Origin: Spirochaetota bacterium
Lineage (GTDB): Bacteria > Spirochaetota > UBA4802 > UB4802
Length of the DNA stretch: 64,000 bases
Assembly: GCA_035420565.1 (NCBI GenBank)
Contig: DAOLVF010000002.1
Location: forward strand, 5,896 to 69,895
Reading direction: 5' to 3'
How positions within the stretch are numbered: the stretch's first letter is position 1; every line of letters starts with the position of its first letter. The notes beneath the pieces were generated by a model, which saw nothing but the letters and a program-made list of their open reading frames with translations, was not told the origin of the DNA and did no database searches. A program made the position numbers and the translations under genes. Positions 1 through 64,000 of this stretch are shown here, one piece after another.

Positions 1-618
1 GCCAATGCTACACTGCTTGCTGCACTATCCGATGATGCGGGCGGTATGTTTGTTTTATATAAAATTACAAATGATATATATGTCCGTAGAATTTTATCCA
101 CCATGGCTATCTCATGGTCAAATACTATTAATAATGTTGTTGATGCTGCAATATGCAGATCAGCAACAGGTGTTATTGTAACGTATAACAAAACAACCAA
201 TTCAAGTCAGCTTTTTGCTCAAAGGTATACCGGTGCCGGTGTGGTTGAATTTGGTGAAACAACCATTGTTGCTCTGACTCCTTATGCTTACACAACCAAT
301 CTAACAATTACCCCTGATAGGAATGATGGTGCCATCATAAGCTGGATTGATGAGCGTTACCTGTCACAATTAGGCTATACTGTTATGGCACAGGCTATCA
401 ATGCAACAGGCACACCACAGTGGGATGCTGATCCAGGTGCCGGTACCGATTACGACGGTGTTCTTATAGGCATCACGAATATATGGTATAAACCCTATTC
501 AGGATTAAAAGCGGCATTTTATAATGATGGCGCACCACCCTATGGAGGTATATTCATATGGTATGACAGGCGCAACAATAAGCAGGATATCTACTATGAT
601 ACACAACCATACCCGTAG
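1..618 (+). CDS. hypothetical protein, C-terminal portion; the reading frame is open to the window edge. The Thr/Asn/Gly-rich sequence suggests an exported or surface protein
   Basis: Frame 1 has no stop from nt 1 to 618, and the ORF track shows 46..618. No recognisable catalytic motif. Confidence 0.4.
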   Translation, partial: ANATLLAALSDDAGGMFVLYKITNDIYVRRILSTMAISWSNTINNVVDAAICRSATGVIVTYNKTTNSSQLFAQRYTGAGVVEFGETTIVALTPYAYTTNLTITPDRNDGAIISWIDERYLSQLGYTVMAQAINATGTPQWDADPGAGTDYDGVLIGITNIWYKPYSGLKAAFYNDGAPPYGGIFIWYDRRNNKQDIYYDTQPYP

Positions 619-671
619 AATACTTTTATCTGCATATAAAACGAAACTATACAAACTTTGCTCTGACTTTT

Positions 672-932
672 TTATATTCCACTAATCAAGACTTCTTTAT
701 CTATTTTTTCAAAATCTTTCATCAAGAGAGAAAATCCCCTGAATTCTTCATCACTCCATGTCCCGGCAATATCGCCACTATCCCTCATCCTTGAAGTTCT
801 CTCTTCAAGCCCAGGAGATTTGTGAATAAGGGAAAGTATTGTTTTGTTAATGCTTGTTCTGTTATTTTCTGCAAGCATACACAACTGATGATATGTTCTT
901 TTTGGCATTTGTCTAAGAGTAATTTGATTCAT
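672..932 (-). CDS. small ribbon-helix-helix (CopG/Arc/ParD-like) DNA-binding protein, antitoxin-like, with no adjacent toxin gene
   Basis: The N-terminus MNQITLRQMPKRTYHQLCMLAENNRTSINKTILSLI fits an RHH beta-strand plus two helices. Length is 86 aa. Confidence 0.4.
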   Translation of the reverse strand: MNQITLRQMPKRTYHQLCMLAENNRTSINKTILSLIHKSPGLEERTSRMRDSGDIAGTWSDEEFRGFSLLMKDFEKIDKEVLISGI

Positions 933-1371
933 TATATGCTTCTATGATATCATTCTATGATACTATCATAACTATTCTTTAAGTGTTTATCAAATAATTT
1001 ACTTCATTTAGATAGTATTTTATATTTTTGTGCCACTACATAGTAAAACGCATTGTATGGCTTGATGATATTCTCCATGGAATATATGTAAGTGTTTACC
1101 ATCATCTGTGGCTGGATTATGTATTAACGGTGCTTCTATAGCCAGTAACTTTCTGTCATGCTCCATGACAATCAACAGAATCCATCATATCACGTTACGC
1201 AAGTTGCTGCTGGATTTACGTTTGCTGTAACCAGAGTGCATAAAAATGAATTAGTGCACATGCAATGGTATATATAAAAAGTAACTATCGCCCAAAATCT
1301 TTTTTGATTTACCTGAAATTAGTATTATGTTATGTTGTACATAGCTATCATTATCATGAGTTTTATACACT

Positions 1372-3381
1372 ATGCCACCATTTAAAGTTATTTCATCATA
1401 TACACCTTCAGGCGACCAGGCTAACGCCATAGAACAACTGGCAGATGGGATTAACAAAGGTTTGAAGTTCCAGACGCTTCTTGGTGTCACCGGCTCGGGT
1501 AAAACCTATACCATGGCAAAGGTCATTGAGAAGATTCAAAAGCCAACCCTGGTACTGACACATAACAAAACACTGGCTGCACAACTGTACCGCGAGTTTA
1601 AAGAATTTTTCCCTGAGAATGCCGTGGAATACTTTGTATCATACTATGACTACTACCAGCCTGAGGCGTACGTAGTTTCCCAGGACTTGTATATTGAAAA
1701 AGATGCCAGCATCAACGATGAGATTGATCGCCTGCGTTTAAAAGCAACCTCATCACTGGTGGAGCGCCAGGATGTGATTATCGTGTCATCGGTTTCGTGT
1801 ATTTATGGTATTGGTAATCCCGAAAGCTTTGAAAAAAATCATATACGGCTTGCCACTGGTCATGAGGTTGACAGGCAACAGCTTTTAATGAAACTTGTTT
1901 CCATACACTATGACCGTAATGACATTGCATTTACCCGTGGAACATTCAGGGTCAGAGGCGATACCGTGGAGGTTTTCCCTGCTAATCTACAATATGCATT
2001 GCGCATTGTCTTTTTTGGCGACGAAATTGAGGCACTGTATAAAATAAATCCGTTAACCGGCAACCGGATAGAATCTATTACGCAAGCGCATATCTACCCT
2101 GCAAAGCATTATGTTTCCAGCAAGGAGGAGATGGAAGAGACAATCCGGATGATACAGATTGAGCTGGAGCATCGCATCAACGAATTTACCAGCAGTGGCA
2201 GATTGGTTGAGGCACAGCGGCTGGAAACCCGCACGCTCTATGACATAGAGATGTTGCGCACCGTGGGATATTGCAACGGCATTGAAAATTATTCACGCAT
2301 CATTGATCGCAGACAGCCCGGTCAGCCTCCGCACTGTTTGTTGCACTACTTTAAAGGCAACTACATGATGTTTGTTGACGAGTCACATGTCACCATACCG
2401 CAGGTACGGGGGATGTATGAGGGCGATAGATCCCGTAAAAGTAATCTGGTTGAATATGGATTCAGGCTTCCTTCAGCACTGGATAACCGCCCCTTACAGT
2501 TCCATGAATTTGAGACCATGATTGACAGGGTTGTGTTTGTTTCCGCAACCCCTGCAGAATATGAACTGCAAATATCAGCGCAGGTTGTTGAGCAGGTTAT
2601 ACGCCCCACCGGTTTGATAGATCCCGAAATAGAGGTGCGCCCTGCAACCGGTCAGGTTGACGACCTGATTGGCGAGATTAAAAAAAGGGTTGCGGTAAAT
2701 GAACGTATACTGGTAACCACATTGACAAAAAAGATGGCAGAAGACCTGACACAGTATCTTACCGAGGTAGGATTACGGGTTCGCTATCTGCACTCGGAGA
2801 TAGAAACCATTGAACGCGTTGAAATTATCCGCGATTTGCGGAAGGGCATATTTGATTGTCTTATTGGTATTAACCTTTTGCGCGAAGGTCTTGATATCCC
2901 CGAGGTTTCACTTGTTGCAATCCTAGATGCCGATAAGGAGGGATTTTTACGCTCAACACGCTCGCTTATACAAACATCAGGCAGAGCAGCACGCAATAGT
3001 AACGGGAAAGTCATCATGTATGCCGATACCATTACCCGATCAATGCAGGAAGCAATAGACGAAACCAGAAGGCGTCGAAAAATCCAGATGGAATTTAATA
3101 CCCTCCACAACATTACTCCAAAAAGCATTTCCAAAGAGATTGTTGACATTATTGAGCGTGAATATCATTCTGACGATGTTTTTGCCGATCTTGTATCAGA
3201 ATATGCAAATGCATATCGCACCAACAATGTTGAGCAACTGAAAATGGTACATGAGAAAATTAAACAGGACATGCTTGAAGCGGCAAACAATTTTGAATTT
3301 GAAAAAGCTGCTGTTTTGCGAGACCAGATGTTTGATATAGAAAAGAAGATCGATATAGTGAGTAAAGCATCCGGGCGATAG
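1372..3381 (+). CDS. uvrB: excinuclease ABC subunit B (UvrB)
   Basis: Walker [16 protein letters not shown], helicase motifs, and a C-terminal UvrB/UvrC interaction helix ([12 protein letters not shown]). 669 aa. Confidence 0.95.
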
Positions 3382-3404
3382 ATACTATATAAGGGTATGA
3401 TACT

Positions 3405-4244
3405 ATGGAACAACCATCGTATGAGGAGCTATCTCCAATTATAACAATGGCATTACAGGAAGATATTGGCAGCGGTGATATAACAAGCCTTGCACTATTT
3501 GATGAGTACCAGTATGCCTGTGCCAGAATTTCATCAAAAAATGATGGGATATTTTGCGGAGGGTTTTTGATAGAGTATATTTATCACACTATTGATCCTG
3601 CCATTTCAGTGACGATATACTGCAATGAAGGAGCTGCAATAAAAAAAGATGATGTTGTGTGTGATATTGAAGGCAGTGTACGGGCATTACTTTCGGCTGA
3701 GCGTACCGTTCTTAACTTTTTACAGCGTACCTGTGGCATTGCAACACGGACAGCACGCCTTGTTTCACTGGTCAGTGATACACCTATAAAAATATTTGAT
3801 ACACGCAAAACAGTTCCTGGGTTTAGATTACTGGATAAATATGCCGTTTATTGCGGCGGGGGAACCAACCACCGGATGGGACTTTTTGATATGATTTTGA
3901 TTAAGGATAATCATATCAAGGCTGCAGGCGGAATACAACAGGCAGTAATGATGGTACGGCAGAAGTATGCAAACAGGTATACCATTGAGGTAGAGGTAGA
4001 AACGCTGAATCAGGTACATGAAGCGGTAGAGGCTGGTGTTGATATCATCATGCTCGACAATATGACAAAAGACAGGATTTCACTGGCATTATCCATCATC
4101 AATGGTAAGGCTAAGGTTGAAGTTTCCGGAAATATGGATGAGCATACGTTGAAAGAGATAGCTGATTTACCGGTTGACTATGTTTCAGTTGGCGCATTGA
4201 CTCATTCGGTCAAAGCATTTGATCTTACCATGCGTTTAATCTAA
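3405..4244 (+). CDS. nadC: nicotinate-nucleotide pyrophosphorylase (quinolinate phosphoribosyltransferase)
   Basis: Full-length QPRTase family similarity (ERTVLNFLQRTCGIATRTARLV ... IMLDNM ... EVSGNM). 279 aa. Confidence 0.9.
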   Translation: MEQPSYEELSPIITMALQEDIGSGDITSLALFDEYQYACARISSKNDGIFCGGFLIEYIYHTIDPAISVTIYCNEGAAIKKDDVVCDIEGSVRALLSAERTVLNFLQRTCGIATRTARLVSLVSDTPIKIFDTRKTVPGFRLLDKYAVYCGGGTNHRMGLFDMILIKDNHIKAAGGIQQAVMMVRQKYANRYTIEVEVETLNQVHEAVEAGVDIIMLDNMTKDRISLALSIINGKAKVEVSGNMDEHTLKEIADLPVDYVSVGALTHSVKAFDLTMRLI

Positions 4245-4255
4245 TAAAATCTAAT

Positions 4256-5095
4256 TTAATAGGTGTAAAATCCTCGTCCTGCTTTTCTTCCTAAATATCC
4301 TGCCTCTACATATTTTTTTAACAACGGGCACGGACGATATTTGGGATCTCCAAATCCCTTATACAGTTCATCAGTAATAGCAAGGACAACATCCAGTCCT
4401 ATCATATCAGCCAGTTGCAGCGGTCCCATGGGCAGATTCAATCCCAATGTCATAGTTTTATCGATAGTTTCAGCATTCGCCGCCCCTTCATACAGAGTAA
4501 ATATTGCTTCATTAATCATTGGCATAAGAATTCTGTTTAATACAAATCCTGGAAAATCCTTTGATTCAACAGGTGTTTTCCCCAGAGATTTAACAAAGCT
4601 TTTCACTGATTCAATGGTTTCACGAGTCGTAGCAATACCACCTACTATCTCCACCAATCGCATAACACGGGCGGGATTCATAAAATGGATCCCGACAACA
4701 TATTCAGGACGTTTAGTAGCTGCTGCAATAGTGGTAACAGACAATGATGATGTATTACTTGCTAAAATAGCCCCTGATTTGCATACAGCATCCAGCGCTT
4801 TAAATACCTCTCTCTTCAATGCAATGTCCTCGGGGATACATTCAATAATGATATCTGCATTGCGCATATCCTTTATGTTTTTATGCAATTTCAGACGTGA
4901 AATGAACTCACCACGTTTTGTTTGCTCTAAACGCTTTTCGGCAATATATCGATCAAGGCGTTTTGTTATAATTTCATAAGCAAGTTTTAACTGCGTCTCA
5001 TCAGTATCATGCACTATGACATGATAGTTATGTTCAATTGCCAGATGAGCAATATCTGTTCCCATGGTACCTGCACCTACAATTCCTACTATCAT
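4256..5095 (-). CDS. hbd: 3-hydroxybutyryl-CoA / 3-hydroxyacyl-CoA dehydrogenase
   Basis: N-terminal Rossmann motif [15 protein letters not shown] and a C-terminal 3HCDH domain. Start moved to the internal ATG at 5095 because a strong GGGAGG RBS precedes it. The longer ORF would overlap the upstream gene. Confidence 0.85.
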
Positions 5096-5105
5096 AGAAA
5101 CCTCC

Positions 5106-6071
5106 CTATACAGTGGCATTCACAATATTTCTTTGTTTACCATTGAAAAATGCATGGATGTTTGCTGCAATCTCATTAATTAAAACCTGCCGAGTTTCTT
5201 TAGAAGCCCAGGCAATATGAGGGGTTATGATGCAATGTGGCGCTTTAAGTATGGGATCATCAATGTCAGGTGGCTCTTTTTCCAGTACATCCAGTGCTGC
5301 ACCGGCAATGACATTATTGTTCAATGCCCATGCCAGATCCTTTGTATCAATGATAGGACCCCGTGCCATATTGATAAGATATGCTGTTGGTTTCATCTTC
5401 AAAATAAAATCTTTATTGATACAATGGTAGGTATAATCATTGAGTGGCATGTGGATAGTTATAAAGTCGGATAGTTTACAAAATTCATCAGCAGTATAGC
5501 GTGGTATAGAACTATCACCTGACAATGCATTGCCTCGTTTAAAAGCTATAATCCGCATCCCAAAGACAGCGGCTAACTGTGCAACACGTTTACCAATATC
5601 ACCATAGCCCATAATGCCCAATACCTTGCCAGAAATGCACATAGTAGGCCACTTTCCCATGGTAAAGATTGGTGAGTTGCTCCAGCTTCCGTCATGGGTT
5701 GCTTCGTTATAATTAATGAGATTGCATGCCAGCGACAGTATAAAGCACATGGTAAGCTCGGCAACAGATTCACGGGAATAGCCCGGAACATTTGCAACAG
5801 CAATTCCTCTGCTGTGTGCTGCCTCAATATCAATGGTATTGTATCCGGTAGCCGCCACTGCAATAAGTTTACAGTGCTCCAGACACTCTATTTCTTTACG
5901 TGTAAAAACCACCTTGTTGGTAATAATGATATCCGCAGCTTTACTACGCTCTATTACCTCTTCAGGTTTCGTTATGGAATAGGTTATCAGCCTTCCTGCT
6001 TGCGAAAGTGGTGTCAGATCAATATCGCCAAAATCAACCGTGGCAGCATCAAGAAATACTATCGTATACAC
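5106..6071 (-). CDS. D-isomer-specific 2-hydroxyacid dehydrogenase (glycerate dehydrogenase / hydroxypyruvate reductase-like)
   Basis: NAD-binding motif [16 protein letters not shown] and catalytic R/E/H spacing (MARGPIID ... ITPHIA). A probable GTG start at 6071 is preceded by GGAGGA. Confidence 0.85.
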
Positions 6072-6227
6072 GGATATCAATCCTCCAAAAAAAAGTTATG
6101 TGCCCTTGTCATTCCTTCTGGGCGGCCGCAACACAACCATCGTAAACTCCCAAGAAATAACAGTACATTGCAACAGACTTAGAAAATTAAATAAGTTACC
6201 ACTATGACCTAAATGTCAATAGTTTAT

Positions 6228-6716
6228 TTATAAAGTACTATACATAATCGTTGTTGGATTGCCATCATTATCAAGAGCATCTTCTAAGATGCAAAACCCT
6301 CGTGAAGTATAATAGTGAATCAGATCAACTGTATCATTATGCCCTTCAAAGAGATATACTGTTCTATACCCTAATTCCTTTGCTTTATCAATAACTGCCT
6401 GTACAAGAGCAGTACCTATACCCTGAAAGCGGTATTCAGGAACAATATATAAAGAGGCAAGCCATGGATTGAGATCGGTTCGTGCCCACAGATCATTGTT
6501 TTTCAATGAAACCATCCCTACCGGAAGTTTTTTTTCATCAATGGCAACCCATGCCAGTGGAATGGTTGATGAATGCGCACGTTCCATGTACGAACGGATA
6601 ATAACATCAAACGGTATATCACGTTGAGTATACCACTCACGATATGACCAATAGGCTAAAATAGGGGCATACTGGGGAAAATGATTCAATAGATGTACCT
6701 GCACCATTGTTGCCAT
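6228..6716 (-). CDS. GNAT family N-acetyltransferase
   Basis: Acetyl-CoA-binding motif RFQGIGTALVQAVIDKAKELGYRTVYL. The ORF 5' end is probably over-extended and an internal Met was chosen. Confidence 0.7.
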   Translation of the reverse strand: MATMVQVHLLNHFPQYAPILAYWSYREWYTQRDIPFDVIIRSYMERAHSSTIPLAWVAIDEKKLPVGMVSLKNNDLWARTDLNPWLASLYIVPEYRFQGIGTALVQAVIDKAKELGYRTVYLFEGHNDTVDLIHYYTSRGFCILEDALDNDGNPTTIMYSTL

Positions 6717-6773
6717 CCTTATTGATTGATAGTTATAGACATGAATAGCAACAATGGTTGTTGTTCGCAACTA

Positions 6774-8402
6774 CTATTTGGGAATCTGTAGCCGCTGCTT
6801 CACTTCTTCCAGTTGCTTTGACAATTCTTTGTTATCCCATCGCAGCTCTTTTGCTGCTGTTTCAGCCACCAGTGTCAGTTTATCATTACCGGGATTTCCA
6901 GCCGTGCAAATACCTGTTCGCCTGAAGACAATATCAGGCAACGTACGAGCCATTTCATGGCGGATAGCATAAATTACCTCAGCCAGAATTTCCCCATCAT
7001 GGGTTACTATCTCCCTGAACTTTTTATTTGACCCAGCTATTTTGATTACAGTATCAACTTCAGTGCCAAAGTATTTTGCCAGCACCTCAAGGGACTTTTT
7101 ATCCAGCAAAGAATTTGAGGTGTAAACAGTATTAAAAAATATCTCTAAATCTTTTATTTCACACCCTGCTAAATACTGTTTATGAGTTATGGATTTTGGT
7201 AACGAATATTGTAGTTTTTTTTCAACAACCTTCATTACCTTGACCGCTAAATTTCTGCTGGTTGTATATTTCCCACCCTCAACCGTTATAAGTCCCTGAA
7301 CGCCTTCTTCCGAATTATCGTAAATTTCATATCGCCGTGAAGATTGGTAGGTACCTTCAACCTGATCATCAACCAGAGGTCGCAAGCCTCCATAGGTATA
7401 CTTTATATCATTATACGATAAAGTACCATCACCAAAATATTCATTAACATCGTCAAGTAATTCCTGAATACTCTCTCTGGTTACCCGATAGTTATCGGGA
7501 TTACCAATATATTCCTTATCAGTTGTGCCAATAAGGGTATATCCTCGCCAGGGTATCAAAAAGAAATGCCTGCCCTTTTTGCTCATCAACGTTACAGCAT
7601 ATTTATGTACTATAGGTTTTGTGATGATATGAATCCCTTCTGACCTTCTAATCTGGTGTTTTACAGTGCCATTTTCAGCCTTTTTTAAGATTATATCTGC
7701 CCATGGGCCACCGCAGTTTATGACAAGCTTTCCTTCAACATCTATTTCTTTATTGTTCAAAGTATCGTAAACGATAACACCAGCGATTGAGTTATTACGA
7801 TACAAAAAGTCTTTTACTTCAGCATAATTTGCAACCTTTGCCCCATAGTTCACCGCAGATTTTATAAATGATAGTGTTAACCGTTCAGGGAAGATACTCT
7901 GGCAATCATAGTAGATAGTAGCCGCAGTCAGCCCTTCAGATTTCAGATTGGGTTCTTCCTGTAATGCCTTTTCCCTGCTAATTTGAGAGTGTACGGGTAT
8001 TTTTTTTGATCTATCCCATGTCCAGCCTTTATCAAATGAAAGAATATCGTACATGATCATACCCATCTTTAGAACCCAGCGGTTATTGAGCAGCCTTTTA
8101 TAATTGGGTATCATGAATGGAAAAGGGTACACCAGCGTAGGGGCAATATTCTCTAATATTCTTCGTTCACGTAAGGACTCTCGCACCAGGGAAATCTCCA
8201 TGTTCGCAAGGTATCGTAATCCTCCATGGATAAGCTTGGAGGTTGCAGCCGAAGTAGCCCATCCAAAGTCTTTTTTCTCCAGCAGTGCAACATGTAAACC
8301 CCTTGTTGCGGCTTCATATGCCACAGCAGCACCGGTAATGCCGCCACCAATGATAATAACATCAAACTGCTCTTTGTTATTTTCTTCAATAAAACGTTTC
8401 AT
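6774..8402 (-). CDS. glpA: FAD-dependent glycerol-3-phosphate dehydrogenase (GlpA/GlpD family)
   Basis: FAD dinucleotide motif FDVIIIGGGITGAAVAYEAATRGLHVALLEKKDFGWATS and a DAO domain with a C-terminal helical domain. The true start, MKRFIEENNKEQ at 8402, lies 5 nt after the gntR stop. The first 103 aa of the 644-aa ORF are an artefact. Confidence 0.85.
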   Translation of the reverse strand: MKRFIEENNKEQFDVIIIGGGITGAAVAYEAATRGLHVALLEKKDFGWATSAATSKLIHGGLRYLANMEISLVRESLRERRILENIAPTLVYPFPFMIPNYKRLLNNRWVLKMGMIMYDILSFDKGWTWDRSKKIPVHSQISREKALQEEPNLKSEGLTAATIYYDCQSIFPERLTLSFIKSAVNYGAKVANYAEVKDFLYRNNSIAGVIVYDTLNNKEIDVEGKLVINCGGPWADIILKKAENGTVKHQIRRSEGIHIITKPIVHKYAVTLMSKKGRHFFLIPWRGYTLIGTTDKEYIGNPDNYRVTRESIQELLDDVNEYFGDGTLSYNDIKYTYGGLRPLVDDQVEGTYQSSRRYEIYDNSEEGVQGLITVEGGKYTTSRNLAVKVMKVVEKKLQYSLPKSITHKQYLAGCEIKDLEIFFNTVYTSNSLLDKKSLEVLAKYFGTEVDTVIKIAGSNKKFREIVTHDGEILAEVIYAIRHEMARTLPDIVFRRTGICTAGNPGNDKLTLVAETAAKELRWDNKELSKQLEEVKQRLQIPK

Positions 8403-8406
8403 AGCA

Positions 8407-9123
8407 TTACCCCTTATTGGAATAAGTTTTAGTATAATATTCAAAAATTCTTTTTTCGGTGTACTCCAGCACATCTCTGGTAATGGAAAATGCCTTTTCT
8501 GCCTTTTTATCCTGAAATGCTTTATATAATTGCTGGTGGAACTGTTCTGAGCGTTTTCGGTTATCAGGATTTTCAAAATACAAATAGCCAAAGTCTCTAA
8601 AAATCTGATTAAAGAAATGCAAAATGAATATGTAGAGCATATTATTGCTGGTCTTTGCAATAAAATGGTGCACTGCAAGATCCTTTTCCAGAATATCTTC
8701 CTGTTCATTAATTATCCTGGCTAACTCCTCCAGATCGCTGGTGCTACACTCCTTTACCGCTCTGGCTGCCATCTCTGGTACAATGATCTTTCTCATCTCC
8801 AGGACATCCTGTAATATCGGCAAAGGAATAGTATCATTAAGGTAGATCATCATCCTGAAAAGTTCTAAATTACCACTTGAGCGATAATCGTTTACAAAAA
8901 TCCCCTCACCATGTCGTATCTCTATAAGCCCCAATGTTTCCAGCTTCTTCAGCGCTTCACGTACTGTTGCCCTGTTAACATCCAGGTCTGCAGCAATATC
9001 GCGCTCGGAAGGCAGTTTATCCCCGGGCTGTATAGCATTGTTAATAATTTTTTTGGCAAGCAGGGTAACAATCTGCTCCCGGAGGGTGTTTTTTTGCAAT
9101 TGCCCTAATGTGTTTTTTTTCAT
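8407..9123 (-). CDS. GntR family transcriptional regulator with an FCD (FadR C-terminal) domain
   Basis: wHTH motif ERDIAADLDVNRATVREALKKLETLGLIEIRHGEGIFV plus a helical FCD domain. It is translationally adjacent to glpA. Confidence 0.85.
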   Translation of the reverse strand: MKKNTLGQLQKNTLREQIVTLLAKKIINNAIQPGDKLPSERDIAADLDVNRATVREALKKLETLGLIEIRHGEGIFVNDYRSSGNLELFRMMIYLNDTIPLPILQDVLEMRKIIVPEMAARAVKECSTSDLEELARIINEQEDILEKDLAVHHFIAKTSNNMLYIFILHFFNQIFRDFGYLYFENPDNRKRSEQFHQQLYKAFQDKKAEKAFSITRDVLEYTEKRIFEYYTKTYSNKG

Positions 9124-9148
9124 ACTGCCACCTTTAGTTTAGTGGTTC

Positions 9149-9163
9149 AGTGGTTCAACCACT
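9149..9163. promoter_or_regulatory. perfect 15-bp palindrome AGTGGTT-C-AACCACT, preceded by the direct half-repeat TGGTTCAG. Candidate autoregulatory GntR operator
   Basis: Seen directly 26 bp upstream of the gntR start codon. GntR/FadR operators are typically palindromes around a GT-N-AC core. Confidence 0.35.
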
Positions 9164-9222
9164 ATCAATATACCAGATATATAGCAAAAAATCCACATTA
9201 ATTGAAAAAAAATAAATGATTT

Positions 9223-10410
9223 TTATAGCAGCTGGTGTACACCATCATCTATGGTGCATTCATAGATATCAGGGGTCCTTCCCTCTTTTTTTTCAAATCG
9301 TTCAGCGATAGTTTTTTTAAAGTGTTCAACTGCATACAGAGCTACCATCGTTACCGTACAACCACCAAAACCGCCACCCATAAGCCGTGAGCCATACACG
9401 CCATCAATTTCTGATATCCATTCAACCATCGCATCTATAAGAGGAATACTCACCTCAAAGTAGTTACTCAGACTATGATGCGATTGATAAAGAAGCTTAC
9501 CGGCTTTTATAAGATTATACTTCTGAATTTCCTGTGCAAACTCATGTACACGATGGTTCTCAGATATTACATGAAACACCCTTTTATATTCAGTAATGGG
9601 AAGAATATCCTTGATGGTAGCAAGCTCATCAATACTGCAATCACAAAGACAATTAATGGCAAATCCAGACTTTTGTAATAAAGTCAATGCCCTTTCGCAT
9701 TCATTCCTTCTTTCGTTATAGCCCGATTCCCGTAAACTGTGCTTTACGCCGCTATTCACAAGGACAAAACGTATTGCAGATGCATCAATCGGGATATACT
9801 GAAATTCCATGGTTTTGGTGTTGAGCAAAAGCCCATTGTTTTTCCTGCCATTGACGATTGCCATTTGGTCCATTATCCCACATTGAACACCGGCAAAATC
9901 CCACTCTACCTGTTGCGCTTGTAACGCTACATCTATATTTTTCATTTTTTTGCCATGCAAAGTACATAACGCATACAGCGTTCCAACAGTAATTGCCGCA
10001 GAGCTTGACATGCCCGCACCAACAGGCAGGGTGCTATAAAAACTAATATCAAATCCAGATTCAAAATGTATATCTGACAGTACACAGGCACCTAAAGGAT
10101 ATACCAACCATTTATGTTTTGCCACATCCCTGATGTTTGGCAAGTGTATATTGCTGATAGCTATCTCCCCTTGCTCATGTTGCTGGTAAGAAGCAAAGCG
10201 CATGATGCCATCATTATTGCGTGATGCACATATATATATATGTTTATCGATAGCTATTGGGAAAACGGTGCCACCATTATAATCGATATGTTCACCGATA
10301 ATATTGATACGCCCTGGAGCAACAAATACACTGACATCAGAAGATTGAGGAAAATATTCTTTATGATGTGTAATTGCTGTATCAACTACTGAAGGCATAG
10401 ACACTAACAC
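9223..10410 (-). CDS. galK: galactokinase
   Basis: Galactokinase signature PGRINIIGEHIDYNGG, GHMP kinase motif PVGAGMSSSAA and C-terminal GGGFGGCTV. Confidence 0.9.
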   Translation of the reverse strand: MLVSMPSVVDTAITHHKEYFPQSSDVSVFVAPGRINIIGEHIDYNGGTVFPIAIDKHIYICASRNNDGIMRFASYQQHEQGEIAISNIHLPNIRDVAKHKWLVYPLGACVLSDIHFESGFDISFYSTLPVGAGMSSSAAITVGTLYALCTLHGKKMKNIDVALQAQQVEWDFAGVQCGIMDQMAIVNGRKNNGLLLNTKTMEFQYIPIDASAIRFVLVNSGVKHSLRESGYNERRNECERALTLLQKSGFAINCLCDCSIDELATIKDILPITEYKRVFHVISENHRVHEFAQEIQKYNLIKAGKLLYQSHHSLSNYFEVSIPLIDAMVEWISEIDGVYGSRLMGGGFGGCTVTMVALYAVEHFKKTIAERFEKKEGRTPDIYECTIDDGVHQLL

Positions 10411-11267
10411 AACAAAAACTGTAAAAGTGGAAATGCATGCTGAGTTAATGCAATTGTTACGGGTTTGTCAAAAGAATTCTCTGTATAACGTATTATGCCA
10501 AAAAATGATAACCATGTAATGACCGAAAAATCAAGCAATGAAACAGCAAACAGGTCGTTATATTTTGCAATCCCGGTTAGTTCAAAAAATGTCTGTGCAA
10601 CCTCGTCCAACTGTACTGATTTGTTTGTGTTTACAATGATATCCAATAGTAGCTGTCGGCTATTTTTAATCTCATTTGAGATGTATCCACCCGATGGAAA
10701 AAGGCTTTTCCAGTTACACTTATTCCAGAAAGCTAAAAACATCTGCCGATATAGATCGTCACTGTTTATTTCCATTATTTTATTCTCATTAATAATACCG
10801 GCAACCTTTAATATGATGCCAGTTTGTTTACAGTATATAGTAAGTAAATCACTATCATACTGCAATAAGGGATTGCTCAATAAACTATTGACGCATTGTG
10901 AGTAAAAATCTGCAGATAGCCGTTCATTTTTTTTTGGTTTTTGGTTTGTATTTTTAAGTATGTTGAGTATACACCGTGCAATAATTATTGCATTACAATT
11001 ATTTAAACATTCGCTATAATCATTTTGTATTTTTTTTGCTGCAAACCCAGCTTCAAAGGTATTGTTAACGTTCCATACCAATTTATAGCAGGATTGAAGA
11101 ACATCATGCATAATTTTATCTTTTTTTATTGATTTTACATTATTAAACCGCTTATCAATCTCGCTTGCAATCAAATCATTTGACAATTCATGTTCAAGTG
11201 CATACAGTGCAAGCGTATTTATTGATGATTTAAACCGATGCGTTATCACATCAGCAGCATGTTTCAT
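10404..11267 (-). CDS. hypothetical protein whose stop overlaps the galK start
   Basis: 287-aa ORF with no recognisable motif. Coding-like composition and a 7-nt overlap with galK. Confidence 0.5.
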   Translation of the reverse strand: MKHAADVITHRFKSSINTLALYALEHELSNDLIASEIDKRFNNVKSIKKDKIMHDVLQSCYKLVWNVNNTFEAGFAAKKIQNDYSECLNNCNAIIIARCILNILKNTNQKPKKNERLSADFYSQCVNSLLSNPLLQYDSDLLTIYCKQTGIILKVAGIINENKIMEINSDDLYRQMFLAFWNKCNWKSLFPSGGYISNEIKNSRQLLLDIIVNTNKSVQLDEVAQTFFELTGIAKYNDLFAVSLLDFSVITWLSFFGIIRYTENSFDKPVTIALTQHAFPLLQFLLC

Positions 11268-11298
11268 AGTTATATACTACTCCCTCAAAAATGGAATA

Positions 11299-11430
11299 AT
11301 ACCGTGTCATTCTTAATGAGCAAAGCAACTGAAGAATCTTGTTGTCCATATTGTCATTCTGAGGGGCAAAACCACAAAGAATATATTCTTTCATAAATGA
11401 CAAGATTCTTCGCTAACGCTTAGTATGACA
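11299..11430. repeat. MITE-like dispersed inverted-repeat element, copy A (short form)
   Basis: Contains two GTCATTCT(G/T)A...AAGAATCT units and ends ...ATGACA. Shares 5' and 3' modules with the copies at 22.9, 36.3 and 49.0 kb. Confidence 0.6.
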
Positions 11431-11988
11431 TACCCTTACAACGACTGCATGCATTGCTTCAACTTAGCTCAGCACAGGCACTTTTGCTTTAGAATGGCTA
11501 TAGGCTTCACCATAAGAATGCCAATAATGCTTCATTTCCATCATATTTAGGAAGATGCCCTGTAGCCATAAGGAAATCCACTGTTAAAAATATTTTAAAT
11601 AAAATGTACCAAAAAGGAATAAAACAATACAATATATGGTTACATCAGCTTATGAAATTAATTGATAAACATACTATCATGAATTAATTTTTAGTCAATT
11701 AATATTTTATTAAAATAAAAAAAAGTTGTAAAGGTAAAAAAATACTGTACATTTATTTACTTCACTAATATTAATATATTAAAAATTTTTGGTTTTTACT
11801 TGCATTAATAAAATGATTTTTTTTATTAATATTAATGTGTAACATTATTTAAACAAGGGAACCTCTAATAATTATATTCTGAATGTTTCCTTGTGAACAC
11901 AAGCATTGACAGCATGTTTTTTATTTTTTAATAACGAAAAACTTGATTTTTAAGGGCGTTCATAAATATAAAAACAAGAGGTCCGGGG

Positions 11989-12912
11989 ATGTGGTTATTG
12001 TCTTTAATTGATGCAGCACAAAACGAAATAAAGGAAATTCAGAATAATACAAAATGCATTTTGCATGTTTTATCTGAAGAAATTGGCGAGCGAACATTGC
12101 GAAAATATGATAATTTAAATAAAAGCCGCCAATTCATATACAATTATTTACACCAAAGCAATGACAATGTATATGAAGAAAAATATCTGGTAGATAATTT
12201 GGAAGTAAGCAATATTATTGCTGAAATACCAGGTTTTGAACATAGTAATGAAATAATAATTATTGGCGCACATTATGATACCATAGAAGACACTTCCGGT
12301 GCTGATGATAATGGATCCGCTGTAGCCGGTCTGCTTGAACTGCATAGGATGTTATCACAGTATACATTCAGAAAGACATTGCGTTTTGTTGCATTTACTC
12401 TTGAGGAACCACCTTTCTTCTCAGGACCATATATGGGCAGCATGGTACATGCGCTGGGATGTAAAGATAAAGGTGAAAACATTAATTTAATGATCTGCCT
12501 TGAAATGATAGGATATGCAGGGAACAGAATGCAGCAGGATTACCCATTAAGGAGTATGCAAAACGAATATCCACCATATGGAAATTTTTTAGCTGTGGTT
12601 TCATTACCAAGCTATGCACCGTATGCATATAAATGGAAAAAGGAGTACAATAAATATGCAAAAAATAAGATAGTTGATATGATAGGACCAGCTTCCATAC
12701 CCGGAATAAATTTATCAGATCATTATTCATTTAATAAATTTGGATTTCCGGCAATAATGATTACTGATACGGCATTTTACAGGAATAAAAACTATCATAC
12801 AGAAGGCGATACCTATGGAACAATAAATTTTAAATTTTTATCAGAATCAATATTTAATACATTCATGGCAGTAAAAACGCTATCAAATGAAAGGGATATC
12901 CTTGATGAATGA
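11989..12912 (+). CDS. M28 family zinc aminopeptidase
   Basis: Metal-ligand region IIIGAHYDTIEDTSGADDNGSAVAGLLEL and downstream EEPPF. RBS AAGAGG. Confidence 0.75.
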   Translation: MWLLSLIDAAQNEIKEIQNNTKCILHVLSEEIGERTLRKYDNLNKSRQFIYNYLHQSNDNVYEEKYLVDNLEVSNIIAEIPGFEHSNEIIIIGAHYDTIEDTSGADDNGSAVAGLLELHRMLSQYTFRKTLRFVAFTLEEPPFFSGPYMGSMVHALGCKDKGENINLMICLEMIGYAGNRMQQDYPLRSMQNEYPPYGNFLAVVSLPSYAPYAYKWKKEYNKYAKNKIVDMIGPASIPGINLSDHYSFNKFGFPAIMITDTAFYRNKNYHTEGDTYGTINFKFLSESIFNTFMAVKTLSNERDILDE

Positions 12913-13444
12913 ATTCAAACCATTACCAATACAGGATTCTCATCGACTCATTAATGCAGGCAATGTTATATTGATTTCAGCTCAGTCCAAGGAAAAAAAG
13001 ACTATAACAACCGTTGCATGGCATATGCCAGTAAGCAATAATCCAAAGTTATTATCATGCGCACTGGCAAATAAGCGATATAGCCTGGAATTAATCAAAG
13101 AATCCAAAAGCTTTTGTATAAATATTCCTGATTTTGCTATGCTTGATACAGTTATATTTTGTGGGACTTATTCCGGACGAACAGTGGACAAATGTAAAGA
13201 AGCACATCTGACTGCCTTACCATGTTCAGACATTGACGGATTTTTTATTGCTGAATGTGTTGCCTACATAGAATGCCAGCTTTATTCAATGGTGGAGGCT
13301 GGTGATCATACTATCGTTATTGGCCAGGTTACATGCGCTCATGCAAAAATACATTGCTTTACACCTGATGGTGTCATTGATATTAACAAAGTGCAATTAA
13401 TCCACCATTTAGGCGGAACTCATTTTGGAATTCTAAAAAATTAG
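12905..13444 (+). CDS. flavin reductase-like (FMN-binding split-barrel) domain protein
   Basis: Flavin_Reduct family similarity (TVAWHMPVS ... [25 protein letters not shown]). Start chosen at the ATG that overlaps the M28 stop (ATGAATGA). Confidence 0.7.
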
Positions 13445-13457
13445 GACGGATAACGAT

Positions 13458-13661
13458 ATGGAGTGTAAAAAAGATCGAAATCTAAAAGTATGCACCTGTA
13501 CTTATGAGCCTTGCTCACGGAAAGGATTATGCTGTGATTGTATTTCATATCACCTGAAAAGCAGGGAACTCCCTGCTTGTGCCTTCTCAAAAGAAGCAGA
13601 AAAGACATATGACCGATCATTTGAACATTTTGTAAAACTGGTTTCAGCAGGGAAGATATAA
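13458..13661 (+). CDS. small cysteine-rich protein (8 Cys in 67 aa), probable metal-binding DUF
   Basis: [21 protein letters not shown] cysteine cluster. RBS and spacing are consistent. Confidence 0.5.
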
Positions 13662-13737
13662 CATATGTATTCTTCTATACATAGCATTATTCACCAGTGT
13701 CATTGAGGGCTTGACCAGGAATCTAAATAATTAACTG

Positions 13738-13812
13738 ATATCCTGAAATGAATTCAGGATGACACTCTGCACATTGTTATTCCAGGCTTACTTCTGCATC
13801 AAAATGACTGTC
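13738..13812. repeat. partial copy (F) of the MITE-like element, internal module
   Basis: CCTGAAATGA..TTCAGGATGACAC..CACATTGTTATTC matches the central part of the copies at 36.3 and 49.0 kb. Confidence 0.4.
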
Positions 13813-13955
13813 GCCAGCTATTTCCATCCCCTATGGAGGTCATAAGCCAGCCATGGGTAACTCCTCAGAAAATAGAAATTTTCATCTAATCAGCAGTTGA
13901 AAAATAATTGTACCAGGATTTTGTGGGACAAAATATTACAATTTTAGATATACCA

Positions 13956-14843
13956 TTACTTCTTTGCCAGGTACATCAAAGGATCCAGTGGTTTCCCCGA
14001 TTGATTAATCTGGAAATGAAGTGAAGGATTGGTAGCATCAAGTATCCCGATTGTTGTCCCACAACCAACAACCTGCCCTTCCTTAACCCGGATTGCATCA
14101 AGTTTGGAGTATATTGTGTAAAAATCCTTTTTATGCTGTATAACAACAAAATTTCCAAACCCCCGCATTGAACCAATTTTTACAATGGTACCATGTGCAC
14201 TTGCCATAACATTGCTTTTTGGAGTGCTTTTAATGAGTATACCAATGGGTCGCGCTCCATTTTTGTTATCACGCCCAACACCAGCAACATATGTTACCGG
14301 CCACATAAACAATGGTTTTGATATACTTTTTTTAGTAGCCCCCTTGCTGATTTTGCTTTGTTTATTTATTCCACAATCGGCGCTGTCATCCGATATGGGT
14401 ATCAAAATACGCTGACCTGCTTTAATGGCAGTAGGATTAGCGATATTGTTCATAGTCTGGATGTCATTAATGGAAACAGCATATTTTTTTGAAAGTCTAT
14501 ATAATGTTTCACCTTTTTTAACAGTATGCCATATCCCGGATTTACTATTATTTTCAGGTACCGGATTAATGTGCTGATAACTATCGCTCATGATATGTTT
14601 AGTATCATCTTCTTCATATTTACTATATTTATCATAACACACTGGCATGGTTGTATCTTTTTTATTTTTTTGAATATACATAGTATCATCCTGAAAGGGG
14701 GTATACTCTTCAGGCTGTTCAAACTTATAGTAATTGTGCTTATCACGGGATGTATCGGGTTTAGATCTATATGCAGGTGGGACACAACTAATTGAAACCA
14801 ATATAAATAGTGTTATAATAAAGGCACTCATCCATGAATACAT
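13956..14843 (-). CDS. LysM domain / M23 family peptidoglycan metalloendopeptidase
   Basis: LysM motif TVKKGETLYRLSKKYAVSINDIQTMN and M23 motifs HGTIVKIG ... GNFVVIQH ... LHFQI. N-terminal signal anchor. Confidence 0.85.
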   Translation of the reverse strand: MYSWMSAFIITLFILVSISCVPPAYRSKPDTSRDKHNYYKFEQPEEYTPFQDDTMYIQKNKKDTTMPVCYDKYSKYEEDDTKHIMSDSYQHINPVPENNSKSGIWHTVKKGETLYRLSKKYAVSINDIQTMNNIANPTAIKAGQRILIPISDDSADCGINKQSKISKGATKKSISKPLFMWPVTYVAGVGRDNKNGARPIGILIKSTPKSNVMASAHGTIVKIGSMRGFGNFVVIQHKKDFYTIYSKLDAIRVKEGQVVGCGTTIGILDATNPSLHFQINQSGKPLDPLMYLAKK

Positions 14844-14950
14844 GGAACATCTCCTTATGTTCCGTTTGTTAGCACATTACCGGGAAGTAATAGTAACCCT
14901 TATCATTATATCGGATAGTTATTCTGCAGAATTGAGTAATTAATTATTTT

Positions 14951-15370
14951 TTATTCATGATAGTCGACAGTTGTTGTTACAGTTAACTTGCCATGTCGAA
15001 CATTTTTTATAGCCAGCAAATTATCAGCAATTTTTTTAACCTGTTGAGCGGTACCCCGCATTAATAAAACCTCTAAACAATTATGTTCATCCATATGAAC
15101 ATGTACTGATGAAATGATGTATTTATAATTGTCATGTTGCAGGTCATTGAGTTTATCAGCTATCTCACGAACATCATGGCTGTAAACTAATGTCAATGTC
15201 CCGATAACTTCACTATTGGGGTCGGAAACATCTTCTTTAACAAGCATATCTCTGATTAAATCACGTATTGCCTCTGAACGATTGACATATCCTTTTTCAT
15301 TGATTAAGGCATCAAACCTATCAAGAAGCTTTTCATCTATTGATACACCAAAACGAATGACACTATTCAT
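14951..15370 (-). CDS. nikR: nickel-responsive regulator NikR (RHH + ACT-like metal-binding domain)
   Basis: N-terminal RHH RFGVSIDEKLLDRFD...GYVNRSEAIRDLIR and C-terminal H-x-H...C ligands (HVHMDEHNCLEVLLMRG). 139 aa. Confidence 0.75.
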   Translation of the reverse strand: MNSVIRFGVSIDEKLLDRFDALINEKGYVNRSEAIRDLIRDMLVKEDVSDPNSEVIGTLTLVYSHDVREIADKLNDLQHDNYKYIISSVHVHMDEHNCLEVLLMRGTAQQVKKIADNLLAIKNVRHGKLTVTTTVDYHE

Positions 15371-15513
15371 AATGCTTCCCTCACATTAATTTTTTACATA
15401 GCTATGATGGAGCAATAATCTACTTTGTGCAAGTAAATTTTTTATAGCGAAGGAACAATGACAATGCTGGGCTATGAGGAGTGTTATAAACTGCTGTTGA
15501 CAGAAATAATTAT

Positions 15514-17058
15514 TTAATCATTCACCACACCACGACGTAAACTATTGGCTATAACAATAATATGGTGAGTAATACTATTGATTATGGTAAATAATGAAGT
15601 ATAAAGATAACCAACCTGAAATAGCATTATAAGTGGTATTGAAACATAGAGGTTTTTATCAAAAGCAAAATATACAGCAAGGGACATGTACAGCCCAAGA
15701 ATAAATTCAATGATTGATACAATATTAATGGTATGGAGGCTATATTTATTCTTTAACAAAGTCTTTACATGCTCTACTGCATTGATACGGTGCAATGATG
15801 CAACATTATATTTTGGTGTTCTGTTGAAATCACTTTTTTTATTGAACAGGGCTTCAATGACAGCTTTACTGTTGTTGATGGACAAGCCGATACCAACAGC
15901 AAGTACCATTGGCAGATAGACCAATGGTTTAAACTTTGAATCAAAGCTATTTTTATTATGATAAAGAATGGATAATTCAGTGTAAAAATAAAATATTACA
16001 ACTGATAGCGTTGCTAATATAAAAATAGGCAAATCAAGATATGCAAATTTTTTAAATCCACCATAATATCGCACCCACAGTGCAACAGGCATCAGAAGGG
16101 TAAGAAATACCATGAGCAAGTAAGCAAAGTTTGCACCTAAATGCATAAATGATTCAATCTTAATTTTCAATGGAAGTTGAGCATTGAGGATAGTTTTATA
16201 AAGCTTTTTGAAGACTTGGATAGAGCCTTTTGCCCATCTGAACTGTTGTGCTTTAAAAGCTGAAATTTCGATAGGCAATTCGGCAGGTACCGTAACATCA
16301 GGAAGATACAAAAATTTCCAGCCACTAATTTGCGAACGGTAGCTCAAGTCTAAATCTTCAGTGATTGTATCATGCTGCCAGCCTCCACCATCAATAATAG
16401 CCTGTCTTCGCCATACACCGGCAGTACCGTTAAAGTTAAAAAATCTTCCGGAACGATTCCTGGCAGTATGCTCAATCATGAAATGACCATCTAATAAAAT
16501 ACTCTGGCACTCAGTTAATAGTGAATAATGGCGGTTAATATGGTCCCATCTGGTTTGAACCATGCCGATAGTTGGGTCAGTAAAATAATGTATGGTTTTT
16601 TGTAAAAAGTCAGGATTGGGCATAAAATCGGCATCAAATACAGCAATGAACTCGCTGTCAGTATATTTAAGCCCATTTTCCAGCGCACCGGCTTTAAAAC
16701 CCGTTCTATCTGTCCGGTGGATATAGATAATAGTATAGCCTTCTTTACGCTTTTGTTTGCAGATCTTTTCAGCTAACGCTGATGTTTCATCAGTAGAATC
16801 ATCCAGAACCTGAATCTCTAATTTCTTCCTGGGGTACTCTAACTGTGTTACCGCGTTGATAAGGCGCTCCACCACATATTGCTCATTGTAGATAGGCAAT
16901 TGAACGGTAACCTTTGGTAAATTCTTAAAAACAGCTTTTGGTTTAACTTTGTTTCTACTATGTTTAATGAAAAGATACATCGTATAATAGCGGTGAGCTC
17001 CAAATATTGAGAGCAATAATAATATCAGACCATAAAAAATAAGTATAAAAAGCTTCAT
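15514..17058 (-). CDS. processive family-2 glycosyltransferase (cellulose/chitin-synthase-like, QxxRW)
   Basis: DxD regions VLDDSTDET and FDADF, QQFRWAKG, an N-terminal TM helix and four or more C-terminal TM helices. Start at the Met preceded by AAGGAAG. Confidence 0.8.
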   Translation of the reverse strand: MKLFILIFYGLILLLLSIFGAHRYYTMYLFIKHSRNKVKPKAVFKNLPKVTVQLPIYNEQYVVERLINAVTQLEYPRKKLEIQVLDDSTDETSALAEKICKQKRKEGYTIIYIHRTDRTGFKAGALENGLKYTDSEFIAVFDADFMPNPDFLQKTIHYFTDPTIGMVQTRWDHINRHYSLLTECQSILLDGHFMIEHTARNRSGRFFNFNGTAGVWRRQAIIDGGGWQHDTITEDLDLSYRSQISGWKFLYLPDVTVPAELPIEISAFKAQQFRWAKGSIQVFKKLYKTILNAQLPLKIKIESFMHLGANFAYLLMVFLTLLMPVALWVRYYGGFKKFAYLDLPIFILATLSVVIFYFYTELSILYHNKNSFDSKFKPLVYLPMVLAVGIGLSINNSKAVIEALFNKKSDFNRTPKYNVASLHRINAVEHVKTLLKNKYSLHTINIVSIIEFILGLYMSLAVYFAFDKNLYVSIPLIMLFQVGYLYTSLFTIINSITHHIIVIANSLRRGVVND

Positions 17059-17212
17059 AGGGGGTACTTCCTTTTTTTGTAAGAAGGATAAATACAATAA
17101 TGAAATATTAAAAACGGAGTATAGCGCATAAAAAATACTTTACAATAATTTATGAGTACCATATAATAAATCATTACGTTGTATGTCAATACTATTTATC
17201 AGGAGGTATACA

Positions 17213-17863
17213 ATGACTCAGGCTACTATTCAGGCATTACAGGGTTTGCGGGATTTATCAATGATTAAGTGGCATGTAATACCGCTACTGGCTATTGTTT
17301 TCTATATCTATACACGTGAGATGAAAGAGGCTCGAACAAGCGGCAACTGGAATGCCATTTTTGCAGGACTTACGATTTTTGGTGTGGATTTTTTCAATGA
17401 AACATGGAATGGATGGGTTATGCACCTTACACAGCGTTCAGCAGTATGGACAACACCAGGGGATACTGCACTGCGCACCATGGTTGGCTGGAATATTGAA
17501 ATAATGTTTATGTTCTCCATTCTGGGGATTATTTTTTATCACACGTTAACCGGCAAAAACATAAAGATTTTAGGTATTCCCGAACAATGGTTCTGGGCTA
17601 TTGGGTATTCAGCTTTTTGTGTGTTTGTTGAATGTTTACTCAATGTTGGTGGACACCTTGTCTGGGAATACGAATACTGGCGGTTGTCATTCAAGGGAGT
17701 GTGGCTCATCTTTTTGTTTGGATATTTTCATTTCTTCTTCTTTGCTAATATTGTGATTGGACTATCCACTATCAAAAAGAAGATTATTGCTGTTGGCATC
17801 ATCTATGCTGTTCCAATAATCATGAACATAATAGCACTTGGTTTCCTGGGATGGATGTATTAA
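17213..17863 (+). CDS. hypothetical polytopic membrane protein, divergent from the GT2 gene
   Basis: Five to six hydrophobic helices. AGGAGG RBS 6 nt upstream of the ATG at 17213. Confidence 0.5.
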   Translation: MTQATIQALQGLRDLSMIKWHVIPLLAIVFYIYTREMKEARTSGNWNAIFAGLTIFGVDFFNETWNGWVMHLTQRSAVWTTPGDTALRTMVGWNIEIMFMFSILGIIFYHTLTGKNIKILGIPEQWFWAIGYSAFCVFVECLLNVGGHLVWEYEYWRLSFKGVWLIFLFGYFHFFFFANIVIGLSTIKKKIIAVGIIYAVPIIMNIIALGFLGWMY

Positions 17864-17882
17864 ACAGTAACTATCGCCCACA

Positions 17883-19208
17883 TTAAAATTGTGGTTTATA
17901 AATTTCTTCAGGAAATTTTTTTAATATCGTTGCAGGTAGCGCATTGCTTTTGGCAATCTGAGCATATACCATGCCACTATGTTTGATGGTACGTTTCTGG
18001 GTTTTAAAATCAACATGCACCAATCCAAAGCGCGGTTCGTACCCATGCTCCCATTCAAAGTTATCAATGATCGACCAGTAGAAATACCCTCGGATGTCAA
18101 CACCTTCGGTGATTGCTTTATGAAGCATCTTGAGGTGATCAATAAGCACACGCTGTCGCCAGCTATCATCATTGGTGCCTATGCCATTTTCGGTAATATA
18201 CATGGGAATATGCGAGAAAGCATTATGCATTAGCTTTATAGCCAGATAAAATCCTTCGGGGTACGGTTCCCATCCAAGGCTGACACATAAGCCTTTTTTG
18301 CCACATACGGGGTTGTCAGTAGCAGGTACGGCCAGATCCTTTAATCGCAATGATAGCCTGATGAAGTTATAAAAATTAACGCCTATAAAATCATTGGTAT
18401 TGATTAGCTCCCTGTGTGATGAAAAAATTTGCAAGGGCAATTTTCCCTTTTTTAAGGAGCGGATAATAGCTCCATTAAAACAATAATCAGCAAACGCTGT
18501 AAATAGCTTATCCATGATACTGTTAGGATTGTACGGTTTTGTGATCTGAACATTGTGCACTATCCCAACCTTTGCATCAGGGTCAACAGATTTAATGGTA
18601 TGGTAAGCAATGGCATGCATCAGCATTGTTGTACCCAGCGCTTTAATGGCTTTGAGCATATTTTTTTGTCCAGGAGCAGATGTACCGGTAATATAGCCAA
18701 GCATGACAATACTTGGCTCGTTAATGGTATTGTAGAATTTTACCTTCCCTTTCAATGTTTTAGCAACAACATCGCAAAACTGTTTAAAATGCTCAAGGTG
18801 TTCTTTATCTCTGTTTAATAAGCCGCCTTCGTTGCACCACCAGATAGGAAGTGTAAAATGAAACAATGTCACAAAAGGCGTTATTTTACGCTTCAGCAAC
18901 TCGTTTATCATCGTCACATAATGGTCAAGTGCCTTTTTATCAAGCGTCCCGGGCTGGGGGAAAATCCGCGACCATTCTATTGACATGCGATATGCATTGC
19001 AGTTGAGCTTTTTTAAAAGATCAAAATCCTGTTTGAAGCGATTCCAGTGATCACAGGCAACAAGCGCGCTGTCATTATTTTTGATTGTACCTTCTTTTTC
19101 AAAAAGCCACCAGTTGTTGTTTGTAGTGCCACCTTCTATCTGATGAGCAGCGGTTGCGGTGCCCCACAAAAATCCCTTTGGAAATACAATATCTTCTTTT
19201 TGCGCCAT
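17883..19208 (-). CDS. GH1 beta-glucosidase
   Basis: FLWGTATAAHQIEGG N-terminal signature and nucleophile motif YITENGIG. Confidence 0.9.
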   Translation of the reverse strand: MAQKEDIVFPKGFLWGTATAAHQIEGGTTNNNWWLFEKEGTIKNNDSALVACDHWNRFKQDFDLLKKLNCNAYRMSIEWSRIFPQPGTLDKKALDHYVTMINELLKRKITPFVTLFHFTLPIWWCNEGGLLNRDKEHLEHFKQFCDVVAKTLKGKVKFYNTINEPSIVMLGYITGTSAPGQKNMLKAIKALGTTMLMHAIAYHTIKSVDPDAKVGIVHNVQITKPYNPNSIMDKLFTAFADYCFNGAIIRSLKKGKLPLQIFSSHRELINTNDFIGVNFYNFIRLSLRLKDLAVPATDNPVCGKKGLCVSLGWEPYPEGFYLAIKLMHNAFSHIPMYITENGIGTNDDSWRQRVLIDHLKMLHKAITEGVDIRGYFYWSIIDNFEWEHGYEPRFGLVHVDFKTQKRTIKHSGMVYAQIAKSNALPATILKKFPEEIYKPQF

Positions 19209-19520
19209 AACACCCTCGCTTTATTATTGTACTACACTATAAAAACATCTTTTTTACATTATTGAGTTGCTATAAAAAAATCAATAAAAAAATTATTATA
19301 CAGCAACCTATCATTGTGGTTACACATACTCTATGAACAACAGCAATGTAGATTACCATATATGGAATTATGGAACAAATGAGTATGATTGGCGATAGTT
19401 ACCGGTAAAAAAGTGATTGTAAAAAACCTATGAAAAGTGATTGAATAAATTCATTACCATACTTATATGCTGTGACAATAGCATTTTGAGCGCAAACAAA
19501 GAATCATGCCGTTGTGGGGA

Positions 19521-19600
19521 TATGTCATTCTGAGCGTCAGCAAAGAATCTCGTCTTTTGTGAAAGAGTATATTTTCTGGGACTTCGTCCCTCAGAATGAC
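19521..19600. repeat. MITE-like element copy B (80-bp minimal hairpin form)
   Basis: TATGTCATTCTGAGCG...AAAGAATCT...CCCTCAGAATGAC with 11-bp terminal inverted repeats. Confidence 0.55.
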
Positions 19601-19662
19601 AAAATGTGTTGCGTTTACCTGGAATTATAACGGTAAAAAATCATAGTGTTAAGGAAAATTAT

Positions 19663-20973
19663 ATGCCGACAACAATAAAAAATTTGGGACCTTGCACCGT
19701 TGTTTCTCCATTAGCAGTAAAATATCGCCAGCGTGAAGCTGCTTTTATTAATGATGCCATTAGAGTTCGTTTTAATGCATTCATAGGTAAAAAACCTCCC
19801 TCTGGTGGTGAAACAATTGAAAGCTTTGAAGCTGCAGGACCTCGTGAGAAGATTTTTTTTAATCCTGAAACAACACGAGTCGCTATTACCAGTTGCGGAG
19901 GATTAAGTCCGGGGATTAATGATGTTATCCGTTCACTGGTGATGGAATCGTATTATGGATATGGAATAAATGACATCATTGGCATACCCTATGGTTATAA
20001 TGGATTAAATCCTGAATATAATTATACCCCCATCCCCTTAAATCCTGACAATGTAAAATCAATCCATATGCAGGGCGGAAGCATTCTGGGTTCATCGCGT
20101 GGTGGCACCAGGGATATGGATAAACTTGTTGATACACTGCAAAAACTAAACGTCAGCATCCTCTATACAATAGGTGGCGATGGTACACTGCGGGGCTCAC
20201 ACGACATTGCCATGATTGCATTACAAAGAGGGTTGCCCCTGGCAGCAGTTGGTATCCCAAAAACTATCGACAATGACATAAGCTTTATTCAGCGTTCATT
20301 TGGATTTGAGACAGCTTTTTCTATTGCTGTAGAGGCAATCTATGCAGCGCATACAGAAGCAATAGGAGCACCCAACGGGATAGGACTTGTTAAACTTATG
20401 GGCAGGCACTCAGGTTTTATTGCGGCAAATGCAGCGCTGGCAAGCAATGATGTCAATTTTGTATTATTGCCCGAGGTTCCCTTTGAACTGTATGGAGCAA
20501 ATGGATTATGCGCCCATCTTGAAAATAGGTTGCAAAGAAGAGGACATGCTGTCATATGTGTCGCTGAAGGCGCAGGACAGGAAATACTGCAAAAAGATTC
20601 TGATAAACAATATGATGCTTCAGGCAATGTAAAATTGGCTGACATTGGTGCCTATCTAAAAGAAAAGATACAGGAATATTTTAAACAAAAAAAGATTGAA
20701 ATTAATTTAAAATACATTGATCCAAGCTATATGATACGCAGTGCCCCCGCAGTTCCCAATGATTCTATCTATTGTACATTATTAGGGCAGAATGCCGTTC
20801 ATGCCGGTATGGCCGGGAAAACAGATTTAGTCATTGGCCAATGGAGTAATATATACACTCATGTCCCGGTTGAGGTTGCAATTTCAAAACGAAAGCGCAT
20901 AGATCCCCATTCGCGCTTCTATAGCAGTGTACTTGACGCAACAGGACAACCTTTTGCGATGATAAATGAATAA
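19663..20973 (+). CDS. pfp: pyrophosphate-dependent 6-phosphofructokinase (PFK family, long B-type)
   Basis: ITSCGGLSPGINDVIRSLV ... TIGGDGTLRGS ... GIPKTIDNDI. Start at the Met preceded by AAGGAAAA. The PPi-versus-ATP assignment rests on the long-form architecture and is an inference. Confidence 0.8.
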   Translation: MPTTIKNLGPCTVVSPLAVKYRQREAAFINDAIRVRFNAFIGKKPPSGGETIESFEAAGPREKIFFNPETTRVAITSCGGLSPGINDVIRSLVMESYYGYGINDIIGIPYGYNGLNPEYNYTPIPLNPDNVKSIHMQGGSILGSSRGGTRDMDKLVDTLQKLNVSILYTIGGDGTLRGSHDIAMIALQRGLPLAAVGIPKTIDNDISFIQRSFGFETAFSIAVEAIYAAHTEAIGAPNGIGLVKLMGRHSGFIAANAALASNDVNFVLLPEVPFELYGANGLCAHLENRLQRRGHAVICVAEGAGQEILQKDSDKQYDASGNVKLADIGAYLKEKIQEYFKQKKIEINLKYIDPSYMIRSAPAVPNDSIYCTLLGQNAVHAGMAGKTDLVIGQWSNIYTHVPVEVAISKRKRIDPHSRFYSSVLDATGQPFAMINE

Positions 20974-20999
20974 TAATTTTATTCTAAAGGAGGTTTGCA

Positions 21000-21518
21000 A
21001 TGGCAAAGGAACATAAAAATGCACCAATTATTTGTGCAGTTATTACCGGTATCGCACTAGCAGGAGCTGGTGTAGGCATATGGAAAAGTATGCCACTTAT
21101 TATAGCTCTCAGTATTATTCCAGCTATTGTCTATGAAATATACAGAACACAGGGTGTGTTTACAACATTGGCATCATGGCTAGCGCTGATCGTTACCATT
21201 GCAGCGCTATATGTTATCTATAAAAATACCATGATTGATATTGCCCCCTATATATCAAAATTTATGACACTGCCGGTTAATACAAAGCTTATACCTGTTG
21301 CATATGTTGCACCGGTTGTTCTTGTCATTATTGCTGTATTTTTGTTTAAGCAAACTGCAGGTATCTATACCCGCTGGTTAGCGCTTGTAATACTGTTAAC
21401 ATCAGTTGCGCTTTTCTATAGCCTGGACCCTTCATTTATTAAAAATCTACTTTCAACTCCGCAGGTTCAGCAAAACATCAAAGAAGGCGTAAAACGGGGG
21501 ATACGCAATATTCATTAA
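21000..21518 (+). CDS. hypothetical membrane protein (about 5 TM)
   Basis: Hydrophobic helices throughout. AAGGAGG RBS. Confidence 0.5.
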   Translation: MAKEHKNAPIICAVITGIALAGAGVGIWKSMPLIIALSIIPAIVYEIYRTQGVFTTLASWLALIVTIAALYVIYKNTMIDIAPYISKFMTLPVNTKLIPVAYVAPVVLVIIAVFLFKQTAGIYTRWLALVILLTSVALFYSLDPSFIKNLLSTPQVQQNIKEGVKRGIRNIH

Positions 21519-21523
21519 ACCTG

Positions 21524-22687
21524 TTACTGTATAGGCGCTGTAATTACTTTGTAATTATTACAGTACTTTTCATATATTGTCATTATACAATTATAATTAA
21601 TGGATAAAAATTCGTTAGCGGTAAATCCAACGGGATTTTCCTTCCTGTAGCTCTTGATATGAAATGAAGCGAGCACCCGTTGAGCATTGATCATATACTG
21701 TCCATCAATCTTTTCAATATACCCTTTCTTGATGCAAAATTTTAAAAACCGTTTTAATTTTTTGTGGCGATAGTTACTATCCAAAAGGTATTCATCAATA
21801 CCGGGCAGTTTCCCTTCTTTGACCAGCACAATAATATCATTGATGACAGTATCTAACTGTGATGCCAATTCTTCTTTTTTAAGAACTATCGCTTTATCAA
21901 TATTTTCAACCGCCATTGCCATGCGCTGGAGATATGTTGCAGCAATCTGACTGAAGGTTATGGTATGTAAACTTTTTAAAATTTCAGAAACTCTATCTAA
22001 AAATTTTTCTTTATCCCCAAGCATAAAAAAGGGCTCCCCAACATTTATAAAAATATCCTTTTTACCGGCTATGCAACGGTCAACCTTAACATTAATTGGC
22101 AGTATATATAATTTTTGCCTGAAGTGGCGATAGGTACTATCAACAAGCTGGAATATCCCACTGCGTAAATTTTTTAAACCTCCAAAACTCCACGTTGTCC
22201 CTTCCGGAAATATAAGCGTAGAAAAACCACTATGTATAGAATGTTTAAACTTTACCATCTGAGAGTGTATCTCATGTTTCACCTGATTTTTATTGTCAAA
22301 ATCTTCTATGAAGGGGCGTGGAATATCAATCAGTTTCATCTTTTTGAAAAAAGCTTTTGGCAACCCTGTTTTATCTAAAAAATAAAAAAAATAATAGAGC
22401 AGTTTATTCTTTTCTCCAAAATTTGATGCCAGATAGTTCCCACTTAAAAAATCTTTTTTTGCCATTACCACAAAGTGTGGACGTGGTTTCAATGAATAAT
22501 ATACCTTTGAAAGGGATGGCACCTCAAAATAGCTATCATGCGTAGGGGCAAATATTACAAGGTGGGGGATTTTTTTTAGATATTCTTTCCCTTTTAAATG
22601 AGCTTTATGCCGCATAATCAATGAAGCAACTTTAAAACAGAAAATAAAAAATTCATAGACTATGCCATTTGATGGCTGCATATACAT
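21524..22687 (-). CDS. putative lysophospholipid/glycerol-phosphate acyltransferase-like protein (PlsC-like)
   Basis: PTHDSYFE (H-x4-D-like) and FPEGTTW motifs resemble acyltransferase blocks I and III. The match is weak. Confidence 0.45.
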   Translation of the reverse strand: MYMQPSNGIVYEFFIFCFKVASLIMRHKAHLKGKEYLKKIPHLVIFAPTHDSYFEVPSLSKVYYSLKPRPHFVVMAKKDFLSGNYLASNFGEKNKLLYYFFYFLDKTGLPKAFFKKMKLIDIPRPFIEDFDNKNQVKHEIHSQMVKFKHSIHSGFSTLIFPEGTTWSFGGLKNLRSGIFQLVDSTYRHFRQKLYILPINVKVDRCIAGKKDIFINVGEPFFMLGDKEKFLDRVSEILKSLHTITFSQIAATYLQRMAMAVENIDKAIVLKKEELASQLDTVINDIIVLVKEGKLPGIDEYLLDSNYRHKKLKRFLKFCIKKGYIEKIDGQYMINAQRVLASFHIKSYRKENPVGFTANEFLSINYNCIMTIYEKYCNNYKVITAPIQ

Positions 22688-22817
22688 ACCTCAAACCACT
22701 TTACTGGTATAAAAATAAACTATTCACCAGCAATTGTCAATAGTAAAAAATACATTAAAGTATAATGAAAAGCATGGTGTTTTCATCTTCAAATGATTGC
22801 ATTCCTCTTAAAATAGA

Positions 22818-22970
22818 ATACCGTGTCATTCTGAGAGACCCAGTCCCCAAGAATCTATCCTTTCATAAAAAGCAGAGATTCTTCACTTCGTTCAGAATGA
22901 CATCCCCATGCCACAGTGAGATTTTTTTCTTCGACTTCGCTCCACACAGACGGCTTCAGCTCAGAATGAT
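22818..22970. repeat. MITE-like element copy C
   Basis: ATACCGTGTCATTCTGAGAG...CCAAGAATCT...AGATTCTTCACTTCGTTCAGAATGAC...GCTCAGAATGAT. Shares its 5' module with copy A and its 3' module with the copies at 36.3 and 49.0 kb. Confidence 0.6.
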
Positions 22971-23146
22971 AGACGCTAAATATGTTCATCCCTTATGGCT
23001 GGATGAATGCTCTGCCATAAGCAACTACCCTAAAATTGCCTAAAATAATATTCTATAGGTGTTATCGTTTGATTTATAATACAATATTTTTTTAAAATTT
23101 TTTATTTTTTTATTTTGCTATTGACAAGAATTGCTATATATTTAAC

Positions 23147-23182
23147 TAATCAATTTAATTTTTTAATTAAAATAATTGATTA
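23147..23182. promoter_or_regulatory. inverted repeat TAATCAATT-N18-AATTGATTA in the TetR promoter region (candidate TetR operator)
   Basis: Seen directly 26-60 bp upstream of the tetR start. A TTGACA hexamer lies at 23121. Confidence 0.3.
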
Positions 23183-23207
23183 ATGTCATGGATGACAACT
23201 TAAAAGT

Positions 23208-23948
23208 ATGGTTATTGATTACATGGAAGAATTTAAATATTCAAAGGAAACTCGAACTGTCATATTGCAGGCTGCAAAGACGGAATTTGCTGAAAAAGGC
23301 TATGATGGTGCCCGTTTAAGTTTAATTGCTAAGCGAGCGGGGGTAAACCAGGCACTTATCCACTATTATTTTTCCAATAAGGAAAAACTATACCTTGAAG
23401 TGCTGCAATACCTGTTTCACCATGGAGAAATCAGCATTATCCGGGAACATCTGAAAGATGTTACATTAAATCCTAAAGAGGCTCTTTTTACAGCAATCTA
23501 CATACTGGTATATCTGCATCATAATGCCATTGATCCTGAAATAAATAAAATTATTTCATGGGAATTAGCGCAGGGTGGCGATAAATTTAAAATGCTCCTT
23601 ACCGATTATATGTTACCCAAACTCAACATGCTGTCGCAGGTAATTCAGGAGGGTATAGAAAGCGGGGACTTTGAAACTGATGATCCTTTTCTTGTTGTCT
23701 TTAACCTTACCAATATGGTTTTATCATTTGAAAATAGCAAACAATATCTCAAAGACACACCATGGTATGATCGCTTCTATGGCGGTGATAATGGAAAAAA
23801 GTTATTTGAGTTTGCCTTAAAAAGCACATTCAAGTCATTAGCCCCCAAACATAAAGCTTGTGAGATACCGCAAATAAATGAGGATTTAAAACATAAACTT
23901 GAAGAAATTATGCAAAAACTTAAAAACACTTCGGAGCATGAAAAATGA
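23208..23948 (+). CDS. TetR/AcrR family transcriptional regulator
   Basis: HTH motif TRTVILQAAKTEFAEKGYDGARLSLIAKRAGVNQALIHYYFSNKEKLY. Confidence 0.85.
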   Translation: MVIDYMEEFKYSKETRTVILQAAKTEFAEKGYDGARLSLIAKRAGVNQALIHYYFSNKEKLYLEVLQYLFHHGEISIIREHLKDVTLNPKEALFTAIYILVYLHHNAIDPEINKIISWELAQGGDKFKMLLTDYMLPKLNMLSQVIQEGIESGDFETDDPFLVVFNLTNMVLSFENSKQYLKDTPWYDRFYGGDNGKKLFEFALKSTFKSLAPKHKACEIPQINEDLKHKLEEIMQKLKNTSEHEK

Positions 23949-25396
23949 CAGTTAAATGCAACACAATTTTTAAAACAATACTATCAGTATTCATGTATTT
24001 GGTACTGTTTATAATTACCGCAACAGGTACAATCTATGCACAAAATCCATTAACATTAAAAGAAGCTATAGATATAGCACTCAAAAACAATAACACCTAT
24101 AAAGTAGCATTATTGAAGGTGGAAGAAAACCGCTATAAGGTGCGCGAAAGCTGGGGGATGTTATGGCCAAAACTTTCTACGGATGTTTCCTATACCCGCC
24201 AATGGTATGAAGCCGGTTTCCAATCGCAGGTTGAAGGACAATATAATGTCAAAATTATTAATGGGGAGATATCTATAAATCCCGGTACATTTTATAATAC
24301 ATTACAATCCTCACGCAACAATTTTATTGCCAGCGAACATGATGCAAGGAGGGTAAAGGCTGATACAACTGTCACAACGCTGAGGCTCTACTATCAGATA
24401 TTGCTGACAAAGGAATTGATAGCCATGCATGAGGGATCACTAAAGGCATTGGAAGAAAATTTACGTATAGTGACAATTGGCTATCAAAAGGGAACTTTTT
24501 CAAAATTGGATTTTTTACGCGCCAAGGTAGCCTACAACAACGAAAAAACACAGCTGATCAATGCAAAAAATGATTATTTAACAGTGTGCGCTACATTTAA
24601 TATTCATCTAAACCGGGAAATAAATGAAGCCCTTATACTGGACGAATCTGTTTTAAAGGTGCATGATGAAGATTTACAATACCTTGTTCTTGAAGAAGCC
24701 AAAAAAAATGAGATCGTTGGACAGCTTATTGCATTGGCTTTGAAAAATCGTCCAGAACTTTTGCAATTGACTTATTCCAAGACAGCACTGGAATATGCAA
24801 CCGATGCAACCTCATCCGTTTATCTATGGCCAAGTTTTTTTGTGAGCGGTAGCTATGGCTCAAGCAAGAATATATCAAAGGATGGTGGGGGAGGACTTAC
24901 GCCAACAGGGGACCCAACTATAGACCCAATTTTACTGGCTATGAGTCAGGGTATGTCCGATAGTTTTGCTCCCAGTGGCTGGAACGACAACTGGATGATA
25001 ACCTTTGGTGCTACCTATAAGTGGGGTGGATGGTCACCACTGGATAGCACCCATGCTAAAGCTAAACAGTTAGAAAGCCAAACAAATCAGATAGATTTAC
25101 AACTACAGGATTTTATTAAAAGCATACGCCTTGATATCCAGAGTGGATTTTTAAAATTGGAATCAGCGTCAAACTCTATCTATTCACAGCAGGGTAATGT
25201 GGAAACTGCCGAAGAATCCTTAAAGACTGCTACCATACAGTTTAGAAATGGTATTATTGATAATTCAAAATTTTTAGAAGCAAATGTAGCTCTTATCCAG
25301 GCTAAAACATTGTATATTCAGGCATTATATGATTATAAGGTATCACAGGCCGAATTGAATAAGGCAACTGGTATTGATTATTTTACAATTCAATAA
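23945..25396 (+). CDS. TolC-family outer-membrane efflux protein
   Basis: Signal peptide and two OEP repeats with a coiled-coil/beta pattern. Start overlaps the TetR stop. Confidence 0.8.
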   Translation: MTVKCNTIFKTILSVFMYLVLFIITATGTIYAQNPLTLKEAIDIALKNNNTYKVALLKVEENRYKVRESWGMLWPKLSTDVSYTRQWYEAGFQSQVEGQYNVKIINGEISINPGTFYNTLQSSRNNFIASEHDARRVKADTTVTTLRLYYQILLTKELIAMHEGSLKALEENLRIVTIGYQKGTFSKLDFLRAKVAYNNEKTQLINAKNDYLTVCATFNIHLNREINEALILDESVLKVHDEDLQYLVLEEAKKNEIVGQLIALALKNRPELLQLTYSKTALEYATDATSSVYLWPSFFVSGSYGSSKNISKDGGGGLTPTGDPTIDPILLAMSQGMSDSFAPSGWNDNWMITFGATYKWGGWSPLDSTHAKAKQLESQTNQIDLQLQDFIKSIRLDIQSGFLKLESASNSIYSQQGNVETAEESLKTATIQFRNGIIDNSKFLEANVALIQAKTLYIQALYDYKVSQAELNKATGIDYFTIQ

Positions 25397-25424
25397 TTGC
25401 TAAACGAACCATGGAGGTTTTATA

Positions 25425-26351
25425 ATGAAAAAAGGCAGAGCAAAAACAATCTTAACTATTGTTGCTATTATAATTGCACTCATTGCATCCTATAGATTGG
25501 TCATGTTTGTAGTTGAGTTAATAAATCCCCAAAAACAGGTGGAAGAGGAGCATGTTGTCGCTGTTAAGGCTGCAAAAGCTGTTCGTATGGATATCACAAA
25601 GACCCTTGATCTAAGCGGTGATATTGTTGGCAAAGAGGTTGTTCATGTATTTCCACAGGTACCAGGCAAGGTTATGGAGATTCAGGTAAAAGAAGGGCAA
25701 TATGTTAAAAAGGGGCAGGTTGTATTCAAGATAGACAGAGACATAATTGGAATGGAATATATGCCGGCTGTGGTAGAGTCACCATTAACAGGCTATGTTG
25801 GCACCATCATGGTGGACAGAGGCATGTCGGTTACTACACAAACCCCACTTGCGCAGGTGGTAACCATGAATCAGGTTGAGGCTGTGGCACAGCTTATTGA
25901 GGAGCAGATTAACATGGTTCAAATTGGTATGAAGGCTAAGGTGCGCGTAGTATCATTCCCCAACACCTCTTTTACGGGAACGGTGTACCGAAAAACTGCA
26001 TTGCTTGATGCAGCAAGCAGAACACAGGAGGTACGTATACTTATTGATAATCCTCAGTTAAAACTGAGGCATGGCATGTTTGCAGATATTCAGATAATAC
26101 TTGGCTTTGTTAAAAAGGCTGTCATTATCCCGTCCGACTGCATTATGAGCGATGCTTCTGGCAATTACTATGTGTTTAAAGTAATCGACAACAAGGCATT
26201 TAAACAATCAATAACACCAGGCTATGTACACAAAAACATAACAGAGGTTGTATCAGGTATCAATGATGGAGATGTTGTGGTAACATTAGGAAAAGAAAAT
26301 GTAAAGCACGGCGTTAAACTGCTGGTATACATGGAAGAGATTAATTATTAA
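25425..26351 (+). CDS. RND efflux periplasmic adaptor (membrane fusion protein, HlyD/AcrA family)
   Basis: N-terminal TM anchor plus biotinyl-lipoyl-like and beta-barrel domains (VKEGQYVKKGQVVFKID). Confidence 0.85.
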   Translation: MKKGRAKTILTIVAIIIALIASYRLVMFVVELINPQKQVEEEHVVAVKAAKAVRMDITKTLDLSGDIVGKEVVHVFPQVPGKVMEIQVKEGQYVKKGQVVFKIDRDIIGMEYMPAVVESPLTGYVGTIMVDRGMSVTTQTPLAQVVTMNQVEAVAQLIEEQINMVQIGMKAKVRVVSFPNTSFTGTVYRKTALLDAASRTQEVRILIDNPQLKLRHGMFADIQIILGFVKKAVIIPSDCIMSDASGNYYVFKVIDNKAFKQSITPGYVHKNITEVVSGINDGDVVVTLGKENVKHGVKLLVYMEEINY

Positions 26352-26382
26352 GCGATAGCATCATTATAAGGAGTTTCATGGT

Positions 26383-29300
26383 ATGAAAATTACAGATATT
26401 TCTGTTAGCAGGCCAGTAACAGTTAGCATACTGTATATTGGTATTATTATACTCTCAGTTGTGAGTTATTACTTTATTGAATTAGACTTTTTCCCTGATG
26501 TTGAATTCCCTATTGCTGTAGTATACGTTGAATATGAAAATGTAGGACCAAAGGAGATAGAAAACTCGGTGACCAAACCTCTTGAAGAGGCAGTAGGGTC
26601 CGTTAATAATGTTGATTATGTTACTTCCGTTTCCAAAGAAGGCATGTCCTCAATCACCATTAAGTTCCAGTGGGGTACTGACATGGTAGAGGCAGTAGCC
26701 GATATCCGCGAGCGCATTGACATGGTACGAAGTAGACTGCCTGAGGGTATTGAAAACCCGGTAACTGTAAAATTTGATATATCAATGCTTCCTATTATGG
26801 GACTGGCAATAACCGGAGAGCGCGAGCGGTCATATATCAAGAAATATGCTGAGGATAATATAAAGAATCTTATAGAGCAAACTGATGGTGTTGCTTCGGC
26901 ACAGGTTGTAGGAGGTGAGGACCTTGAAGCTAAGGTTGAGCTCATTAAGAGCAGAATGGATGCCTATAGATTATCGATTGACCAGATTATACAGACACTT
27001 GCCCTTGAAAATCAAAATATAGCCGGTGGTGACATCAAAACCGCGTACACAAAATATACATTCCGTACCGAGGGTGAGTTTAAGTCCCTGGATGATATGC
27101 GCAACATCGTCGTTGCAGTGCGCAACAATACGCCAATCTATTTACGCGATATCGCTCGTGTTTCATTTGAGCCTGGCGAGGTAAAGGATATTGTACACAT
27201 CAATGGTGAAAATGGTACGGTAATGCTTATCCAGAAACAGTCGGGCAAAAATACTGTTCTGACTGTTCGAAATGTTTACAAAAAATTGGAATCGATAAAG
27301 CCAACACTTCCTGCAGGCTTTGATATACGTCCTATCTTTGATCAGGGGGAGATGATACAGTTCTCAATACAAAACCTTTTAAATAATCTTATTCAAGGAA
27401 GTATTATATCTATTGCTGTTGTTCTGCTTATATTGCGTAATATCAGGGCATCACTTTTAGTAGGGTTATCAATACCAATATCCGTTATCACCTCATTTGT
27501 TTTGATGTATTTATTTGATCTATCTCTCAACATGATGTCACTGGGCGGGTTGGCAATTGGTGTTGGTATGGTTATTGACAATGCTATAGTTGTAACCGAT
27601 AATATTTTTCGATATCGTGAAAAAGGGGCGCGCCTTAATGAGGCATCAAAACTTGGAACGGATGAGATGGGGGGAGCAATCACAGCCTCTACCCTTACCA
27701 ACCTTGTGGTATTTGTGCCATTTATGTTTAGTGCAGGGTTAGCCGCTCAGTTGTTTACCGATATGGCATTGACCATTACATTTTCAATGATGAGTTCATT
27801 GTTTGTTGCTTTAACCCTTATCCCCATGCTCATTGCAAAGTTTGTACCTACAATAGAGCATCACTATACCGGCAGATCAAATGTTCTACAGCCTCTATTT
27901 GATAAAAGTGAAAAATTCTTCATTGATTTAGAGAACTTTTATGGCAAAGCAATAAACTGGGCACTGGATAATAAAAAAAAGGTTATTGGCTTTGTTGGCA
28001 TAACCTTCCTTATTGGTTTAATATTGATACCACTGTCGGGGATGGAGTTTATGCCTGAACGCGACGATTCCAGAATAACCATAATGGCAACCCTTCCTAT
28101 AGGGACCAATCTTGATGAAACTACTAGAATTATGAAACTAATAGAAGAGCGCACATTGCCAATATTTAAAGAGGAAGAATTAAAGGTAGTCATGGTTAGG
28201 GCAGGATATGGAAAGGGAACCAATGCAGCATTTAATGATTTAACTGACTATAAAGCAAGGATCCAGATAGAATTAAAGATGCGAAAATACCGCGAACGAT
28301 CAAAGGCTGAAATACGTGATATTTTGCGAAAGGCATTACAAGGAATCCCAGGGGTTACCTATAACTTTACCTACCAGAGCAGGGGATCAAGTTCAATAGG
28401 AATGGGTTCTGAAGGAGCCACCATCTCCATTGAGGTATATGGTTATGACTTTGAACAATCCAATCAATATGTTCAGAGTATTACAAACAGTATTAAAAAC
28501 ATACCTGGTTTAAAAGATATAGATATATCCCGTGAAGAAGGCTTACCCGAAAAGGTAGTGGTGGTCAACAGGGAAAAGGCATCAAAGATGGGCATCAATG
28601 CCTATCAGGTTGCCAATCTTATCAAGGACAATGTTTCTGGTTTTGTAGCCTCTCGCTATCGTTTTGAGGGTGATGAGTACGACATCAATGTGCGATTGCG
28701 CGAGGCTGATAGGCAAACGGTTGAACAGATTAAGTCATTGGAAATTGACACTCCTATGGGAAAACGAATAAAGATAGGGAGCATAATTGATGTTATTGAC
28801 AAAACAGGGCCAACTGCTATAGACAGAAAGAATCACGAACGGGTAGTATACATTAACTGTAAGGCTGAAGGAAGAGCTCTCAGCACTGTTGCTGCAGATA
28901 TAAATTCAGCACTCAATAAAATTCCAAAACCACAAAATTTTTATGTATCAATTGGTGGATCGTATGAGGATATGCAGGATACCTTTAATGATCTGCTGCT
29001 GGTATTAATTCTGGGTGGCATACTAACCTATGTTATTATGGCAGCACAGTTTGAATCACTGATCAGGCCATTTATCGTAATGTTTTCAGTTCCTACCTGT
29101 ATGTTTGGTGTTTCATTATTCATGTTTTTAACAGGTTCACAGTTCAGTGTTGCTACACTTTTAGGTATCATTATGCTGGTAGGTATAGTGGTCAATAATG
29201 CGATAGTTCTTGTGGATTATACTGATATTTTAATACAACGGGGATGGGGTTTACGCGAAGCGCTGGTTGAAGCCGGAACAAAACGACTCAGGCCAATTAT

Positions 29301-29508
29301 GATGACTACCCTCACAACTGTACTTTCGCTAATCCCTATGGCATTCAGTGGCGGTGATGGATCTGAAATGTCACAACCAATAGGCAGAGCCGTTATGGGT
29401 GGCATGAGTACGGGATTTATTTTTACACTTATATTTATTCCTGTTATATACATGATCGTTGAAACCAGGCGTGAAAAGTATTCGGCAAAACATAAAGCAA
29501 AGTTTTAA
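26383..29508 (+). CDS. RND efflux permease (AcrB/CzcA superfamily, 12 TM)
   Basis: 1041 aa with the typical TM1-large loop-TM2..6 duplication and conserved AcrB motifs. Confidence 0.95.
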   Translation: MKITDISVSRPVTVSILYIGIIILSVVSYYFIELDFFPDVEFPIAVVYVEYENVGPKEIENSVTKPLEEAVGSVNNVDYVTSVSKEGMSSITIKFQWGTDMVEAVADIRERIDMVRSRLPEGIENPVTVKFDISMLPIMGLAITGERERSYIKKYAEDNIKNLIEQTDGVASAQVVGGEDLEAKVELIKSRMDAYRLSIDQIIQTLALENQNIAGGDIKTAYTKYTFRTEGEFKSLDDMRNIVVAVRNNTPIYLRDIARVSFEPGEVKDIVHINGENGTVMLIQKQSGKNTVLTVRNVYKKLESIKPTLPAGFDIRPIFDQGEMIQFSIQNLLNNLIQGSIISIAVVLLILRNIRASLLVGLSIPISVITSFVLMYLFDLSLNMMSLGGLAIGVGMVIDNAIVVTDNIFRYREKGARLNEASKLGTDEMGGAITASTLTNLVVFVPFMFSAGLAAQLFTDMALTITFSMMSSLFVALTLIPMLIAKFVPTIEHHYTGRSNVLQPLFDKSEKFFIDLENFYGKAINWALDNKKKVIGFVGITFLIGLILIPLSGMEFMPERDDSRITIMATLPIGTNLDETTRIMKLIEERTLPIFKEEELKVVMVRAGYGKGTNAAFNDLTDYKARIQIELKMRKYRERSKAEIRDILRKALQGIPGVTYNFTYQSRGSSSIGMGSEGATISIEVYGYDFEQSNQYVQSITNSIKNIPGLKDIDISREEGLPEKVVVVNREKASKMGINAYQVANLIKDNVSGFVASRYRFEGDEYDINVRLREADRQTVEQIKSLEIDTPMGKRIKIGSIIDVIDKTGPTAIDRKNHERVVYINCKAEGRALSTVAADINSALNKIPKPQNFYVSIGGSYEDMQDTFNDLLLVLILGGILTYVIMAAQFESLIRPFIVMFSVPTCMFGVSLFMFLTGSQFSVATLLGIIMLVGIVVNNAIVLVDYTDILIQRGWGLREALVEAGTKRLRPIMMTTLTTVLSLIPMAFSGGDGSEMSQPIGRAVMGGMSTGFIFTLIFIPVIYMIVETRREKYSAKHKAKF

Positions 29509-29520
29509 GGGGGAATTACC

Positions 29521-29808
29521 ATGGTGATGTTATTTATTGTATATCACAATGCTGTTGATGAAGAGGTTGTTGAGATAACAAAAAAGTATGCAAAAGGGTA
29601 TACAAAGTTTGTAGGTGTACTGGGTGAAGGGAATAAAGAGCCACAATTAGGGACGCATATATGGGGAGGGCTTAACAACTGTTTGATGGTAGCAATAGAA
29701 GATAATAAAATGAAAGATGCTATTGCGTCCGATATAGCATCTTTAAAGGTTAAATTTAAAGATGCTGGCGTTAGCATTTTTGTATTGCCGTTAAAAGAGA
29801 TGCTTTAA
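29521..29808 (+). CDS. small PII-like / DUF3240-like protein immediately downstream of the RND pump
   Basis: 95 aa. Beta-alpha-beta pattern with GYTKFVGVLGEG and IFVLPL. Its position after an RND permease is typical for DUF3240. Confidence 0.45.
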   Translation: MVMLFIVYHNAVDEEVVEITKKYAKGYTKFVGVLGEGNKEPQLGTHIWGGLNNCLMVAIEDNKMKDAIASDIASLKVKFKDAGVSIFVLPLKEML

Positions 29809-31694
29809 ATAGAGAGTGTTGTAAAGGGGATTGTCGGTTTACCGTCAATCCCCAGAGTTTTATATATCATATTTTGATCATCATCATCCTCAAAGCTTAC
29901 AATATCAATACATTCAGCGTACTGTTCTTTTATCCATTGGCCATATATCCCTGCACAACCTTTTGCCACAACAGCCGGCACAGGATAGGCAAAGTGATAC
30001 TGTGTAATTTCATCATAATTGCTGCGCAACAGTTTAATGATAGGGTTGATACAGCGGTAATGGTCTTTAGCTCTGAGATATGTTTTCAATGATTCAAATA
30101 CCTGGAAGATACGCACAGGCAGCTTATCATAGGTATCCTGAAAATACATCATCCTGCAATAAAAGGTATTATGTGTTGCTGTAAATACTTTGCTGGCAAT
30201 ATCCTCATCGTTAAGAACTGCATCATACATAAGGACAATTGAGCAGAGCATTGTGTCCCATGGATACTGCTGGATTATTAATTCTACGGCATGTTCAATT
30301 TGCGGGTAACTATCGCATAGCAAATAAAAGGTAATATGACTTGTTTGCATATAATCAAATACTTCCATAGGGATGGAACGGCGCTTTGTAAGGTCAATGC
30401 AGGCTCCCGATACAAGCTCCCCCTGCTGAAAAATGAACGATGGCAGGTATGGGGTATCAAAGGTAAACCCTGTGGTGTCTTCAAAATAACATGTGATGGC
30501 TGTTATATCATGCTGCGTAAAATTGAACCCTTCAATGAGGTAATAAGGTGGCTTTTGCAAAAATGTTGCACCTGCAGCAATTGCCTCATCATACAGAGCG
30601 GTACCCGGCAGCACCATCAGTGGGTAAAGTTCCAGTTCATTCCCAAGCCCTGCATCAAGCAGAGTGTCCATTGTTGTATAAAATGATTCAGGGGTATCAT
30701 AGGGAAGCCCGGGGATTATGCCAACCTGTAAATTGATGCCTGCATCTTTTAAATAGAATATCCCCTGTAGCTCTTTTTCCGGGTTTGTTTTTCTGCCAAT
30801 CTTTTGTAAACATTTTTTATTTAATGTTTGAATGCCTACCTCAGCGCTACGGAAATTGGCTTTCTTTAAGGTCATAGCAATGTTGCTGGTAATGGTATCG
30901 GCCCTGAGCTCAGTATGCAGTGAGACAGAGCATCTGCTGGATATCAGTGTTTGCAGATAATCATTGAAGTGTGATGATTGATTAAATGTAGGGGCTAAAA
31001 GATACAGTTCCTGTATTTCATCACTCATACTTTTTTTGATAATATCGGCAAGCTTGTGCGGCGGTAAGGCTCTGACCCTGCTGGTATTTTTAGAATAGAG
31101 ACAATAGGTGCATTTGAAAGGACACCCCCGAATAATTTCAACACTCAGGCTTTTATCATGCATTGGTGTGAGGTATCCAGATGTATAGGGTTCCACTATC
31201 TGTGACAGCGGAATAAAGGTGTCAGAGCCCTGAATAAAAACGGCGTTACCATTGACCATATGAATAAATTGTTTGCAGGTATTGTTATAGTAATGATTGA
31301 AAAAATATTCGCCTTCGCCAATGACAAATATATCTATGCACGGTTGGTGCTGTTTCAGGATATATGAGTTTACCTGTATTTCTGGACCACCAAAGAGTAT
31401 TATGATATGTGATGCCATAGCCTTAATCGTTTTAGCAATTGCCAGTGAACGCTCTACATTCCACAAATAGCAAGTGAATGCAACATGCGTTGGCTCATTG
31501 TGCAAAATATGATTCACAATCATCGAATCAGAGCCATAGTTCTGGATGCTATACGGCAGTTGTAATCCTTTCATGGTACCACCAGAGGTTAGCTCACAGA
31601 AGGCGTGCAGGGTTGCAGCAGCATTGGGGATATTACCGGTAATGTACTGTAATCCATGATCAATCAGCGGAAGTTGTACAAATTGAATCTTCAT
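29805..31694 (-). CDS. B12-binding domain radical SAM protein with a long C-terminal extension
   Basis: rSAM cluster motif GCPFKCTYCLY (C-x3-C-x2-C) preceded by a Rossmann-like B12-binding N-domain. About 250 aa of unassigned C-terminal sequence. Confidence 0.85.
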   Translation of the reverse strand: MKIQFVQLPLIDHGLQYITGNIPNAAATLHAFCELTSGGTMKGLQLPYSIQNYGSDSMIVNHILHNEPTHVAFTCYLWNVERSLAIAKTIKAMASHIIILFGGPEIQVNSYILKQHQPCIDIFVIGEGEYFFNHYYNNTCKQFIHMVNGNAVFIQGSDTFIPLSQIVEPYTSGYLTPMHDKSLSVEIIRGCPFKCTYCLYSKNTSRVRALPPHKLADIIKKSMSDEIQELYLLAPTFNQSSHFNDYLQTLISSRCSVSLHTELRADTITSNIAMTLKKANFRSAEVGIQTLNKKCLQKIGRKTNPEKELQGIFYLKDAGINLQVGIIPGLPYDTPESFYTTMDTLLDAGLGNELELYPLMVLPGTALYDEAIAAGATFLQKPPYYLIEGFNFTQHDITAITCYFEDTTGFTFDTPYLPSFIFQQGELVSGACIDLTKRRSIPMEVFDYMQTSHITFYLLCDSYPQIEHAVELIIQQYPWDTMLCSIVLMYDAVLNDEDIASKVFTATHNTFYCRMMYFQDTYDKLPVRIFQVFESLKTYLRAKDHYRCINPIIKLLRSNYDEITQYHFAYPVPAVVAKGCAGIYGQWIKEQYAECIDIVSFEDDDDQNMIYKTLGIDGKPTIPFTTLSI

Positions 31695-32321
31695 TGAAAT
31701 GGATCAATAAGGTGTAATGAAATCTTCAAGTAACTATCGCCTGCAATTCTTTATTACATAATTTATAAAACTATAAATGCATCCAATGCATCCGTTGAAC
31801 ATATACAACTATTATTATACGTTATTTGAAATCAATAATTTTATCAACAAATTAACCTGAATTTATCACTATTGGGTTTACCATGCTTTTTGATACAATG
31901 AAAGCCATTGCAACAATTTCAACACAATGTTTTTAATAGTTTCAATAAATAGAAGGATTAAATATAATTATTTGTTATATATTATAACAACATATTATAT
32001 AAATAATATATTTTTTTATTTTAATATAAAAAAATATTTGACATAAAATGAATAGTAATTTCTTATCGTAAAAGTTTACTATTAGATAATAAAAAACTGC
32101 ATCAATACATTATAGTTTATTTTGGCTACACTAACTGGTAATTGTAAGAGTAATTACTCTATCAGTAAAACGATTATGATGTAGCGGAATACCTTTGAAG
32201 GATATATTATTATCTTTTAAAAAAGAAAAACATTGGGTTGGGTGTAGCCAAAATTTTTGTTTTATTTTTTTTTGCACTACTCACCAGAAAAAACTTAATA
32301 CCTTATCCCAACGGGATGGAA

Positions 32322-32945
32322 TCATATAGTATCAGAGGTAAATGGTCCTCCATCCAATACAAAAAAACCATACTCGGCAAAAAGGTTGGGCATAATAGGT
32401 ATTGTTACTGAATGAGAACGAATGGTTGAAAAATGCATTTCTTTTTTTATAGGATAACCAAACGCATTGCAAAAATCTCTGAAGTCCTTAATTGTTAAAA
32501 GATGTATATTCGGTGTTTCATACCATTCATAGGGTAATAATTTATTTTTCGGCATTCGGCCATAGATTGAAATATACAACCTCAGGCTATAATGGGCAAA
32601 GTTAGGAAAACTGAAGATAGCATTTAATGATATACGAAGCGATTCGCGTATAACAATCTCTGGTTTTTTTGTACTTTGCAACGTCTGATTAACAATCACA
32701 TAATCAAATGAATTGTCTTTATAATCGTTTAACCCTTCATCGATGTCGCCCTGATAACAGTACAATCCTTTTTCAACACATTGGCTTACACCTTCCGGTG
32801 AGATTTCAACACCAAATCCTTTAACTTTTCTTGTAGTTTGTAGCAACTTCAACAACTGACCATCACCACATCCTAAATCAAGCACCCGTGCACCATATGG
32901 AATCTCTTTTAGAATCAAATCATATGCAACCCTGTATTCCTTCAT
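32322..32945 (-). CDS. metW: methionine biosynthesis protein MetW (SAM-MTase-fold partner of MetX)
   Basis: VLDLGCGDGQLLKLL motif, about 200 aa, immediately downstream of metX with an overlapping stop/start. Confidence 0.75.
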   Translation of the reverse strand: MKEYRVAYDLILKEIPYGARVLDLGCGDGQLLKLLQTTRKVKGFGVEISPEGVSQCVEKGLYCYQGDIDEGLNDYKDNSFDYVIVNQTLQSTKKPEIVIRESLRISLNAIFSFPNFAHYSLRLYISIYGRMPKNKLLPYEWYETPNIHLLTIKDFRDFCNAFGYPIKKEMHFSTIRSHSVTIPIMPNLFAEYGFFVLDGGPFTSDTI

Positions 32946-34105
32946 TACCGGTGAACCTTTTCAAACTCCCGTTTTAAAAAATTAGCTATATTATGCTCCA
33001 ATTGTTCATGTGGCAGTAGAAATGTATCATGCCCTTTATCACTCTGTATTTCGGTAAAAATAACATTTTTGCTGTTCATACGCAACGCTCTAACAATCTC
33101 GCGCGATTGTGAAGTTGGGTATAACCAGTCAGAAGAAAAACTTATAACAAGGTAATTAGAATTTACATTAACAAAAGCATTAGCCAGATCACCATTAAAA
33201 TCATTCTTCAAATCAAAATAATCAATAGCTTTTGTGATATACAGATATGAGTTAGCATCAAATCTCTGAACAAAATCATTCCCTTTATGGTGAAGGTATG
33301 ACTCAACTTCAAACTCAAGATCCAGGTGAAATTTAAAAATATCTGAATGTTGCAATCTTCTGCCAAATTTTTCGTGCATCAGCTTCTCGCTCAGGTAGGT
33401 TATATGTCCAATCATACGCGCAAGTGATAGTCCATTCTTAGGATTTTCATTGTTATAATATTTACCATAATTCCAGTTGGGATCAAGCATAATTGCCTGT
33501 CTGCCAACTTCATTGAATGCTATTCCCTGTGCCGAAAGAGACGCTGCCGTTGCAATTGCTACTACAGACTGCACCATCTCAGGATATGATATTGACCATT
33601 GCAATGCCTGCATCCCACCCATTGAACCTCCAACAACTGATAAAAGCTTTTGTATCCCCAAAAATTTAATTAAATGATATTGCGCATTTACCATATCCTG
33701 AATAGTGACAATGGGAAAATCCAAACCATATTCTTTTCCCGTTTCAGGATTAATGGATGATGGACCGGTTGAACCGCTGCATCCGCCAATAACATTGGAA
33801 CAAATAACAAAATAGTGTGATGTATCAAAAGTTTTACCGGGACCAATATAAATATCCCACCAACCCGGATATATATCTTTTTTTGAATGGTATCCTGCCG
33901 CATGTGCTGAACCTGAAAGGGCATGAAGTATTAATATGGCATTACTTTTGTCACTGTTAAGAGTACCGTATGTTTCATAGGCTAATGTTATTGGCCCAAG
34001 TTTTTTCCCTGAAACCAATAACAATTCATCAGGTGGCTCAGCAAAAGTGAAATAATTAGTAGTAACGATACCAGCCGAATTTCCAGGTATTATCTCCGCT
34101 TTCAT
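32945..34105 (-). CDS. metX: homoserine O-acetyltransferase
   Basis: Alpha/beta hydrolase with [12 protein letters not shown] nucleophile elbow. Full-length MetX similarity. Confidence 0.9.
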
Positions 34106-34130
34106 CTAAGTAAATAATCAACTCCCCCTT

Positions 34131-34290
34131 AAAATAAAAAAACGCTTACCGGAAGATCGTGTAAGCGGATACTTATTGCTATCTCATCTCCCGGAATATC
34201 TTCCGCTGGAATTGGCACCGGCTTTTCGTTCCGGTTGCCGTGGTTTCACAGGGCCAGTCCCTCTACCACTCTTGATAAGATAGTACGATT
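34131..34290 (-). promoter_or_regulatory. SAM-I (S-box) riboswitch with intrinsic terminator in the metX-metW leader
   Basis: Minus-strand sequence CUUAUCAAGAGUGGUAGAGGGACUGGCCCUGUGAAACCACGGCAACC...GGUGCCAAUUCCAGC...GAGAUGAGAUAG matches S-box P1-P4 conserved elements. It is followed by CCGCUUAC-loop-GUAAGCG plus a U7 terminator, then the RBS AAGGGGGAG and the metX ATG. Confidence 0.85.
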
Positions 34291-34423
34291 ACTATTCTTT
34301 ATAATCGTGCTATATACAATGTATTACAACGATTAATACTATAAAAACTACAATTGATAATTAAATAAAAGTATAGCACATAAATGAAGCAGGGTAAATA
34401 ATTTTTTTGTTGATAGTTTTGCA

Positions 34424-34762
34424 TTAAAAACTTTGCAGGGCAGCATCTACGGAATTAAAAACTTTTATCATTGATGTTACTTTAGTAAGTTCCAGAACCT
34501 TTTGTACTTCCGGTGTTGGTGCTGCTAAGCGTAGTTGTGATTTCAAATTCTGATTAATATTTAAAAATATACCTATCCCCGAACTCGTTATCATTTTAAC
34601 ATCTGCAAGATCAACAACCAACCGTTTTATCCCTTTATTCACAATAGCTTGTTGCAATTTTTCTTTAAGGTCGGGAACATCAAGGGTATGAACCTCTTGC
34701 ATATTAATCTTTACAACAAATGTACCATTCCCTTTATCTGCCAATTCAATCATACTGTCCAC
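34424..34762 (-). CDS. STAS-domain anti-sigma-factor antagonist (SpoIIAA-like)
   Basis: 112 aa with the STAS pattern LVVDLADVKMITSSGIGIFL and a conserved Ser. Confidence 0.8.
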   Translation of the reverse strand: MDSMIELADKGNGTFVVKINMQEVHTLDVPDLKEKLQQAIVNKGIKRLVVDLADVKMITSSGIGIFLNINQNLKSQLRLAAPTPEVQKVLELTKVTSMIKVFNSVDAALQSF

Positions 34763-34953
34763 CTTTTACTTTTGTAGTATGAATTATTAAATTAATACTT
34801 AATAAACAGTAAATAATAGTACTATTTACATTTTCAAGTCAACAAAAAAATATTTAAAAAACTTTTTAGCTTGCCCTGAATAATCTTTGAACAGCCTTTA
34901 CAATGATGCATGTTTATTTGTGCGATAGTTATTGTGGAATGTACCTGTTAGTC

Positions 34954-35973
34954 TTAAACAGTTGTTATATTATTACTTTTTTTTATCCTTATCTGATTTG
35001 GTGATATTTTATAAAACTGTGTAAAATGCCTGTAAAAAGTTGCTAAATTGGCATAACCTACATCTAAAGCAATTTCAATTATTTTCCTATCAGTATTTGA
35101 CAATGTTTCCAATGCTTTCTTTAACCGTATATTTTTTATATATTCATTGATGGTAATTCCTTCATTGCTTTTAAAAATCTTGCAAAGATAATCAGGATTC
35201 ATCTCACATTGGAGTGCTATTGTATATTTATCAATTGGGTGGGTGTAGTATTCATTAATATGTTCTTTAATTATCTGAACAATTTTAAAATGTTTTTCAT
35301 ACATACCACAATAATTTTCCTGCTGAATTGCAATAAAATCCATGTCTTTATAGACATATACCTTCAATGCTATGACACATACTAAAACAACATTGACAAT
35401 GACAAGGATAGTCATACCCAATATTAAAACATGAAATAAAAATATTTTTGCTATACTTATCCACAAAAAAACAATTGTAATCACGATTATAAAAATAAAT
35501 TTTTCCTTTTCTGCAAATGGTTGCACACAGCTTGTTGCAGGTTTAGGTTTCACTGATATAAATACTAAGGATACCATACAATCAACAGTGCTTATTATTA
35601 ATTGCTCTTTTGGCGTCAAAAACACTATACTGACATAAACAAGAATACTTTTCCCAACAATACATTGCACTGCTCTATAGGATGAATCTGAATTATTTGA
35701 TGCATCTGGTAACACCATGAAAACTGCACTAAAACAAAACATCAACAGACAAAATAAAAAGAACGCATATTGCAAACTAAACGCAAATACATTAAAAGGA
35801 TAAATATACATTGCAGTCATTCCTGCATGGATTAAAAAATAAAAAAGAATTATTAAAAGTTCTTTATATTTTTTTATCCAGTAAATAATACCTACAACAA
35901 TTGCACAAAAACATAATACAGTAAATACTATAACGGGTAAATAAAAATAAATCAGTATATCTTTTATACTCAC
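34954..35973 (-). CDS. membrane-anchored AraC-family transcriptional regulator (N-terminal polytopic domain)
   Basis: Five to six N-terminal TM helices plus a C-terminal AraC HTH (LATFYRHFTQFYKISPNQIR). Confidence 0.75.
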   Translation of the reverse strand: MSIKDILIYFYLPVIVFTVLCFCAIVVGIIYWIKKYKELLIILFYFLIHAGMTAMYIYPFNVFAFSLQYAFFLFCLLMFCFSAVFMVLPDASNNSDSSYRAVQCIVGKSILVYVSIVFLTPKEQLIISTVDCMVSLVFISVKPKPATSCVQPFAEKEKFIFIIVITIVFLWISIAKIFLFHVLILGMTILVIVNVVLVCVIALKVYVYKDMDFIAIQQENYCGMYEKHFKIVQIIKEHINEYYTHPIDKYTIALQCEMNPDYLCKIFKSNEGITINEYIKNIRLKKALETLSNTDRKIIEIALDVGYANLATFYRHFTQFYKISPNQIRIKKSNNITTV

Positions 35974-36250
35974 AACAACCCTCCTCCAAAAAAATTACAA
36001 TATCGTGGTCTATGCCATCCCTCAGTGTGTTTGTATCGGAGTGATGCATCTTCACATTGCATTTATCTATTCATAGTCATTGCACAACCTATTACATTTT
36101 GGCAAAAATATCTTTTCTCTATCAACATGATTGCCATGATAGTTTTTATCCTCGAAATAACATTACCCTATCGTTTATCATATTTGTATAACAACAGCTC
36201 AATGTTTCTTCCCCACCCAAAAGAGCATATGGCTCCTCCGAAAATAGAAG

Positions 36251-36479
36251 TATGTGCCAATGTCATCCCAGACTTTGTCCGGAATCTCTTTTTCCACATT
36301 CGTCATTCCGGGCTTGCCACGGAATTTAAATATGTAATCTTAGAGCCTGAAATGATACTGAAACCGGTTCAGAACATTATTCAGGATGACACACCCCACA
36401 TTGTTATTCTGAGGAACGCAGCCCCGAAGAATCTATTCGTTTATAAAATGACGAGATTCTTCACTTCGTTCAGAATGAC
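36251..36479. repeat. MITE-like element copy D, full-length 229 bp
   Basis: TATGTGCCAATGTCATCC...TTCAGAATGAC. The same length and termini as copy E at 48885..49113. Composed of four GTCATYC...GAATCT hairpin modules. Confidence 0.7.
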
Positions 36480-36865
36480 TATCGGTTTCGCCTCAGCATG
36501 ACGATACTATGCAATTTTCATCCCCTACGGGTAGTCCATCGACAACTATCTCATAGAAGCACTCTATTGAACACTATATGTTGTATTCCACCTTGTGTGT
36601 ATATTGTTATACCATATTCCTTTGCTATACTTTTTTATTATATTAATTCATTCTGTTATTTTCTTATTGACCATAAACAAACTGTACAATGTGTCAATCA
36701 ATTATTTTATTTCATCGCATAGTTATAACAAATAGTTCTTTAAAAATATTGCAATGTTGGTAAAAAAATTATTGAAGAAAATACAATAATAGCGTAAGTG
36801 CAATGAAGTATTATTCAATTCCAGCAATAAATGAAAAAAGTTTACAATACCATAGGATAATCCAC

Positions 36866-38041
36866 ATGGAATTACACAAAAAAATCAATATCTTAATTAT
36901 AAATTATGAATTCCCACCGTTAGGTGGTGGCGGGGGTGTAGCAACCTATGATTTAGCCTTAGAGTGGGTAAAAGTTGCCAATGTACATATCATAACTTCC
37001 TCTTTCAAAGGTTTACCCCCATATGAATATATCAATGGGATACATGTCCATAGAGTTAAGATTTTATTTAGAAAGTCTCGTGATGCAGCAACATTTATCT
37101 CGATGTTTAGCTATTTACCAGCAGGTTTTATCAGAGCACTGTCGCTCTTTAAGAAATACAAATTTGACATTATCAATACACATTTTGTTGTTCCATCAGG
37201 ACCATTGGGATATGTGCTATCAAAGCTATTTAAAATCCCAAATGTCTTATCGCTTCATGGTGGTGATATTTATGACCCCAGTAAAAAATTTTCACCACAT
37301 CGCAATCGTTTCTTCAAATTAATAGTCCAATATCTTCTTAACAAGGCTGATGCTATCATAGCACAATCCTCAAATACTCGAAACAACGCCTTCCACTACT
37401 ATAAAATCAAAAAGGACATAGGCATAATACCTCTTGCTTTTCATCCTCCTGTTATACCAAAGAGCTCAAGGAAATTGTTAGGGCTGCATGAAAAAGATTT
37501 TATCTGTATAACAATTGGAAGGCTCATTAAACGAAAAGCAATTGATGTGTTGATTAAAGCAATAGCCCGGATTAATAATCAACATGTAAAATTGATTATC
37601 ATGGGTGATGGACCCGAACGTGAGTATCTTGAACAACTGGTCCAAGAATTGGCACTTGAAAACATTGTTACATTTTTAGGGTTTGTATCTGATGATAAAA
37701 AATATGCATACTTATCAGTATCCGACCTTTTTGTTTTAACATCATTGCACGAGGGGTTTGGGATTGTTTTTATGGAAGCGATGTATTGTGGACTGCCAAT
37801 TGTTACCACTAATTCCGGTGGGCAGGTTGATTTTTTAGAAAATGAACACAATGCCTTGCTGATTGATGTAGGCGACATACAAAAATGTGCAGAATGTATA
37901 ATGCGATTTAAAAATGATAAAAAGCTCTATGCTCAATGTTCAAAAAATAATAAAGCCAGAATTACAGCTTATTATGCCGAAAATGTAGCCAAGCAATATA
38001 TGGATATTTTTTATCAATTAGTGGATATGAATGAAAATTAA
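36866..38041 (+). CDS. family-4 glycosyltransferase (GT-B, RfaG-like)
   Basis: EFPPLGGGGGVATYDL N-terminus and the GT1/GT4 C-domain motif (LTSLHEGFGIVFMEAMYCGLPIVTTNSGG). Start at the second Met; the longer ORF begins at 36803. Confidence 0.8.
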   Translation: MELHKKINILIINYEFPPLGGGGGVATYDLALEWVKVANVHIITSSFKGLPPYEYINGIHVHRVKILFRKSRDAATFISMFSYLPAGFIRALSLFKKYKFDIINTHFVVPSGPLGYVLSKLFKIPNVLSLHGGDIYDPSKKFSPHRNRFFKLIVQYLLNKADAIIAQSSNTRNNAFHYYKIKKDIGIIPLAFHPPVIPKSSRKLLGLHEKDFICITIGRLIKRKAIDVLIKAIARINNQHVKLIIMGDGPEREYLEQLVQELALENIVTFLGFVSDDKKYAYLSVSDLFVLTSLHEGFGIVFMEAMYCGLPIVTTNSGGQVDFLENEHNALLIDVGDIQKCAECIMRFKNDKKLYAQCSKNNKARITAYYAENVAKQYMDIFYQLVDMNEN

Positions 38042-38678
38042 AACAGCACTTATTACCCGGAGTAAAGAACTGGTTTCAGAAGTACGACTGGTACAACCCC
38101 TGGATGCAAGCATTCACGGTTCAATTAATACTCTTAAAGATGAAGGATTTGATATAATACTTTTTGATAGTGAGCAGATCGACATAAGTGATGCACAATT
38201 TTATTTATCAAAAATACGAAAACGTTTTTCTCATGTACCGGTTATTCTCATCGTTCGTACAGGATACCTTGAGTCTATAAACAGGGATTGGTTTTTTGAT
38301 GATTTTATCATCTTCCCTTTCAGAAAAGGTGAGCTTAAGGTCAGGATAGACTGTTTAATAGGCTCTGAAATTGAAATAAAAGATGCAGTCATTAGAGTTG
38401 GAAATATAGCTATTGAACCTGACAAATACATTGTATCGGTTAACAATGAAAAAGTTTCATTAACATTTAAAGAGTTTGAATTGTTAAAACTTTTTATTGA
38501 AAATAAAGGAGTAGTTTTTACACGTCAGGAATTATTATCACGTATCTGGGGTATAGAGTATATTGGCGGTACACGCACTGTTGATGTTCACATCCGCCGT
38601 TTGCGGTCAAAAATAGGCGATGAATTCAATAATATTATTGAAACAGTGAGAAATGTTGGCTATAAGTGTAAGGATTGA
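38031..38678 (+). CDS. OmpR-family winged-helix regulator with an atypical (degenerate) receiver domain
   Basis: C-terminal trans_reg_C (TRQELLSRIWGIEYIGGTRTVDVHIRRLRSKIGDEF). The N-terminal receiver lacks the acidic DD pocket. Confidence 0.75.
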   Translation: MKIKTALITRSKELVSEVRLVQPLDASIHGSINTLKDEGFDIILFDSEQIDISDAQFYLSKIRKRFSHVPVILIVRTGYLESINRDWFFDDFIIFPFRKGELKVRIDCLIGSEIEIKDAVIRVGNIAIEPDKYIVSVNNEKVSLTFKEFELLKLFIENKGVVFTRQELLSRIWGIEYIGGTRTVDVHIRRLRSKIGDEFNNIIETVRNVGYKCKD

Positions 38679-38770
38679 TGAAAGAAATATGCTTGCCAAT
38701 CTACATGTTTTTTTCGTTAATGTAAAAAAACTTTATTAAGTTTTTGTAATCAGTTTTTTCAGGAGTAATT

Positions 38771-39259
38771 ATGAATCAGGTTAAAAAGATTGAAAAGATT
38801 TTAGAATCTGCTTTGAATGAGGATTTAACTTCATATTTTTTGCTCATTAAAGCTATGAGAAAACATTTACCCTTATTTGGTTCAACAAAAAGGATTACTG
38901 CAGCGCTTTTGAAAGAGTGCATCGGGGATATCTCAAAACTGGATTTATCTGAAATAACGTCATTAAACATGGCAAAATCTGACGGAACAATTGTCTTTGA
39001 AGATATTAAAAATGGAAAAGCACGTATATTTATAAATATTGGTAAGAATCATAAAATCACCCCTGGTGATCTTATCCGTGAGATATCAAAACGTTCGGGT
39101 ATTGATGGAAAACTGGTTGGTAAAATTGATATACATTCCACTTATTCGTTTATTGAGATACCAGAACAATATGCTGAACTTGTATTAGTATCACTTGATA
39201 AAGCAAGGATTAAAGGTATTCCTATCGTAGTAGAACCAGCAAAAAAGAAAAAACAATGA
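38771..39259 (+). CDS. DbpA-type RNA-binding domain protein (no helicase core)
   Basis: C-terminal FINIGKNHKITPGDLIREI...GKIDIHSTYSFIEIPEQYAELVL...KGIPIVVE resembles the DbpA RNA-binding domain. 162 aa, no DEAD motifs. Confidence 0.55.
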   Translation: MNQVKKIEKILESALNEDLTSYFLLIKAMRKHLPLFGSTKRITAALLKECIGDISKLDLSEITSLNMAKSDGTIVFEDIKNGKARIFINIGKNHKITPGDLIREISKRSGIDGKLVGKIDIHSTYSFIEIPEQYAELVLVSLDKARIKGIPIVVEPAKKKKQ

Positions 39260-39264
39260 GATAA

Positions 39265-40068
39265 ATGATACCTTTACTATGTCCAATCTGCAAGGACTCA
39301 CGATCAAAACAAATTGCAAACGATATTTTTTTATGCAAACCATGTAAAATATTGTTTAACAATGCATATCAACCATCACCTTATACTGCTGATTATTTTG
39401 GTGAAGACTACAAGAATCAGTACGGAAAAACATACGAAGATGATCATGACGCAATATACACTGCTTCATTACTGAGAATAGAAAAAATAAAAAAATTACT
39501 GAATAATAATCTGTCCGAAAAGAGTCTTCTTGATATAGGATGCGCATTAGGTTTTTTTTGTAAGGCAGCTAAAGACAGTGGTTTTCAATTCGTTGAAGGA
39601 ATAGAAATATCAGAATATGCAGCACAATATTGTAAGGAAAAGTTTTCCATATCAGTTACTACAGTTGATTTTGAAAAGTTCCTGACAGCTAAAAAATATG
39701 ATGTTATAACGGCGTGGTATGTTATGGAGCATTTTGCTAATCCTTTTGCAATGTTTCAAAAAGTATATTCGATGTTACATAATGATGGTATTTTTGCATG
39801 CACGTTACCATCATATTTTGGACCATTGTTTTATTGTCACAGAGATATCTGGATTAAAAATCACCCCCCAGACCATAGAATTGATGTATCACCACGTGGT
39901 ATTACACGATTATTAAAAAACATGGGTTTTGTAAAAGTAAAGTGCTATCCTTCTGGATATCATCCTGAACGGTTTTGCTCTTTGGCATCAAAACATAAAA
40001 AAATATATATAAAACTATCTGATAGTATTTGTTTTTCAGATACTATCATGGTAATAGCAAAAAAGTAA
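39265..40068 (+). CDS. class I SAM-dependent methyltransferase with an N-terminal zinc ribbon
   Basis: CPICKDS...CKPCK zinc ribbon followed by the LLDIGCALGFF SAM motif. Confidence 0.7.
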   Translation: MIPLLCPICKDSRSKQIANDIFLCKPCKILFNNAYQPSPYTADYFGEDYKNQYGKTYEDDHDAIYTASLLRIEKIKKLLNNNLSEKSLLDIGCALGFFCKAAKDSGFQFVEGIEISEYAAQYCKEKFSISVTTVDFEKFLTAKKYDVITAWYVMEHFANPFAMFQKVYSMLHNDGIFACTLPSYFGPLFYCHRDIWIKNHPPDHRIDVSPRGITRLLKNMGFVKVKCYPSGYHPERFCSLASKHKKIYIKLSDSICFSDTIMVIAKK

Positions 40069-40266
40069 TATAATAAATTCTTGACATAGACATTCTAAAA
40101 AATAAAATTGTAATTTTGTTATGTTTATTTACAAATTTGTGCTATTATTAAAAAGCTATAATTGATATTATCAATTTAACATATTAATTATTAATAAAAT
40201 ACTTACTTATCGAATATTTAACTGCGAAACTGTATCGTACTATTTTCATAATAATGAGGTGGAATA

Positions 40267-40425
40267 ATGAAAAGAACATTTCAACCAAGTGTAATCAAGC
40301 GATTACGAACACATGGATTTAGAGAAAGGATGAGTACCAAAGCTGGAAGAGAAATACTGAAAAGAAGAAGACAGAAGGGACGTTGTAAACTAACTGTGTC
40401 AGATGAAAAACGTAATGTAAAGTAG
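40267..40425 (+). CDS. rpmH: 50S ribosomal protein L34
   Basis: 52-aa ORF, too short for the ORF track: [44 protein letters not shown], the canonical L34 sequence. RBS GAGGTGG. Confidence 0.9.
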
Positions 40426-40432
40426 CATATAT

Positions 40433-40816
40433 TTGTATAATTATTTTCCGGTGAAAAGGAGATATTCAATAAAAGGGCGGAGGAGTTTTAAAGATGTTAT
40501 TGTTAATGGCAGACGATTTTATAGTAAAGGTATACGAATGATAGTGCATATACAACCAGCACATGAAACATTGTTTATTGGGAATGAGTCAGTTTCACAT
40601 TTTTCCATAGCTGTTAATAAAAATTTTGGGGATGCAGTTGAACGTAACAAAATCAGAAGAAGAATAAAATCTATACTTAATACTCTTTTGCCTCAGATAC
40701 AACAGGGTTTTGCTGTTATTATTTTTCCTGATAAAACCTGTAAGGCAATGCCATATACTCACCTTTCAGGTTTGGTAAAACAATTGTTGCTTAGATCAGG
40801 AGTGCTCAAACAATGA
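40433..40816 (+). CDS. rnpA: ribonuclease P protein component
   Basis: Basic protein with RNR motif [11 protein letters not shown], directly after rpmH. The start codon is non-ATG (TTG at 40433 or GTG at 40451), so the 5' end is uncertain. Confidence 0.8.
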
Positions 40817-41034
40817 AGATAAATATTATTTCATTGCCAATATTATTGATAAAAATGTATAAGCTTATTATTTCACCATTGTTACCCAATGTTTGCAGAT
40901 TTTATCCAACATGTTCAAGCTATGCAATAGAAGCATTGAGCAAACATGGACTCTGTAAAGGTGGTTTTTTATCAATCAAGCGGATACTACGCTGTCATCC
41001 ATATTGTGACGGTGGGTATGATCCTGTTCCTTAG
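40813..41034 (+). CDS. yidD: membrane protein insertion efficiency factor YidD
   Basis: [27 protein letters not shown]...[14 protein letters not shown], the canonical YidD motif. Confidence 0.9.
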
Positions 41035-41144
41035 CACAATTCTTGACAGTTACCCCTCATATCACTCCTTTTCACCTATTATAATATTTCAATAATAGTC
41101 ATATTTTTTTATTTTATATCTAGAAAGTTAAACAAGAGGTTGTT

Positions 41145-42764
41145 ATGGAAAAAAGGGCTTTAATTGCAGTTTTATTATCTTTGCTGATATGGATATTATG
41201 GTTTTATTTATTTCCGCCGCAGGAAAAAAAACCTGCAGTTCAAGATAAGAAAGTTGAAGTTGAACAAACGGTTGAAATTAAAAAACCTGAATTGAAACAA
41301 CTTTCAAAATTCCTGGAATTATCCCGCTTAAAGGAAGAAGTGACTGTTGATTCACATTATTATAAAGCCGTGCTTTCCAATCATGGCGCTGCATGTACCT
41401 CGTTCATTGATAAAACCCGAAATATTGAGCTTGTGGTCAATAAAAGCAAATACATTGCCAGGGGTATTTTTGATTTTCCTGTACATTTTACAACTGGAGA
41501 ATTTTTGCTATCAACAGAAAGTGATTATACAAACTGGAAATTACAAAAAGAAACAGATTCGATACGCTTTTTTACAGGTGCTATCGTGCAAAATAATCCA
41601 TTGCACATTGTAAAGACATTTACCTTTGATGAAAAAGGGCAATTTTTTACGGTGTCATTCAGTATCACCAATAGAGCTATAAATGAATTTTCTTTTCCTG
41701 AAGGCAGATTAATTTATTCTCCTTCAGATTTTTTAGGCCCCTCAATGGATTTTAATAATTCGTACAACGAGTTGAACAGTATATATTATCTTGATGATGA
41801 TTTTGAAAAGGCACGGAAAGGCTCAGGATTTTTTTCAAACCATGAGGATATAAAAGAGATCAATGGTGTTGTAAAATGGGCAGGCATCATGAGCAGGTAC
41901 TATCTGCTCATAATGATACCGCAAGGTTTTCAGGGTTCTGGTGTTGTTTACGATAACAGGGAACATACTGGATTCAGGACGGGGATTATTGTACCGGCAA
42001 AACCTCTAAAGCCTGGCGAAAAAATAGAACACGTTTTCAAGATATATGTTGGGCCTAAAAATAAGGATAAACTTTTAGCTGTGGATAAACAGATTGGAGA
42101 TGCAGCCGATGTAAGCAAATGGATAGAGCCTATACGTGATTTTATGATGTGGTGTTTGCTTGGCATTAATAAATTGTTAGGGAATTTAGGCTGGTCATTA
42201 GTAATATTTTCAGTTATAACAAAAATAATGTTCTTACCCTTAACCAAACGTTCTACTGAGTCAATGAAGAAGATGCAGGAATTAAACCCAGTTGTTCAAG
42301 AACTTCGCGAAAAGTATAAAGATAAGCCTGATATCTTGAATAAGAAGATAATGGAAGTATATAAAAAGAACAAGGTCAACCCCATGGGTGGGTGCTTACC
42401 ACTATTGTTGCAAATGCCATTTTTCTTTGCACTTTATAGCGCTCTGATTAATTCTGTAGATTTATGGCAGGCACCATTTATTTTGTGGATTAAGGATCTT
42501 TCATTACCTGATACTGTTTTCACCATTTCAGGATTCAACATTAATATTTTACCTATAGTGATGACAGCAACAACATATTTACAACAAAAAATGTCTACTG
42601 GCGAAGCTTCTCAGCAGCAAAAAATGCTTTTGTTTATGCCACTTATATTTATAGTTATATTCTGGAATATGCCATCCGGATTGGTATTATACTGGATCAT
42701 GCAGAATGTTTTACAAATAGCTCATCAAATGGTAGTAAACCGGAAACCAAAGACTGAAAAGTAG
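41145..42764 (+). CDS. yidC: membrane protein insertase YidC (long periplasmic domain form)
   Basis: N-terminal TM, large periplasmic beta-domain, and a C-terminal 60-kDa-IMP core (GGCLPLLLQMPFFFALY). Confidence 0.95.
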   Translation: MEKRALIAVLLSLLIWILWFYLFPPQEKKPAVQDKKVEVEQTVEIKKPELKQLSKFLELSRLKEEVTVDSHYYKAVLSNHGAACTSFIDKTRNIELVVNKSKYIARGIFDFPVHFTTGEFLLSTESDYTNWKLQKETDSIRFFTGAIVQNNPLHIVKTFTFDEKGQFFTVSFSITNRAINEFSFPEGRLIYSPSDFLGPSMDFNNSYNELNSIYYLDDDFEKARKGSGFFSNHEDIKEINGVVKWAGIMSRYYLLIMIPQGFQGSGVVYDNREHTGFRTGIIVPAKPLKPGEKIEHVFKIYVGPKNKDKLLAVDKQIGDAADVSKWIEPIRDFMMWCLLGINKLLGNLGWSLVIFSVITKIMFLPLTKRSTESMKKMQELNPVVQELREKYKDKPDILNKKIMEVYKKNKVNPMGGCLPLLLQMPFFFALYSALINSVDLWQAPFILWIKDLSLPDTVFTISGFNINILPIVMTATTYLQQKMSTGEASQQQKMLLFMPLIFIVIFWNMPSGLVLYWIMQNVLQIAHQMVVNRKPKTEK

Positions 42765-42914
42765 CAACATGGAAACGAGGATAAATGTAAGTCTTAATGC
42801 AAAAATTATAGTACATTAAATACAATATGAGATTTCTACCATTTTTTGATTTTTTCAGGAGGTGTGTAACAAATACTATTATCATAATTCATTATTATAA
42901 GTATCATAGGAGGC

Positions 42915-43562
42915 GTGGAGATGAAGGTTTTAGATATTGAAGGAAAAACCGTTGAAGAAGCAACAAAAAAAGCATTATTACAATTAAAAATTGATGATAT
43001 GAACAAAATCAACATTGAAGTCCTTGATGAAGGTAAAAGCGGAATATTTGGTTTTGGCATATCACGCCCTGCTAAGATTAGAGTATACTATCAGCAGCAA
43101 AATGATGTTGGTGAAAAAGCAAAAGAAATAATAGAAAAAATAATGTCATTAATGGATGTTAATGCTACTGTTAAAGATTTTAAAGAAAGCGAAAATAAGG
43201 TATATGTAGAGTTAGAAAGTTTAAATTCAGGTTTAATAATAGGTAAAAAAGGTAAAACACTGGAAGCATTGCAATTCATGATAAATCTTCTGGTTAATAA
43301 GGTTACCAGTTCAGAAAAAAAGATTATCCTTGACATAGAATCGTACCGAGCAAAAAGAGAACGAGCCTTACGAAAATTATCGAAGGAGATAGCTTTAAAA
43401 GTAGCCCGAACCGGAAAACCATGGACACTTGAACCCATGAATCCGTTTGAACGAAGGCTTATTCATTTAACATTACAAAATGACTCAAAAGTGACAACAA
43501 AAAGTGAGGGACAGGGCATATATCGAAAGGTAAAAATTATGCCCATTGAAAAAGGCAGGTAA
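42915..43562 (+). CDS. jag: Jag/KhpB RNA-binding protein (Jag_N, KH, R3H)
   Basis: KH motif IIGKKGKTLEALQ and R3H motif ERRLIHLTLQNDSKVTTKSEGQG. Strong AGGAGG RBS. Confidence 0.85.
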   Translation: MEMKVLDIEGKTVEEATKKALLQLKIDDMNKINIEVLDEGKSGIFGFGISRPAKIRVYYQQQNDVGEKAKEIIEKIMSLMDVNATVKDFKESENKVYVELESLNSGLIIGKKGKTLEALQFMINLLVNKVTSSEKKIILDIESYRAKRERALRKLSKEIALKVARTGKPWTLEPMNPFERRLIHLTLQNDSKVTTKSEGQGIYRKVKIMPIEKGR

Positions 43563-43563
43563 G

Positions 43564-44925
43564 ATGCAAGAAACCATTTGTGCTCCAGCAACACCGCCTG
43601 TACATGCACCAATAGCAATTATACGAATCAGCGGCCCTGAATCCTTACGGGTCGCTTCTTCTATTTTTAAACAACACAATAAACAAACTATATCCACACC
43701 CCGTTATGCATACTATGGGACAATCTTTGATGGGGAATATGAAATTGATGATGCGATAGTTATTTATTACGCACAACCGCATAGCTATACAGGCGAGGAC
43801 ATGGTTGAAATATTCTGTCATGGCAATCCTATTATTGTTAATAAAATAATGAATCGCCTTCTGGCATTGCATGTACGTATAGCCCAGCCAGGAGAATTTA
43901 CTAAACGAGCTTTTTTTAACGGAAAAATGGACCTCACCGAAGCTGAAGCTATCAATCATATTATAACAGCCCGGAGTGAATGGGAAATAGCTACGGCAAT
44001 ACAGCAAAAACATGGATCGTTACGCACTACTATCAATAAACTGAAACAAACAATAGTAGAGTTAAAAGCTGATATTGAATGTGCCATTGACTTTATTGAT
44101 CAGGATATCGAAATAATCTCTTATCAGGATGCTCAGCAAAGGATAGAAGATATTATTCATACCATACAGGAAATTATCAACAGATGTAAGGTTGGGAATA
44201 ATTTATCTCATGGGATAGATATTGCTATTGTTGGCAAACCCAATGCAGGGAAATCAAGCTTTTTAAACTGTGTGGTCAATCATGAGCGTGCAATTGTTTC
44301 AGATGAACCGGGTACAACGCGTGATGTTATAAAAGAATCAGTTACCATTCATGGCATTCAATGTAATCTATACGACACAGCAGGGATTCATGATGTAGCA
44401 TCAGGGATTGAACTGCTGGGAGTTCAAAAAAGCTACAGGATTATTGACGAGGTTTCACTCTTATTTTTTATCCTTGATGCTACAAGTGGTTTTACCGTTG
44501 AAGATTCCCATATTCTTGAGCGCATCAGTTCCAAACCATATATCCCCGTTATTAATAAATGCGATATTGCCTCACCCGAACAAATCAATGCTATCAATAC
44601 ACAATTGCCCAAAAAAGGGATTGTGTTTGCAGCCACAACAGGCTATGGTATGGATGTGCTGGAGCATACGGTGTCTGATTTTATTCAAAGCTCGTATGTC
44701 AACTACACCAATTCATTTATTGCTGATATTCGTATTATACAGCTTTTAGAGCAATCCAGCGCAGGTGCCCATGAGGTGCGGGAGCAGCTACTCAAGCAAA
44801 GCCCTCACGAGATTATAGCATCAGCATTGCAGGATGTCATTGACACTATTGGTGCAATAACCGGTGAAATTACTGTTGATGATGTTCTCAATTCAATCTT
44901 TTCACGCTTTTGTATAGGCAAATGA
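43564..44925 (+). CDS. mnmE: tRNA uridine-5-carboxymethylaminomethyl modification GTPase MnmE
   Basis: G1 motif GKPNAGKSSFLN, G3 motif DTAG, and C-terminal CIGK. A possible earlier start lies at 43546, overlapping jag. Confidence 0.9.
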   Translation: MQETICAPATPPVHAPIAIIRISGPESLRVASSIFKQHNKQTISTPRYAYYGTIFDGEYEIDDAIVIYYAQPHSYTGEDMVEIFCHGNPIIVNKIMNRLLALHVRIAQPGEFTKRAFFNGKMDLTEAEAINHIITARSEWEIATAIQQKHGSLRTTINKLKQTIVELKADIECAIDFIDQDIEIISYQDAQQRIEDIIHTIQEIINRCKVGNNLSHGIDIAIVGKPNAGKSSFLNCVVNHERAIVSDEPGTTRDVIKESVTIHGIQCNLYDTAGIHDVASGIELLGVQKSYRIIDEVSLLFFILDATSGFTVEDSHILERISSKPYIPVINKCDIASPEQINAINTQLPKKGIVFAATTGYGMDVLEHTVSDFIQSSYVNYTNSFIADIRIIQLLEQSSAGAHEVREQLLKQSPHEIIASALQDVIDTIGAITGEITVDDVLNSIFSRFCIGK

Positions 44926-44929
44926 TGGC

Positions 44930-47608
44930 ATGGTAATGGTAAAATATTGTATAACTATAGTGTTAAGTTTATATATAGTGGCGATAGTTACTGTTGATGC
45001 ATCTTCAGATATCATAGGTCATGATACCGTTACTATGTATTGTAGTGGAGATTCACAAGCACTCGCTGAACAGTATGTAAACGGTGCGCAAAACCTTACA
45101 ATACCAAACCTGCTCATTTTAGCGGATAGTGAACATATACAGCAGATAATTGGAATTGAAAAAACAATAGAACTGCTGGAATTGCTTTCTACCAATGCAC
45201 AATCACCATACGAAAAAATGTTTATCAACGATATTGCAGATATATCAAAAGAACGTTTCTATAAAAACGATGTAAAAGGAAATCAACGCTGGTATATCTA
45301 TGATAATAGTAAGGAACCAATGCCCAAAAGCGTGATATCTTTCCAAACACAACTGGATACCCTAATACTTCCTGATAAAAACAAAATAGCAGTAATGCAA
45401 TCATGCGCGGGGTATATACCTGTAAAGCAATACACCCAGATTTTACACGCAACAGGACTATGCAGCGCATCGTTTGAATTACATAAACCGGTTTCTATGT
45501 ATGTTTTTTCCAATATGGAGTATGCCATTTTTATCAATGGAACAAAAGTATGTGTTAATACGACAACAACAGTAAAAAAAGATGCTCGAATCATTCATAT
45601 TGAACCACAGGAGGGATTCAGCATAGCAATATATTACAAACCAGACAATGATATGTACTTAAAAATACTGTTTCGTGATGAAACCAATGCAACGATGCAG
45701 TTACCTGCTACCGACACCATGTATTATAATCCTGTTAACTGTTATGAGATATTCTATGAATATCAAAATCAACTTCTGTCAAACTATATGAGCAACCATT
45801 CGCCTGATAATGCACTGCAACTTGCTCTTTTTTCAGAATCAATTCACAGCACAGAGGCTTTCAAATATTATCATCAAGCATTGCGTTCACACAACGATTT
45901 TATCTCATACCGATTGTGTTCATTGCTACTGAGGTATAGCCGTGCATTCCCGGATAGCATTTTGTTGTTGAGAACTAACGTGCAAAAAAATATACAACCT
46001 CAAACAGTGCTGGGTGGCTATTTTTACGATATGCTCTATTCACCAGAGTCCATGAATATTGCAGAAATACAGTGGCTACCCATACTTATACAAACTTTAT
46101 ACATCCAAAAAGAAGAACTCATTAATAAAAAAGCAGATTTAGATTTTTTGTTCAAACGCTTTCCGCAAAGCCATGAACTTGCCTTTACCATAGCATCTAT
46201 CTATTCATCCTATGATAATCACAAGGCGACAACAATATTGGAAACATATAAAAACCTCAATGATAAGGAGCTTACATTGCTGATTCACTGCTATACTGAA
46301 AATAAACAATTTGAAAAAATAGTAACTATCCTTTCTGGTGTCAGGGAACATACATTTTTTTATGATTATATCAATGCCCTCATTGCACTTGGTAAGTATG
46401 GTGAAGCAAAGAGCGCTTTGTTTAAAACAATTGCACAGGGTTTTGACACTGAAGCTTATGCGCTATTAGCCACAATAGCTCAATTAGAAGGCTATGACGC
46501 CAGCATGTATAGTCAAAAGCATCATGCGATTGTCAATAGTCTTGTTGTGCATCCCGATTATATGAAAGCCACTTTTGATGATTACGTGCAAAATTATTTT
46601 TTTAAACAGCTTGCTTATGAAATTATCAATCATACCACAAACAAATTAATGTATTCATGTTATGCAGTGCGGATGGTTCATGATGCACTATATTGTACCA
46701 TATACGACGCATACCATTGTACTGATATATCCGTATTCAATACCTACCAATTTTCTCCCGACACTGAGAATATTAGTTATACTCTCTATGCATACAATAA
46801 CGAAGGGAAAATGAAATCATACACCTTTTATCCCGGCAACTATACAATACAACAGAAGATACAGGAATATTTACACGATAGTCACTGTGAATTTTTTGTA
46901 ATAGCGATATCATTTCGATTGCGAAAAAACATCGATATAATGCATATACAACAAAATTACAAGCAATCACCATTTACGCTGGATATTATCGTTTTATCTC
47001 CTGAATCAGATGTAACCATATCGGGAACAATGCGCCTCAATGAAATAACAACCAATGTTAGGTATATTCATCACTATACCTGCAATAGTAATGAATTGTT
47101 ATCGCCAAACAATAGGGAATTTGTTATCATGGCTATCCAACCACAAGCATTAATTACATGGATAGAAGAACAGAATGCCCTGTTTAAACGCGGCATTGAA
47201 CTCTTAGACATAAAAGAAATTCAGGGCAACTCAATAGATGAGGCAATACACGAGGTGCTCCAGGAACTACAAACCTATACTATTGCCGATAATGTTTATG
47301 GTATCACTTCTATAGTACAATGGACTCTTCTGCATAAAGGAACACAGCTTGATGCTATGCTCTACGCACGATACCTATTAGCTAAAAAAGGTATTATATC
47401 CTGCATTGCGCTGGGGGATTCACACAAAAAGATTGTTGCTAAAAAAAATAATCTTTATTTTGATACAGTGTTTCTGTATATACCATTAACCCCTGATAAG
47501 GGGATATGGTTAACTTATAAAAACTCATACCCCTCATCAGAAGTACTCAATATATCAAATATTTTACTTATTGTGGGTGGTGAGATTATCAGCAAACAGA
47601 GCAACTAA
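44930..47608 (+). CDS. large hypothetical protein (892 aa) with an N-terminal signal anchor
   Basis: Uninterrupted ORF with coding-like composition. No confident domain call; possibly TPR-like helical repeats in the mid-region. Confidence 0.5.
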   Translation: MVMVKYCITIVLSLYIVAIVTVDASSDIIGHDTVTMYCSGDSQALAEQYVNGAQNLTIPNLLILADSEHIQQIIGIEKTIELLELLSTNAQSPYEKMFINDIADISKERFYKNDVKGNQRWYIYDNSKEPMPKSVISFQTQLDTLILPDKNKIAVMQSCAGYIPVKQYTQILHATGLCSASFELHKPVSMYVFSNMEYAIFINGTKVCVNTTTTVKKDARIIHIEPQEGFSIAIYYKPDNDMYLKILFRDETNATMQLPATDTMYYNPVNCYEIFYEYQNQLLSNYMSNHSPDNALQLALFSESIHSTEAFKYYHQALRSHNDFISYRLCSLLLRYSRAFPDSILLLRTNVQKNIQPQTVLGGYFYDMLYSPESMNIAEIQWLPILIQTLYIQKEELINKKADLDFLFKRFPQSHELAFTIASIYSSYDNHKATTILETYKNLNDKELTLLIHCYTENKQFEKIVTILSGVREHTFFYDYINALIALGKYGEAKSALFKTIAQGFDTEAYALLATIAQLEGYDASMYSQKHHAIVNSLVVHPDYMKATFDDYVQNYFFKQLAYEIINHTTNKLMYSCYAVRMVHDALYCTIYDAYHCTDISVFNTYQFSPDTENISYTLYAYNNEGKMKSYTFYPGNYTIQQKIQEYLHDSHCEFFVIAISFRLRKNIDIMHIQQNYKQSPFTLDIIVLSPESDVTISGTMRLNEITTNVRYIHHYTCNSNELLSPNNREFVIMAIQPQALITWIEEQNALFKRGIELLDIKEIQGNSIDEAIHEVLQELQTYTIADNVYGITSIVQWTLLHKGTQLDAMLYARYLLAKKGIISCIALGDSHKKIVAKKNNLYFDTVFLYIPLTPDKGIWLTYKNSYPSSEVLNISNILLIVGGEIISKQSN

Positions 47609-47610
47609 AT

Positions 47611-47706
47611 TTATCGCCCTATCTTCTTTGCCATTAGTTTCTTTTTTCTTTTGAGTCTTCGTTTAGCTCGTTTTCGTTTAATCCTTGGATTATACTGCTT
47701 GCTCAT
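47611..47706 (-). CDS. possible 31-aa ultra-basic peptide (MSKQYNPRIKRKRAKRRLKRKKKLMAKKIGR)
   Basis: ATG preceded by AAAGGAGA with 11-nt spacing. 58% K/R. Below the ORF-track size cutoff and of unknown function. Confidence 0.3.
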   Translation of the reverse strand: MSKQYNPRIKRKRAKRRLKRKKKLMAKKIGR

Positions 47707-48010
47707 AGATTTTCAGGTCTCCTTTAAAAAAATTAATGTAGCCATTATCAGGGAAATACAATTTTTAACAACAAATTTATTTCTTTACTTCGATTGTATA
47801 TTGTATCATGATAATGAGTCTTTTCTTTATACTATAGCAAAATTTTTAAGCTTGATATACCCATTTTATAGTGACAATTATTGTTTATAATGAGTAATTA
47901 TTATAGTATTATATTTAACTTGCCCAATTGATAAAAAAAATCGCAATTACTTGCTAAATGCCAGATTACATGAAACAGAAAAACATCATACAATAATGTC
48001 AACAGATTTT

Positions 48011-48706
48011 CTATAGCCCTCTGATGTCACAGTAAGTGGCAAAGGTTTGGACAAATTGGCGGAACAATAATAATATTTCTTCTGGATAAGGTTTTACTCT
48101 GTGTAAGTCTTCATCCATTGTGTGATCATTGTTAAATTGCTGTAAATAATAATGGGATACCTGACCAATCTGTTCTTTAATGCTATGTAAATCTTCTAAT
48201 GTTACAAATTCTGGCACACAGGTAGTGCGCACCTCAAATTGGATATCAAAATCTTTAAGCAAACGAATAGATTCTTTGATACAATTAAACGATAACTTTG
48301 TTTTTGTTAAAAGCGAATATTTTTGAGGAGATGTCTTTATATCTATTGCAACATAATCAACAAGATTTTTTATTATAATTTTTTTTAGAATATCAGGCTG
48401 GAAACCGTTGGTATCTAATTTTATTTTCATTCCCAGCGATTTAATATTTTCAAGAAATTGCAGTATCCCTTTTGCAATCGTTGGTTCACCACCTGTCAGT
48501 ACTACCGCTCCAATGAGATGTTTTCTACTTCGTAAAAGATCAATTACTTCTTCATTTGAATAATAGTGTAGGTTACAATCATTATATGCTAATGATGGAT
48601 TATGACAATAACTACACCGCAAATTACATCCCCCGGTAAAAAGTACTGTACTAATAGCACCCGGATAATCAATGAGTGATGTTTTCTGTATACCCCGAAT
48701 ATTCAT
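48011..48706 (-). CDS. nrdG: anaerobic ribonucleoside-triphosphate reductase activating protein (radical SAM)
   Basis: DYPGAISTVLFTGGCNLRCSYCHNP (C-x3-C-x2-C) and GGEP motifs. Lies directly downstream of the nrdD pieces. Confidence 0.85.
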   Translation of the reverse strand: MNIRGIQKTSLIDYPGAISTVLFTGGCNLRCSYCHNPSLAYNDCNLHYYSNEEVIDLLRSRKHLIGAVVLTGGEPTIAKGILQFLENIKSLGMKIKLDTNGFQPDILKKIIIKNLVDYVAIDIKTSPQKYSLLTKTKLSFNCIKESIRLLKDFDIQFEVRTTCVPEFVTLEDLHSIKEQIGQVSHYYLQQFNNDHTMDEDLHRVKPYPEEILLLFRQFVQTFATYCDIRGL

Positions 48707-48860
48707 GATCTACAACCTTTAATAATTCTTTTGCCATGAATTCCTTTCTTTCATGAAACTCTTCCTGCTTGCCTTTATTCCATTGATTCACAGGTCGGAA
48801 ATAACCAACAACACGAGAATATACCTCAACAGGTATTTTCTTTTCAGTATTTCTTTGCAT
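48669..48860 (-). CDS. nrdD: stand-alone C-terminal glycyl-radical segment of class III ribonucleotide reductase (NrdD fragment)
   Basis: SRVVGYFRPVNQWNKGKQEEFHERKEF carries the NrdD glycyl-radical motif R-V-x-G-Y and the flanking conserved WN-GKQ-E residues. It has its own GGAGG RBS 8 nt upstream of the ATG. Confidence 0.7.
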   Translation of the reverse strand: MQRNTEKKIPVEVYSRVVGYFRPVNQWNKGKQEEFHERKEFMAKELLKVVDHEYSGYTENITH

Positions 48861-48884
48861 CAGAACCCCCTCCGAATATAGTTT

Positions 48885-49113
48885 TATGTGCCAATATCAT
48901 TCTGTACTTGAACAAGAATCTCTTTTGCCGCTTTTGTCAATCCTGACCTTTTCAGGAATCCAAATTTGTAACCTTATATCCTTAAATGATCCTGAAACCA
49001 GTTAAGAATATTATTCAGGATAACACACTGCACACTATCATTCTGAGAGACGCGCTCCCAGAGAATCTATTCTTCCATAAAACGAAAAGATTCTTCACTT
49101 TGTTCAGAATGAC
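48885..49113. repeat. MITE-like element copy E, full-length 229 bp, between the two nrdD pieces
   Basis: TATGTGCCAATATCATTC...TTCAGAATGAC. Collinear with copy D at 36251..36479. Confidence 0.7.
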
Positions 49114-49231
49114 AATAGTACTCCATTTTTATCACTTACCATAACTGCAATGCAGCCATCAACAATCCCTTGAAAATAAATATACAGTCAAGCAATACTC
49201 ATAAATACAATCTATTCAACAACTTATACGT

Positions 49232-51319
49232 TTACGAGACAATCCGATGGGTTGTCTCTATGGGTTTTGATAATTCTCTATCTTCTATTTCGACTTCTAT
49301 TCCAAACATCTCAAGCTCTTCTTTTGTATGTGGATAAGGACAATATGTGTGATTCCCAGGTATATATCCATGAACAGGGCAAATACTAAATGTTGGCGTA
49401 ATGGTAAAATATGGTATGTGATAGTTATAAGCTATTGATTTTACCAGTATTTTTACCATTTCCGGATCATCAATCTTCTCTCCAATAAAACAGTGAACAA
49501 CGGTACCGCCGGTAAACTTTGCTTGTAACTGATCCTGATGGTCAAGGAGATCAAATATATCGTGAGCATATCCCACCGGTGGATGGATCGAATTTGTATA
49601 ATATGGTTCATTCTTACCAGAGGTAATAATGTCCGAAAATCTATTTTTATCATGTCGTGCAAACCTATAGCTAACGCCTTCAGCAGGGGTAGCTTCAAGA
49701 TTATATAAATTGCCTGTCGCATGCTGATACATGACTATTTTACTGCGCATAAAATCCAGCACTTCCCCGGTGAAAGCTTTTCCTTCATCAGTTGTAATGT
49801 CCTGCCCTAAAAGGTTTAAACAGGCTTCATTCATACCAACAAGTCCAATTGTTGAAAAATGATTTATCCAGTACTTCTTAAATCGTTTATATACATCACG
49901 GAGATAGAATCTGGTATAGGGATAAAGATTGTTAGAAGTAAAGTTTTCTAAGACTTTTCTTTTGATCTCAAGTGAATTGCTTGCTACATCCATCAAATGT
50001 GATAAACTTGCAAGGAATTCATCCTTTGATTTAGAAAGGTATCCTAACCTTGGCATATTAATGGTTACCACACCTATACTTCCCGTTAAAGGATTAGCTC
50101 CAAAAAGCCCACCACCTCGTTTTCGCAGTTCACGATTATCAAGCCTTAATCGGCAACACATCGAGCGGGCATCATCAGGATCCATATCAGAATTTACAAA
50201 GTTTGCAAAGTATGGGATACCATATTTAGCGGTTATCTCCCATAAAAGATGTATGGAAGGATTATCCCAATCAAAATCTTTTGTGATGTTATACGTTGGT
50301 ATAGGAAATGTAAAAATTCGGTGTCGCGCATCACCCTCAAACATACATTCTGCAAAAGCAGTATTAAATATATCCATCTCTTTCTGAAATTCAGCATAGA
50401 TTGCATCCATACTTTCTCCACCAATAATGACATGTTCATTGGCAATTGAGCGAGGTACGGTCAGATCCATGGTAACATTGGTAAATGGCGTCTGGAATCC
50501 TACACGAGTTGGTATGTTCATATTAAAGATGAATTCCTGGAGACACTGCTTAACACCTGCATAATCCAGATTATCATACCGTATAAATGGCGCAAGGTAC
50601 GTATCAAAGTTTGCAAATGCCTGTGCACCGGCTGATTCCCCCTGTAATGTATAAAAAAAATTGACTATCTGCCCCAATGCGCTTCGGAAATGTTTTGCCG
50701 GCCTGCTTTCAACCTTTCCGGGAACTCCTCCAAAACCAGTTAATAATAAATCTCGCAAGTCCCAGCCTACACAGTAAGCCGACAGCAAACCTAAATCATG
50801 AAGATGCAGATCACAATTGGTATGAGCATCGCGTATCTCAGGTGGATAAATACGTTCAAGCCAGTATTTTGCAGTAATTGCAGAAGCAATATGGTTATTT
50901 AATCCCTGAAGAGAATAACTCATATTACTATTCTCATTTACCCGCCAATCTGACCTATCAAGATAATCTTCAATGAGCTGGATTCCTTCATTAAGAAGGT
51001 CTTTACTTTCTCGTATCTTTCTGTGCTGTTCACGGTAGAGGATATATGCTTTAGCTACCTTAGCATGCCCTTTCTCAATGAGCATCTTTTCAACTAAATC
51101 CTGAACATTTTCTACCGTCGGGATATGTTCATCCTTATACAATATGGATAATATATCAACAACTGATTCGGCAATATGTACTGCTGCATTCCTATCGGTA
51201 CCACCAACTGCTTTTGCTGCTTTAAAGATTGCTTCTGTGATCTTTTCAATATCAAATGGCACTATTCTGCCATCACGTTTCCTTATAAACTGAGGGGTTG
51301 TTGTTATTACATCTGACAT
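49232..51319 (-). CDS. nrdD: anaerobic ribonucleoside-triphosphate reductase, large body (ATP-cone + 10-strand barrel), lacking the glycyl-radical C-terminus
   Basis: N-terminal ATP-cone VIKRDGRIVPFDIEKI and class III RNR barrel similarity throughout. The C-terminus ends ...CPVHG...YCPYPH (zinc-ribbon remnant) with no RVxGY motif. True start at 51319; the first 42 codons of the ORF are an artefact. Confidence 0.9.
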   Translation of the reverse strand: MSDVITTTPQFIRKRDGRIVPFDIEKITEAIFKAAKAVGGTDRNAAVHIAESVVDILSILYKDEHIPTVENVQDLVEKMLIEKGHAKVAKAYILYREQHRKIRESKDLLNEGIQLIEDYLDRSDWRVNENSNMSYSLQGLNNHIASAITAKYWLERIYPPEIRDAHTNCDLHLHDLGLLSAYCVGWDLRDLLLTGFGGVPGKVESRPAKHFRSALGQIVNFFYTLQGESAGAQAFANFDTYLAPFIRYDNLDYAGVKQCLQEFIFNMNIPTRVGFQTPFTNVTMDLTVPRSIANEHVIIGGESMDAIYAEFQKEMDIFNTAFAECMFEGDARHRIFTFPIPTYNITKDFDWDNPSIHLLWEITAKYGIPYFANFVNSDMDPDDARSMCCRLRLDNRELRKRGGGLFGANPLTGSIGVVTINMPRLGYLSKSKDEFLASLSHLMDVASNSLEIKRKVLENFTSNNLYPYTRFYLRDVYKRFKKYWINHFSTIGLVGMNEACLNLLGQDITTDEGKAFTGEVLDFMRSKIVMYQHATGNLYNLEATPAEGVSYRFARHDKNRFSDIITSGKNEPYYTNSIHPPVGYAHDIFDLLDHQDQLQAKFTGGTVVHCFIGEKIDDPEMVKILVKSIAYNYHIPYFTITPTFSICPVHGYIPGNHTYCPYPHTKEELEMFGIEVEIEDRELSKPIETTHRIVS

Positions 51320-51597
51320 ATAAAGACTCCCAAAAAAGAAATAAACCAACACGATCACTGTATAGCACACAATGCGATGGTTATTATTAGCTTGATAAGA
51401 TATGTTTTTGTATATTACGTTAGAATAATAAAATAAAAAAGTCAATCATAATTATGTCACGTAACAAAAAAAAATGAAACACTAAACATATATTTATATA
51501 AATCACTATAGTATAAATATTACGCAAAAATTTAAATTGTACTTTGAGATGGTATTACCGATAGTTACACTATATTAACTACAAAGAGGTATGAAGT

Positions 51598-52122
51598 ATG
51601 GTTATAAATAAAATTCCAGCAATACTGAGCTTAATACTCTTTATGACTATAGAAATAGTATTACCTGGCATGGTTTATTCAGATGACACCACTACCTTTA
51701 ATACATTACGAATATCTTCTGAAGATATTCCTGCTGGGTTCATGTTTGGGGAAATACCACAGTTTGCAAAAAAGGTATTCCCGGAAAATCCCTGTATTGT
51801 TAGCACTGAAGGTATCCAGTTTTTAGCTGGCAAGCTTTATCCTGAGGGCAATCCATATAATATCAAAAACATGTATGTTGCAATAATGTCAGAATCATCA
51901 CGGCCATTTGGTGATGATATAGTATGTTATGTGCTCATGTTTAAGGATCAAACATCTGCTTCAAGCGAGATAAAAAAAATTCAGGAATTCTATAAATATA
52001 ATAAGGATAGGATAGTTTTGATAATAAAAGGGCAGATAGCAATTATGTTATTTGCTGATGATATAAATAATTACAAATATATTGCAGAATTAGGTAACAA
52101 ACTATCAAGCAAGCTTGATTAA
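51598..52122 (+). CDS. hypothetical exported protein
   Basis: N-terminal signal/anchor helix. No motif. Confidence 0.45.
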   Translation: MVINKIPAILSLILFMTIEIVLPGMVYSDDTTTFNTLRISSEDIPAGFMFGEIPQFAKKVFPENPCIVSTEGIQFLAGKLYPEGNPYNIKNMYVAIMSESSRPFGDDIVCYVLMFKDQTSASSEIKKIQEFYKYNKDRIVLIIKGQIAIMLFADDINNYKYIAELGNKLSSKLD

Positions 52123-52547
52123 TAAATATTTCTGGTAATTAACATCTCCTCTAATTCATCAGCTTTTGCAGCAATATAAACAAGCGATTTCATAAACCGC
52201 TGAGGGTCGCAATCTTTAAGCAATAAAGAATTACGTAAAATAAGTGTATCATTTAATAATGCCAAAGCGCCATAGTCAAAAGTACTATTGAGTTTTAATG
52301 AAAATTTATATAATTCAAAAGATTCATTCTTGATTGTCCCAATTACAGAATAATAATTAATTATTCTATCTCCAGATTCATCTTTATTAAGAGTAATTAA
52401 TATCTCCTGAGATCGGTTATTTTCAAATTCTATCGTCGTTGTATATGCACCCTCTGAAGTTTTATTGAACTTCATTTTAAATTCTGATGCTATTGCCGCT
52501 ATAAAACCGTCAAAAAGCTCCATATTCCACCCTTTCACAATAATCAA
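52119..52547 (-). CDS. hypothetical protein, possibly YbjN-like (type III secretion chaperone-like fold)
   Basis: About 140 aa, acidic. Weak resemblance to the YbjN family (LALLNDTLILRN). Low certainty. Confidence 0.35.
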   Translation of the reverse strand: MIIVKGWNMELFDGFIAAIASEFKMKFNKTSEGAYTTTIEFENNRSQEILITLNKDESGDRIINYYSVIGTIKNESFELYKFSLKLNSTFDYGALALLNDTLILRNSLLLKDCDPQRFMKSLVYIAAKADELEEMLITRNIY

Positions 52548-52550
52548 TAA

Positions 52551-53225
52551 TTATGATAACAACTTTTTAACATTGTCATGATGTAACGGTTGATGAACCA
52601 TAAAAGCGTTTGATGCATTGTCTTCTATAATTTTCTTAATAACTTTTATATCAGGACTATCGTTATCGGCAACTCCTAAAGCACGTGATAGTGTTTGCTT
52701 ATAGCTTTCAAGTATTTGTGAGTTATTAATTAAACTATTATGTATAGCATTCATTGTTTTTATATCATTGTTAGCAACCGCTTTCTGTAGTTGAGTAATT
52801 TCTTGAGATGATCCTGCAACAACATCAGCAGGTGGGATAGCAGGAACATTTGCTGTACCAGGTGATAACCTGTTAAAATAGCTGTCTATGGTAGCAAGTT
52901 TAGCAATTATTTCTGTATAACTGGATTCTTTAGAATAAGCTTTTTGTATAAGTTCAAACGAAATGTTAAGAGCCATAGTAACAAGCTTATGAGCTTCCTG
53001 GACAACCGTATATGCAGAAATCGTTTTTTGCAACGATACATGATGCTGTACATTATTTACTTGTGCAACAGGCACACCTGTTTTTCTGCCTGTTGATGGG
53101 ACCATCATTGACGGTACAGGCAAATCATTTGATATCCTCATGTAATCCCCTCCCTGATCACCAGTAAGTGTAGTATATGGAATTAATAATGTCAACAGTA
53201 AAATTTTGAAGATCAAAAAAATCAA
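52551..53225 (-). CDS. hypothetical protein, operonic with the YbjN-like gene
   Basis: 224-aa ORF with a 4-nt gap to the downstream gene. No motif. Confidence 0.4.
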   Translation of the reverse strand: MIFLIFKILLLTLLIPYTTLTGDQGGDYMRISNDLPVPSMMVPSTGRKTGVPVAQVNNVQHHVSLQKTISAYTVVQEAHKLVTMALNISFELIQKAYSKESSYTEIIAKLATIDSYFNRLSPGTANVPAIPPADVVAGSSQEITQLQKAVANNDIKTMNAIHNSLINNSQILESYKQTLSRALGVADNDSPDIKVIKKIIEDNASNAFMVHQPLHHDNVKKLLS

Positions 53226-53296
53226 TATTGAAAAATTACAACATGTGTTGTATGTTTGTAAATATAAGAATATATTTATATAATGGATTATACTCT

Positions 53297-53494
53297 ATGA
53301 AGAAGATAGTAATTTGTTTAATAATATCTATTCTGTTTTTTGGGGTATCGTGCAAAAAAAATGATGATAACAAAGTACCCATGGAACAGATACAGATCGA
53401 TGGATCACATGATTTTTCTATCATTTTTAAAGATATTATCGAGAAAGAAAAAAAAGATGCCAGCCGATATAAAAAGGGACCCTTTGATGAATAA
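53297..53494 (+). CDS. small lipoprotein (65 aa)
   Basis: MKKIVICLIISILFFGVSC lipobox. The stop overlaps the next start (ATGAATAA). Confidence 0.45.
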   Translation: MKKIVICLIISILFFGVSCKKNDDNKVPMEQIQIDGSHDFSIIFKDIIEKEKKDASRYKKGPFDE

Positions 53495-54152
53495 GCTCAT
53501 AATTATTCCTGAAGACAAATTGATTGCATATTGCCTCAATTTGTCACACCCTGCACTGGAATCAGTGGTTATACGCGAATGTGTTGATCCTCTATGTAAT
53601 GGAGATAATCCCTCACTATACCGCAGGCATTTTTCACTGTTTCATGCTTTATATACCATTAAGACCTGCCCACAATATTTTCACTTAATGGTATATATCC
53701 ATCCTATGGATATTGTTATACGAAGCTATCCCACAAACAATGCGTGTATTCATTATGATCCCTGGTGCGATGCCTTTTGTAATAGAGAAACAGTTGATGG
53801 AATATATTGCTCGTTTCACTATGAATTTTATGAACCATACAATCATAATTGCCTCTATGATCCATTAATGAAATTTTATTGTGATTCATATAATATTAAT
53901 TATGAATTTTCAGTTGAGCTCAACAAGGTTTACCATGGTTTTAAGAAATATATTGCCAGTCTCAAGGAGGTGGAGAAGGCTTTATTTTTCTTTCAATTTA
54001 ATGCAATAGATACCTGTAACAGATCATTGTTACAGAAGCGTTACAGGGAACTGGTAAAAAAATACCATCCCGATAGGTATAACGGTGATATGGCGATGAT
54101 TAAACAGATTAATGAACACTACAGCTTGTTGAAAGAAATCGTTGTAATATAA
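53487..54152 (+). CDS. Cys/His-rich protein with a C-terminal J-domain (HPD motif)
   Basis: RYRELVKKYHPDRYNGDMAMIKQINEHYSLLKE is a J-domain helix II-III with HPD. Upstream are about 14 Cys and 12 His in 150 aa. Confidence 0.55.
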   Translation: MNKLIIIPEDKLIAYCLNLSHPALESVVIRECVDPLCNGDNPSLYRRHFSLFHALYTIKTCPQYFHLMVYIHPMDIVIRSYPTNNACIHYDPWCDAFCNRETVDGIYCSFHYEFYEPYNHNCLYDPLMKFYCDSYNINYEFSVELNKVYHGFKKYIASLKEVEKALFFFQFNAIDTCNRSLLQKRYRELVKKYHPDRYNGDMAMIKQINEHYSLLKEIVVI

Positions 54153-54304
54153 ATATTTCTATTATATATTGACAATGATAATATATATTATTATGGTGTA
54201 TATTTTTTATTAATTTTTATTTTACCATATATTATTGAATAAATTAAGTCCCTATTATACAATAACTTTTGATTTAATAATTTATAGTAATTAGGAGATA
54301 ACTA

Positions 54305-55450
54305 ATGAAAAGAAAAATATTACAGATAGTTCCATGTATACTTCTCATTGGTGTAGTTTTCTTTGTTTTTAATAATTTTTCCTGTTCAAATAGCGAACCT
54401 TCAGTATTTGGCAATAATAGCAGTTCACCATTGAAGGGGCATCAGGAAACAGCTCGTGCTATTGAGATTCAAGATGCTTTCAGGAAAATCTATGAACTAT
54501 ATAAGGACAGGGTAGTTTTTATTACAACCGAACAGGTGGTTGAGTTGCCTCCAAACCCTTTTTTTGATGATCCCTTTTTCCGCCAATTTTTTGGGATTCC
54601 CCAACAAAAATCACGTAAACAAAAACGTTCCGGATTGGGGAGTGGTTTTGTTCTATCAAGCGATGGTTATATCTGTACTAACTACCATGTCATTGCGAAT
54701 GTTGATTCAGTAAAGGTAAAGGTTAAAAATAAAGAGTACGAAGCTACAATTGTTGGATATGACCAGAGAACAGATTTGGCATTACTGAAAATAAATCCTG
54801 GCGATAAGCTTGAACCTGTTTTTTTAGGTGACTCTGATCAAGTAAAGGTTGGAGATTGGGCAATTGCTATTGGAAATCCCTTTGGGTTGGACCGTACATT
54901 TACTGTTGGAGTTATTAGTGCTACAAGCCGAAAGGATGTAGATATGATGGGTGGTTCACAGTCGCATATACAGACTGATGCAGCAATTAACCCCGGAAAT
55001 TCTGGTGGGCCTCTGGTTAATATTAATGGGGAGGTTATAGGCATTAACCGCATGATTTATTCCCAGAGTGGTGGCTATATGGGGATTGGATTTGCAATCC
55101 CTATTAATACGGCTAAGTCTATTTTAGAGCAGTTAAAGAAGTATAAAAAAGTTAAAACCGGCTATATTGGCGTACAGATAGTTCCATTGACAGAGGAATA
55201 TGCAAACGAATTGGGGCTTAAAAATACTGAAGGTGCTCTTGTTGGTGGTATTATGGAAAACAGCCCTGCTGAAAAAGCTGGTATACAACCAGGTGACGTC
55301 ATTATATCAGTTGATGATAAAAATATCAAATCATATGAAGATCTTATAGAAATTGTTAACAAGACACCTATTGGCAAAACCTTAAAAGTTGGCGTATGGC
55401 GTAATAAACAAAAAATCTACTTATTTGTTACGGTAAAAGAAAGGCCTTAG
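54305..55450 (+). CDS. htrA: HtrA/DegP-family periplasmic serine protease (trypsin domain + PDZ)
   Basis: Catalytic His (TNYHVI), Asp, and Ser (GNSGGPLVN). C-terminal PDZ. Confidence 0.9.
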   Translation: MKRKILQIVPCILLIGVVFFVFNNFSCSNSEPSVFGNNSSSPLKGHQETARAIEIQDAFRKIYELYKDRVVFITTEQVVELPPNPFFDDPFFRQFFGIPQQKSRKQKRSGLGSGFVLSSDGYICTNYHVIANVDSVKVKVKNKEYEATIVGYDQRTDLALLKINPGDKLEPVFLGDSDQVKVGDWAIAIGNPFGLDRTFTVGVISATSRKDVDMMGGSQSHIQTDAAINPGNSGGPLVNINGEVIGINRMIYSQSGGYMGIGFAIPINTAKSILEQLKKYKKVKTGYIGVQIVPLTEEYANELGLKNTEGALVGGIMENSPAEKAGIQPGDVIISVDDKNIKSYEDLIEIVNKTPIGKTLKVGVWRNKQKIYLFVTVKERP

Positions 55451-55461
55451 ATATTAAAAGC

Positions 55462-55680
55462 ATGCACAGTATGAATAAGTACACACATTATATATTAATA
55501 ATAGCGGGAATAGTTGCTGTGGGATATATAACCTTTCGCTATATTATCCCGCTATTATTTAAATTAATAAGCTTTATAGTAGGCTTTTTGGCTTATGGAG
55601 CAGCAGTTGTTTTAGCTGTAGCGATAGTATTAATAATTATTGGCTATATTGTTCGGATGTACAAAACTCATTCTCAGTAA
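55462..55680 (+). CDS. small 2-TM membrane protein
   Basis: 72 aa, two hydrophobic helices. Lies between htrA and the PBP1A gene. Confidence 0.35.
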   Translation: MHSMNKYTHYILIIAGIVAVGYITFRYIIPLLFKLISFIVGFLAYGAAVVLAVAIVLIIIGYIVRMYKTHSQ

Positions 55681-55756
55681 ATAACTTGATACCACTATCC
55701 ATTTGAATGCTAAACTAAGCTATAGTAATATAATAAATAATTGAGGTCAGAACAAC

Positions 55757-58159
55757 GTGAAAGAGCGTTTGAAAGCCTGCTTAAACAGTTTTAAACAGTT
55801 TATAATTAAATACATGCATGACACACGCACATGGTTTTACGGGATTATAGTAGTATCACTCATCGGCGGTTTGCTTTTTGGGTATATTGTTGCTCAGGTA
55901 CAAAATTGTCTTGGTATAGATAATCTAAAGCGTTTCCAGCCAAGTGTTCCTACTAAACTGTATGATGTTAACGGTGAACTTATTGCCGAACTTTTTCAAG
56001 AAAAACGTGATTTAGTATCATTTGAAGAACTTCCAAAAACATTGATAAGGGCGTTTGTTGCAACTGAGGATCAGGACTTCTATACGCATATAGGAATAAG
56101 TCCTATGGCAATGACACGGGCAATGGTTAAAAATATTATTTCTCTTAAAATTGCACAGGGCGGCTCAACCATTACCCAGCAATTGGCAAAACGGCTTTTT
56201 ACGTCAGGCGAAAGAACATTTACCCGTAAAGCATTAGAATTAGTTTTAACATTGCAAATTGAAAAGAAATTCTCCAAAGATGAAATTCTTGAAATGTACT
56301 TTAACCAAATTTATTTAGGACACGGATGTTATGGGATTGCATCTGCTGCTGAGCTTTTCTTCAATAAAGAGGTTAGATTTCTTAGCCTTGCCGAAGGAAG
56401 CGTTTTAGCTGCATTACCTTCAGCTCCTGGTCGGTACTCCCCATTTATGAATACCCGTAATGCTTATATTAAAAATTGGGATATTTTAAACAGAATGGTT
56501 GACTGCGGCTATTTAACTAATGAAAAAGCTAAAGAAGTATATACCTCTTTCTGGCCCATTTTTGTTGATACCATAAAAACTGAATTTCCTACTAAAACCG
56601 CATATTCAAAAATCGTGGATAATGCCCCATTTTTTACAGATTATGTACGTCAGATACTTATTTCCCGATATGGCAAGGATGTAGTGTATAATGAAGGATT
56701 GCAAGTATATACCACATTAAACTTGAAACGACAACAAGCAGGTGAAAAATATCTTGTGGAAGGTTTAACCAGGCAAAATGAGATATCTGCTCGTGCCAAT
56801 CAATATCTTTCAGGAGCTGTTGATAGAGGATTATTCTCTGTATACCAGCAATTAGGACTTCTTTTTAATTTACCCAGAATTATCGTCAAAAGTGATACAG
56901 AAACAATATTCAAAAAATATATGGTTGATAATCTGTTGAATGAAATGGAGCTTTTAGCGTTATTATGCAATGTTGATGCAATGCATAATGATATTGAAAA
57001 ATTTATGATAGTAACCAGTGGGATTTCTTCTTCATTAAAAGTTGAAGGGGCTCTTATAGCTATTGAACCTAAAACTGGATATATAACGACAATGGTTGGT
57101 GGATCAGAATTTGCTGTGAGCAATCAATATAACAGATCAACTCAGGCTCGCCGTCAGCCTGGATCAGCATTTAAACCATTTGTTTATGGTGCAGGTATTG
57201 AGTCAAAATTAATTAATACAGCCATGGCTCTTCCAGATGCACCTATTGTTGATATTGATGCTCAGGGAAGCACCTGGAGCCCGAATAACTATGAAGGCGA
57301 ATTTATGGGAATGGTTCATTTAAGGAGGGCTCTTGCCGCATCAATCAATGTAATTTCAGTACGGATATATGATATCATAGGTGCAGATACTATCATAGAT
57401 TTTGCATCACGCGTATTAAAGGTTTCTCCTTCACGCTTCCATCCCGGGCCATCATTAGCTTTAGGAAGTTCAGAATTAACACCATTAGAAATGGCAACAG
57501 GATATGCGATTTATGCTAACAGAGGGAGGGATGTCATTCCATTTTCCATTCGTTATATTACCGATAGAGATGGCAACGAAATAGAAAATATTGAAGAAGA
57601 TGTTGGCAATATCATTGCAGCAAAAGAAGCAGACGGTTCAATTCAGATTATTCCCGAAAATGTAAATTATATAATGACATCATTAATGCAGACTGTTGCC
57701 GAAGGAGGTACACCTACTGAGGCTTTGCGCTTAATTGCAAAATTTGACAAAAAATGTGCAGGCAAAACAGGCACTACTCAAAACTGGACAGATGCATGGT
57801 TTTGTGGTTTTACTCCTGATATTGCAACAGTTGTTTGGGTTGGATATGATAAACCTTTTATGTCATTGGGACGACATCAGGCTGGTGCAGCAGTAGCAGC
57901 GCCCATATGGGGATTTTACATGAAGGAAGTTTACAATGGAATGCCGGATCCTCAATGGCCAGCTCAACCAAAAGATGTTTTTTATGGTGCTACCTGTAAA
58001 TATTCAGGCTGTGCACCTGGTCCAAATTGTCATGAATTAATCAGTGATTTAATGATACCTGGCGGAACTCCTCGTTGCATTTGTAATGGAATACACTATA
58101 ATATGAAATCTGTTTTTGAACAATATATGGAAAAAGAAGGTTTAAAAAATGAGGATTAA
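55757..58159 (+). CDS. mrcA: penicillin-binding protein 1A (bifunctional transglycosylase/transpeptidase)
   Basis: GT51 motifs (RAFVATEDQDFYTH, GGSTITQQLAK), transpeptidase SAFKP (SxxK), SxN and KTGT. Confidence 0.9.
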   Translation: MKERLKACLNSFKQFIIKYMHDTRTWFYGIIVVSLIGGLLFGYIVAQVQNCLGIDNLKRFQPSVPTKLYDVNGELIAELFQEKRDLVSFEELPKTLIRAFVATEDQDFYTHIGISPMAMTRAMVKNIISLKIAQGGSTITQQLAKRLFTSGERTFTRKALELVLTLQIEKKFSKDEILEMYFNQIYLGHGCYGIASAAELFFNKEVRFLSLAEGSVLAALPSAPGRYSPFMNTRNAYIKNWDILNRMVDCGYLTNEKAKEVYTSFWPIFVDTIKTEFPTKTAYSKIVDNAPFFTDYVRQILISRYGKDVVYNEGLQVYTTLNLKRQQAGEKYLVEGLTRQNEISARANQYLSGAVDRGLFSVYQQLGLLFNLPRIIVKSDTETIFKKYMVDNLLNEMELLALLCNVDAMHNDIEKFMIVTSGISSSLKVEGALIAIEPKTGYITTMVGGSEFAVSNQYNRSTQARRQPGSAFKPFVYGAGIESKLINTAMALPDAPIVDIDAQGSTWSPNNYEGEFMGMVHLRRALAASINVISVRIYDIIGADTIIDFASRVLKVSPSRFHPGPSLALGSSELTPLEMATGYAIYANRGRDVIPFSIRYITDRDGNEIENIEEDVGNIIAAKEADGSIQIIPENVNYIMTSLMQTVAEGGTPTEALRLIAKFDKKCAGKTGTTQNWTDAWFCGFTPDIATVVWVGYDKPFMSLGRHQAGAAVAAPIWGFYMKEVYNGMPDPQWPAQPKDVFYGATCKYSGCAPGPNCHELISDLMIPGGTPRCICNGIHYNMKSVFEQYMEKEGLKNED

Positions 58160-58319
58160 TAGCTATTGTCAAATTTCACAATCAAATAACAAACTCTATT
58201 ACTAGCCGATAATACTTTCTTAAAAAAAATTTTCTACTTGATTTTATTAAAATTATGTGCTAAAATTATTAATTTATACGTTATAATAAATGTGGGTTAA
58301 TTTATTTTGAGGGTATCCT

Positions 58320-58799
58320 ATGTTTAAAATAGGTGATAAGATAGTGTATCCTTTACATGGGGTAGGTATCATAAACGCTATCGAAAAAAAGGTAGTATTA
58401 AACAAAAGGAATGAATTTTATCTTATAACAATCATCAACAGTGGCATGAAGGTTATGATTCCTACCGCAAAGGCAGAGTCCATAGGGTTGAGGAAGGTTA
58501 TTCCAAAAAAGGATGTAACAAAAGTATTAAATCTGTTACGCCAAACAGACATTGAGACCGAGGATGACTGGAAAATTCGTTATCAAAACAATGTTGATAA
58601 GATTAAAAGTGGATCAATATTTGCAGTGGCTGAGGTTGCCAGGGATCTATATAAACGTGGAAAAGATAAAGAGCTTTCTATAATGGAGCGAAAGCTTTAC
58701 GAGAATGCTTATCAGCTCATGATACATGAGATAGCTTTAGCAAAGGACATTGATGTTGATGAAGCAGGCAACATTGTATCAGATGCACTTTCCTCATAA
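58320..58799 (+). CDS. carD: CarD/CdnL family RNA-polymerase-binding transcription factor
   Basis: N-terminal RNAP-interacting Tudor-like domain FKIGDKIVYPLHGVGII. 159 aa. Confidence 0.85.
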   Translation: MFKIGDKIVYPLHGVGIINAIEKKVVLNKRNEFYLITIINSGMKVMIPTAKAESIGLRKVIPKKDVTKVLNLLRQTDIETEDDWKIRYQNNVDKIKSGSIFAVAEVARDLYKRGKDKELSIMERKLYENAYQLMIHEIALAKDIDVDEAGNIVSDALSS

Positions 58800-58924
58800 T
58801 TGCTCACTACAGTTTATAATTTTTGTATCAGTCACTTTATTTATAAAATATTTAACTTTATGGATCCATAATGTTTTTTTTATCAAAATTTTATTTTAAT
58901 ATATATAAAGGAGTCAGTATATCC

Positions 58925-59926
58925 ATGATAGCAATTATACGTTTTTTATTTATTATTACTTCAGCTGTTGTTACCGGTTTATATTTTTTCCAAATTTCAT
59001 TGCAATCAGCCATAATAGCTGCTGTGATTGCATCTGCTATAGCACTTATACTCATTATTGCAATAGAATATATTTCACATACTATCTCAACAAGGATGGT
59101 TATTGCAGCGCTGGTTGGCATTTTTATAGGACTCATCTTTGCGCATCTTTTAGTGATAGCATTTAAATCATTACCCCTTACCATGCAACCAAACACGGTA
59201 AACATTATAAGTGCCATTATTTACCACATTATAGGATTTGGATCCGTATTATTTTTTATAATAAATTGTGAGGATATTGCAATTTTTGATGCGATAGTTC
59301 CTGTAAAACGTGACGAAGCAAGGGATGGCGCATCATATAAAATTCTTGATACCAGCGTCATTATAGATGGTCGTATTTCAGATATCTGTGATACTGGATT
59401 TATTGAAGGTATTCTTGTGATTCCCAATTTTGTATTGAATGAATTGCAAATGATAGCTGATTCATCTGATTCTATTAAGCGTAATAGAGGAAGACGAGGT
59501 TTAGACATACTCAATAAAATGCAGAAGGATCAGAGAATTTTAGTAAAAATTTCTGATGTTGATTTTCCCGAAGTTTCAGAAGTTGATGCAAAATTGGTCA
59601 AATTAGCCAAGCTTATGACTGCAAAAATTATTACCAATGATTTCAATCTAAACAAAGTTGCTGAGTTCCATGGCGTTAAAGTTTTAAATATTAACCAGCT
59701 TTCAAACGCCCTCAGGCCAATAGTGCTACCGGGTGAAGAAATGTCTGTTTCATTAATAAAAGAAGGGAAAGACCCCAATCAAGCAATTGGATATCTTGAT
59801 GACGGGACTATGGTAGTAGTGGAAAATGGGAGATCACGGTTAAATTCAACGGTCGATGTGATAGTTACTTCAGTACTCCAAACAACCGCAGGGAGAATGA
59901 TCTTTGCAAGAATCAAAGAAGACTAA
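58925..59926 (+). CDS. PIN/TRAM-domain membrane protein (YacL-like)
   Basis: Four N-terminal TM helices, a PIN domain ([12 protein letters not shown]...), and a C-terminal TRAM-like beta-barrel. AAAGGAG RBS at the internal Met. Confidence 0.75.
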
Positions 59927-60491
59927 TTATGATGTGGTTGTTCTTTGCGGAAGTCCTCATAAAGAAGGAAATACTGTTGCAATTTTGCAATTACTTTTTA
60001 AGGAACTATCGAACATAACAAAAGCAATACATTTTGCCTATGAACTACATGTACATCCATGTATAGACTGTGGATTTTGCCATAATGAATTTGGCTGTAT
60101 TTTCCACGACGATATGGATATGCTTTACGCTACCATAAAACAAAGTACATTCCTGATTGTTGCATCACCATTGTATTTTTCGCATCTTCCTTCACCTCTA
60201 AAAGCAATTATCGACCGCTGCCAGGTTTTCTGGGAATACTATAAGAATAATCCATCACAAACAAAACGACATGCAATGGCTATATTAATTGGTGGAGGGA
60301 ATTATTATGATATGTTTATGCCGGGAAAAATTACATTACGACATTATTTCAATTCATTGCAGTATCACTATGATGAGGACAACTTCTTATTATTACCAAA
60401 CATAAATAGCAAAAATGATATAGAAAATGCCGATATTATGAAAAAGGTAGAACAAACAATCCATTATATACATACAGTATTACAAAGATAG
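59904..60491 (+). CDS. iron-sulfur flavoprotein / NADPH-dependent FMN reductase family
   Basis: [13 protein letters not shown] flavodoxin-like P-loop and a compact Cys cluster [13 protein letters not shown]. The start codon is non-ATG and uncertain. Confidence 0.7.
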
Positions 60492-60622
60492 TAGTAGTTA
60501 TGCATTCCCTTTTATAAGGACACTTTGATGGGTTTAGCTTTACTGAAAGTAGATAAATGTTTATTATTAGCAATTTTTTCCCGATAAAACAATGATAATG
60601 ATTGCTTTTTTTTGGAGGAAAT

Positions 60623-61867
60623 ATGAAATTATATATTACTCTAACCTTCCGATGTGATGATAAAAATTTTTTATTATTTATTCAAAAAGTCATCCAAGCA
60701 GATTGTACCATTCAAAGCATTAATTATTTATCATCTGAACAAAACTATAAAATATATAAAGCAGAACTTGTTTATACTGATAGAAGATTATTTAAAGAAA
60801 AAATATTACAATGGATAACGAAAGAATGCACACTCATAGAATGCAGTGACATTATGAATCAAGGCATAGATGGTGGTCTGCTTAAAGTCTCAAGCAAGAT
60901 ACCATTTGAAACTCCAGATGAATTTGAGGGCAAAGTTCTGGGATATTTTGAGTTGATTAAAGATAATACCATAACAAAAGATACCTATCGATACACAGGT
61001 ATATCAAAAAATATTGGGATGATTATCCTAAATGAAGAAAAAAATGAATTGCAACCAGATGAAATATATAATTATCTCCTGATCGAACGTGATTCACTCA
61101 TTATTAGCCATTGCAATAATTATAATCCTCAACCCCTTTTGTTGAAATATAAATCAAAAGAAGATATTATAAAAACACTTTATTCTGTTTCAGGCAATTA
61201 TGCCTTAATGCGTGTTGCCATTATGAATAACATAGAAGATATATCATTATTCCATCAGATGAGTGAGGTAACACCCCCTATTATTAATAGAGAATTTGAT
61301 GAGATACCACTTTATATTACTGTAAAAATAATGAATCTATTGAAGTTGCATAACATCAAATTATCAGATTCCGTTGTTGGATTCATTGGTGTAACAACAT
61401 CTTTACTTCGATGTACTCGATTGTTAAACAGTATTGGGTGTAGCAAAGTATTAGGTTTTGATCCTAATGAAAAAAACCTTTACTATTTTGAAAAGGAAAG
61501 CGGTATAGCAACCAGCACTGATAATGTCTTTGAAAATGCAGATATACTTTTGTTTGTATCAGATATTTGTGAAAATATCGATTATTATAAGCTTCAGAAA
61601 GGACAATTAGTATTGTCTAATCCAGCCATTCATTTTGATATGTTAATATCTGAAGAAAGAGGTGTTAAAGCAAACGAATATCTTAATATAGAAAACTCAT
61701 ATCTTCTTTTGCCTGGTATTATTGATATGATGTTAATGAATGATATTAAAACCTTAAACGATAATTGTTTAATAAACATTGCAAGAGCTCTGGTTAAAGC
61801 AAATATTGATATCGATAATACTGAAAACATATATACCATCAAGGATATTATAAAAAATATACAGTGA
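60623..61867 (+). CDS. hypothetical protein (N-terminal ACT-like fold, possible Rossmann-like C-domain)
   Basis: GGAGG RBS at the internal Met. No confident family assignment. Confidence 0.45.
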   Translation: MKLYITLTFRCDDKNFLLFIQKVIQADCTIQSINYLSSEQNYKIYKAELVYTDRRLFKEKILQWITKECTLIECSDIMNQGIDGGLLKVSSKIPFETPDEFEGKVLGYFELIKDNTITKDTYRYTGISKNIGMIILNEEKNELQPDEIYNYLLIERDSLIISHCNNYNPQPLLLKYKSKEDIIKTLYSVSGNYALMRVAIMNNIEDISLFHQMSEVTPPIINREFDEIPLYITVKIMNLLKLHNIKLSDSVVGFIGVTTSLLRCTRLLNSIGCSKVLGFDPNEKNLYYFEKESGIATSTDNVFENADILLFVSDICENIDYYKLQKGQLVLSNPAIHFDMLISEERGVKANEYLNIENSYLLLPGIIDMMLMNDIKTLNDNCLINIARALVKANIDIDNTENIYTIKDIIKNIQ

Positions 61868-61870
61868 CCG

Positions 61871-62635
61871 TTACGGAGATAACAAATACCATTCAATATT
61901 TTTATATTTAATCTCAATTATTGCATATTGCTTTTGTTCAAATGTAACATAATTATTTTGTAAATCAGGTATGGGTATAGTTTTTAAAATACTCTTCTCA
62001 GGTTTTATTATAACCATTCCGTATTTATCCACAATTATTGCATCTTCTGGTAAAACATCATAAAGCTTGATTTTATTAATAAATCCGATAAGAAAACCTT
62101 TATTTCTTTCGTTAGACGTAATAGGATAAACAACACAAAAGTTAAAATTTCCTGACATCACAGGATATTCAGATGGTTCACAGATAGATATATCATTGTA
62201 ATTGCATTTCATTAAACATTGCTGTAATTGAGGCGATATATCAAATATTCTGCGTCCATAATAATTTTTATTTTGCATCGAGTAAACAACCTGATAGGCA
62301 TTATTAGTAATTATAAGATCATCATAAAGCTTATGGGTAACATTATTGAGCATTTCGGTAATATGTTCATGTTCCAGTAAGTAATATTTATTCCCACCAT
62401 TATCCATTATAAGCAGATGAGTCAAATTGGAAATAAGTTCATATTTGATAATAATTTTAGTTGCATTTTGCATATCGCACACATAATGTGAAAAAAAAGA
62501 TACAACTGGATTGTTATAATTGTTAGTTATTTGCCTATTAGTACAAGACGAAATTAAAGTTATAAGAAGTATAATGGTTGCAACTCTAATATATTGTAAA
62601 ATATGGCATTGTATTCTAATACTCAAATCTATCAT
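61871..62635 (-). CDS. hypothetical lipoprotein
   Basis: Signal peptide with LISSC lipobox. No motif. Confidence 0.45.
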   Translation of the reverse strand: MIDLSIRIQCHILQYIRVATIILLITLISSCTNRQITNNYNNPVVSFFSHYVCDMQNATKIIIKYELISNLTHLLIMDNGGNKYYLLEHEHITEMLNNVTHKLYDDLIITNNAYQVVYSMQNKNYYGRRIFDISPQLQQCLMKCNYNDISICEPSEYPVMSGNFNFCVVYPITSNERNKGFLIGFINKIKLYDVLPEDAIIVDKYGMVIIKPEKSILKTIPIPDLQNNYVTFEQKQYAIIEIKYKNIEWYLLSP

Positions 62636-62838
62636 AATCCTTTCATTATTTGTATTTTTTTATTATACTATACATATTTATAATCGGTTTTATCACTGAA
62701 TCTTACAATAAAAAGGAATCAAGTAAATAGCATATTAATAATTAATAATCTAATAAAATAATATTTGCCAAAATTTATATTCAAATGGTATAATTAAATA
62801 ATTTATAAACTTATTTAAATAATTCAAAAGGTTCTATT

Positions 62839-63456
62839 ATGAAAAAATTACAATTTATTAGCTTAATACTTTTAATTTCTTTATTTTCATGTACCAGCAT
62901 AGATGTAGCATATACCAACAAACAGATCATTCAAAAAAGAATGAAGCGTGTTGCAGTTTTACCCTTTGAGATAACCGGAGCTGATTGGGGCAATGAATTT
63001 GCCGATGCTATCTCCCATCAATTTTTTAAAAGTGGCAAGGTAGCAACAATTGAAAGAGAAGCAATTGAAAAAATATTGCAGGAGCAGCAATTGCAGGCTT
63101 CCGGATTAATTGACGAAAAACAGGCTATAAAATTAGGAAAATTATTTGGTGCTGATGTAATAATAATCGGTCGAGGTACAGCACTCCAGGCATATCGTAA
63201 AAATAAATATGAACCTAACTGTATTGATACATTTACTCTCAAAGCTATTAATACTGAAAATGGCGAGATTCTTCTTACAGTGCGTAAGGAACCAGGCATA
63301 GCATGGGATTGGCGCTATAGAGCACAATACTGTTGTGGACTTACATTAATCTGGGACACCAATGATATATTAGTTGAAAGTTCACAATATGATGATATAG
63401 CAAAGCAACTGGTTAAAAAAATACTACTCATTATGGAAAATGATAAAAATAAATGA
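62839..63456 (+). CDS. CsgG/LpoB-like periplasmic lipoprotein
   Basis: Lipobox LFSC, then KRVAVLPFE...VATIEREAIEKILQEQQLQASGLIDEKQAIKLGKLFGADVIIIG, the CsgG/LpoB-type fold signature. Confidence 0.6.
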   Translation: MKKLQFISLILLISLFSCTSIDVAYTNKQIIQKRMKRVAVLPFEITGADWGNEFADAISHQFFKSGKVATIEREAIEKILQEQQLQASGLIDEKQAIKLGKLFGADVIIIGRGTALQAYRKNKYEPNCIDTFTLKAINTENGEILLTVRKEPGIAWDWRYRAQYCCGLTLIWDTNDILVESSQYDDIAKQLVKKILLIMENDKNK

Positions 63457-64000
63457 AATATTTATTAATAACTTTTTTTTATTCATTGTTTTTTTTATTT
63501 ATAGCTGTACCATTTTCCAATTTATTTTCATCCGAATTTGATGAATTGGATAAACCCCCCGAAGGGATGCATAAGGATCAGCTTCTTATACTTGGTGCTG
63601 TTTCAATTGGCATGCCTTATGGCAATCTTATAACAGCAGAAGAAAAATTCACAAAAAAATCATCGTATCAACTTACACCCGAAACCTCAAAGCTTATCTA
63701 TCTTTCCCATCTGGCATTTGGAATAACAATTTCTGGTGAATATATGCCTGCAGATTATATAGGTATCCGTTCTAAATTAAGAAGGTCTATAATAATACAA
63801 AACACAAATTTTGGTTCTGACTATAAATCATGGAAAAAAACATTATATAGTGATTACTCTATCTATTTAGGTCCCTCTTTTCATATGACATCTCGGAAAC
63901 CATGGGATATAGCTCTGTCTCCTTTAATTGGTATAGCATTTTCGCAATATAATCCCACTCCTATAGCAAAAGAACTACTGGATGGTTATGACGGCCCACC
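63453..64000 (+). CDS. hypothetical exported protein, N-terminal part; runs off the window end
   Basis: The ATG overlaps the preceding stop (ATGA). Signal peptide MKYLLITFFYSLFFLFIAVPFS. The frame is open to nt 64000 and absent from the ORF track because no stop falls inside the window. Confidence 0.4.
   Translation, partial: MKYLLITFFYSLFFLFIAVPFSNLFSSEFDELDKPPEGMHKDQLLILGAVSIGMPYGNLITAEEKFTKKSSYQLTPETSKLIYLSHLAFGITISGEYMPADYIGIRSKLRRSIIIQNTNFGSDYKSWKKTLYSDYSIYLGPSFHMTSRKPWDIALSPLIGIAFSQYNPTPIAKELLDGYDGP

Follow-up and report, generated by a model that had tools for sequence, protein, structure and literature searches.

A clade-wide 12-nt DNA word within and between genes of uncultured low-GC Spirochaetota

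To our knowledge, sequence-specific DNA uptake is experimentally known in two proteobacterial families alone, the Neisseriaceae and the Pasteurellaceae, and we know of neither a demonstration of natural transformation in Spirochaetota nor any DNA uptake sequence from them. Such specificity underlies ideas on why bacteria import DNA and on how exchange stays among kin. The canonical uptake words, DUS and USS, occur at a density of ~1 per kb, and the dialects of the DUS family were reportedly described by Frye in 2013. Another iterated word, HIP1, is palindromic, 8 bp long and associated with methyltransferases. In Haemophilus influenzae, the USS combines a 9-bp core with T-tracts, and 1302 of 2000 sites are genic and 692 intergenic, with no strand effects (Mell 2012, PMC3458573). 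Neisserial DUS show high conservation although the sequence around them is more divergent, and some are arranged as inverted pairs (Treangen 2008, PMC2397512). Proteins of the ComEC type occur widely across Spirochaetes (Pimentel and Zhang 2018, PMC6299819).

Here, we followed up the 12-mer GGCGATAGTTAC in a 64,000-nt stretch of a Spirochaetota bacterium (GCA_035420565.1, contig DAOLVF010000002.1, positions 5,896–69,895), hereafter the window. A sequence-only reading of this DNA had reported six exact, non-random copies on both strands, and this was confirmed. The window held six exact and three one-mismatch copies on mixed strands, compared with 0.16 expected matches at ≤1 mismatch, and none of 100 dinucleotide shuffles gave nine. 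Along the window, the strands of the nine copies run −,+,−,+,+,+,−,−,+. The sub-word GCGATAGTT occurred 14 times (0.45 expected from base composition) and the excess was graded, as 68 sites lay within three mismatches of GGCGATAGTTAC against 31 expected. GGCGATAGTTAC topped the ranking of repeated 10–13-mers in the window, with the termini of the MITE-like repeats ranking next. It is non-palindromic, as had been noted, with the inner 7-bp AGTTACT as the sole exception. It is also distinct from the MITE-like repeats, a further point of the earlier reading that stood: these are separate elements, the repeat finder assigned GGCGATAGTTAC to none of the longer repeat families in the window, and no larger repeat was found around it. 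Conservation of its flanks in the window was absent past a few positions. Rfam and tRNA scans gave no match at the copies, the single hit being a SAM riboswitch elsewhere, and a literature string search with GGCGATAGTTAC and its complement returned primers and vector sequences only.

The window carries ordinary chromosomal housekeeping genes, namely uvrB, nadC, phosphofructokinase (PFK), an RND efflux system, nrdD, PBP1 and others, as well as metX-metW behind the SAM riboswitch and rpmH-rnpA-yidD-yidC-jag-mnmE. Exact copies are intergenic at 1281..1292 (− strand), upstream of uvrB and directed away from it; at 17867..17878 (−), where the word occupies most of the 19-nt gap between convergent genes for a 226-aa membrane protein and a GH1 glycosidase; at 19391..19402 (+), ~270 nt upstream of the true PFK start; and at 31730..31741 (−), in the sense direction upstream of the B12-radical-SAM gene. 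Exact copies also lie within genes. At 21766..21777 (+), the word is antisense in an acyltransferase gene (21524–22687, − strand) and reads N-Y-R, and at 44980..44991 (+) it lies at codons 17–21 of an 892-aa orphan protein and reads A-I-V-T. The one-mismatch copies comprise GGCGATAGATAC at 3374..3385 (+), whose TAG (3379–3381) is the uvrB stop codon and which is followed 19 nt on by the nadC start, GGCGATAGGTAC at 22126..22137 (+), within the same acyltransferase gene, and TGCGATAGTTAC at 30306..30317 (−), in sense within the B12-binding radical-SAM gene, where it reads C-D-S-Y. Two-mismatch copies were recorded as TGCGATAGTTAT at 34921..34932 (+, intergenic) and at 43752..43763 (+, in mnmE/trmE; conserved in loci L081 and L083), as ACCGATAGTTAC at 51557..51568 (+, intergenic), and as GGCGATAGATCC at 2422..2433 (+), in uvrB, which is identical in two relatives of 73% nucleotide identity, L291 and L296. 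Inverted pairs of GGCGATAGTTAC flank uvrB (1281−/3374+) and GH1 (17867−/19391+).

Of the near-matches listed in the sequence-only reading, those at 22126 and 30306 are one-mismatch copies and those at 34921 and 51557 carry two mismatches, the positions given for the latter two being off by 1–2 bases; the copy at 3374 had been overlooked. Several copies had also been placed close upstream of start codons. The proximity is real for uvrB (79 nt from its start, on the opposite strand), the B12-radical-SAM gene (35 nt) and the 51598 ORF (29 nt), but it was not a rule in the larger sample described below.

A metagenome collection was scanned with the 18-mer GGCGATAGTTACTGTTKA, an extension common to three known copies. 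This yielded 80 loci (0.62 Mb), many of them on contigs from the same digester, sludge or other environmental metagenomes. Leaving the seed copies aside, these loci contained 31 exact and 64 one-mismatch copies, equating to ~1 per 6.6 kb at ≤1 mismatch, the same density as in the window. Exact copies occurred at ~1 per 10–20 kb, and exact 12-mers accounted for 119/186 copies at ≤1 mismatch. About 10 of the 80 loci are orthologues of one another with a single copy each, and probably represent unrelated matches by chance. The controls (2.4 Mb) contained no extra exact copies and five one-mismatch copies. The viral control consisted of 120 loci (1.0 Mb), each retrieved through a chance 14-mer match, and contained no further exact and four one-mismatch copies; none of the viral contigs behind these 120 single chance matches carried several copies, leaving no link to phages. 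A UvrB scan of species-representative genomes returned relatives of ≤63% identity from other phyla, and GGCGATAGTTAC was absent from this 1.37 Mb, which served as a negative control. The frequency beyond the window also stayed far above expectation; with no larger repeat around the word, both refuting conditions named in the sequence-only reading spoke for a real motif.

The protein collection contained all ten of the proteins sampled from ten motif-rich loci, and all named members of their clusters were Spirochaetota MAG proteins, an organism name being carried by 7/10 of the clusters. UvrB and PFK homologues of 97–100% identity were also Spirochaetota MAG proteins. The 892-aa protein (44930–47608) had just four homologues among 5.8 billion proteins, the named ones again Spirochaetota MAG proteins. 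A genuine DNA signature word, GGCGATAGTTAC recurs throughout a clade of uncultured low-GC Spirochaetota, both within and between genes.

Among unique copies, 63/158 (40%) were intergenic, compared with 14% of the sequence as estimated from a crude ORF set. The intergenic copies faced a gene start in 31 cases and a gene end in 24, and their upstream neighbour was a gene start in 32 and a gene end in 26. Given that starts and ends were faced about equally, no promoter- or terminator-like orientation rule was apparent. Several copies lend their internal TAG to the upstream gene as its stop codon, as at the end of uvrB. The genic copies were evenly spread along genes (56 sense, 39 antisense) and used all four stop-free reading frames, reading AIVT (37), VTIA (20), GDSY (19) or NYR (13). 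In the antisense frame that contains a stop, only one-mismatch variants that remove it were found (GTTCC and GTAAC, read as ELSP or LLSP), and the sense stop-containing frame had no internal copies, its TAG being usable just as a gene stop.

Codon choice at these sites was strongly distorted. The peptide AIV was encoded by GCG-ATA-GTT in 33 of 86 occurrences (1.3 expected from codon usage), VTIA by GTA-ACT-ATC-GCC in 9/21 (0.04 expected) and NYR by AAC-TAT-CGC in 14/25 (1.2 expected). The motif codons therefore exceeded expectation 12–200 times, and genic copies force the use of rare codons. As all stop-free frames were used and codon choice was overridden, GGCGATAGTTAC is a DNA-level feature and not a peptide motif. 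A coding role was considered and rejected: although the TAG serves as the stop of uvrB and of a few further ORFs, the copies share neither an ORF nor a peptide and use all frames.

Strand was examined in 36 groups obtained by collapsing homologous loci (378 kb, 89 copies). Neighbours lay on the same strand in 17 cases and on opposite strands in 33 (p = 0.03), a mild excess of alternating orientation between neighbours. A Chi- or KOPS-like role was rejected on these counts, which show no strand polarity.

An extended consensus was built from 76 copies, leaving out seeds and mutual orthologues. It reads TTTTnnG-GGCGATAGTTAC-TGTnAA, is ~25 nt long and asymmetric, and varies least in GCGATAG. By position, it is T-rich from −7 to −4 with G at −1, continues as [G/t/a]GCGATAGT[T/a][A/c]C, and ends in T,G,T,n,A,A. 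The one-sided T-tract and the weak 3′ extension were shared by genic and intergenic copies and were stronger in the latter. Most copies were solitary and few had an inverted partner (at −23, −25 or −59). Tight inverted doublets were found with spacers of 11 (L226 and L235, mutual orthologues), 13 (L247) and 47 (L270). Those of L226, L235 and L247 fold as strong hairpins and are located between divergent gene starts, without T-runs. A dimeric operator was also considered and rejected, as most copies lack an inverted partner and the longer palindrome GATAGnTACTATC was present in only 3/9 window copies.

The word was conserved above its surroundings. Between orthologues of 70–80% nucleotide identity, the 12-mer was 95% identical and its flanks 76% (n = 12; ungapped comparison, seed copies left out). 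In acyltransferase orthologues of 74% nucleotide identity, the copy at 21766 was kept as GGCGATAGTTCC and that at 22126 as GGCGATAGGTGC. The copy at 44980 in the 892-aa gene was exact at the same place in an 86% relative (L081) and present as GGCGATAGCTCC in a 43% relative (L082). Turnover was also observed. In the same-species contig L288, the 19391 copy has become GGCGATAGTTAT (mutated to ...TTAT), and the PFK start is preceded at ~270 nt by a + copy in the window but at 42 nt by a − copy in an 88% relative (L085). In other intergenic regions, L082 has a copy before htrA, and L252 and L281 have copies, for which the orthologous spacers show no counterpart. When L291 and L296 were aligned with the window, motif-like sites fell opposite non-motif sequence without gaps (e.g. 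AGCTATAGTTAC versus TGCAATTGTTAC), and at one site L291 has GGCGATAGTTTT, the window AGCGATAGTTTT and L296 exact GGCGATAGTTAC. These gap-free pairs of motif and non-motif orthologous sites indicate that point substitution, and not insertion, creates and erodes sites in place. The GH1 gene was considered as an inserted cassette, being absent upstream of PFK in L085, but the gene found there is not homologous to the 226-aa gene of the window, so no clean insertion can be inferred at GH1.

Towards the edge of the clade the word disappeared or shifted. GGCGATAGTTAC was absent from L292, L294 and L295 (UvrB identity 73–75%, GC 50–58%) and from PFK relatives of 67–70% (L086, L088). In L082, L291 and L296 (~73% nucleotide identity to the window), the core GCGATAG occurred at ~1 per 2.3 kb, compared with 1 per 10 kb in controls. 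L082 (GCA_026414805.1) had GCGATAGCTC five times and the TTAC form once, in a single 22.7-kb locus. L291 (GCA_937920495.1) had GCTATAGTTAC three times in a single ~22-kb locus; this word was absent from the window, the 0.62 Mb of clade loci and 1.37 Mb of controls. In the single ~22-kb locus of L296, which is 84% identical to L291, the same sites read differently and GATAGTTGY was favoured. The case for GCTATAGTTAC as a dialect of L291 is weakened by this difference, and in this lineage the sites give a fuzzy picture, not that of a sharp re-tuning. On a single locus of ~22 kb each, the shifted words may be read as dialect-like drift or as partial decay of GGCGATAGTTAC.

With promoter or operator, Chi/KOPS, REP/MITE and peptide readings rejected, a recognition word for a DNA-handling protein remains, with copies upheld or driven along the whole chromosome, and we infer that GGCGATAGTTAC is recognised by a sequence-specific protein of this kind in the clade. 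Our preferred, still tentative, reading is that GGCGATAGTTAC may be a DNA uptake signal sequence, to which we give somewhat less than an even chance. Under it, the competence machinery would preferentially bind and import fragments bearing GGCGATAGTTAC, and these would recombine homologously, so that new mutational copies would spread through the population (molecular drive). Copies would build up wherever they are tolerated, and the preferred word and its receptor would co-evolve into lineage dialects. Several features looked for in an uptake sequence were found: over-representation, occurrence on both strands without polarity, use of stop-free frames with imposition on codons and enrichment between genes, and conservation above the surroundings with sites born by substitution and not by insertion. 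'Uptake or recognition sequence' was also among the options of the sequence-only reading, and it is now the favoured one, the word being clade-wide, DNA-level and independent of gene orientation and reading frame; as a whole, that reading's interpretation was partly supported. Against uptake, the density of GGCGATAGTTAC is 5–10 times below that of canonical DUS and USS, and the alternating orientation of neighbours (p = 0.03) is not predicted by an uptake model. A prepilin-motif regular expression recovered no type IV prepilin-like ORFs from ~0.8 Mb of clade DNA, which is a weak negative. We are a little more hesitant about the wider claim, that this would be the first uptake-type self-recognition sequence outside Proteobacteria, forming tags every ~7 kb and dialects (GCGATAGCTC etc.) that follow receptor divergence. 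On that same wider claim, sequence-selective natural transformation would be performed by this clade, whose sources are anaerobic digesters, activated sludge and possibly mats of hot springs.

The main rival, which we consider rather unlikely, is an array of binding sites for an abundant chromosomal protein, be it nucleoid-associated, chromosome-organising or self-DNA-marking. Selection for binding would keep several hundred copies per genome, and the word would drift with the specificity of the protein; this is doubtful to the same degree. The descriptive facts cited for uptake fit such an array equally well, and a sharp asymmetric site of 12–25 nt is typical of a monomeric DNA binder. Conservation above the flanks, independence of strand and gene, lineage-specific variants and a density under that of known uptake sequences agree with it, and alternating neighbours could reflect looping or bridging between sites. 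However, the chromosome-organising sites described so far (parS, matS, NBS, SBS) are palindromes present in tens rather than hundreds of copies per genome, and abundant nucleoid-associated proteins bind degenerate sequences, whereas exact 12-mers predominate here (119/186). Selection on hundreds of sites that overrides codon usage is also harder to explain than a drive process, and no candidate protein was found. It is improbable, in our view, that the word is a functionless by-product comparable to HIP1, in which biased repair (very-short-patch-type), modification or nicking converts near-matches to GGCGATAGTTAC and lets them accumulate. Build-up at the DNA level in all frames, an origin by point mutation and clade-specific drifting variants would all follow from such a process, and cyanobacterial HIP1 (GCGATCGC) is comparably iterated within and outside genes. 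Known methyltransferase and Vsr-type specificities are 4–8 bp long and mostly palindromic, against 12 contiguous specified bases plus flanks, non-palindromic, in GGCGATAGTTAC; moreover, no methyltransferase or Vsr-type enzyme was present among the window ORFs scanned (~half of them).

A transcription signal is less probable again, whether as a long alternative-sigma −10 element (GGCGATAG resembles the sigma-28 −10 GCCGATAA) or as the operator of a global regulator. Some intergenic copies do lie in sense 1–40 nt upstream of starts (nadC, the B12-radical-SAM gene and htrA in L082), the upstream side is T-rich, a conserved A at +16/+17 is a plausible start site, and tight divergent doublets sit between divergent genes. 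The location of the copies speaks otherwise: 60% are genic on either strand, the intergenic ones face gene ends (24) nearly as they face starts (31), and some, such as 17867, lie between convergent genes. On the same grounds the transcription-factor half-site raised in the sequence-only reading was not supported. No −35 (TTGACA) or TAAA partner was found at fixed spacing, sigma-54 spacing misfits by inspection, the adjacent genes are unrelated housekeeping and not flagellar, and forced codon usage across many genes is not expected of a promoter. A promoter or operator was therefore rejected on location, random orientation to genes and the lack of a −35/TAAA partner. Very improbable, and largely refuted, is an origin as the remnant or terminus of a small mobile element (REP/REPIN, MITE) or as a recombinase core site flanking cassettes, both of which had been put forward before. 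Inverted pairs flank uvrB and GH1, L085 lacks GH1 upstream of PFK, three tight inverted doublets form REPIN-like hairpins and neighbours favour opposite orientation. Yet homology ends past ~25 nt and target-site duplications are absent, 60% of copies lie in frame within conserved genes and persist in orthologues of 72–75% nucleotide identity, and presence or absence reflects substitutions without indels. Furthermore, uvrB, a housekeeping gene, is syntenic across all relatives, and the window ORFs scanned (~half) included no transposase, RAYT or recombinase.

If the uptake reading is true, it would add a third independent uptake word, in a different phylum and in uncultured organisms, suggesting that self-tags evolve repeatedly, and would open a new pair of receptor and word to study. 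It would also provide a simple sequence marker with which the Spirochaetota clade could be binned and tracked and recombination between its members picked up in metagenomes. Should the copies instead be sites of a chromosomal protein, they would represent a new, unusually specific and abundant system of DNA–protein recognition. Either way, annotators should expect GGCGATAGTTAC inside genes and at gene ends, where it may supply the stop codon, as in uvrB.

Set beside the described systems, GGCGATAGTTAC differs clearly from several classes of repeated oligomer. Chi and KOPS/SRS are likewise over-represented within genes, but they are 5–8 nt long and strongly co-oriented with replication, whereas neighbours of GGCGATAGTTAC are more often on opposite strands. 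REP/REPIN and MITE repeats are also dispersed and short, with occasional hairpin-forming inverted doublets, yet they are extragenic, palindromic and spread by insertion, in contrast to GGCGATAGTTAC, which is mostly single, in frame within genes and born by substitution. HIP1 is closer, being a clade-specific iteration at the DNA level in and outside genes, of debated function, and the letters GCGAT are common to both words. GGCGATAGTTAC departs from it in having at least 12 bases, in its asymmetry and directional flanks, and in showing no methyltransferase link among the window ORFs scanned.

The two uptake words are the nearest comparators. The DUS of Neisseriaceae (ATGCCGTCTGAA, with dialects, recognised by the minor pilin ComP) is likewise a 12-nt word on both strands, conserved amid divergent surroundings, with occasional close inverted pairs and with dialects that the shifted words here may, on thin evidence, parallel. 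It is mostly intergenic and often forms terminator pairs, whereas the doublets here lie between divergent genes and lack T-runs; its density is higher, and a ComP-like pilin was not found in the ~0.8 Mb clade sample. The USS of H. influenzae (AAGTGCGGT, 9-bp core) differs in being of unrelated sequence, in its density (~1 per kb versus ~1 per 7 kb here) and in belonging to Gammaproteobacteria and not Spirochaetota. In architecture the two are alike. Both have a short invariant core with a one-sided T-tract that is stronger intergenically, about two-thirds of sites in genes and one-third between them, no effect of the replication or coding strand, and use of several reading frames. The Pasteurellaceae also have lineage types, a Hin-type and an Apl-type, to which the shifted words here may be a counterpart.

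Gene order around uvrB was conserved in the relatives. In every relative fetched (loci L291–L297), metX-metW lay directly 5' of uvrB on the same strand, but in the window metX-metW (32322-34105) was located approximately 30 kb from uvrB (1372-3381), with the two on opposite strands. Thus, the window lineage is rearranged relative to its relatives, and the breakpoint is the 750-nt spacer containing the exact, intergenic copy of the 12-mer word found 79 nt before the uvrB start (1281-1292, minus strand). These two genes, encoding a metX-like alpha/beta-hydrolase and MetW, were found downstream of a SAM riboswitch (34181-34281, minus strand; Rfam RF00162, 91.5 bits).

Variation was also apparent upstream of PFK. 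In L085, the 88% relative, a different gene, not the GH1 glycosidase gene, preceded PFK, demonstrating that gene content 5' of PFK varies among close relatives. The GH1 gene of the window (17883-19208, minus strand) was flanked by an inverted pair of word copies. The PFK ORF as mechanically called (19606-20973, plus strand) opened with a GTG at 19606. Its homologues, 436 aa in length, span 96% of the called ORF, so the ATG at 19663 is probably the genuine start codon.

Across the 36 independent clade loci that remained after homologous loci were collapsed, adjacent word copies in opposite orientation outnumbered same-strand neighbours by about two to one (33 versus 17, p = 0.03), a pattern predicted by none of the explanations considered. 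Among the matches to the 18-mer, the extended word used to seed the metagenome scan, ten (L222, L237, L238, L243, L246, L264, L271, L280, L283 and L287) represented one orthologous locus. Each carried the 18-mer once, with no further copies, and their source assemblies were marine, salt-marsh and others. These ten probably reflect a chance match of the 18-mer to a conserved gene in unrelated organisms.

Five MITE-like elements (11347-11459, 19494-19606, 22824-22902, 36404-36480 and 49038-49114), all intergenic and ~80–115 nt long, formed one family with inverted termini (TGTCATTCTGAG...CTCAGAATGACA) that is unrelated to the word. The window also has a direct repeat of 248 nt, with copies at 36235-36482 and 48869-49116 (76% identity), that includes one of these elements.

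The gene for an 892-aa protein (44930-47608, plus strand) was always found immediately 3' of mnmE. No Pfam domain was found in this protein, and only four homologues, all from related Spirochaetota, occurred among 5.8 billion proteins. In the window, mnmE belongs to an rpmH-rnpA-yidD-yidC-jag-mnmE cluster (40.2-44.9 kb); dnaA was not adjacent to this cluster and no clear switch in GC skew was seen across the window. In many bacteria, this cluster is origin-proximal.

Follow-up and report, generated by a model that had tools for sequence, protein, structure and literature searches.

The window, the whole 64,000-nucleotide stretch of Spirochaetota DNA that we analyzed, carries on its reverse strand a gene for a B12-binding radical SAM (rSAM) protein, with an RND efflux operon converging on its 3′ end and an AT-rich spacer in front of its start (Table 1). 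The TAA of the last operon gene occupies 29806–29808 and the rSAM stop codon is the complement of 29805–29807; the two stops thus overlap by 4 bp, as an earlier note on this DNA, made from the sequence alone, had described for the small gene ending the TetR–TolC–adaptor–RND operon. The same note had taken the 95-aa product for a PII-like DUF3240 protein, and this assignment had to be changed. The protein scores 67.3 bits with NF045581 (PG0541), for which the cut-off is 45, and its residues 3–90 cover profile positions 2–91 of 91, whereas DUF3240 gave no match at E ≤ 10 and P-II remained below threshold (E 0.023; 15.5 bits, cut-off 25). A search by sequence found no solved relative. Small PG0541 or P-II-like proteins ending RND operons are known, and the 95-aa gene likewise is the last in its operon.

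Table 1. Features at the rSAM locus, in window coordinates
Feature	Position	Strand	Basis or remark
TetR–OEP (TolC-like)–HlyD-type adaptor–AcrB-type RND pump operon	23208..29508	+	Pfam; syntenic neighbor
TetR	23208-23948	+	
OEP	23945-25396	+	
HlyD-type adaptor	25425-26351	+	
AcrB-type RND	26383-29508	+	
95-aa PG0541-family transporter-associated protein, last RND operon gene	29521..29808	+	NF045581
629-aa B12-binding radical SAM protein gene, stop codon included	29805..31694	-	ORF
Family-specific beta/alpha domain, aa 395-629 (~235 aa)	29808..30512	-	acidic, pI 4.7
Radical SAM partial-barrel core, ~aa 176-394	30513..31169	-	
C191-x3-C195-x2-C198, predicted [4Fe-4S]-binding motif	31101..31124	-	
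Cobalamin-binding Rossmann domain (N-terminal), ~aa 1-175	31170..31694	-	
Trp78 codon	31461..31463	-	aligns with TokK Trp76 and CysS Trp75 (profile alignment)
AT-rich intergenic space metW–rSAM, 627 bp	31695..32321	.	27-31% G+C
12-mer GGCGATAGTTAC	31730..31741	-	first base 47 nt before rSAM ATG
13-bp perfect inverted repeat ATTTTGGCTACAC / GTGTAGCCAAAAT	32119..32254	+	encloses 110 nt

The rSAM gene is real and well conserved, and the earlier description of its product as a 629-aa B12-binding radical SAM protein was borne out by two Pfam domains above cut-off, B12-binding at aa 58–132 (35.6 bits, cut-off 32.1) and Radical_SAM at aa 185–344 (67.6 bits, cut-off 29.5). The protein has the C-x3-C-x2-C motif within a partial TIM barrel that marks the radical SAM superfamily and, before this core, the N-terminal Rossmann-type B12-binding domain that marks class B. 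Within the Rossmann domain, Y17, N21, F73, W78, R82 and the GEGE at 126–129 are invariant. C191, C195 and C198 are the only invariant cysteines in the family and an auxiliary cluster is therefore not expected; the SPASM/twitch trait of extra conserved C-terminal cysteines for such clusters was not found in the family. The AlphaFold2 model of the full-length protein (pLDDT 94.3, pTM 0.93) suggests that the three domains pack as a single unit. The protein is acidic and has no strongly hydrophobic segment (maximum Kyte–Doolittle mean over 19 residues, 1.53), and the median pI across the family is 5.3 for the whole protein and 4.9 for the C-terminal domain.

The C-terminal 235–250 residues had been noted as matching no family, and all our searches agreed with this. 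Residues 376–629 gave no Pfam match at E ≤ 10, a Foldseek comparison of the domain with the PDB gave none at E ≤ 0.001, and its profile did not match the sister B12-rSAM families; the only likeness seen was to generic TIM barrels. Aligned with hhalign to the rSAM core and to the Rossmann domain of the same protein, it reached probabilities below 1% and is thus not an internal duplication. In an exhaustive profile search of 1.84 billion representative proteins, the domain was recovered only in its own family and fragments, and no other architecture carried it, so by sequence the domain appears private to this rSAM family. Its invariant or near-invariant residues are E405, T408, G409, P418, T451, R514, Q531 and F601. 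The large extra region pointed out earlier is thus present and family-specific, but it is no oddity in itself, as big idiosyncratic C-terminal domains are usual for this enzyme class.

We found 557 homologues of the rSAM protein; the best 120 were nearly all full length, with the N terminus aligned from Met1, and the family comprises ~40 full-length clusters at 50% identity. Every named full-length homologue came from an uncultured Spirochaetota metagenome-assembled genome. The word "orphan", used in the earlier note, is therefore apt for a gene without a partner but not for one without relatives. Outside the family, uncharacterized sister B12-rSAM families occur in Deltaproteobacteria, Omnitrophota, Treponema, Clostridia and Brevibacillus. 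They have in common with the spirochaete family the FSxYxWN loop, the C-x3-C-x2-C motif and 24–36% identity over the first ~330–470 residues, and the sister genes examined stand alone too, but the C-terminal regions of the sister proteins do not match the C-terminal domain profile of the spirochaete family. None of the eight sister-family proteins checked reached a curated NCBIfam cut-off. The spirochaete protein adds to an enzyme class that is large and for the most part unstudied.

Some of the most difficult biological methylations are the work of cobalamin-dependent radical SAM enzymes and, to our knowledge, a substrate or a structure has been established for only a handful of them. In a profile search of the PDB with the rSAM protein, the first match was TokK (7kdx, E 1.7e-27, residues 66–373), followed by CysS (9n1b, E 2.2e-22). 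TokK and ThnK are sequential methylases of carbapenem C6 (PDB 7kdx), and CysS is the iterative O-alkyl methylase of cystobactamid (PDB 9n1b), 16% identical to the rSAM protein. The likeness is confined to the first ~400 residues, although TokK has the same three-domain layout, in which a large C-terminal domain follows the Cbl-binding Rossmann domain and the radical SAM core. In the alignment with 7kdx and 9n1b, the loop SCYVWN of the rSAM protein lies over tsYlWN, and W78, present in 117 of 117 family members, stands in an xYxWN context common with W76 of TokK and W75 of CysS. In both solved enzymes this tryptophan lies 3.8 Å below the cobalt, and among characterized methylases only TokK, ThnK and CysS have a tryptophan there (PMC13331322, PMC12846815, TokK preprint). 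As TokK W76 variants are still active (TokK preprint), Trp78 speaks for common ancestry but does not prove the chemistry.

Other parts of the comparison fit less well. Two residues past the third cluster cysteine, at the place of the active-site W215 of TokK and of the C-F-W of CysS, the tryptophan is absent and an invariant tyrosine (Y200, C-x-Y) stands instead, retaining an aromatic residue. No counterpart of the TokK and CysS C-terminal substrate-binding domains was found in the rSAM protein; in CysS this domain is residues 433–630 and provides a helix of the substrate cavity and the loop with Phe485. The CysS gene is part of a natural-product cluster, but the spirochaete gene is alone in a housekeeping region; in 17 distinct contexts we saw no TokK- or CysS-style cluster with NRPS, PKS, carrier-protein or tailoring genes. 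The best NCBIfam match of both the rSAM protein and the sister families was NF033712, the KedN5 family of methylcobalamin-dependent radical SAM C-methyltransferases, yet its 79.7 bits fall far short of the required 700, and only profile positions 52–389 of 624 aligned. The scores were also remote for BchE (TIGR02026, 58.5 bits against 481), HpnR (TIGR04367, 43.5 against 650), HpnJ (TIGR03471, 41.2 against 578), PhpK (TIGR04479, 51.7 against 600) and the ladderane-type lipid enzyme (TIGR04072, 60.4 against 360), and no bacteriochlorophyll, hopanoid, phosphonate or ladderane genes lie near the rSAM gene. With all 39 NCBIfam matches far below their cut-offs, we rejected orthology to a characterized B12-rSAM enzyme, the finding that the earlier note had said would overturn its reading.

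We consider that the protein is most likely a methyltransferase and, at a probability of roughly 55%, specifically a soluble, stand-alone, three-domain cobalamin-dependent (class B) radical SAM methylase of the TokK/ThnK/CysS clade. In favor of this reading are the two Pfam domains above cut-off, the invariant C-x3-C-x2-C with no further invariant cysteine, the top PDB profile matches, the universal W78, the aromatic Y200, the KedN5 subfamily as best NCBIfam match, the confident full-length model, the acidic sequence without a strongly hydrophobic segment and the lack of a conserved co-directional partner gene. Against it stand the curated methylase scores far below cut-off, the replacement of TokK W215 by tyrosine and the C-terminal domain without a counterpart. 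We infer that the protein binds cobalamin and transfers a methyl group, and we likewise infer what kind of substrate it acts on. The N-terminal Rossmann domain would hold cob(I)alamin in the base-off state, where one SAM methylates it, and the [4Fe-4S] cluster at C191/C195/C198 would cleave a second SAM, generating a 5′-deoxyadenosyl radical. This radical would take a hydrogen from an unactivated substrate carbon, and the resulting substrate radical would receive the methyl from methylcobalamin. The acidic, TIM-barrel-like C-terminal domain may close the active site and select the substrate, by analogy with the unrelated C-terminal domains of TokK and CysS.

The gene is presumably transcribed alone, in a housekeeping, origin-proximal part of the chromosome, and because of this stand-alone location its substrate is probably a primary cellular molecule, that is, a small metabolite, a lipid or a protein. 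A small metabolite could possibly be tethered to pantetheine, CoA or ACP, as for TokK and CysS; a product of a biosynthetic gene cluster is an unlikely substrate. In brief, our best reading is a stand-alone TokK/CysS-type methylase with a soluble substrate. A bolder proposal, which we regard as tentative and would expect to fail more often than hold, is that this is the first TokK/CysS-type cobalamin-dependent radical methylase of primary metabolism, a lineage-wide housekeeping enzyme of uncultured Spirochaetota with a new TIM-barrel-like recognition domain, methylating an unactivated carbon of a core cell component such as a cofactor, a protein or an acyl chain carried by ACP or CoA. If true, it would point to a methylated metabolite or lipid characteristic of these spirochaetes. 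More generally, should the substrate be a primary metabolite, lipid or protein, it would be a new methylated component in spirochaetes widespread in anaerobic digesters and sediments, and the chemistry would extend beyond antibiotic pathways. As it stands, the protein is a well-documented one of a known class and not surprising to a specialist. The family is nevertheless a useful target, being sharply delimited and outside biosynthetic gene clusters, with a confident model, a private C-terminal domain and the Trp-under-cobalt signature that is seen elsewhere in TokK, ThnK and CysS, which methylate iteratively.

The strongest competitor, which we consider improbable though worth weighing, is a B12-domain enzyme that does not methylate, either a cyclase or an enzyme of rearrangement or ring contraction (BchE, OxsB), or a dehydratase (AprD4). 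The N-terminal domain of AprD4 is not known to bind cobalamin. In our protein the B12-binding domain scores above cut-off and the Trp-under-cobalt loop is invariant, and by sequence its closest solved relatives are TokK and CysS, both methylases, rather than AprD4, OxsB or TsrM.

A further alternative, to which we give rather little credence, is methylation of a peptide or protein encoded elsewhere, either a RiPP precursor or a basic housekeeping protein, as Mmp10/MgmA acts on MCR and RimO on ribosomal protein S12. The gene neighborhood speaks against this alternative. Among the 17 contexts there was no conserved co-directional partner of the rSAM gene and no conserved precursor-peptide, lipid or cofactor gene beside it, and the earlier statement that such genes are missing from its immediate neighborhood withstood this check of conserved neighbors. 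No conserved short ORF adjoins the gene upstream or downstream: in clade B the upstream spacer is only ~60–175 nt and shared with a divergent gene, and we rejected a precursor peptide within the 627-bp spacer of the window as the short ORFs in it are AT-rich and fail to recur outside the closest relative. Protease, transporter and RRE-type partners are absent, and the cut-offs for RiPP rSAM C-methyltransferases were widely missed (TIGR03975, 58.6 bits against 281.85; ApyD, 31.1 against 750).

The convergent operon raises the idea that the enzyme is coupled to RND efflux, by modifying an exported compound or through regulation by convergent overlapping transcription with the PG0541-family gene. 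In its favor, the convergent pairing recurs in four clade-A genomes with 56–99% protein identity, and in three of the four (the window's species, P0002 and P0009) the two stops share exactly 4 bp. In clade A, however, the acyltransferase and PFK genes on the flanks are conserved together with the operon, which points to plain synteny. Members of the rSAM family at 35–38% identity have pyrF–Macro or an RR–GGDEF–EAL gene in that position and no RND operon, and another divergent member lies in a sigma70–hypothetical–rSAM–LeuA_dimer–topA row. As the pairing is missing outside one clade, it carries no information on rSAM function: it is plain synteny within that clade and not a functional partnership, and we hold coupling to efflux to be very improbable. 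We give just as little weight to an RNA-modifying enzyme that would go with the tRNA and rRNA modification genes near the origin: housekeeping genes tend to lie in that region anyway, the family is acidic including its C-terminal domain, TRAM, PUA, THUMP or other RNA-binding domains were not detected in the protein, and we know of no cobalamin-dependent rSAM RNA methylase.

Other neighboring genes were considered as partners of the putative methylase and rejected. An FGGY kinase lies near the rSAM gene in Spirochaetota and in one deltaproteobacterial sister, but the kinases are only 22% identical and the shared location is thus a coincidence. PC4, RR-SpoIIE, pyrF and Macro recur in clade B, but tblastn (E ≤ 1e-8) found none of them in the 64-kb window or in two ~22-kb clade-A loci. 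On the upstream side, metX–metW with its SAM riboswitch adjoins the gene in just two cases, the window's species and the relative at 89% identity.

The spacer between metW and the rSAM gene is 94% identical in that relative (L093) and has no excess of sigma-70-like sites (13 against 14.4 in shuffles). The copy of GGCGATAGTTAC reported earlier at 47 nt upstream of the rSAM start is present, and in the window the 12-mer occurs in six exact and three one-mismatch copies against an expectation of 0.16, with as many seen in 0 of 100 shuffles. Upstream of the rSAM gene it has the same place in L093 (89% protein identity) and is absent in the 56–58% relatives. The motif recurs throughout the lineage and is not specific to the rSAM gene. 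We rejected a sigma-28 promoter, as visual inspection of eight sites showed the TAAA-N15/16 element at two and the genes that follow (nadC, PFK, rSAM and unknowns) are not flagellar, and also a plain −10 element, since there are copies between the ends of convergent genes and copies antisense to the nearest start. When metagenomes were scanned with the 14-mer GGCGATAGTTACTG, the matches were mostly single and chance-like; about 14 metagenome loci with 34–40% G+C carried the 12-mer twice or more, or its 8-base core four times or more.

The inverted repeat in the same spacer has no Rfam family, and the lack of a further copy in the window led us to reject a MITE. On the plus strand it is followed by a U-run and folds at −40.1 kcal/mol (z −3.4), and none of 200 shuffles folded equally well; the element is a candidate small RNA or terminator.

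The radical SAM (rSAM) open reading frame (ORF) is not a product of chance: 557 homologues were found, almost all of the best 120 span the whole protein and can be aligned from the initial Met, and the full-length AlphaFold2 model, built from 117 sequences, has a pLDDT of 94.3 and a pTM of 0.93. The B12-binding and Radical_SAM domains claimed in the earlier note both score above their Pfam cut-offs (see the table), and the last 254 residues, described there as an unassigned region of about 250 aa, have no Pfam match even at E ≤ 10. Among 117 aligned family members, the cysteines of C191-x3-C195-x2-C198 are invariant and no other cysteine is, so the protein should lack a SPASM/twitch auxiliary cluster. 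Equally invariant are the GEGE motif (residues 126–129), Y17 and N21 in an N-terminal loop, and H260, E262, E285, Q289, R301, and Y357 in the barrel. The protein has no strongly hydrophobic segment, the maximum Kyte–Doolittle mean over 19 residues being 1.53.

As we compared the protein with curated NCBIfam models, no cut-off was reached: the top match, the KedN5 C-methyltransferase subfamily, gave 79.7 of the 700 bits required, and models for BchE, HpnR, HpnJ, PhpK, the ladderane-type lipid enzyme, and RiPP methylases were equally far from their thresholds. The protein thus has no characterised orthologue among these families, and the clear orthology that would have spoken against the earlier note was not found. 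The named full-length homologues (609–652 aa) all come from uncultured Spirochaetota MAGs, one labelled Leptospirales. The enzyme class is known; the subfamily to which the protein belongs is uncharacterised and has a narrow distribution. When PDB sequences were searched with the family profile, TokK ranked first (E = 1.7e-27) and CysS second (E = 2.2e-22), followed by AprD4 and Elp3. In the HMM alignment, S72-C-Y-V-W76-N of TokK pairs with t-s-Y-l-W78-n of the family, and W78 is kept in 117/117 sequences. Trp76 of TokK and Trp75 of CysS lie 3.8 Å below the cobalt in place of the usual lower ligand (PMC13331322; PMC12846815); this Trp, together with its sequence context, is confined among characterised methylases to TokK, ThnK, and CysS (TokK preprint). 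The FSxYxWN loop is common to uncharacterised sister families from Deltaproteobacteria, Omnitrophota, Treponema, Clostridia, and Brevibacillus, although these can be aligned to the protein over the first ~330–470 residues only. The alignment of the invariant W78 with TokK and CysS and the presence of the loop in the sister families place the protein in a broad clade of class B enzymes, marked by a Trp under the cobalt, whose characterised members are all radical C-methylases. The family departs from TokK at the active-site Trp215, two residues past the third Cys, where its counterpart is an invariant Tyr200.

Modelled separately with AlphaFold2, residues 396–629 form eight alternating strand–helix units (pLDDT 90.6). 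Foldseek found nothing in the PDB at E ≤ 0.001 (best E 0.065; highest TM-score 0.38 among the 50 matches listed), hhalign linked the domain to neither the rSAM core nor the Rossmann domain of the same protein, and the C-terminal regions of the sister families were not matched by the domain profile. When 1.84 billion representative proteins were searched exhaustively with HMMER, just 72 matches emerged, each at position ~395–630 of a ~625-aa protein or in an obvious fragment; the domain is private to the rSAM family. The C-terminal domains of TokK, TsrM, and OxsB are very unlike in architecture and share a role in substrate binding (TokK paper); for a member of the enzyme class, having a C-terminal domain of its own is to be expected.

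From these domains, motifs, and relationships we infer a stand-alone class B enzyme that would hold cobalamin base-off, Trp78 lying beneath the cobalt. A first SAM would yield methylcobalamin, a second SAM at the C191/C195/C198 cluster would give the 5'-deoxyadenosyl radical, and an unactivated carbon of the substrate would then be methylated, the pocket probably being formed by the private, barrel-like C-terminal domain and the invariant N-terminal loop. We give this reading a probability of about 55%. That the enzyme carries out some non-methylating chemistry seems unlikely.

In 17 distinct contexts, no precursor peptide, carrier protein, lipid-synthesis enzyme, or cofactor-pathway enzyme was conserved beside the rSAM gene, which bears out the claimed absence of precursor-peptide, lipid-modifying, and cofactor-pathway neighbours. 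The description "orphan" is apt in that the gene has no partner but not for the family, which is well populated. A protein or peptide target encoded elsewhere in the genome is an improbable alternative. The rnpA–(yidD)–yidC–jag–mnmE row, closely preceded by rpmH, shows the region to be housekeeping DNA close to the replication origin. This setting, the acidity of the C-terminal domain (pI 4.7; family median 4.9), and the absence of RNA-binding modules speak against RNA and against a natural product encoded by a gene cluster as the substrate of the proposed methylase, and in favour of a protein, a soluble metabolite, or an acyl or aryl group on a tether; given the same acidity and lack of modules, RNA modification is very unlikely. 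The enzyme would be of greater interest if its substrate proved a core cellular component.

The convergent neighbours differ between two clades. In clade A (56–99% identity; the window's species, P0002, P0009, and P0012), the gene always converges with a PG0541-family gene and a TetR–OEP–MFP–RND operon, past which acyltransferase and PFK genes are conserved too, and its upstream neighbour is metX–metW, a Big_5 surface protein, or acetyl-CoA hydrolase. The 4-bp stop overlap, read directly from the sequence (the rSAM stop is the complement of 29805–29807), occurs in three of the four, P0012 having a short gap. Pfam recognised all four gene types of the claimed efflux operon. The 95-aa protein is not the "PII-like DUF3240" product of the earlier note: it matches NCBIfam NF045581, "PG0541 family transporter-associated protein", over its full length (67.3 bits; cut-off 45), has no DUF3240 match, and hits P-II below threshold (E 0.023). 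The observation on the rSAM gene is otherwise confirmed and its interpretation largely right. In clade B (35–38% identity), the gene converges with pyrF–Macro, sometimes with an inserted RR–GGDEF–EAL gene; on the divergent side there is usually a response regulator–SpoIIE phosphatase, mnmG–rsmG is often found within a few kb, and dnaA–dnaN is also near. A small PC4-like gene (PF02229) recurs 0–3 kb upstream, often close to the rSAM gene; in locus L005 the two are direct neighbours, on the same strand and 76 nt apart. The clade-B neighbours, the PC4-like gene included, had no tblastn match (E ≤ 1e-8) in the 64-kb window or two ~22-kb clade-A loci. Coupling to the RND pump, suggested by the invariable clade-A pairing, is hardly credible since clade-B genes adjoin pyrF–Macro; the pairing is synteny, not function. 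In the divergent member P0165, the gene stands in a tight same-strand row (gaps 10–130 nt) of a sigma-70-type factor, a 359-aa protein without Pfam matches, rSAM, a 151-aa LeuA_dimer-domain protein, and topA (topoisomerase I).

Locations of features in the window and in related loci
Feature	Location	Strand	Detail
rSAM gene	29805–31694	−	629 aa
B12-binding domain	residues 58–132		Pfam 35.6 bits, cut-off 32.1
Radical_SAM domain	residues 185–344		Pfam 67.6 bits, cut-off 29.5
PG0541-family gene	29521–29808	+	95 aa; TAA 29806–29808
TetR, OEP/TolC-type, HlyD-type adaptor, AcrB-type pump genes	upstream of 95-aa gene	+	Pfam
metW	32322–32945	−
metX	32945–34105	−
SAM-I riboswitch	34181–34281	−	RF00162, 91.5 bits
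Inverted repeat	32119–32254		13 bp, perfect, around 110 nt; arms 32119–32131, 32242–32254
Acyltransferase gene	21524–22687	−
rnpA–(yidD)–yidC–jag–mnmE	40433–44925	+
ORFs without Pfam match (E ≤ 0.001)	21000–21518, 22765–23043, 36025–36501, 44930–47608, 51598–52122	+
12-mer copies	1281–1292, 17867–17878, 30306–30317, 31730–31741	−
12-mer copies	3374–3385, 19391–19402, 21766–21777, 22126–22137, 44980–44991	+
12-mer, other loci	L093 3714; L094 21857; L106, L114, L129, L205, L213, L214
PC4-like genes	L002 8306–8650; L005 9542–9844; L006 ~8258–8509; L007 ~8414–8638; L091 6716–7048; L218 6455–6775
P0165 gene row	L217 5875–12620

A metX–metW operon, preceded by a SAM-I riboswitch, is the immediate upstream neighbour of the rSAM gene, whose product consumes SAM, and shares its strand; this adjacency is seen only in the window's species and its closest relative. 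The 627-bp spacer between metW and the rSAM gene (27–31% G+C) is 94% identical to that of L093, the locus of a relative with 89% protein identity, and ~330 nt around the inverted repeat are almost identical despite the 11% protein difference. The plus-strand fold of the repeat (−40.1 kcal/mol, z −3.4) is followed by a U-run. The element matches no Rfam family, has no second copy in the window, and may represent a terminator or a small RNA.

The motif noted upstream of the rSAM start is indeed present, GGCGATAGTTAC lying 47 nt before the ATG. The window holds six exact and three one-mismatch copies against 0.16 expected, and the core CGATAGTT occurs 21 times against roughly 2.5 expected from base composition. 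The 12-mer is missing before rSAM orthologues at 56–58% identity, whose genomes carry it elsewhere; it is common to related clade-A spirochaete genomes and was not found in clade-B loci. It is a lineage-wide signal, not a feature of the rSAM gene. The window, relatives, and metagenome loci together gave 32 distinct sites. Half of these are intergenic; the flanks of the sites are A/T-rich, and copies stand alone or form direct or inverted pairs. Some copies lie 17–62 nt upstream of start codons in sense orientation, whereas others fall where the ends of two genes converge or are antisense to the closest start; the motif is not consistently promoter-like, and a reading as a sigma-28 element fails. 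It may serve as a promoter element or as an operator bound by a global regulator. Two copies (21766 and 22126; one exact, one single-mismatch) are antisense inside the acyltransferase gene and point to a 92-aa ORF at 22765–23043 and the TetR–RND operon. One Pfam-less ORF, of 892 aa, may have a mis-set start, as a 12-mer copy falls 50 nt inside it.

Follow-up and report, generated by a model that had tools for sequence, protein, structure and literature searches.

Mosaic arrays of an oriented DNA hairpin in an uncultured Spirochaetota genome, probable members of the CGTC-REP/Ssn-related-motif class

Six intergenic arrays and their building block

The stretch of DNA analysed here (hereafter, the window; 64 kb in length) belongs to an uncultured anaerobic-digester species of Spirochaetota and contains six loci, A to F, that direct reading, repeat finding, and BLASTN searches of the window with D and E identify as a single repeat family. 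Chance is ruled out as an explanation: all six copies listed in a first-pass annotation of this DNA were recovered by BLASTN, repeat finding, and a covariance model, far beyond random expectation, and 100 shuffles give an expectation of 0 matches to an arm pattern, AGATTCTT-N8-YTCAGAATGAC. The unusual local density pointed out in that annotation is confirmed, as is the existence of a genuine structured, intergenic inverted-repeat family, along with its nested inverted repeats and TGTCAT...ATGACA termini. Each copy occupies a gap between called genes: PFK, TetR, and GT4 genes are located downstream of B, C, and D, respectively (Pfam), and E sits between two pieces of nrdD.

The extents of the loci required some revision. 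BLASTN of D and E against the window, together with repeat finding, gives matches at 11346-11430 (A), 13687-13782 (F), 19519-19628 (B, inverted relative to D), 22824-22902 (C), 36235-36482 (D), and 48869-49116 (E). The partial copy F, placed previously at 13738-13812, is a real locus, but its similarity to the other copies reaches further left, starting at 13687. D and E, described as collinear over 229 bp, are collinear indeed, and align without gaps, but do so over 248 nt, starting 16 nt further left and ending 3 nt further right, with 76% identity and 59 differences. A core of about 80 nt is common to C, A, and B (inverted in B), F shares the middle part, and further conserved modules are present to the right of C, D, and F, outside the bounds originally drawn.

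The building block of all six arrays is an oriented hairpin unit of about 27-40 nt, (T/C)GTC-ATTCT-GA-GCGNAGC-GA-AGAAT-C, with a canonical form of about 27 nt, TGTC-ATTCT-GA-GCGNAGC-GA-AGAAT-CTC. A covariance model (R1), built from 70 units that all come from other genomes and run unfiltered over the whole window, yields seven significant matches (E 1e-8 to 0.005) and ten weaker ones, all inside A-F. Adding two fully paired variants spotted by eye to the R1 matches brings the count to 19 units, distributed as A 3, F 2, B 2, C 2 (plus a degenerate one), D 5, and E 5. All 19 are hairpin-forming and oriented, 15 have an intact GTC before the stem, and most have the AT-C end. The tags of the 15 units with intact GTC comprise 13 cases of TGTC, one of AGTC (36453-36481), and one of CGTC (36300-36328); column 2 of alignment A4 is, likewise, mostly T. 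The core doublets in the window are all head-to-head in the covariance model map. Accordingly, A, B, and C, which had been taken for internal-deletion derivatives of a longer element, are more accurately seen as the same unit of about 27-40 nt combined in different ways; B, in particular, does form a hairpin, as proposed, but instead of a minimal 80-bp element consists of two units placed head to head. The composition of the arrays is as follows.

Array A, 11299-11431, plus strand: three units, 11304-11340 (+), 11351-11385 (+), and 11402-11431 (-); BLASTN and R1 scores of 19.9, 15.9, and 26.2 bits
Array A, context: divergent intergenic region, 32 nt upstream of the start of the minus-strand gene 10404-11267
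Array F, 13687-13885, plus strand: two units, 13697-13725 (+) and 13737-13765 (-), plus a degenerate unit; BLASTN and covariance model
Array F, further features: motif CCATCCCCTATGG at 13823-13838; solitary TTCTATTTTCTGAGGAG..ATG module on the minus strand at 13863-13877
Array F, context: between convergent genes
Array B, 19519-19602, minus strand: one head-to-head doublet, 19522-19551 (+) and 19578-19602 (-); BLASTN and covariance model
Array B, unit 19522-19551, plus strand: canonical, with apex GCGTCAGC (GCGNNAGC-type); R1 37.7 bits, E 1.5e-6; the predicted DNA fold agrees with the model
Array B, unit 19578-19602, minus strand: variant with a nested GGGAC-GAA-GTCCC
Array B, context: the PFK gene starts 61 nt downstream, at 19663 (Pfam)
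Array C, 22804-23043, plus strand: doublet of 22823-22857 (+) and 22875-22903 (-), and a degenerate unit ending near 22970; BLASTN and covariance model
Array C, further features: module TTCTATTTTAAGAGG on the minus strand at 22804-22818; motif CATCCCTTATGG at 22987-23000
Array C, unit 22875-22903, minus strand: best canonical unit of C; R1 47.1 bits, E 1e-8
Array C, context: between the acyltransferase gene (21524-22687, minus strand) and the TetR gene (23208-23948, plus strand)
Array D, 36235-36575, plus strand: five units in the order + + - + -, namely 36260-36288 (+), 36300-36328 (+), 36352-36392 (-), 36401-36435 (+), and 36453-36481 (-)
Array D, unit 36300-36328, plus strand: CGTC-tagged, stem ATTCCG/CGGAAT
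Array D, unit 36453-36481, minus strand: best canonical unit of D, TAGTCATTCTGAACGAAGTGAAGAATCTC; R1 44.1 bits, E 5e-8
Array D, left side: module TTCTATTTTCGGAGG on the minus strand at 36235-36249
Array D, right side: partial unit CCTCAGCATGAC at about 36489-36500; motif CATCCCCTACGG at 36518-36531
Array E, 48869-49116, plus strand: collinear with D, five units in the order + + - + -, namely 48894-48922 (+), 48934-48962 (+), 48986-49026 (-), 49035-49069 (+), and 49087-49115 (-)
Array E, unit 49087-49115, minus strand: best canonical unit of E, with the first loop G changed to A (ACAAAGT); R1 44.5 bits, E 4e-8
Array E, context: nrdD spacer, with the large piece (stop at 49232) on one side and a 63-aa C-terminal piece (ATG at 48860) on the other

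The unit at 36453-36481 in D illustrates the anatomy of the family: a GTC tag, an ATTCT/AGAAT stem, the tandem GA/GA, and an ACGAAGT apex with a GAA triloop, with an identical core found in Saccharibacteria, Bacteroidales, Chloroflexota, and other genomes. A protein-coding reading of the two open reading frames that overlap C and D (22765-23043 and 36025-36501) can be dismissed, in agreement with the first-pass annotation, given that the differences between D and E are spread over the codon positions as 20/18/21 and that E contains in-frame stops.

The surroundings of E deserve a separate comment. The large NrdD piece next to this array is 695-737 aa long, and the GGAGG ahead of the ATG of the small piece falls within the segment homologous between D and E. 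The possibility that the element split nrdD was considered and rejected: stand-alone NrdD C-terminal pieces of 44-96 aa account for all of the best 120 matches, and in the sister species, the gene is split likewise, with a spacer of 24-36 nt, indicating that the split is independent of the repeat. The short junction peptide had no match in the PDB, whereas the full-length query did.

The single hairpin as the conserved entity

The unit can be summarised as a stem that starts with AT and spans 9 positions, two of which are tandem G·A, a loop of 3-4 nt in the canonical form and longer in variants, and a C(T)C tail. Covariation in the stem, for which the earlier annotation had proposed a check, was assessed on 250 units from other genomes that were collected with a pattern imposing no pairing, and both the stem and the closing pairs were found to covary. 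The 4-nt stems are perfectly complementary in 234 of the 250 units, and among those units in which the search pattern had left the stem free, 55 of 71 are complementary, compared to a mean of 15.4 and a maximum of 23 under random re-pairing. The stem variants include TTCT/AGAA, TCCT/AGGA, CCCT/AGGG, TTTC/GAAA, TTCC/GGAA, and TGCT/AGCA; the apical closing pairs alternate between GC..GC (165), AC..GT (54), and GT..AC (5); and the loops are GNA or GNNA (GAA 84, GCA 58, GGA 27, GTA 24, plus GNNA forms). In the other genomes, 57 pairs of units are head-to-head, 18 tail-to-tail, and 15 head-to-tail, that is, in the same orientation. Given that the arms of 40 of these 57 head-to-head doublets carry different, individually self-complementary stems, selection acts on the hairpin of each unit rather than on the long hairpin that a doublet can form. 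On this comparative evidence, the single unit, not the long hairpin, is the conserved entity.

Thermodynamic folding provides a complementary picture. The long hairpins predicted from the nested repeats are borne out for the 83-nt doublet of D, which folds better than 200 of 200 shuffles on either strand (z -3.8 and -4.1). A lone canonical unit, in contrast, folds no better than shuffles (z about 0.2) with nearest-neighbour DNA parameters that lack GNA triloops and sheared G·A pairs. The case for the unit hairpin comes from sequence comparison, together with published work on GNA mini-hairpins and on tandem G·A pairs. At the apex of the unit, 7-8 nt match exactly the consensus of mini-hairpin DNA, d(GCGNAGC)/d(GCGNNAGC) (Hirao and co-workers; reviewed in PMC13037366). 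The latter, however, is a biophysical motif from phage origins that is used as a tool and defines no genomic repeat family, whereas in the unit described here, it caps a longer, apparently protein-specific stem.

A different view of the arrays is that they are RNA-level cis elements, selected as transcribed hairpins that would serve as stabilisers, processing sites, attenuators, or terminators in leaders or in the nrdD spacer. In its favour, five of the six arrays precede a gene or separate two genes, co-transcription of E with nrdD is almost certain, the doublets give stable long hairpins on both strands, modules resembling a Shine-Dalgarno sequence and ATG border the arrays on one strand, and REP-type repeats elsewhere are reported to act as RNA elements (Di Nocera and colleagues, PMC3733652). 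The scans for RNA function speak against this. The only Rfam match in the window at the gathering threshold is a SAM riboswitch outside the arrays, and even at E<=1, no Rfam family matches the region 36150-36650; the terminator role suggested in the first-pass annotation likewise fails to find support, with no terminator-like sites in any copy and no T-runs after the hairpins. Moreover, every array contains units in both orientations, as do other genomes, the conserved apex corresponds to the consensus of a DNA mini-hairpin, the arms of doublets often are not mutually complementary, and SsnA, the nuclease associated with the related repeats of Neisseria (see below), does not bind RNA (PMC11893778). 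We therefore consider this view unlikely, while recognizing that RNA-level roles and a function of the units as nuclease sites are not mutually exclusive. Independently of this comparison, arrays located in or near transcribed regions could also act at the RNA level. Promoter-like matches were no commoner than in shuffles, and a literature search with the sequence strings of the unit retrieved plasmid and primer matches only.

Distribution, the GIY-YIG partner, and class membership

The repeat is by no means confined to the window. A scan of one genome per species with the pattern GTCATTCTGARCG-N3-6-RAAGAATCT detected at least 120 loci, contrary to the possibility that only the copies in the window exist, and among the matches listed, the unit is nearly unchanged in more than 15 bacterial phyla. 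These matches include Nitrospirota, Saccharibacteria, Gracilibacteria, CPR, Acidobacteriota, Chloroflexota, Bacteroidota, Clostridia, and Helicobacter, as well as Verrucomicrobiota, Planctomycetota, Treponema, Fibrobacter, Omnitrophota, Caldisericales, and others. The unit is also found in viral contigs, where a 31-mer specific to D and E has 0 matches.

Clustering of all open reading frames within 400 nt of the units at the 120 loci listed produced a single recurrent, specific neighbour family, proteins of about 95-110 aa that are encoded at 5 of the 120 loci and, in each case, are bracketed by units. These are single-domain GIY-YIG proteins of about 95 aa (Pfam, 5e-17), with weak matches in the PDB to UPF0213 proteins. 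The association holds in the reverse direction as well. In the best 80 metagenome loci that match an alignment seeded from the unit-adjacent genes and that specifically represent this clade, a strict unit lies within 200 nt upstream or 250 nt downstream of the gene at 48 of the 80 (35 upstream, 36 downstream, and 23 on both sides). Farther than 500 nt from the clade genes, 190 kb contain 8 units (0.042 per kb); near the gene, the enrichment is approximately 60-fold.

These observations bear directly on the initial classification of the arrays as MITE-like, that is, as non-autonomous deletion derivatives of an insertion sequence (IS) with TGTCAT terminal inverted repeats that would be moved by a DDE or IS200/IS605 transposase. 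The inverted TGTCAT...ATGACA termini, the size variants of 80-250 bp, and the finding that the arrays are insertions relative to the sister species (see below) are all compatible with such an origin, and the unit-ssn-unit layout is itself IS-like (PMC11893778). Nevertheless, no target-site duplication is visible at D or E, no IS with matching ends is present in the annotated parts of the window, and the supposed termini are but two copies of one unit, with more units inside. No transposase family recurs next to the units at the 120 loci listed, and the recurrent partner is a small GIY-YIG nuclease rather than the IS200/IS605 TnpA that had been put forward; and a near-identical 27-mer in more than 15 phyla is unlike the ends of IS, which are specific to each element. 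A classical MITE hence appears highly unlikely.

Still less plausible, to the point of being extremely improbable, is the interpretation of the doublets as REPINs mobilized by a REP-associated tyrosine (Y1) transposase, or RAYT. The general architecture is certainly similar: both systems consist of short extragenic palindromes that occur as inverted, head-to-head doublets and BIME-like mosaic arrays, bracket a partner gene, and are recognised, or in the present case would be recognised, as single-stranded DNA (ssDNA) hairpins. The specifics differ, however. The tag is (C/T)GTC instead of GTAG, the enzyme is GIY-YIG instead of an HUH Y1 transposase, no Y1 family was detected among the recurrent neighbours at the 120 loci listed or in the Pfam-annotated parts of the window, and REPIN-RAYT sequences are lineage-specific, in contrast to a unit that is nearly invariant across phyla. 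Furthermore, Di Nocera et al. (2013) reported no dedicated transposase for CGTC REPs (PMC3733652).

The closest relatives of the arrays are found among the targets of Ssn nucleases, single-domain GIY-YIG enzymes of about 94 aa that bind and cut only ssDNA beside a hairpin repeat (Chenal et al., Nat Commun 2025, PMC11893778). This repeat is known as NTS in Neisseria (CGTCATTCCCGCGMAVGCGGGAATCYRG, a subset of dRS3) and, more generally, as the Ssn-related motif (SRM), 20-50 nt in length; the layout NTS-ssnA-NTS is typical and IS-like, and the three nucleotides before the palindrome (GTC) are important for cleavage, whereas the C after it is important for binding (PMC11893778). The biochemistry has been demonstrated for the Neisseria and Wolbachia enzymes only, and the work on these two systems also reveals an effect of Ssn on the recombination of incoming DNA (PMC11893778); in this respect, the suggestion in the first-pass annotation that the repeats are recombination substrates comes close to what is known for the class. 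Both NTS/SRM and the present unit are oriented hairpins with (C/T)GTCAT on the 5' side, a stem ending in ..AAT, and a conserved C thereafter, with the tag, the ATTC start, and the GAAT-C end shared with NTS specifically. The GCG(N)NAGC apex is also present in both (GCGMAVGC in NTS), both exist in many copies with clusters and inverted pairs, and both flank, on one or both sides, a single-domain GIY-YIG gene of about 95 aa. The two differ in that the 5-bp stem of the canonical unit is separated from a 2-bp apex by a tandem G·A/A·G, whereas the stem of NTS is a continuous 8-9 bp, and in that this tandem-G·A version is nearly invariant over many phyla.

The partner proteins are related as well. 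When viral contigs were scanned for canonical NTS and then searched by tblastn with five GIY-YIG proteins, six of the resulting loci were found to encode full-length homologs of the unit-flanked proteins (40-47% identity, E 1e-15 to 1e-28), and in four of these (L273, L296, L329, and L223), canonical NTS lie directly beside the homolog gene. The tandem-G·A unit and its GIY-YIG clade are thus a sister pair to NTS with SsnA. The published SRM search sequence, HGTCWYN(0-2)YYVSBRHN(0-5)WNVSBRGN(0-2)RNCYNB, which is a heuristic derived from 29 genomes and not a definition of the class, has 0 matches in the window and matches only 2 of the 80 GIY-YIG loci; the canonical unit fails it, and the NTS positive control passes.

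The same class had been recognised earlier from the repeats themselves. CGTC-tagged REPs, as described by Di Nocera et al. (BMC Genomics 2013, PMC3733652), have an unpaired tag that is often TGTC, with CCTC as a further accepted variant, stems that begin with A·T and T·A, and a short unpaired tail, and they occur mostly as head-to-head dimers, with occasional copies within genes; the class takes in Neisseria dRS3 and Rickettsia RPE-4 and RPE-6, and is said there to have no dedicated transposase. All these features are echoed in the present unit. In the families described there, which come mostly from Alphaproteobacteria, stems measure 8-9 bp, loops measure 4-5 nt, and the tail resembles CCA; here, tandem G·A interrupts the stem, the loop has 3-4 nt and the tail reads C(T)C, and the host is a Spirochaetota MAG. 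Considering the shared features of the unit together with the association with a GIY-YIG gene and the homology of the latter to NTS-flanked genes, we assign A-F to the CGTC-REP/SRM class: the arrays most probably are CGTC/TGTC-tagged REPs, alias Ssn-related motifs, in a Spirochaetota version.

Lineage-specific gain, putative mechanism, and implications

Comparison with close and more distant relatives places the gain of the arrays in this lineage. All strains examined, that is, contigs with at least 99% identity, carry B, C, D, and E unchanged, without presence/absence polymorphism. In contrast, the orthologous sites are empty in the sister species in all three cases (B, C, and E). The nrdD spacer is 371 nt long here compared to 24-36 nt in relatives; the region upstream of PFK in an 88%-identical sister-species relative contains no unit; the acyltransferase-TetR spacer of a 70% relative (L354) lacks about 312 nt that include C; and no significant unit was detected in 36.9 kb of sister-species relatives. 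From the empty sites in the sister species and the identity of the arrays among strains, it follows that the arrays were gained after speciation and are now fixed. The insertion junctions at E and C are blurred by divergence of the spacers.

A rival view is that the arrays are orphan relics, decaying remnants of a past SRM/Ssn expansion that lost the nuclease gene and retain no sequence-specific function beyond incidental hairpin effects. Many units in the window are, indeed, degenerate (covariance model scores of 9-15 bits), D and E are 24% diverged with several uncompensated stem changes, the strains examined show no intraspecific polymorphism, and the window encodes no detectable Ssn homolog (best tblastn E 0.18). 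The survey of SRMs sets a precedent, a SsnA homolog being absent from 19% of the genomes with more than 200 SRMs (PMC11893778). Against this stand four canonical units that remain near the cross-phylum consensus (38-47 bits), the two compensatory pair changes in unit 2 of D and E, the complete lack of indels over the 248 nt of the D/E alignment, and the age of the arrays, which are younger than the split from the sister species. Taken together, these points make a relic status possible, although doubtful.

The interpretation that we consider probable, the same assignment to the CGTC-REP/SRM class extended to function, is that A-F are BIME-like mosaics of a short oriented DNA hairpin and putative ssDNA sites of an Ssn-type nuclease encoded elsewhere in the genome. 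Under this scenario, the units would act as DNA, not RNA. Whenever the region becomes single-stranded, during replication, repair, or the entry of transforming DNA, each unit would fold independently. An Ssn-family nuclease, small and with GIY-YIG as its only domain, would bind the hairpin together with the C that follows it and cut the single strand on the 5' side of the GTC tag, a few nucleotides away from it. The nuclease gene, typically, would be bracketed by units in an IS-like unit-ssn-unit arrangement, and units would build up in intergenic DNA as head-to-head doublets and larger arrays, much as REPs and BIMEs do around RAYTs. Binding and cleavage restricted to ssDNA and the effect on recombination are carried over to this unit by analogy with the Neisseria and Wolbachia enzymes; a cognate Ssn is presumably encoded in this genome; and the arrays may still be active rather than relics.

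A bolder version of this scenario posits that the arrays are non-autonomous mobile mosaics copied by an Ssn-type GIY-YIG nuclease on ssDNA, which land at translation starts and rebuild them with SD-ATG modules that they bring along or duplicate, all belonging to a single, horizontally spreading tandem-G·A lineage that more than 15 phyla would share with hardly any change. Two observations hint in this direction, namely, the position of the Shine-Dalgarno sequence of the small NrdD piece inside the D/E-homologous segment and, at C, a relic that resembles the start of the acyltransferase gene, about 300 nt upstream of the present start. As it stands, this version is speculative and quite unlikely.

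Whatever their exact mode of propagation, what appeared to be a new MITE turns into a recognisable member of the CGTC-REP/Ssn-related-motif class, which is thereby extended to uncultured Spirochaetota from anaerobic digesters. The hairpin class itself (2013) and its tie to Ssn nucleases (2025) are already known, and A-F are a further example. Modestly new are the five-unit mosaics, the hints of placement at gene starts with SD-ATG modules, and the G·A-interrupted, mini-hairpin-capped consensus, both for lying outside the published search pattern and for being nearly invariant across phyla. Because the tandem-G·A unit escapes the published consensus, surveys that use that consensus under-count the class. 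For genome annotation, the family explains recurrent spurious open reading frames with peptides such as VILSEAKNL and FFTSFRMT. For enzymology, these findings single out a widespread Ssn clade and a defined candidate for its ssDNA site, and if the arrays are copied by an Ssn-type nuclease, this would represent a mode of transposition or homing so far undemonstrated for the GIY-YIG fold.

Start-like signals at the array borders

Among the six intergenic mosaics of oriented hairpin units (arrays A-F), A, C, D, E, and F are bordered by a minus-strand module, TTCTATTTT-N1-2-GAGG, followed by ATG:

11283-11300, minus strand, module with ATG
13863-13877, minus strand, module with ATG
22804-22818, minus strand, module with ATG
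36235-36249, minus strand, module with ATG
48869-48884, minus strand, module with ATG

Exact matches are confined to the arrays, though the loose pattern does not exceed chance expectation window-wide. On the opposite side of arrays C, D, E, and F, similar SD-ATGG starts open ORFs of 4-10 codons. An additional conserved motif of 13-14 nt, TYCATCCCYTAYGG, is found to the right of three arrays:

13823-13838, plus strand, array F
22987-23000, plus strand, array C
36518-36531, plus strand, array D

In L354, the sister-species locus without array C, the counterpart of this motif (about 10990-11010; GGAGGCAGCCATGAGGGATC) is the SD-ATG start of the acyltransferase gene. What the window contains may thus be remnants of a gene start, carried along during mosaic copying.

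Units and doublets within and beyond the window

Between arrays D and E, two base pairs of unit 2 (36300-36328 and 48934-48962, respectively) show compensatory changes, one from G-C to T-A and the other from G-C to A-T, whereas the changes in unit 3 of array E are uncompensated; judging from this pattern of substitution, therefore, the units inside a single mosaic are unevenly maintained.

A clear example of doublets (two units head to head) whose arms are complementary individually, not mutually, comes from a viral-collection contig (L013, 8920-9530), where about eight doublets form a tandem array that has the 3' end of a gene on either side and in which ATTCT/AGAAT units alternate with ATCCT/AGGAT units. 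In other genomes, units also occur within coding sequence: an in-frame doublet lies inside a 453-aa response-regulator ORF (…AVILSEAKNL…; L045, about 2764-2860), and in a Fibrobacter MAG (L054, about 7195-7220), a unit contributes to a predicted lipoprotein signal peptide (MKNSFPSVILSVAKNLAMLS…). In this respect, the units resemble intragenic insertions of the RPE type, a kind of repeat described in Rickettsia.

Gene neighborhood and the split NrdD

A SAM riboswitch (RF00162, 91.5 bits) precedes a minus-strand gene at 32945-34105, and the presence of the rpmH cluster implies that the replication origin is probably near:

34181-34281, minus strand, SAM riboswitch
40433-44925, plus strand, rpmH-rnpA-yidD-yidC-jag-trmE cluster

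Array E occupies the spacer of a naturally split NrdD, in which the glycyl-radical motif (RVVGY) is carried by its own 63-aa ORF, which shares 38 nt with the beginning of nrdG:

48011-48706, minus strand, nrdG
48669-48860, minus strand, 63-aa NrdD piece
49232-51319, minus strand, large NrdD piece

In the sister species, nrdD is split in the same way, with a spacer of 24-36 nt, and the 120 best-scoring database relatives of the 63-aa piece, many of which carry a Spirochaetota label, all have lengths of 44-96 aa. From these sequence comparisons, a class III RNR with a stand-alone glycyl-radical subunit appears to be widespread in this group.

Follow-up and report, generated by a model that had tools for sequence, protein, structure and literature searches.

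In current descriptions, class III ribonucleotide reductase (RNR) has one catalytic polypeptide, which bears its own glycyl radical. The locus analyzed here raises the question of what remains of such an enzyme when the catalytic gene ends before the radical loop and the loop is encoded by a small gene further downstream: a broken gene, or an enzyme made in two pieces? We analyzed 64,000 nt of contig DAOLVF010000002.1 from the Spirochaetota bacterium assembly GCA_035420565.1 (hereafter, the window). Judging from sequence comparison, this is very likely a heteromeric class III RNR with the radical on a small, separately made subunit, which would have evolved as such and would not be a broken gene. 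A two-subunit class III RNR of this kind was not described in the literature that we searched.

The operon and its two nrdD pieces

On the minus strand, the loop-less nrdD body is followed by a repeat-bearing gap, a 63-aa ORF, and nrdG. The body, or core (alpha) subunit, lies at 49232..51319 and encodes 695 aa, from an ATG at 51319 to a TAA stop. It is a class III RNR (NrdD) by curated profiles, all above threshold: Pfam NRDD (PF13597; positions 1-533 of 562, 598 bits against a cut-off of 26.2), NCBIfam NF006126 (positions 4-653 of 684, 1048 bits against 548), and TIGR02487 (513 bits against 326). An earlier note, made from the letters of this DNA, had described a body with ATP-cone and barrel that ends at 49232 without the Gly loop (RVxGY), and the Pfam and NF006126 profiles agree with it. 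The loop is absent from the barrel polypeptide, which stops at NRDD position 533.

The other features of the body are in place. The ATP-cone (PF03477, E 2e-24) covers residues 11-100 (51020..51289, minus strand), and the expected thiyl-radical site is Cys388-Cys389 in the finger loop SMCCRLRL (50153..50158, minus strand; codons read directly). Cysteine conservation was taken from an alignment of the reference with 55 natural fused NrdDs, where Cys388 was invariant and Cys389 at least 90% conserved. We discarded another alignment, in which body-only and small-only rows were combined and the Gly loop came out misaligned. Near the C-terminus, a putative metal-binding hairpin, C647-x2-H650...C660-x3-H664 (49328..49381, minus strand), lines up with the cysteines of the Zn ribbon in fused NrdDs. 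It had been taken for a degenerate zinc-ribbon remnant, a description that needs correcting: the C-x2-H...C-x3-H pattern is strictly conserved in 120 of 120 homologues.

The body ends in a tail (residues 670-695; 49235..49312, minus strand) with a conserved E-x-F-G-I-E-V, the remainder being variable and modelled as disordered. Among relatives, the tails after GIEV have 3-25 unconserved residues, and the tail is probably the linker remnant where nrdD was broken. The earlier note had heard in this tail a weak echo of the head of the small ORF. Residues after G-I-E-V vary freely, and in the fused relative P0299 the linker is continuous, with the body-tail and small-head segments in one chain. 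Thus, the two segments are separate elements, and we dropped the echo as evidence of duplication.

The glycyl-radical subunit gene (48669..48860, minus strand) encodes 63 aa with the core PVEVYSRVVGYFRPVNQWNKGKQEEFHERKEF and the motif SRVVGY. As first noted from the letters, it is an ORF of its own, 371 bp away and in a different frame from the body. Its own Shine-Dalgarno sequence, GGAGGGGG (48866..48873, minus strand), lies 5 nt upstream of the ATG; the GGGGG core of this sequence is also found in relatives that lack the repeat. The essential glycine does stand in its conserved context on this small piece: the ORF matches Pfam NRDD positions 532-562 (E 4e-10) and NF006126 positions 651-683 of 684, and the radical glycine is Gly19 (codon 48804-48806). 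The profile junction is exact, with body end and small start at 533/532 in Pfam and 653/651 in NF006126.

We found 700 homologues of the small protein, the best 120 of them all being 44-96 aa long. In 42 sequences, 21 positions were invariant; the core had a median dN/dS of 0.047 and entropies of 0.26, 0.14, and 1.34 at the three codon positions, and the heads before it had ~4-10 unconserved residues. The small ORF appears to be under strong purifying selection and is very probably translated on its own. Since the operon has no other radical glycine, the peptide would be an obligate subunit rather than a spare one.

Finally, nrdG (48011..48706, minus strand) encodes a radical-SAM activase of 231 aa (TIGR02495 NrdG2, E 2e-60, 203 bits against a cut-off of 131). 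The first 38 nt of the gene are shared, out of frame, with the end of the small ORF, an overlap that the earlier note had also seen. An overlap of 23, 38, or 50 nt was present in 69 of 73 Spirochaetota loci, and the small gene appears to be translationally coupled to nrdG. Scanning 47900-51600 for promoters and terminators gave no signal above the shuffled expectation, so there is no evidence of separate transcription. Rfam was searched with the spacer (E up to 5), the stretch upstream of nrdD, and the whole window; near the operon nothing matched, neither an intron nor a riboswitch nor any other family.

At the structural level, both pieces align to single-chain NrdD. In the alignment with Thermotoga maritima NrdD, the body (residues 160-669) covers chain residues 100-617, and the small ORF (residues 8-42) covers 610-644. 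When body and small protein were modelled as one chain, AlphaFold2 reached a mean pLDDT of 88.8, with 90-95 in the ATP-cone, 86-92 in the Gly-loop segment (701-730), and 44-50 at the junction (681-700); AlphaFold without an alignment reached 36 on the concatenated sequence. The one-chain model matched the solved NrdD structures 8p23, 9d3x, 4col, and 1hk8 (E 1e-23 to 1e-30). Docking of the Gly loop in this model is expected by homology, because a single fused chain was modelled with an alignment of fused homologues. In the model, the break falls between the metal-binding hairpin and the Gly loop, in what is probably a flexible linker.

Conservation of the split and the dispersed repeat

The split is shared by relatives. 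The nearest 120 body homologues (74-97% identity, 675-713 aa) all end before the loop, at the same place, and the layout of body, small ORF, and nrdG was found in 71 of 71 evaluable Spirochaetota genomes, with no fused gene among them. The close relatives are all metagenome-assembled genomes. An intact single nrdD in such relatives, which the earlier note had named as the sign of a recent break, did not turn up: fused NrdDs appear only at ~61% identity or below.

Other NrdD lineages also have independent split loci (L087, L090, and L092). On a neighbour-joining tree, the loop-less state falls in several separate clades, four of them confirmed by genomic context; this tree and the parsimony count of fissions are rough, and some of the representatives without a loop may be truncated gene calls.

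The spacer between body and small ORF (48861..49231, minus strand; 371 bp) had no Rfam match and no promoter or terminator signal above chance. Between the body stop codon and the Shine-Dalgarno sequence of the small ORF, it contains a structured repeat that had been recognized as MITE-like and dispersed, and this description holds. Its extent had been given as 48885..49113 (229 bp), whereas blastn gives ~48869-49116 (~248 bp). A second full-length copy in the same orientation lies at 36235..36482 (plus strand, 77% identity), and a solo 77-nt hairpin module at 22826..22902 (86% identity); the census of the 64 kb comprises these two full copies, the one module copy, and weaker fragments. The terminal inverted repeats (GTCATTCTGAAC...GTACAGAATGAT) are imperfect, of about 12 nt, and the RNA fold z-scores range from -2.6 to -3.3. 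Being short, non-coding, dispersed in copies, and bordered by imperfect terminal inverted repeats, the repeat resembles a MITE in these respects.

The repeat did not cause the split, because relatives without it are already split. It is confined to the window's own lineage and absent from the nearest relatives: five of them (L008-L012) have ~90% body identity, gaps of 37-43 bp, and a split gene, and a sixth (L013) is split with a gap of 24 bp. The same break point is seen in more than 60 further species. Thus, of the proposal of an insertion-split, two-piece enzyme, the two-piece encoding stands and the insertion as its cause does not, and the junction does not map to the insertion, since element-free relatives break at the same point. 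In the nearest relatives without the element, the spacers have diverged too far for an empty site or a target-site duplication to be recognized. We read the repeat as probably a later, harmless insertion into a pre-existing intergenic spacer, in one lineage only.

Alternatives to a two-subunit enzyme

The alternative that survives best, although we find it improbable, is that the small protein is purely a spare part that re-arms an intact NrdD encoded elsewhere, while the loop-less body is inactive or has another role. Some Spirochaetota genomes do carry orphan small genes away from any body, and all of the viral loci with the small gene (80 of 80) are orphan, with no core or activase nearby; one phage-encoded example is the L093 type (82% identity). 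Moreover, the window covers 64 kb of the genome, and an intact nrdD could sit elsewhere. Against this reading, the synteny of body, small ORF, and nrdG is invariant, with the apparent translational coupling; the body is highly conserved and keeps every catalytic and allosteric feature; and there is no other NrdD sequence within the 64-kb window. The earlier note had also offered a spare part in the manner of GrcA/YfiD. This suits the orphan and phage copies, which look like autonomous, exchangeable radical modules and might act on other cores, and does not suit the operonic peptide, which would be obligate. As for the phage copies in databases, the small protein has no PHROGs family of its own, only weak C-terminal matches to phrog_487 and two families of unknown function, and tblastn against GenBank phage records gave two weak matches only.

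Very improbable, in our view, is a recoding event –frameshifting, read-through, or bypass– that joins both ORFs into a canonical NrdD. Bypassing and split RNR genes are known from phages, and the small ORF of a few loci (L006, for example) follows in frame straight after the body stop. However, the gap is 16-185 bp in other Spirochaetota species and 371 bp here, often with further stops; relative frames 0, 1, and 2 and the stops TAA, TAG, and TGA all occur among the Spirochaetota loci; and between the window and a relative with 97% identity, a 2-bp difference in the gap shifts the relative frame. Nearly every Spirochaetota small ORF has its own ATG with a Shine-Dalgarno-like purine run ahead, and the gap holds no Rfam element. 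Selenocysteine read-through was considered separately and is unlikely, the body stop being TAA here and TAA or TAG in most relatives.

Even less probable, and in practice refuted, is a recent pseudogenisation or an assembly error, in which the repeat, a frameshift, or a sequencing error broke nrdD and left two decaying pieces. The repeat in the gap and the different frames of the pieces would fit. Nevertheless, the split recurs in all 71 species-level genomes and all 120 nearest homologues, most without the element, and the small ORF bears the marks of strong purifying selection. One shared error is ruled out because stop codons and gap lengths vary by lineage.

The least probable is RNA or protein splicing by a spacer intron or a split intein that restores a single chain: group I introns and inteins are classically found in nrdD, and many of the homologues found carry inteins, but no intron family matched (Rfam, E up to 5), spacers of 16-24 bp are too short for introns, the body tails and small-ORF heads are short and unconserved, and a Pfam scan of either ORF gave no intein family.

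Proposed enzyme and comparison with known systems

In the heteromeric enzyme that we favour, the body would supply the ATP-cone, the barrel, the finger loop with Cys388/Cys389, and the Cys2His2 hairpin, and NrdG would take a hydrogen atom from Gly19 on the small protein. With its beta-strand and Gly loop, the small protein would then occupy the position of the single-chain NrdD C-terminus, inside the barrel beside Cys388/389, and the active enzyme would be a heteromer of core and small subunit. One benefit, which is speculation, could be economy: cleavage by O2 would destroy only a replaceable 7-kDa peptide, and the 80-kDa core could be reused.

A further step, which we offer tentatively, is that the NrdD-type glycyl-radical peptide may be a free, exchangeable, and consumable subunit, and that phage copies may arm or re-arm the host class III RNR. 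The NrdG-activated peptide would plug into loop-less or oxygen-clipped NrdD cores and be swapped after O2 damage, and phages would carry just the gene for a peptide of 40-80 residues, for use with the host enzyme during infection. If true, this would give RNRs their first spare-part or auxiliary radical cofactor system, and class III RNR a two-subunit form that is widespread and has evolved recurrently. The phage orphan peptide genes would be a new, minimal type of auxiliary metabolic gene.

Conserved throughout a spirochaete clade and found again in other lineages and in phages, a split NrdD would alter the picture of class III RNR as a single polypeptide and of spare radical parts as belonging to formate lyases only. 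At the annotation level, pipelines label both the 690-aa loop-less protein and the 60-aa peptide 'anaerobic ribonucleoside-triphosphate reductase' or 'hypothetical protein', and RNR surveys filtered by length would drop the peptide. For experiments, a natural two-piece enzyme would allow studying the recognition of the Gly loop by the activase separately, the entry of the loop into the barrel, the movement of the radical between two polypeptides, and the repair of O2 damage by subunit exchange.

When compared to the single-chain NrdD/NrdG systems of T4, E. coli, T. maritima, and P. copri, the locus shares the ATP-cone, the barrel fold, the finger-loop cysteines, a metal hairpin before the Gly loop, the RVxGY motif, and an adjacent NrdG2-type activase. 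It differs in two respects: the Gly loop is on a separate gene product of 63 residues, and the metal site has C-x2-H...C-x3-H where the canonical one has four cysteines (CxxC...CxxC).

GrcA/YfiD and phage T4 Y06I are autonomous glycyl-radical spare parts of pyruvate formate-lyase (PMC8683613), and a 2026 review on glycyl radical enzymes names formate lyases as the only enzymes for which such small spare parts have been identified (PMC13450708). Like them, the protein described here is small and free-standing, carries the glycyl-radical loop only, and has phage-borne copies; the cognate radical-SAM activase presumably activates its loop, which would then enter a barrel without a functional loop. 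Unlike GrcA/YfiD, it is homologous to the NrdD C-terminus and has no PFL-type Gly_radical domain (Pfam, NCBIfam). Moreover, its partner body has no built-in loop, so the peptide would be obligate and not a replacement part.

Other RNRs are also made from pieces. Class II RNR is split in two genes, NrdJa and NrdJb, in Pseudomonas aeruginosa (PMC9669993), and phage Aeh1 has NrdA-a and NrdA-b as 'genes in pieces' (PMC3653736). As in those cases, the catalytic subunit here comes from two adjacent genes, and their products would have to assemble. However, the RNR class and the break point are different, and here it is a tiny fragment that carries the radical cofactor. No homing endonuclease takes part, and the sole mobile element is secondary.

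By analogy only, the arrangement resembles the alpha and beta subunits of class I RNR, where a stable radical is also stored on a small, non-catalytic subunit; in chemistry and fold the two have nothing in common. There, the subunit is a ferritin-like metalloprotein and the radical is transferred over a long range, whereas here the loop would sit beside the active-site cysteine.

Architecture of the nrdD operon and position of the break

Four features were consecutive on the minus strand: the nrdD body, a non-coding gap, a small ORF, and nrdG. The body (49232-51319, ATG at 51319) encodes 695 aa with an ATP-cone and covers positions 1-533 of the 562 in the Pfam NRDD profile. After a gap of 371 bp (48861-49231), the small ORF (48669-48860, 63 aa) covers profile positions 532-562 and bears PVEVYSRVVGYFRPVNQWNKGK, the glycyl-radical loop. 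Its frame differs from that of the body, GGAGGGGG is placed 5 nt ahead of its ATG, and the start of nrdG (48011-48706, NrdG2 type) overlaps its final 38 nt. NCBIfam NF006126 gave the identical junction (body positions 4-653, small ORF 651-683, of 684), and no other NrdD-like sequence was found within the 64-kb window. Thus, the split nrdD body with a separate glycyl-radical ORF proposed in the earlier note was confirmed.

Body residues 160-669 aligned with residues 100-617 of the T. maritima NrdD chain, and residues 8-42 of the small ORF with residues 610-644. In P0299, a relative that shares the 'H-T-x-E-E-L' type but is fused, a 14-residue linker joins ...YYGE to MPMEIYSRVVGYY; the gene was evidently broken within a pre-existing linker. 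The C-terminal motif of the body had been described as a degenerate zinc-ribbon remnant, and it is instead a conserved site variant: C647-x2-H650...C660-x3-H664 replaces the canonical Zn-ribbon cysteines in 120/120 homologues and would bind metal.

We modeled body and small protein as a single chain on an alignment that included 55 naturally fused NrdDs and had a verified Gly column. The model reached a mean pLDDT of 88.8 and a pTM of 0.83, with the body confident throughout, and matched the P. copri, S. thermophilus, T. maritima, and T4 NrdD structures (E 1e-23 to 1e-30); a fused chain on a fused-homologue alignment gives canonical docking by construction and is no proof of a heteromer. Residues 681-700 (body tail and small-ORF head) had a pLDDT of 44-50 and residues 701-730 (small-ORF 6-35, where Gly19 is G714) of 86-92, and the model places the break in a predicted disordered linker. 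In the alignment with fused NrdDs, Cys388 was invariant, and Cys389, Cys183, and the NxN-flap residues E129, N130, and N132 were at least 90% conserved; the remainder of the enzyme is intact. The CC pair of SMCCRLRL resembles, we assume, the thioredoxin-dependent NrdD subtype (Wei et al. 2014).

Of the readings considered, a heteromeric class III RNR is best supported, in which one operon encodes both the catalytic core and a small subunit that would carry the radical. The activase would act on the small protein, whose loop would dock next to Cys388/389. Core and small subunit would assemble for this, and the arrangement could bring a repair advantage. The case for a two-piece NrdD is computational as a whole and draws on the architecture, its conservation, the selection acting on the small ORF, and the start signals that this ORF has of its own, which were established by sequence comparison.

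Orphan and phage copies of the radical peptide

The earlier note also considered a GrcA/YfiD-like spare part. A pure spare-part role is unlikely for the operonic copy, since the body itself lacks a loop. However, orphan and phage copies suggest that the peptide is able to act as an autonomous module.

Three Spirochaetota MAGs presented a normal operon and a second small gene, with neither body nor nrdG within 4 kb of it. According to neighbors identified by eye from the sequence rather than by profile search, one orphan lies among Mu-like prophage functions (L045:3902-4162), another adjoins a DNA methyltransferase (L070:3944-4159), and the third sits between TonB-type receptor and cobalamin (CobS/CobT-like) genes (L080:3959-4156).

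Among IMG/VR viral contigs, 212 stretches code for relatives of the small protein. The best 80 were widened to +/-10 kb, giving 1.13 Mb of sequence and about a dozen contigs that are whole or nearly so. The gene was free-standing in 80/80, and for most the likely product measures 41-80 aa. Within these +/-10 kb, the core HMM detected no NrdD core (six control loci each scored above 800 bits), and there was no clear NrdG homologue; for the longer contigs, the absence of nrdD refers to this interval. The peptide of one viral locus (L093) is 82% identical to that of the window, and a terminase large subunit (E 5e-135) is encoded 1.3 kb from its gene.

Many phage peptides start with MSKCG(A/E)xCEV(F/Y)SRVCGY (e.g., L139:1126-1596, L144, and L148). 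The two cysteines kept there correspond to the end of the metal hairpin in fused NrdDs, which suggests a break point different from that of the spirochaete operon.

Conservation, probable separate translation, and the dispersed repeat

Regarding the two-piece NrdD of the operon, the split is conserved and ancient. The best 120 of 8000 body matches (74-97% identity, labelled Spirochaetota where a name is given) were all 675-713 aa long. The Gly loop was absent from 120/120, and the chain stops a few residues past C-P-x-x-H-x-x-E-E-L-x-x-[FY]-G-[IV]-[ED]. Likewise, every one of the best 120 of 700 small-ORF matches was free-standing (44-96 aa), and genomic context gave the order body, small ORF, nrdG in each relative examined. 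A scan of one genome per species yielded 80 loci, all from Spirochaetota/Leptospirales MAGs and including the near-identical strain 'Spirochaetia bacterium UBA2205' (DCUV01000060.1). The gene was split in 71/71 evaluable loci and fused in 0/71. No close relative had the intact single nrdD that the earlier note had raised as a counter-case; the nearest fused forms begin at only ~58-61% identity to the window's body.

Several independent lines of observation contradict recoding that would join both ORFs. In the 71 loci, the small ORF takes every one of the three possible frames with respect to the body, whose stop codon is TAA, TAG, or TGA; additional stops are frequent within the spacer, and nearly all small ORFs have their own ATG with an SD-like purine run ahead. 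Moreover, the spacer measures 371 bp in the window and 369 bp in ~97%-identical UBA2205-type contigs (L003/L004/L007), and therefore the relative frame differs between near-identical strains. Splicing by an intron or intein, which would restore one chain, is contradicted on several independent grounds too: Rfam families, including introns, gave no match in the window's spacer at E up to 5, spacers of 16-24 bp are too short for any intron, and the residues on either side of the break are short, unconserved, and nothing intein-like.

A promoter and terminator scan detected nothing above chance inside the operon, which is compatible with its co-transcription. A stem of 10 bp with a 3-nt loop (49236-49258) overlaps the nrdD body's final codons; a T-rich run follows on the plus strand, where the stem has a terminator-like score, and no T run follows on the gene strand.

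Selection on the separate small ORF was strong: its 30-codon core had a median dN/dS of 0.047 (426 pairs, dS between 0.3 and 2), below the 0.10 of a 66-codon block at the body C-terminus. Its codon-position entropies were 0.26, 0.14, and 1.34, and 21 positions were invariant in 42 diverse sequences. Pseudogenisation of an intact nrdD is contradicted by these independent observations, the core dN/dS and the 71/71 split loci. The final nucleotides of the small ORF are shared, out of frame, with the start of nrdG (23 nt in 41/73 loci, 38 nt in 21/73, and 50 nt in 7/73), suggesting that the radical peptide is translationally coupled to its activase. A conserved E-Y-x-G near the small-protein C-terminus coincides with the out-of-frame nrdG start (M-N-I-R-G..., window 48669-48706 and equivalents in the 73 loci), and its conservation is probably due to the overlapping gene rather than to peptide function.

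The spacer is 16-185 bp in all lineages except the window's own (369-371 bp), where it contains a dispersed MITE-like repeat (~48869-49116) with imperfect terminal inverted repeats and an internal 77-nt hairpin module. This element had been proposed as the cause of the split. However, the nearest relatives without the repeat (L008-L012, ~90% body identity) are already split, as are the 71/71 evaluable loci, and have spacers of 37-43 bp with a GGGGG Shine-Dalgarno already there. Thus, the element entered an already split operon, between stop codon and SD. No target-site duplication was definable at the repeat, and its predicted RNA structure was moderate (z -2.6 to -3.3). Its end, ...TTCGGAGG, abuts the ancestral GGGGG and lengthens the SD of the small ORF; an outward-facing ribosome-binding site may be part of the element.

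A full second copy (36235-36482, 77% identity) ends likewise in ...TTCGGAGG, with an ATG 7 nt on (36215-36250, minus strand), and the hairpin module occurs alone at 22826-22902. The 158-aa ORF overlapping the second copy (36025-36501, plus strand) is probably spurious. The sole Rfam family at gathering score in the 64-kb window was a SAM (S-box) riboswitch (34181-34281, minus strand; 91.5 bits, gathering score 44.4).

Split NrdD in other lineages and known systems

Of the best 150 body-related representatives of 50%-identity clusters, 65 include the Gly loop in their own chain, 66 have a complete metal hairpin and end shortly beyond, and 19 are fragments. The loop-less state falls in several separate clades of a rough tree, some members possibly being truncated gene calls. 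Genomic context confirmed three further split lineages. In one (L087), a CPKC-type body containing an intein is followed by a 45-aa loop ORF (62 bp downstream) and then by nrdG, and nrdR lies upstream. Another (L092) has a 50-aa ORF 8 bp downstream of the body in a phage-like context. The third, on a phage-like contig (L090:2501-6523), encodes the body, a DUF7487 protein, NrdG, and then a 61-aa ORF with the Gly loop; DnaB and MazG genes flank this set.

At a further locus, a small NRDD-profile ORF (L089:1-98) lies 2.4 kb upstream of a loop-less intein-bearing body (2501-5704), with several small ORFs between; the contig stops directly after the body. A large share of the NrdD representatives P0241-P0390 are 1000-1880 aa long with 2-4 matched stretches, meaning one to three inteins, and the intein-bearing proteins include loop-less (split) forms.

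The small protein has no family in NCBIfam or PHROGs, and the part of the literature that was searched contained no description of conserved NrdD fission or NrdD-type autonomous radical peptides; provisionally, we regard both as undescribed. Specialists in RNRs and radical enzymes would find a two-piece NrdD of considerable interest. Split RNR genes are already known (NrdJa/NrdJb and Aeh1 nrdA), as are phage nrdD genes interrupted by introns, inteins, or endonucleases. Pyruvate formate-lyase has known autonomous glycyl-radical proteins (GrcA/YfiD and T4 Y06I), and a 2021 JBC paper went no further than speculating that there may be others.
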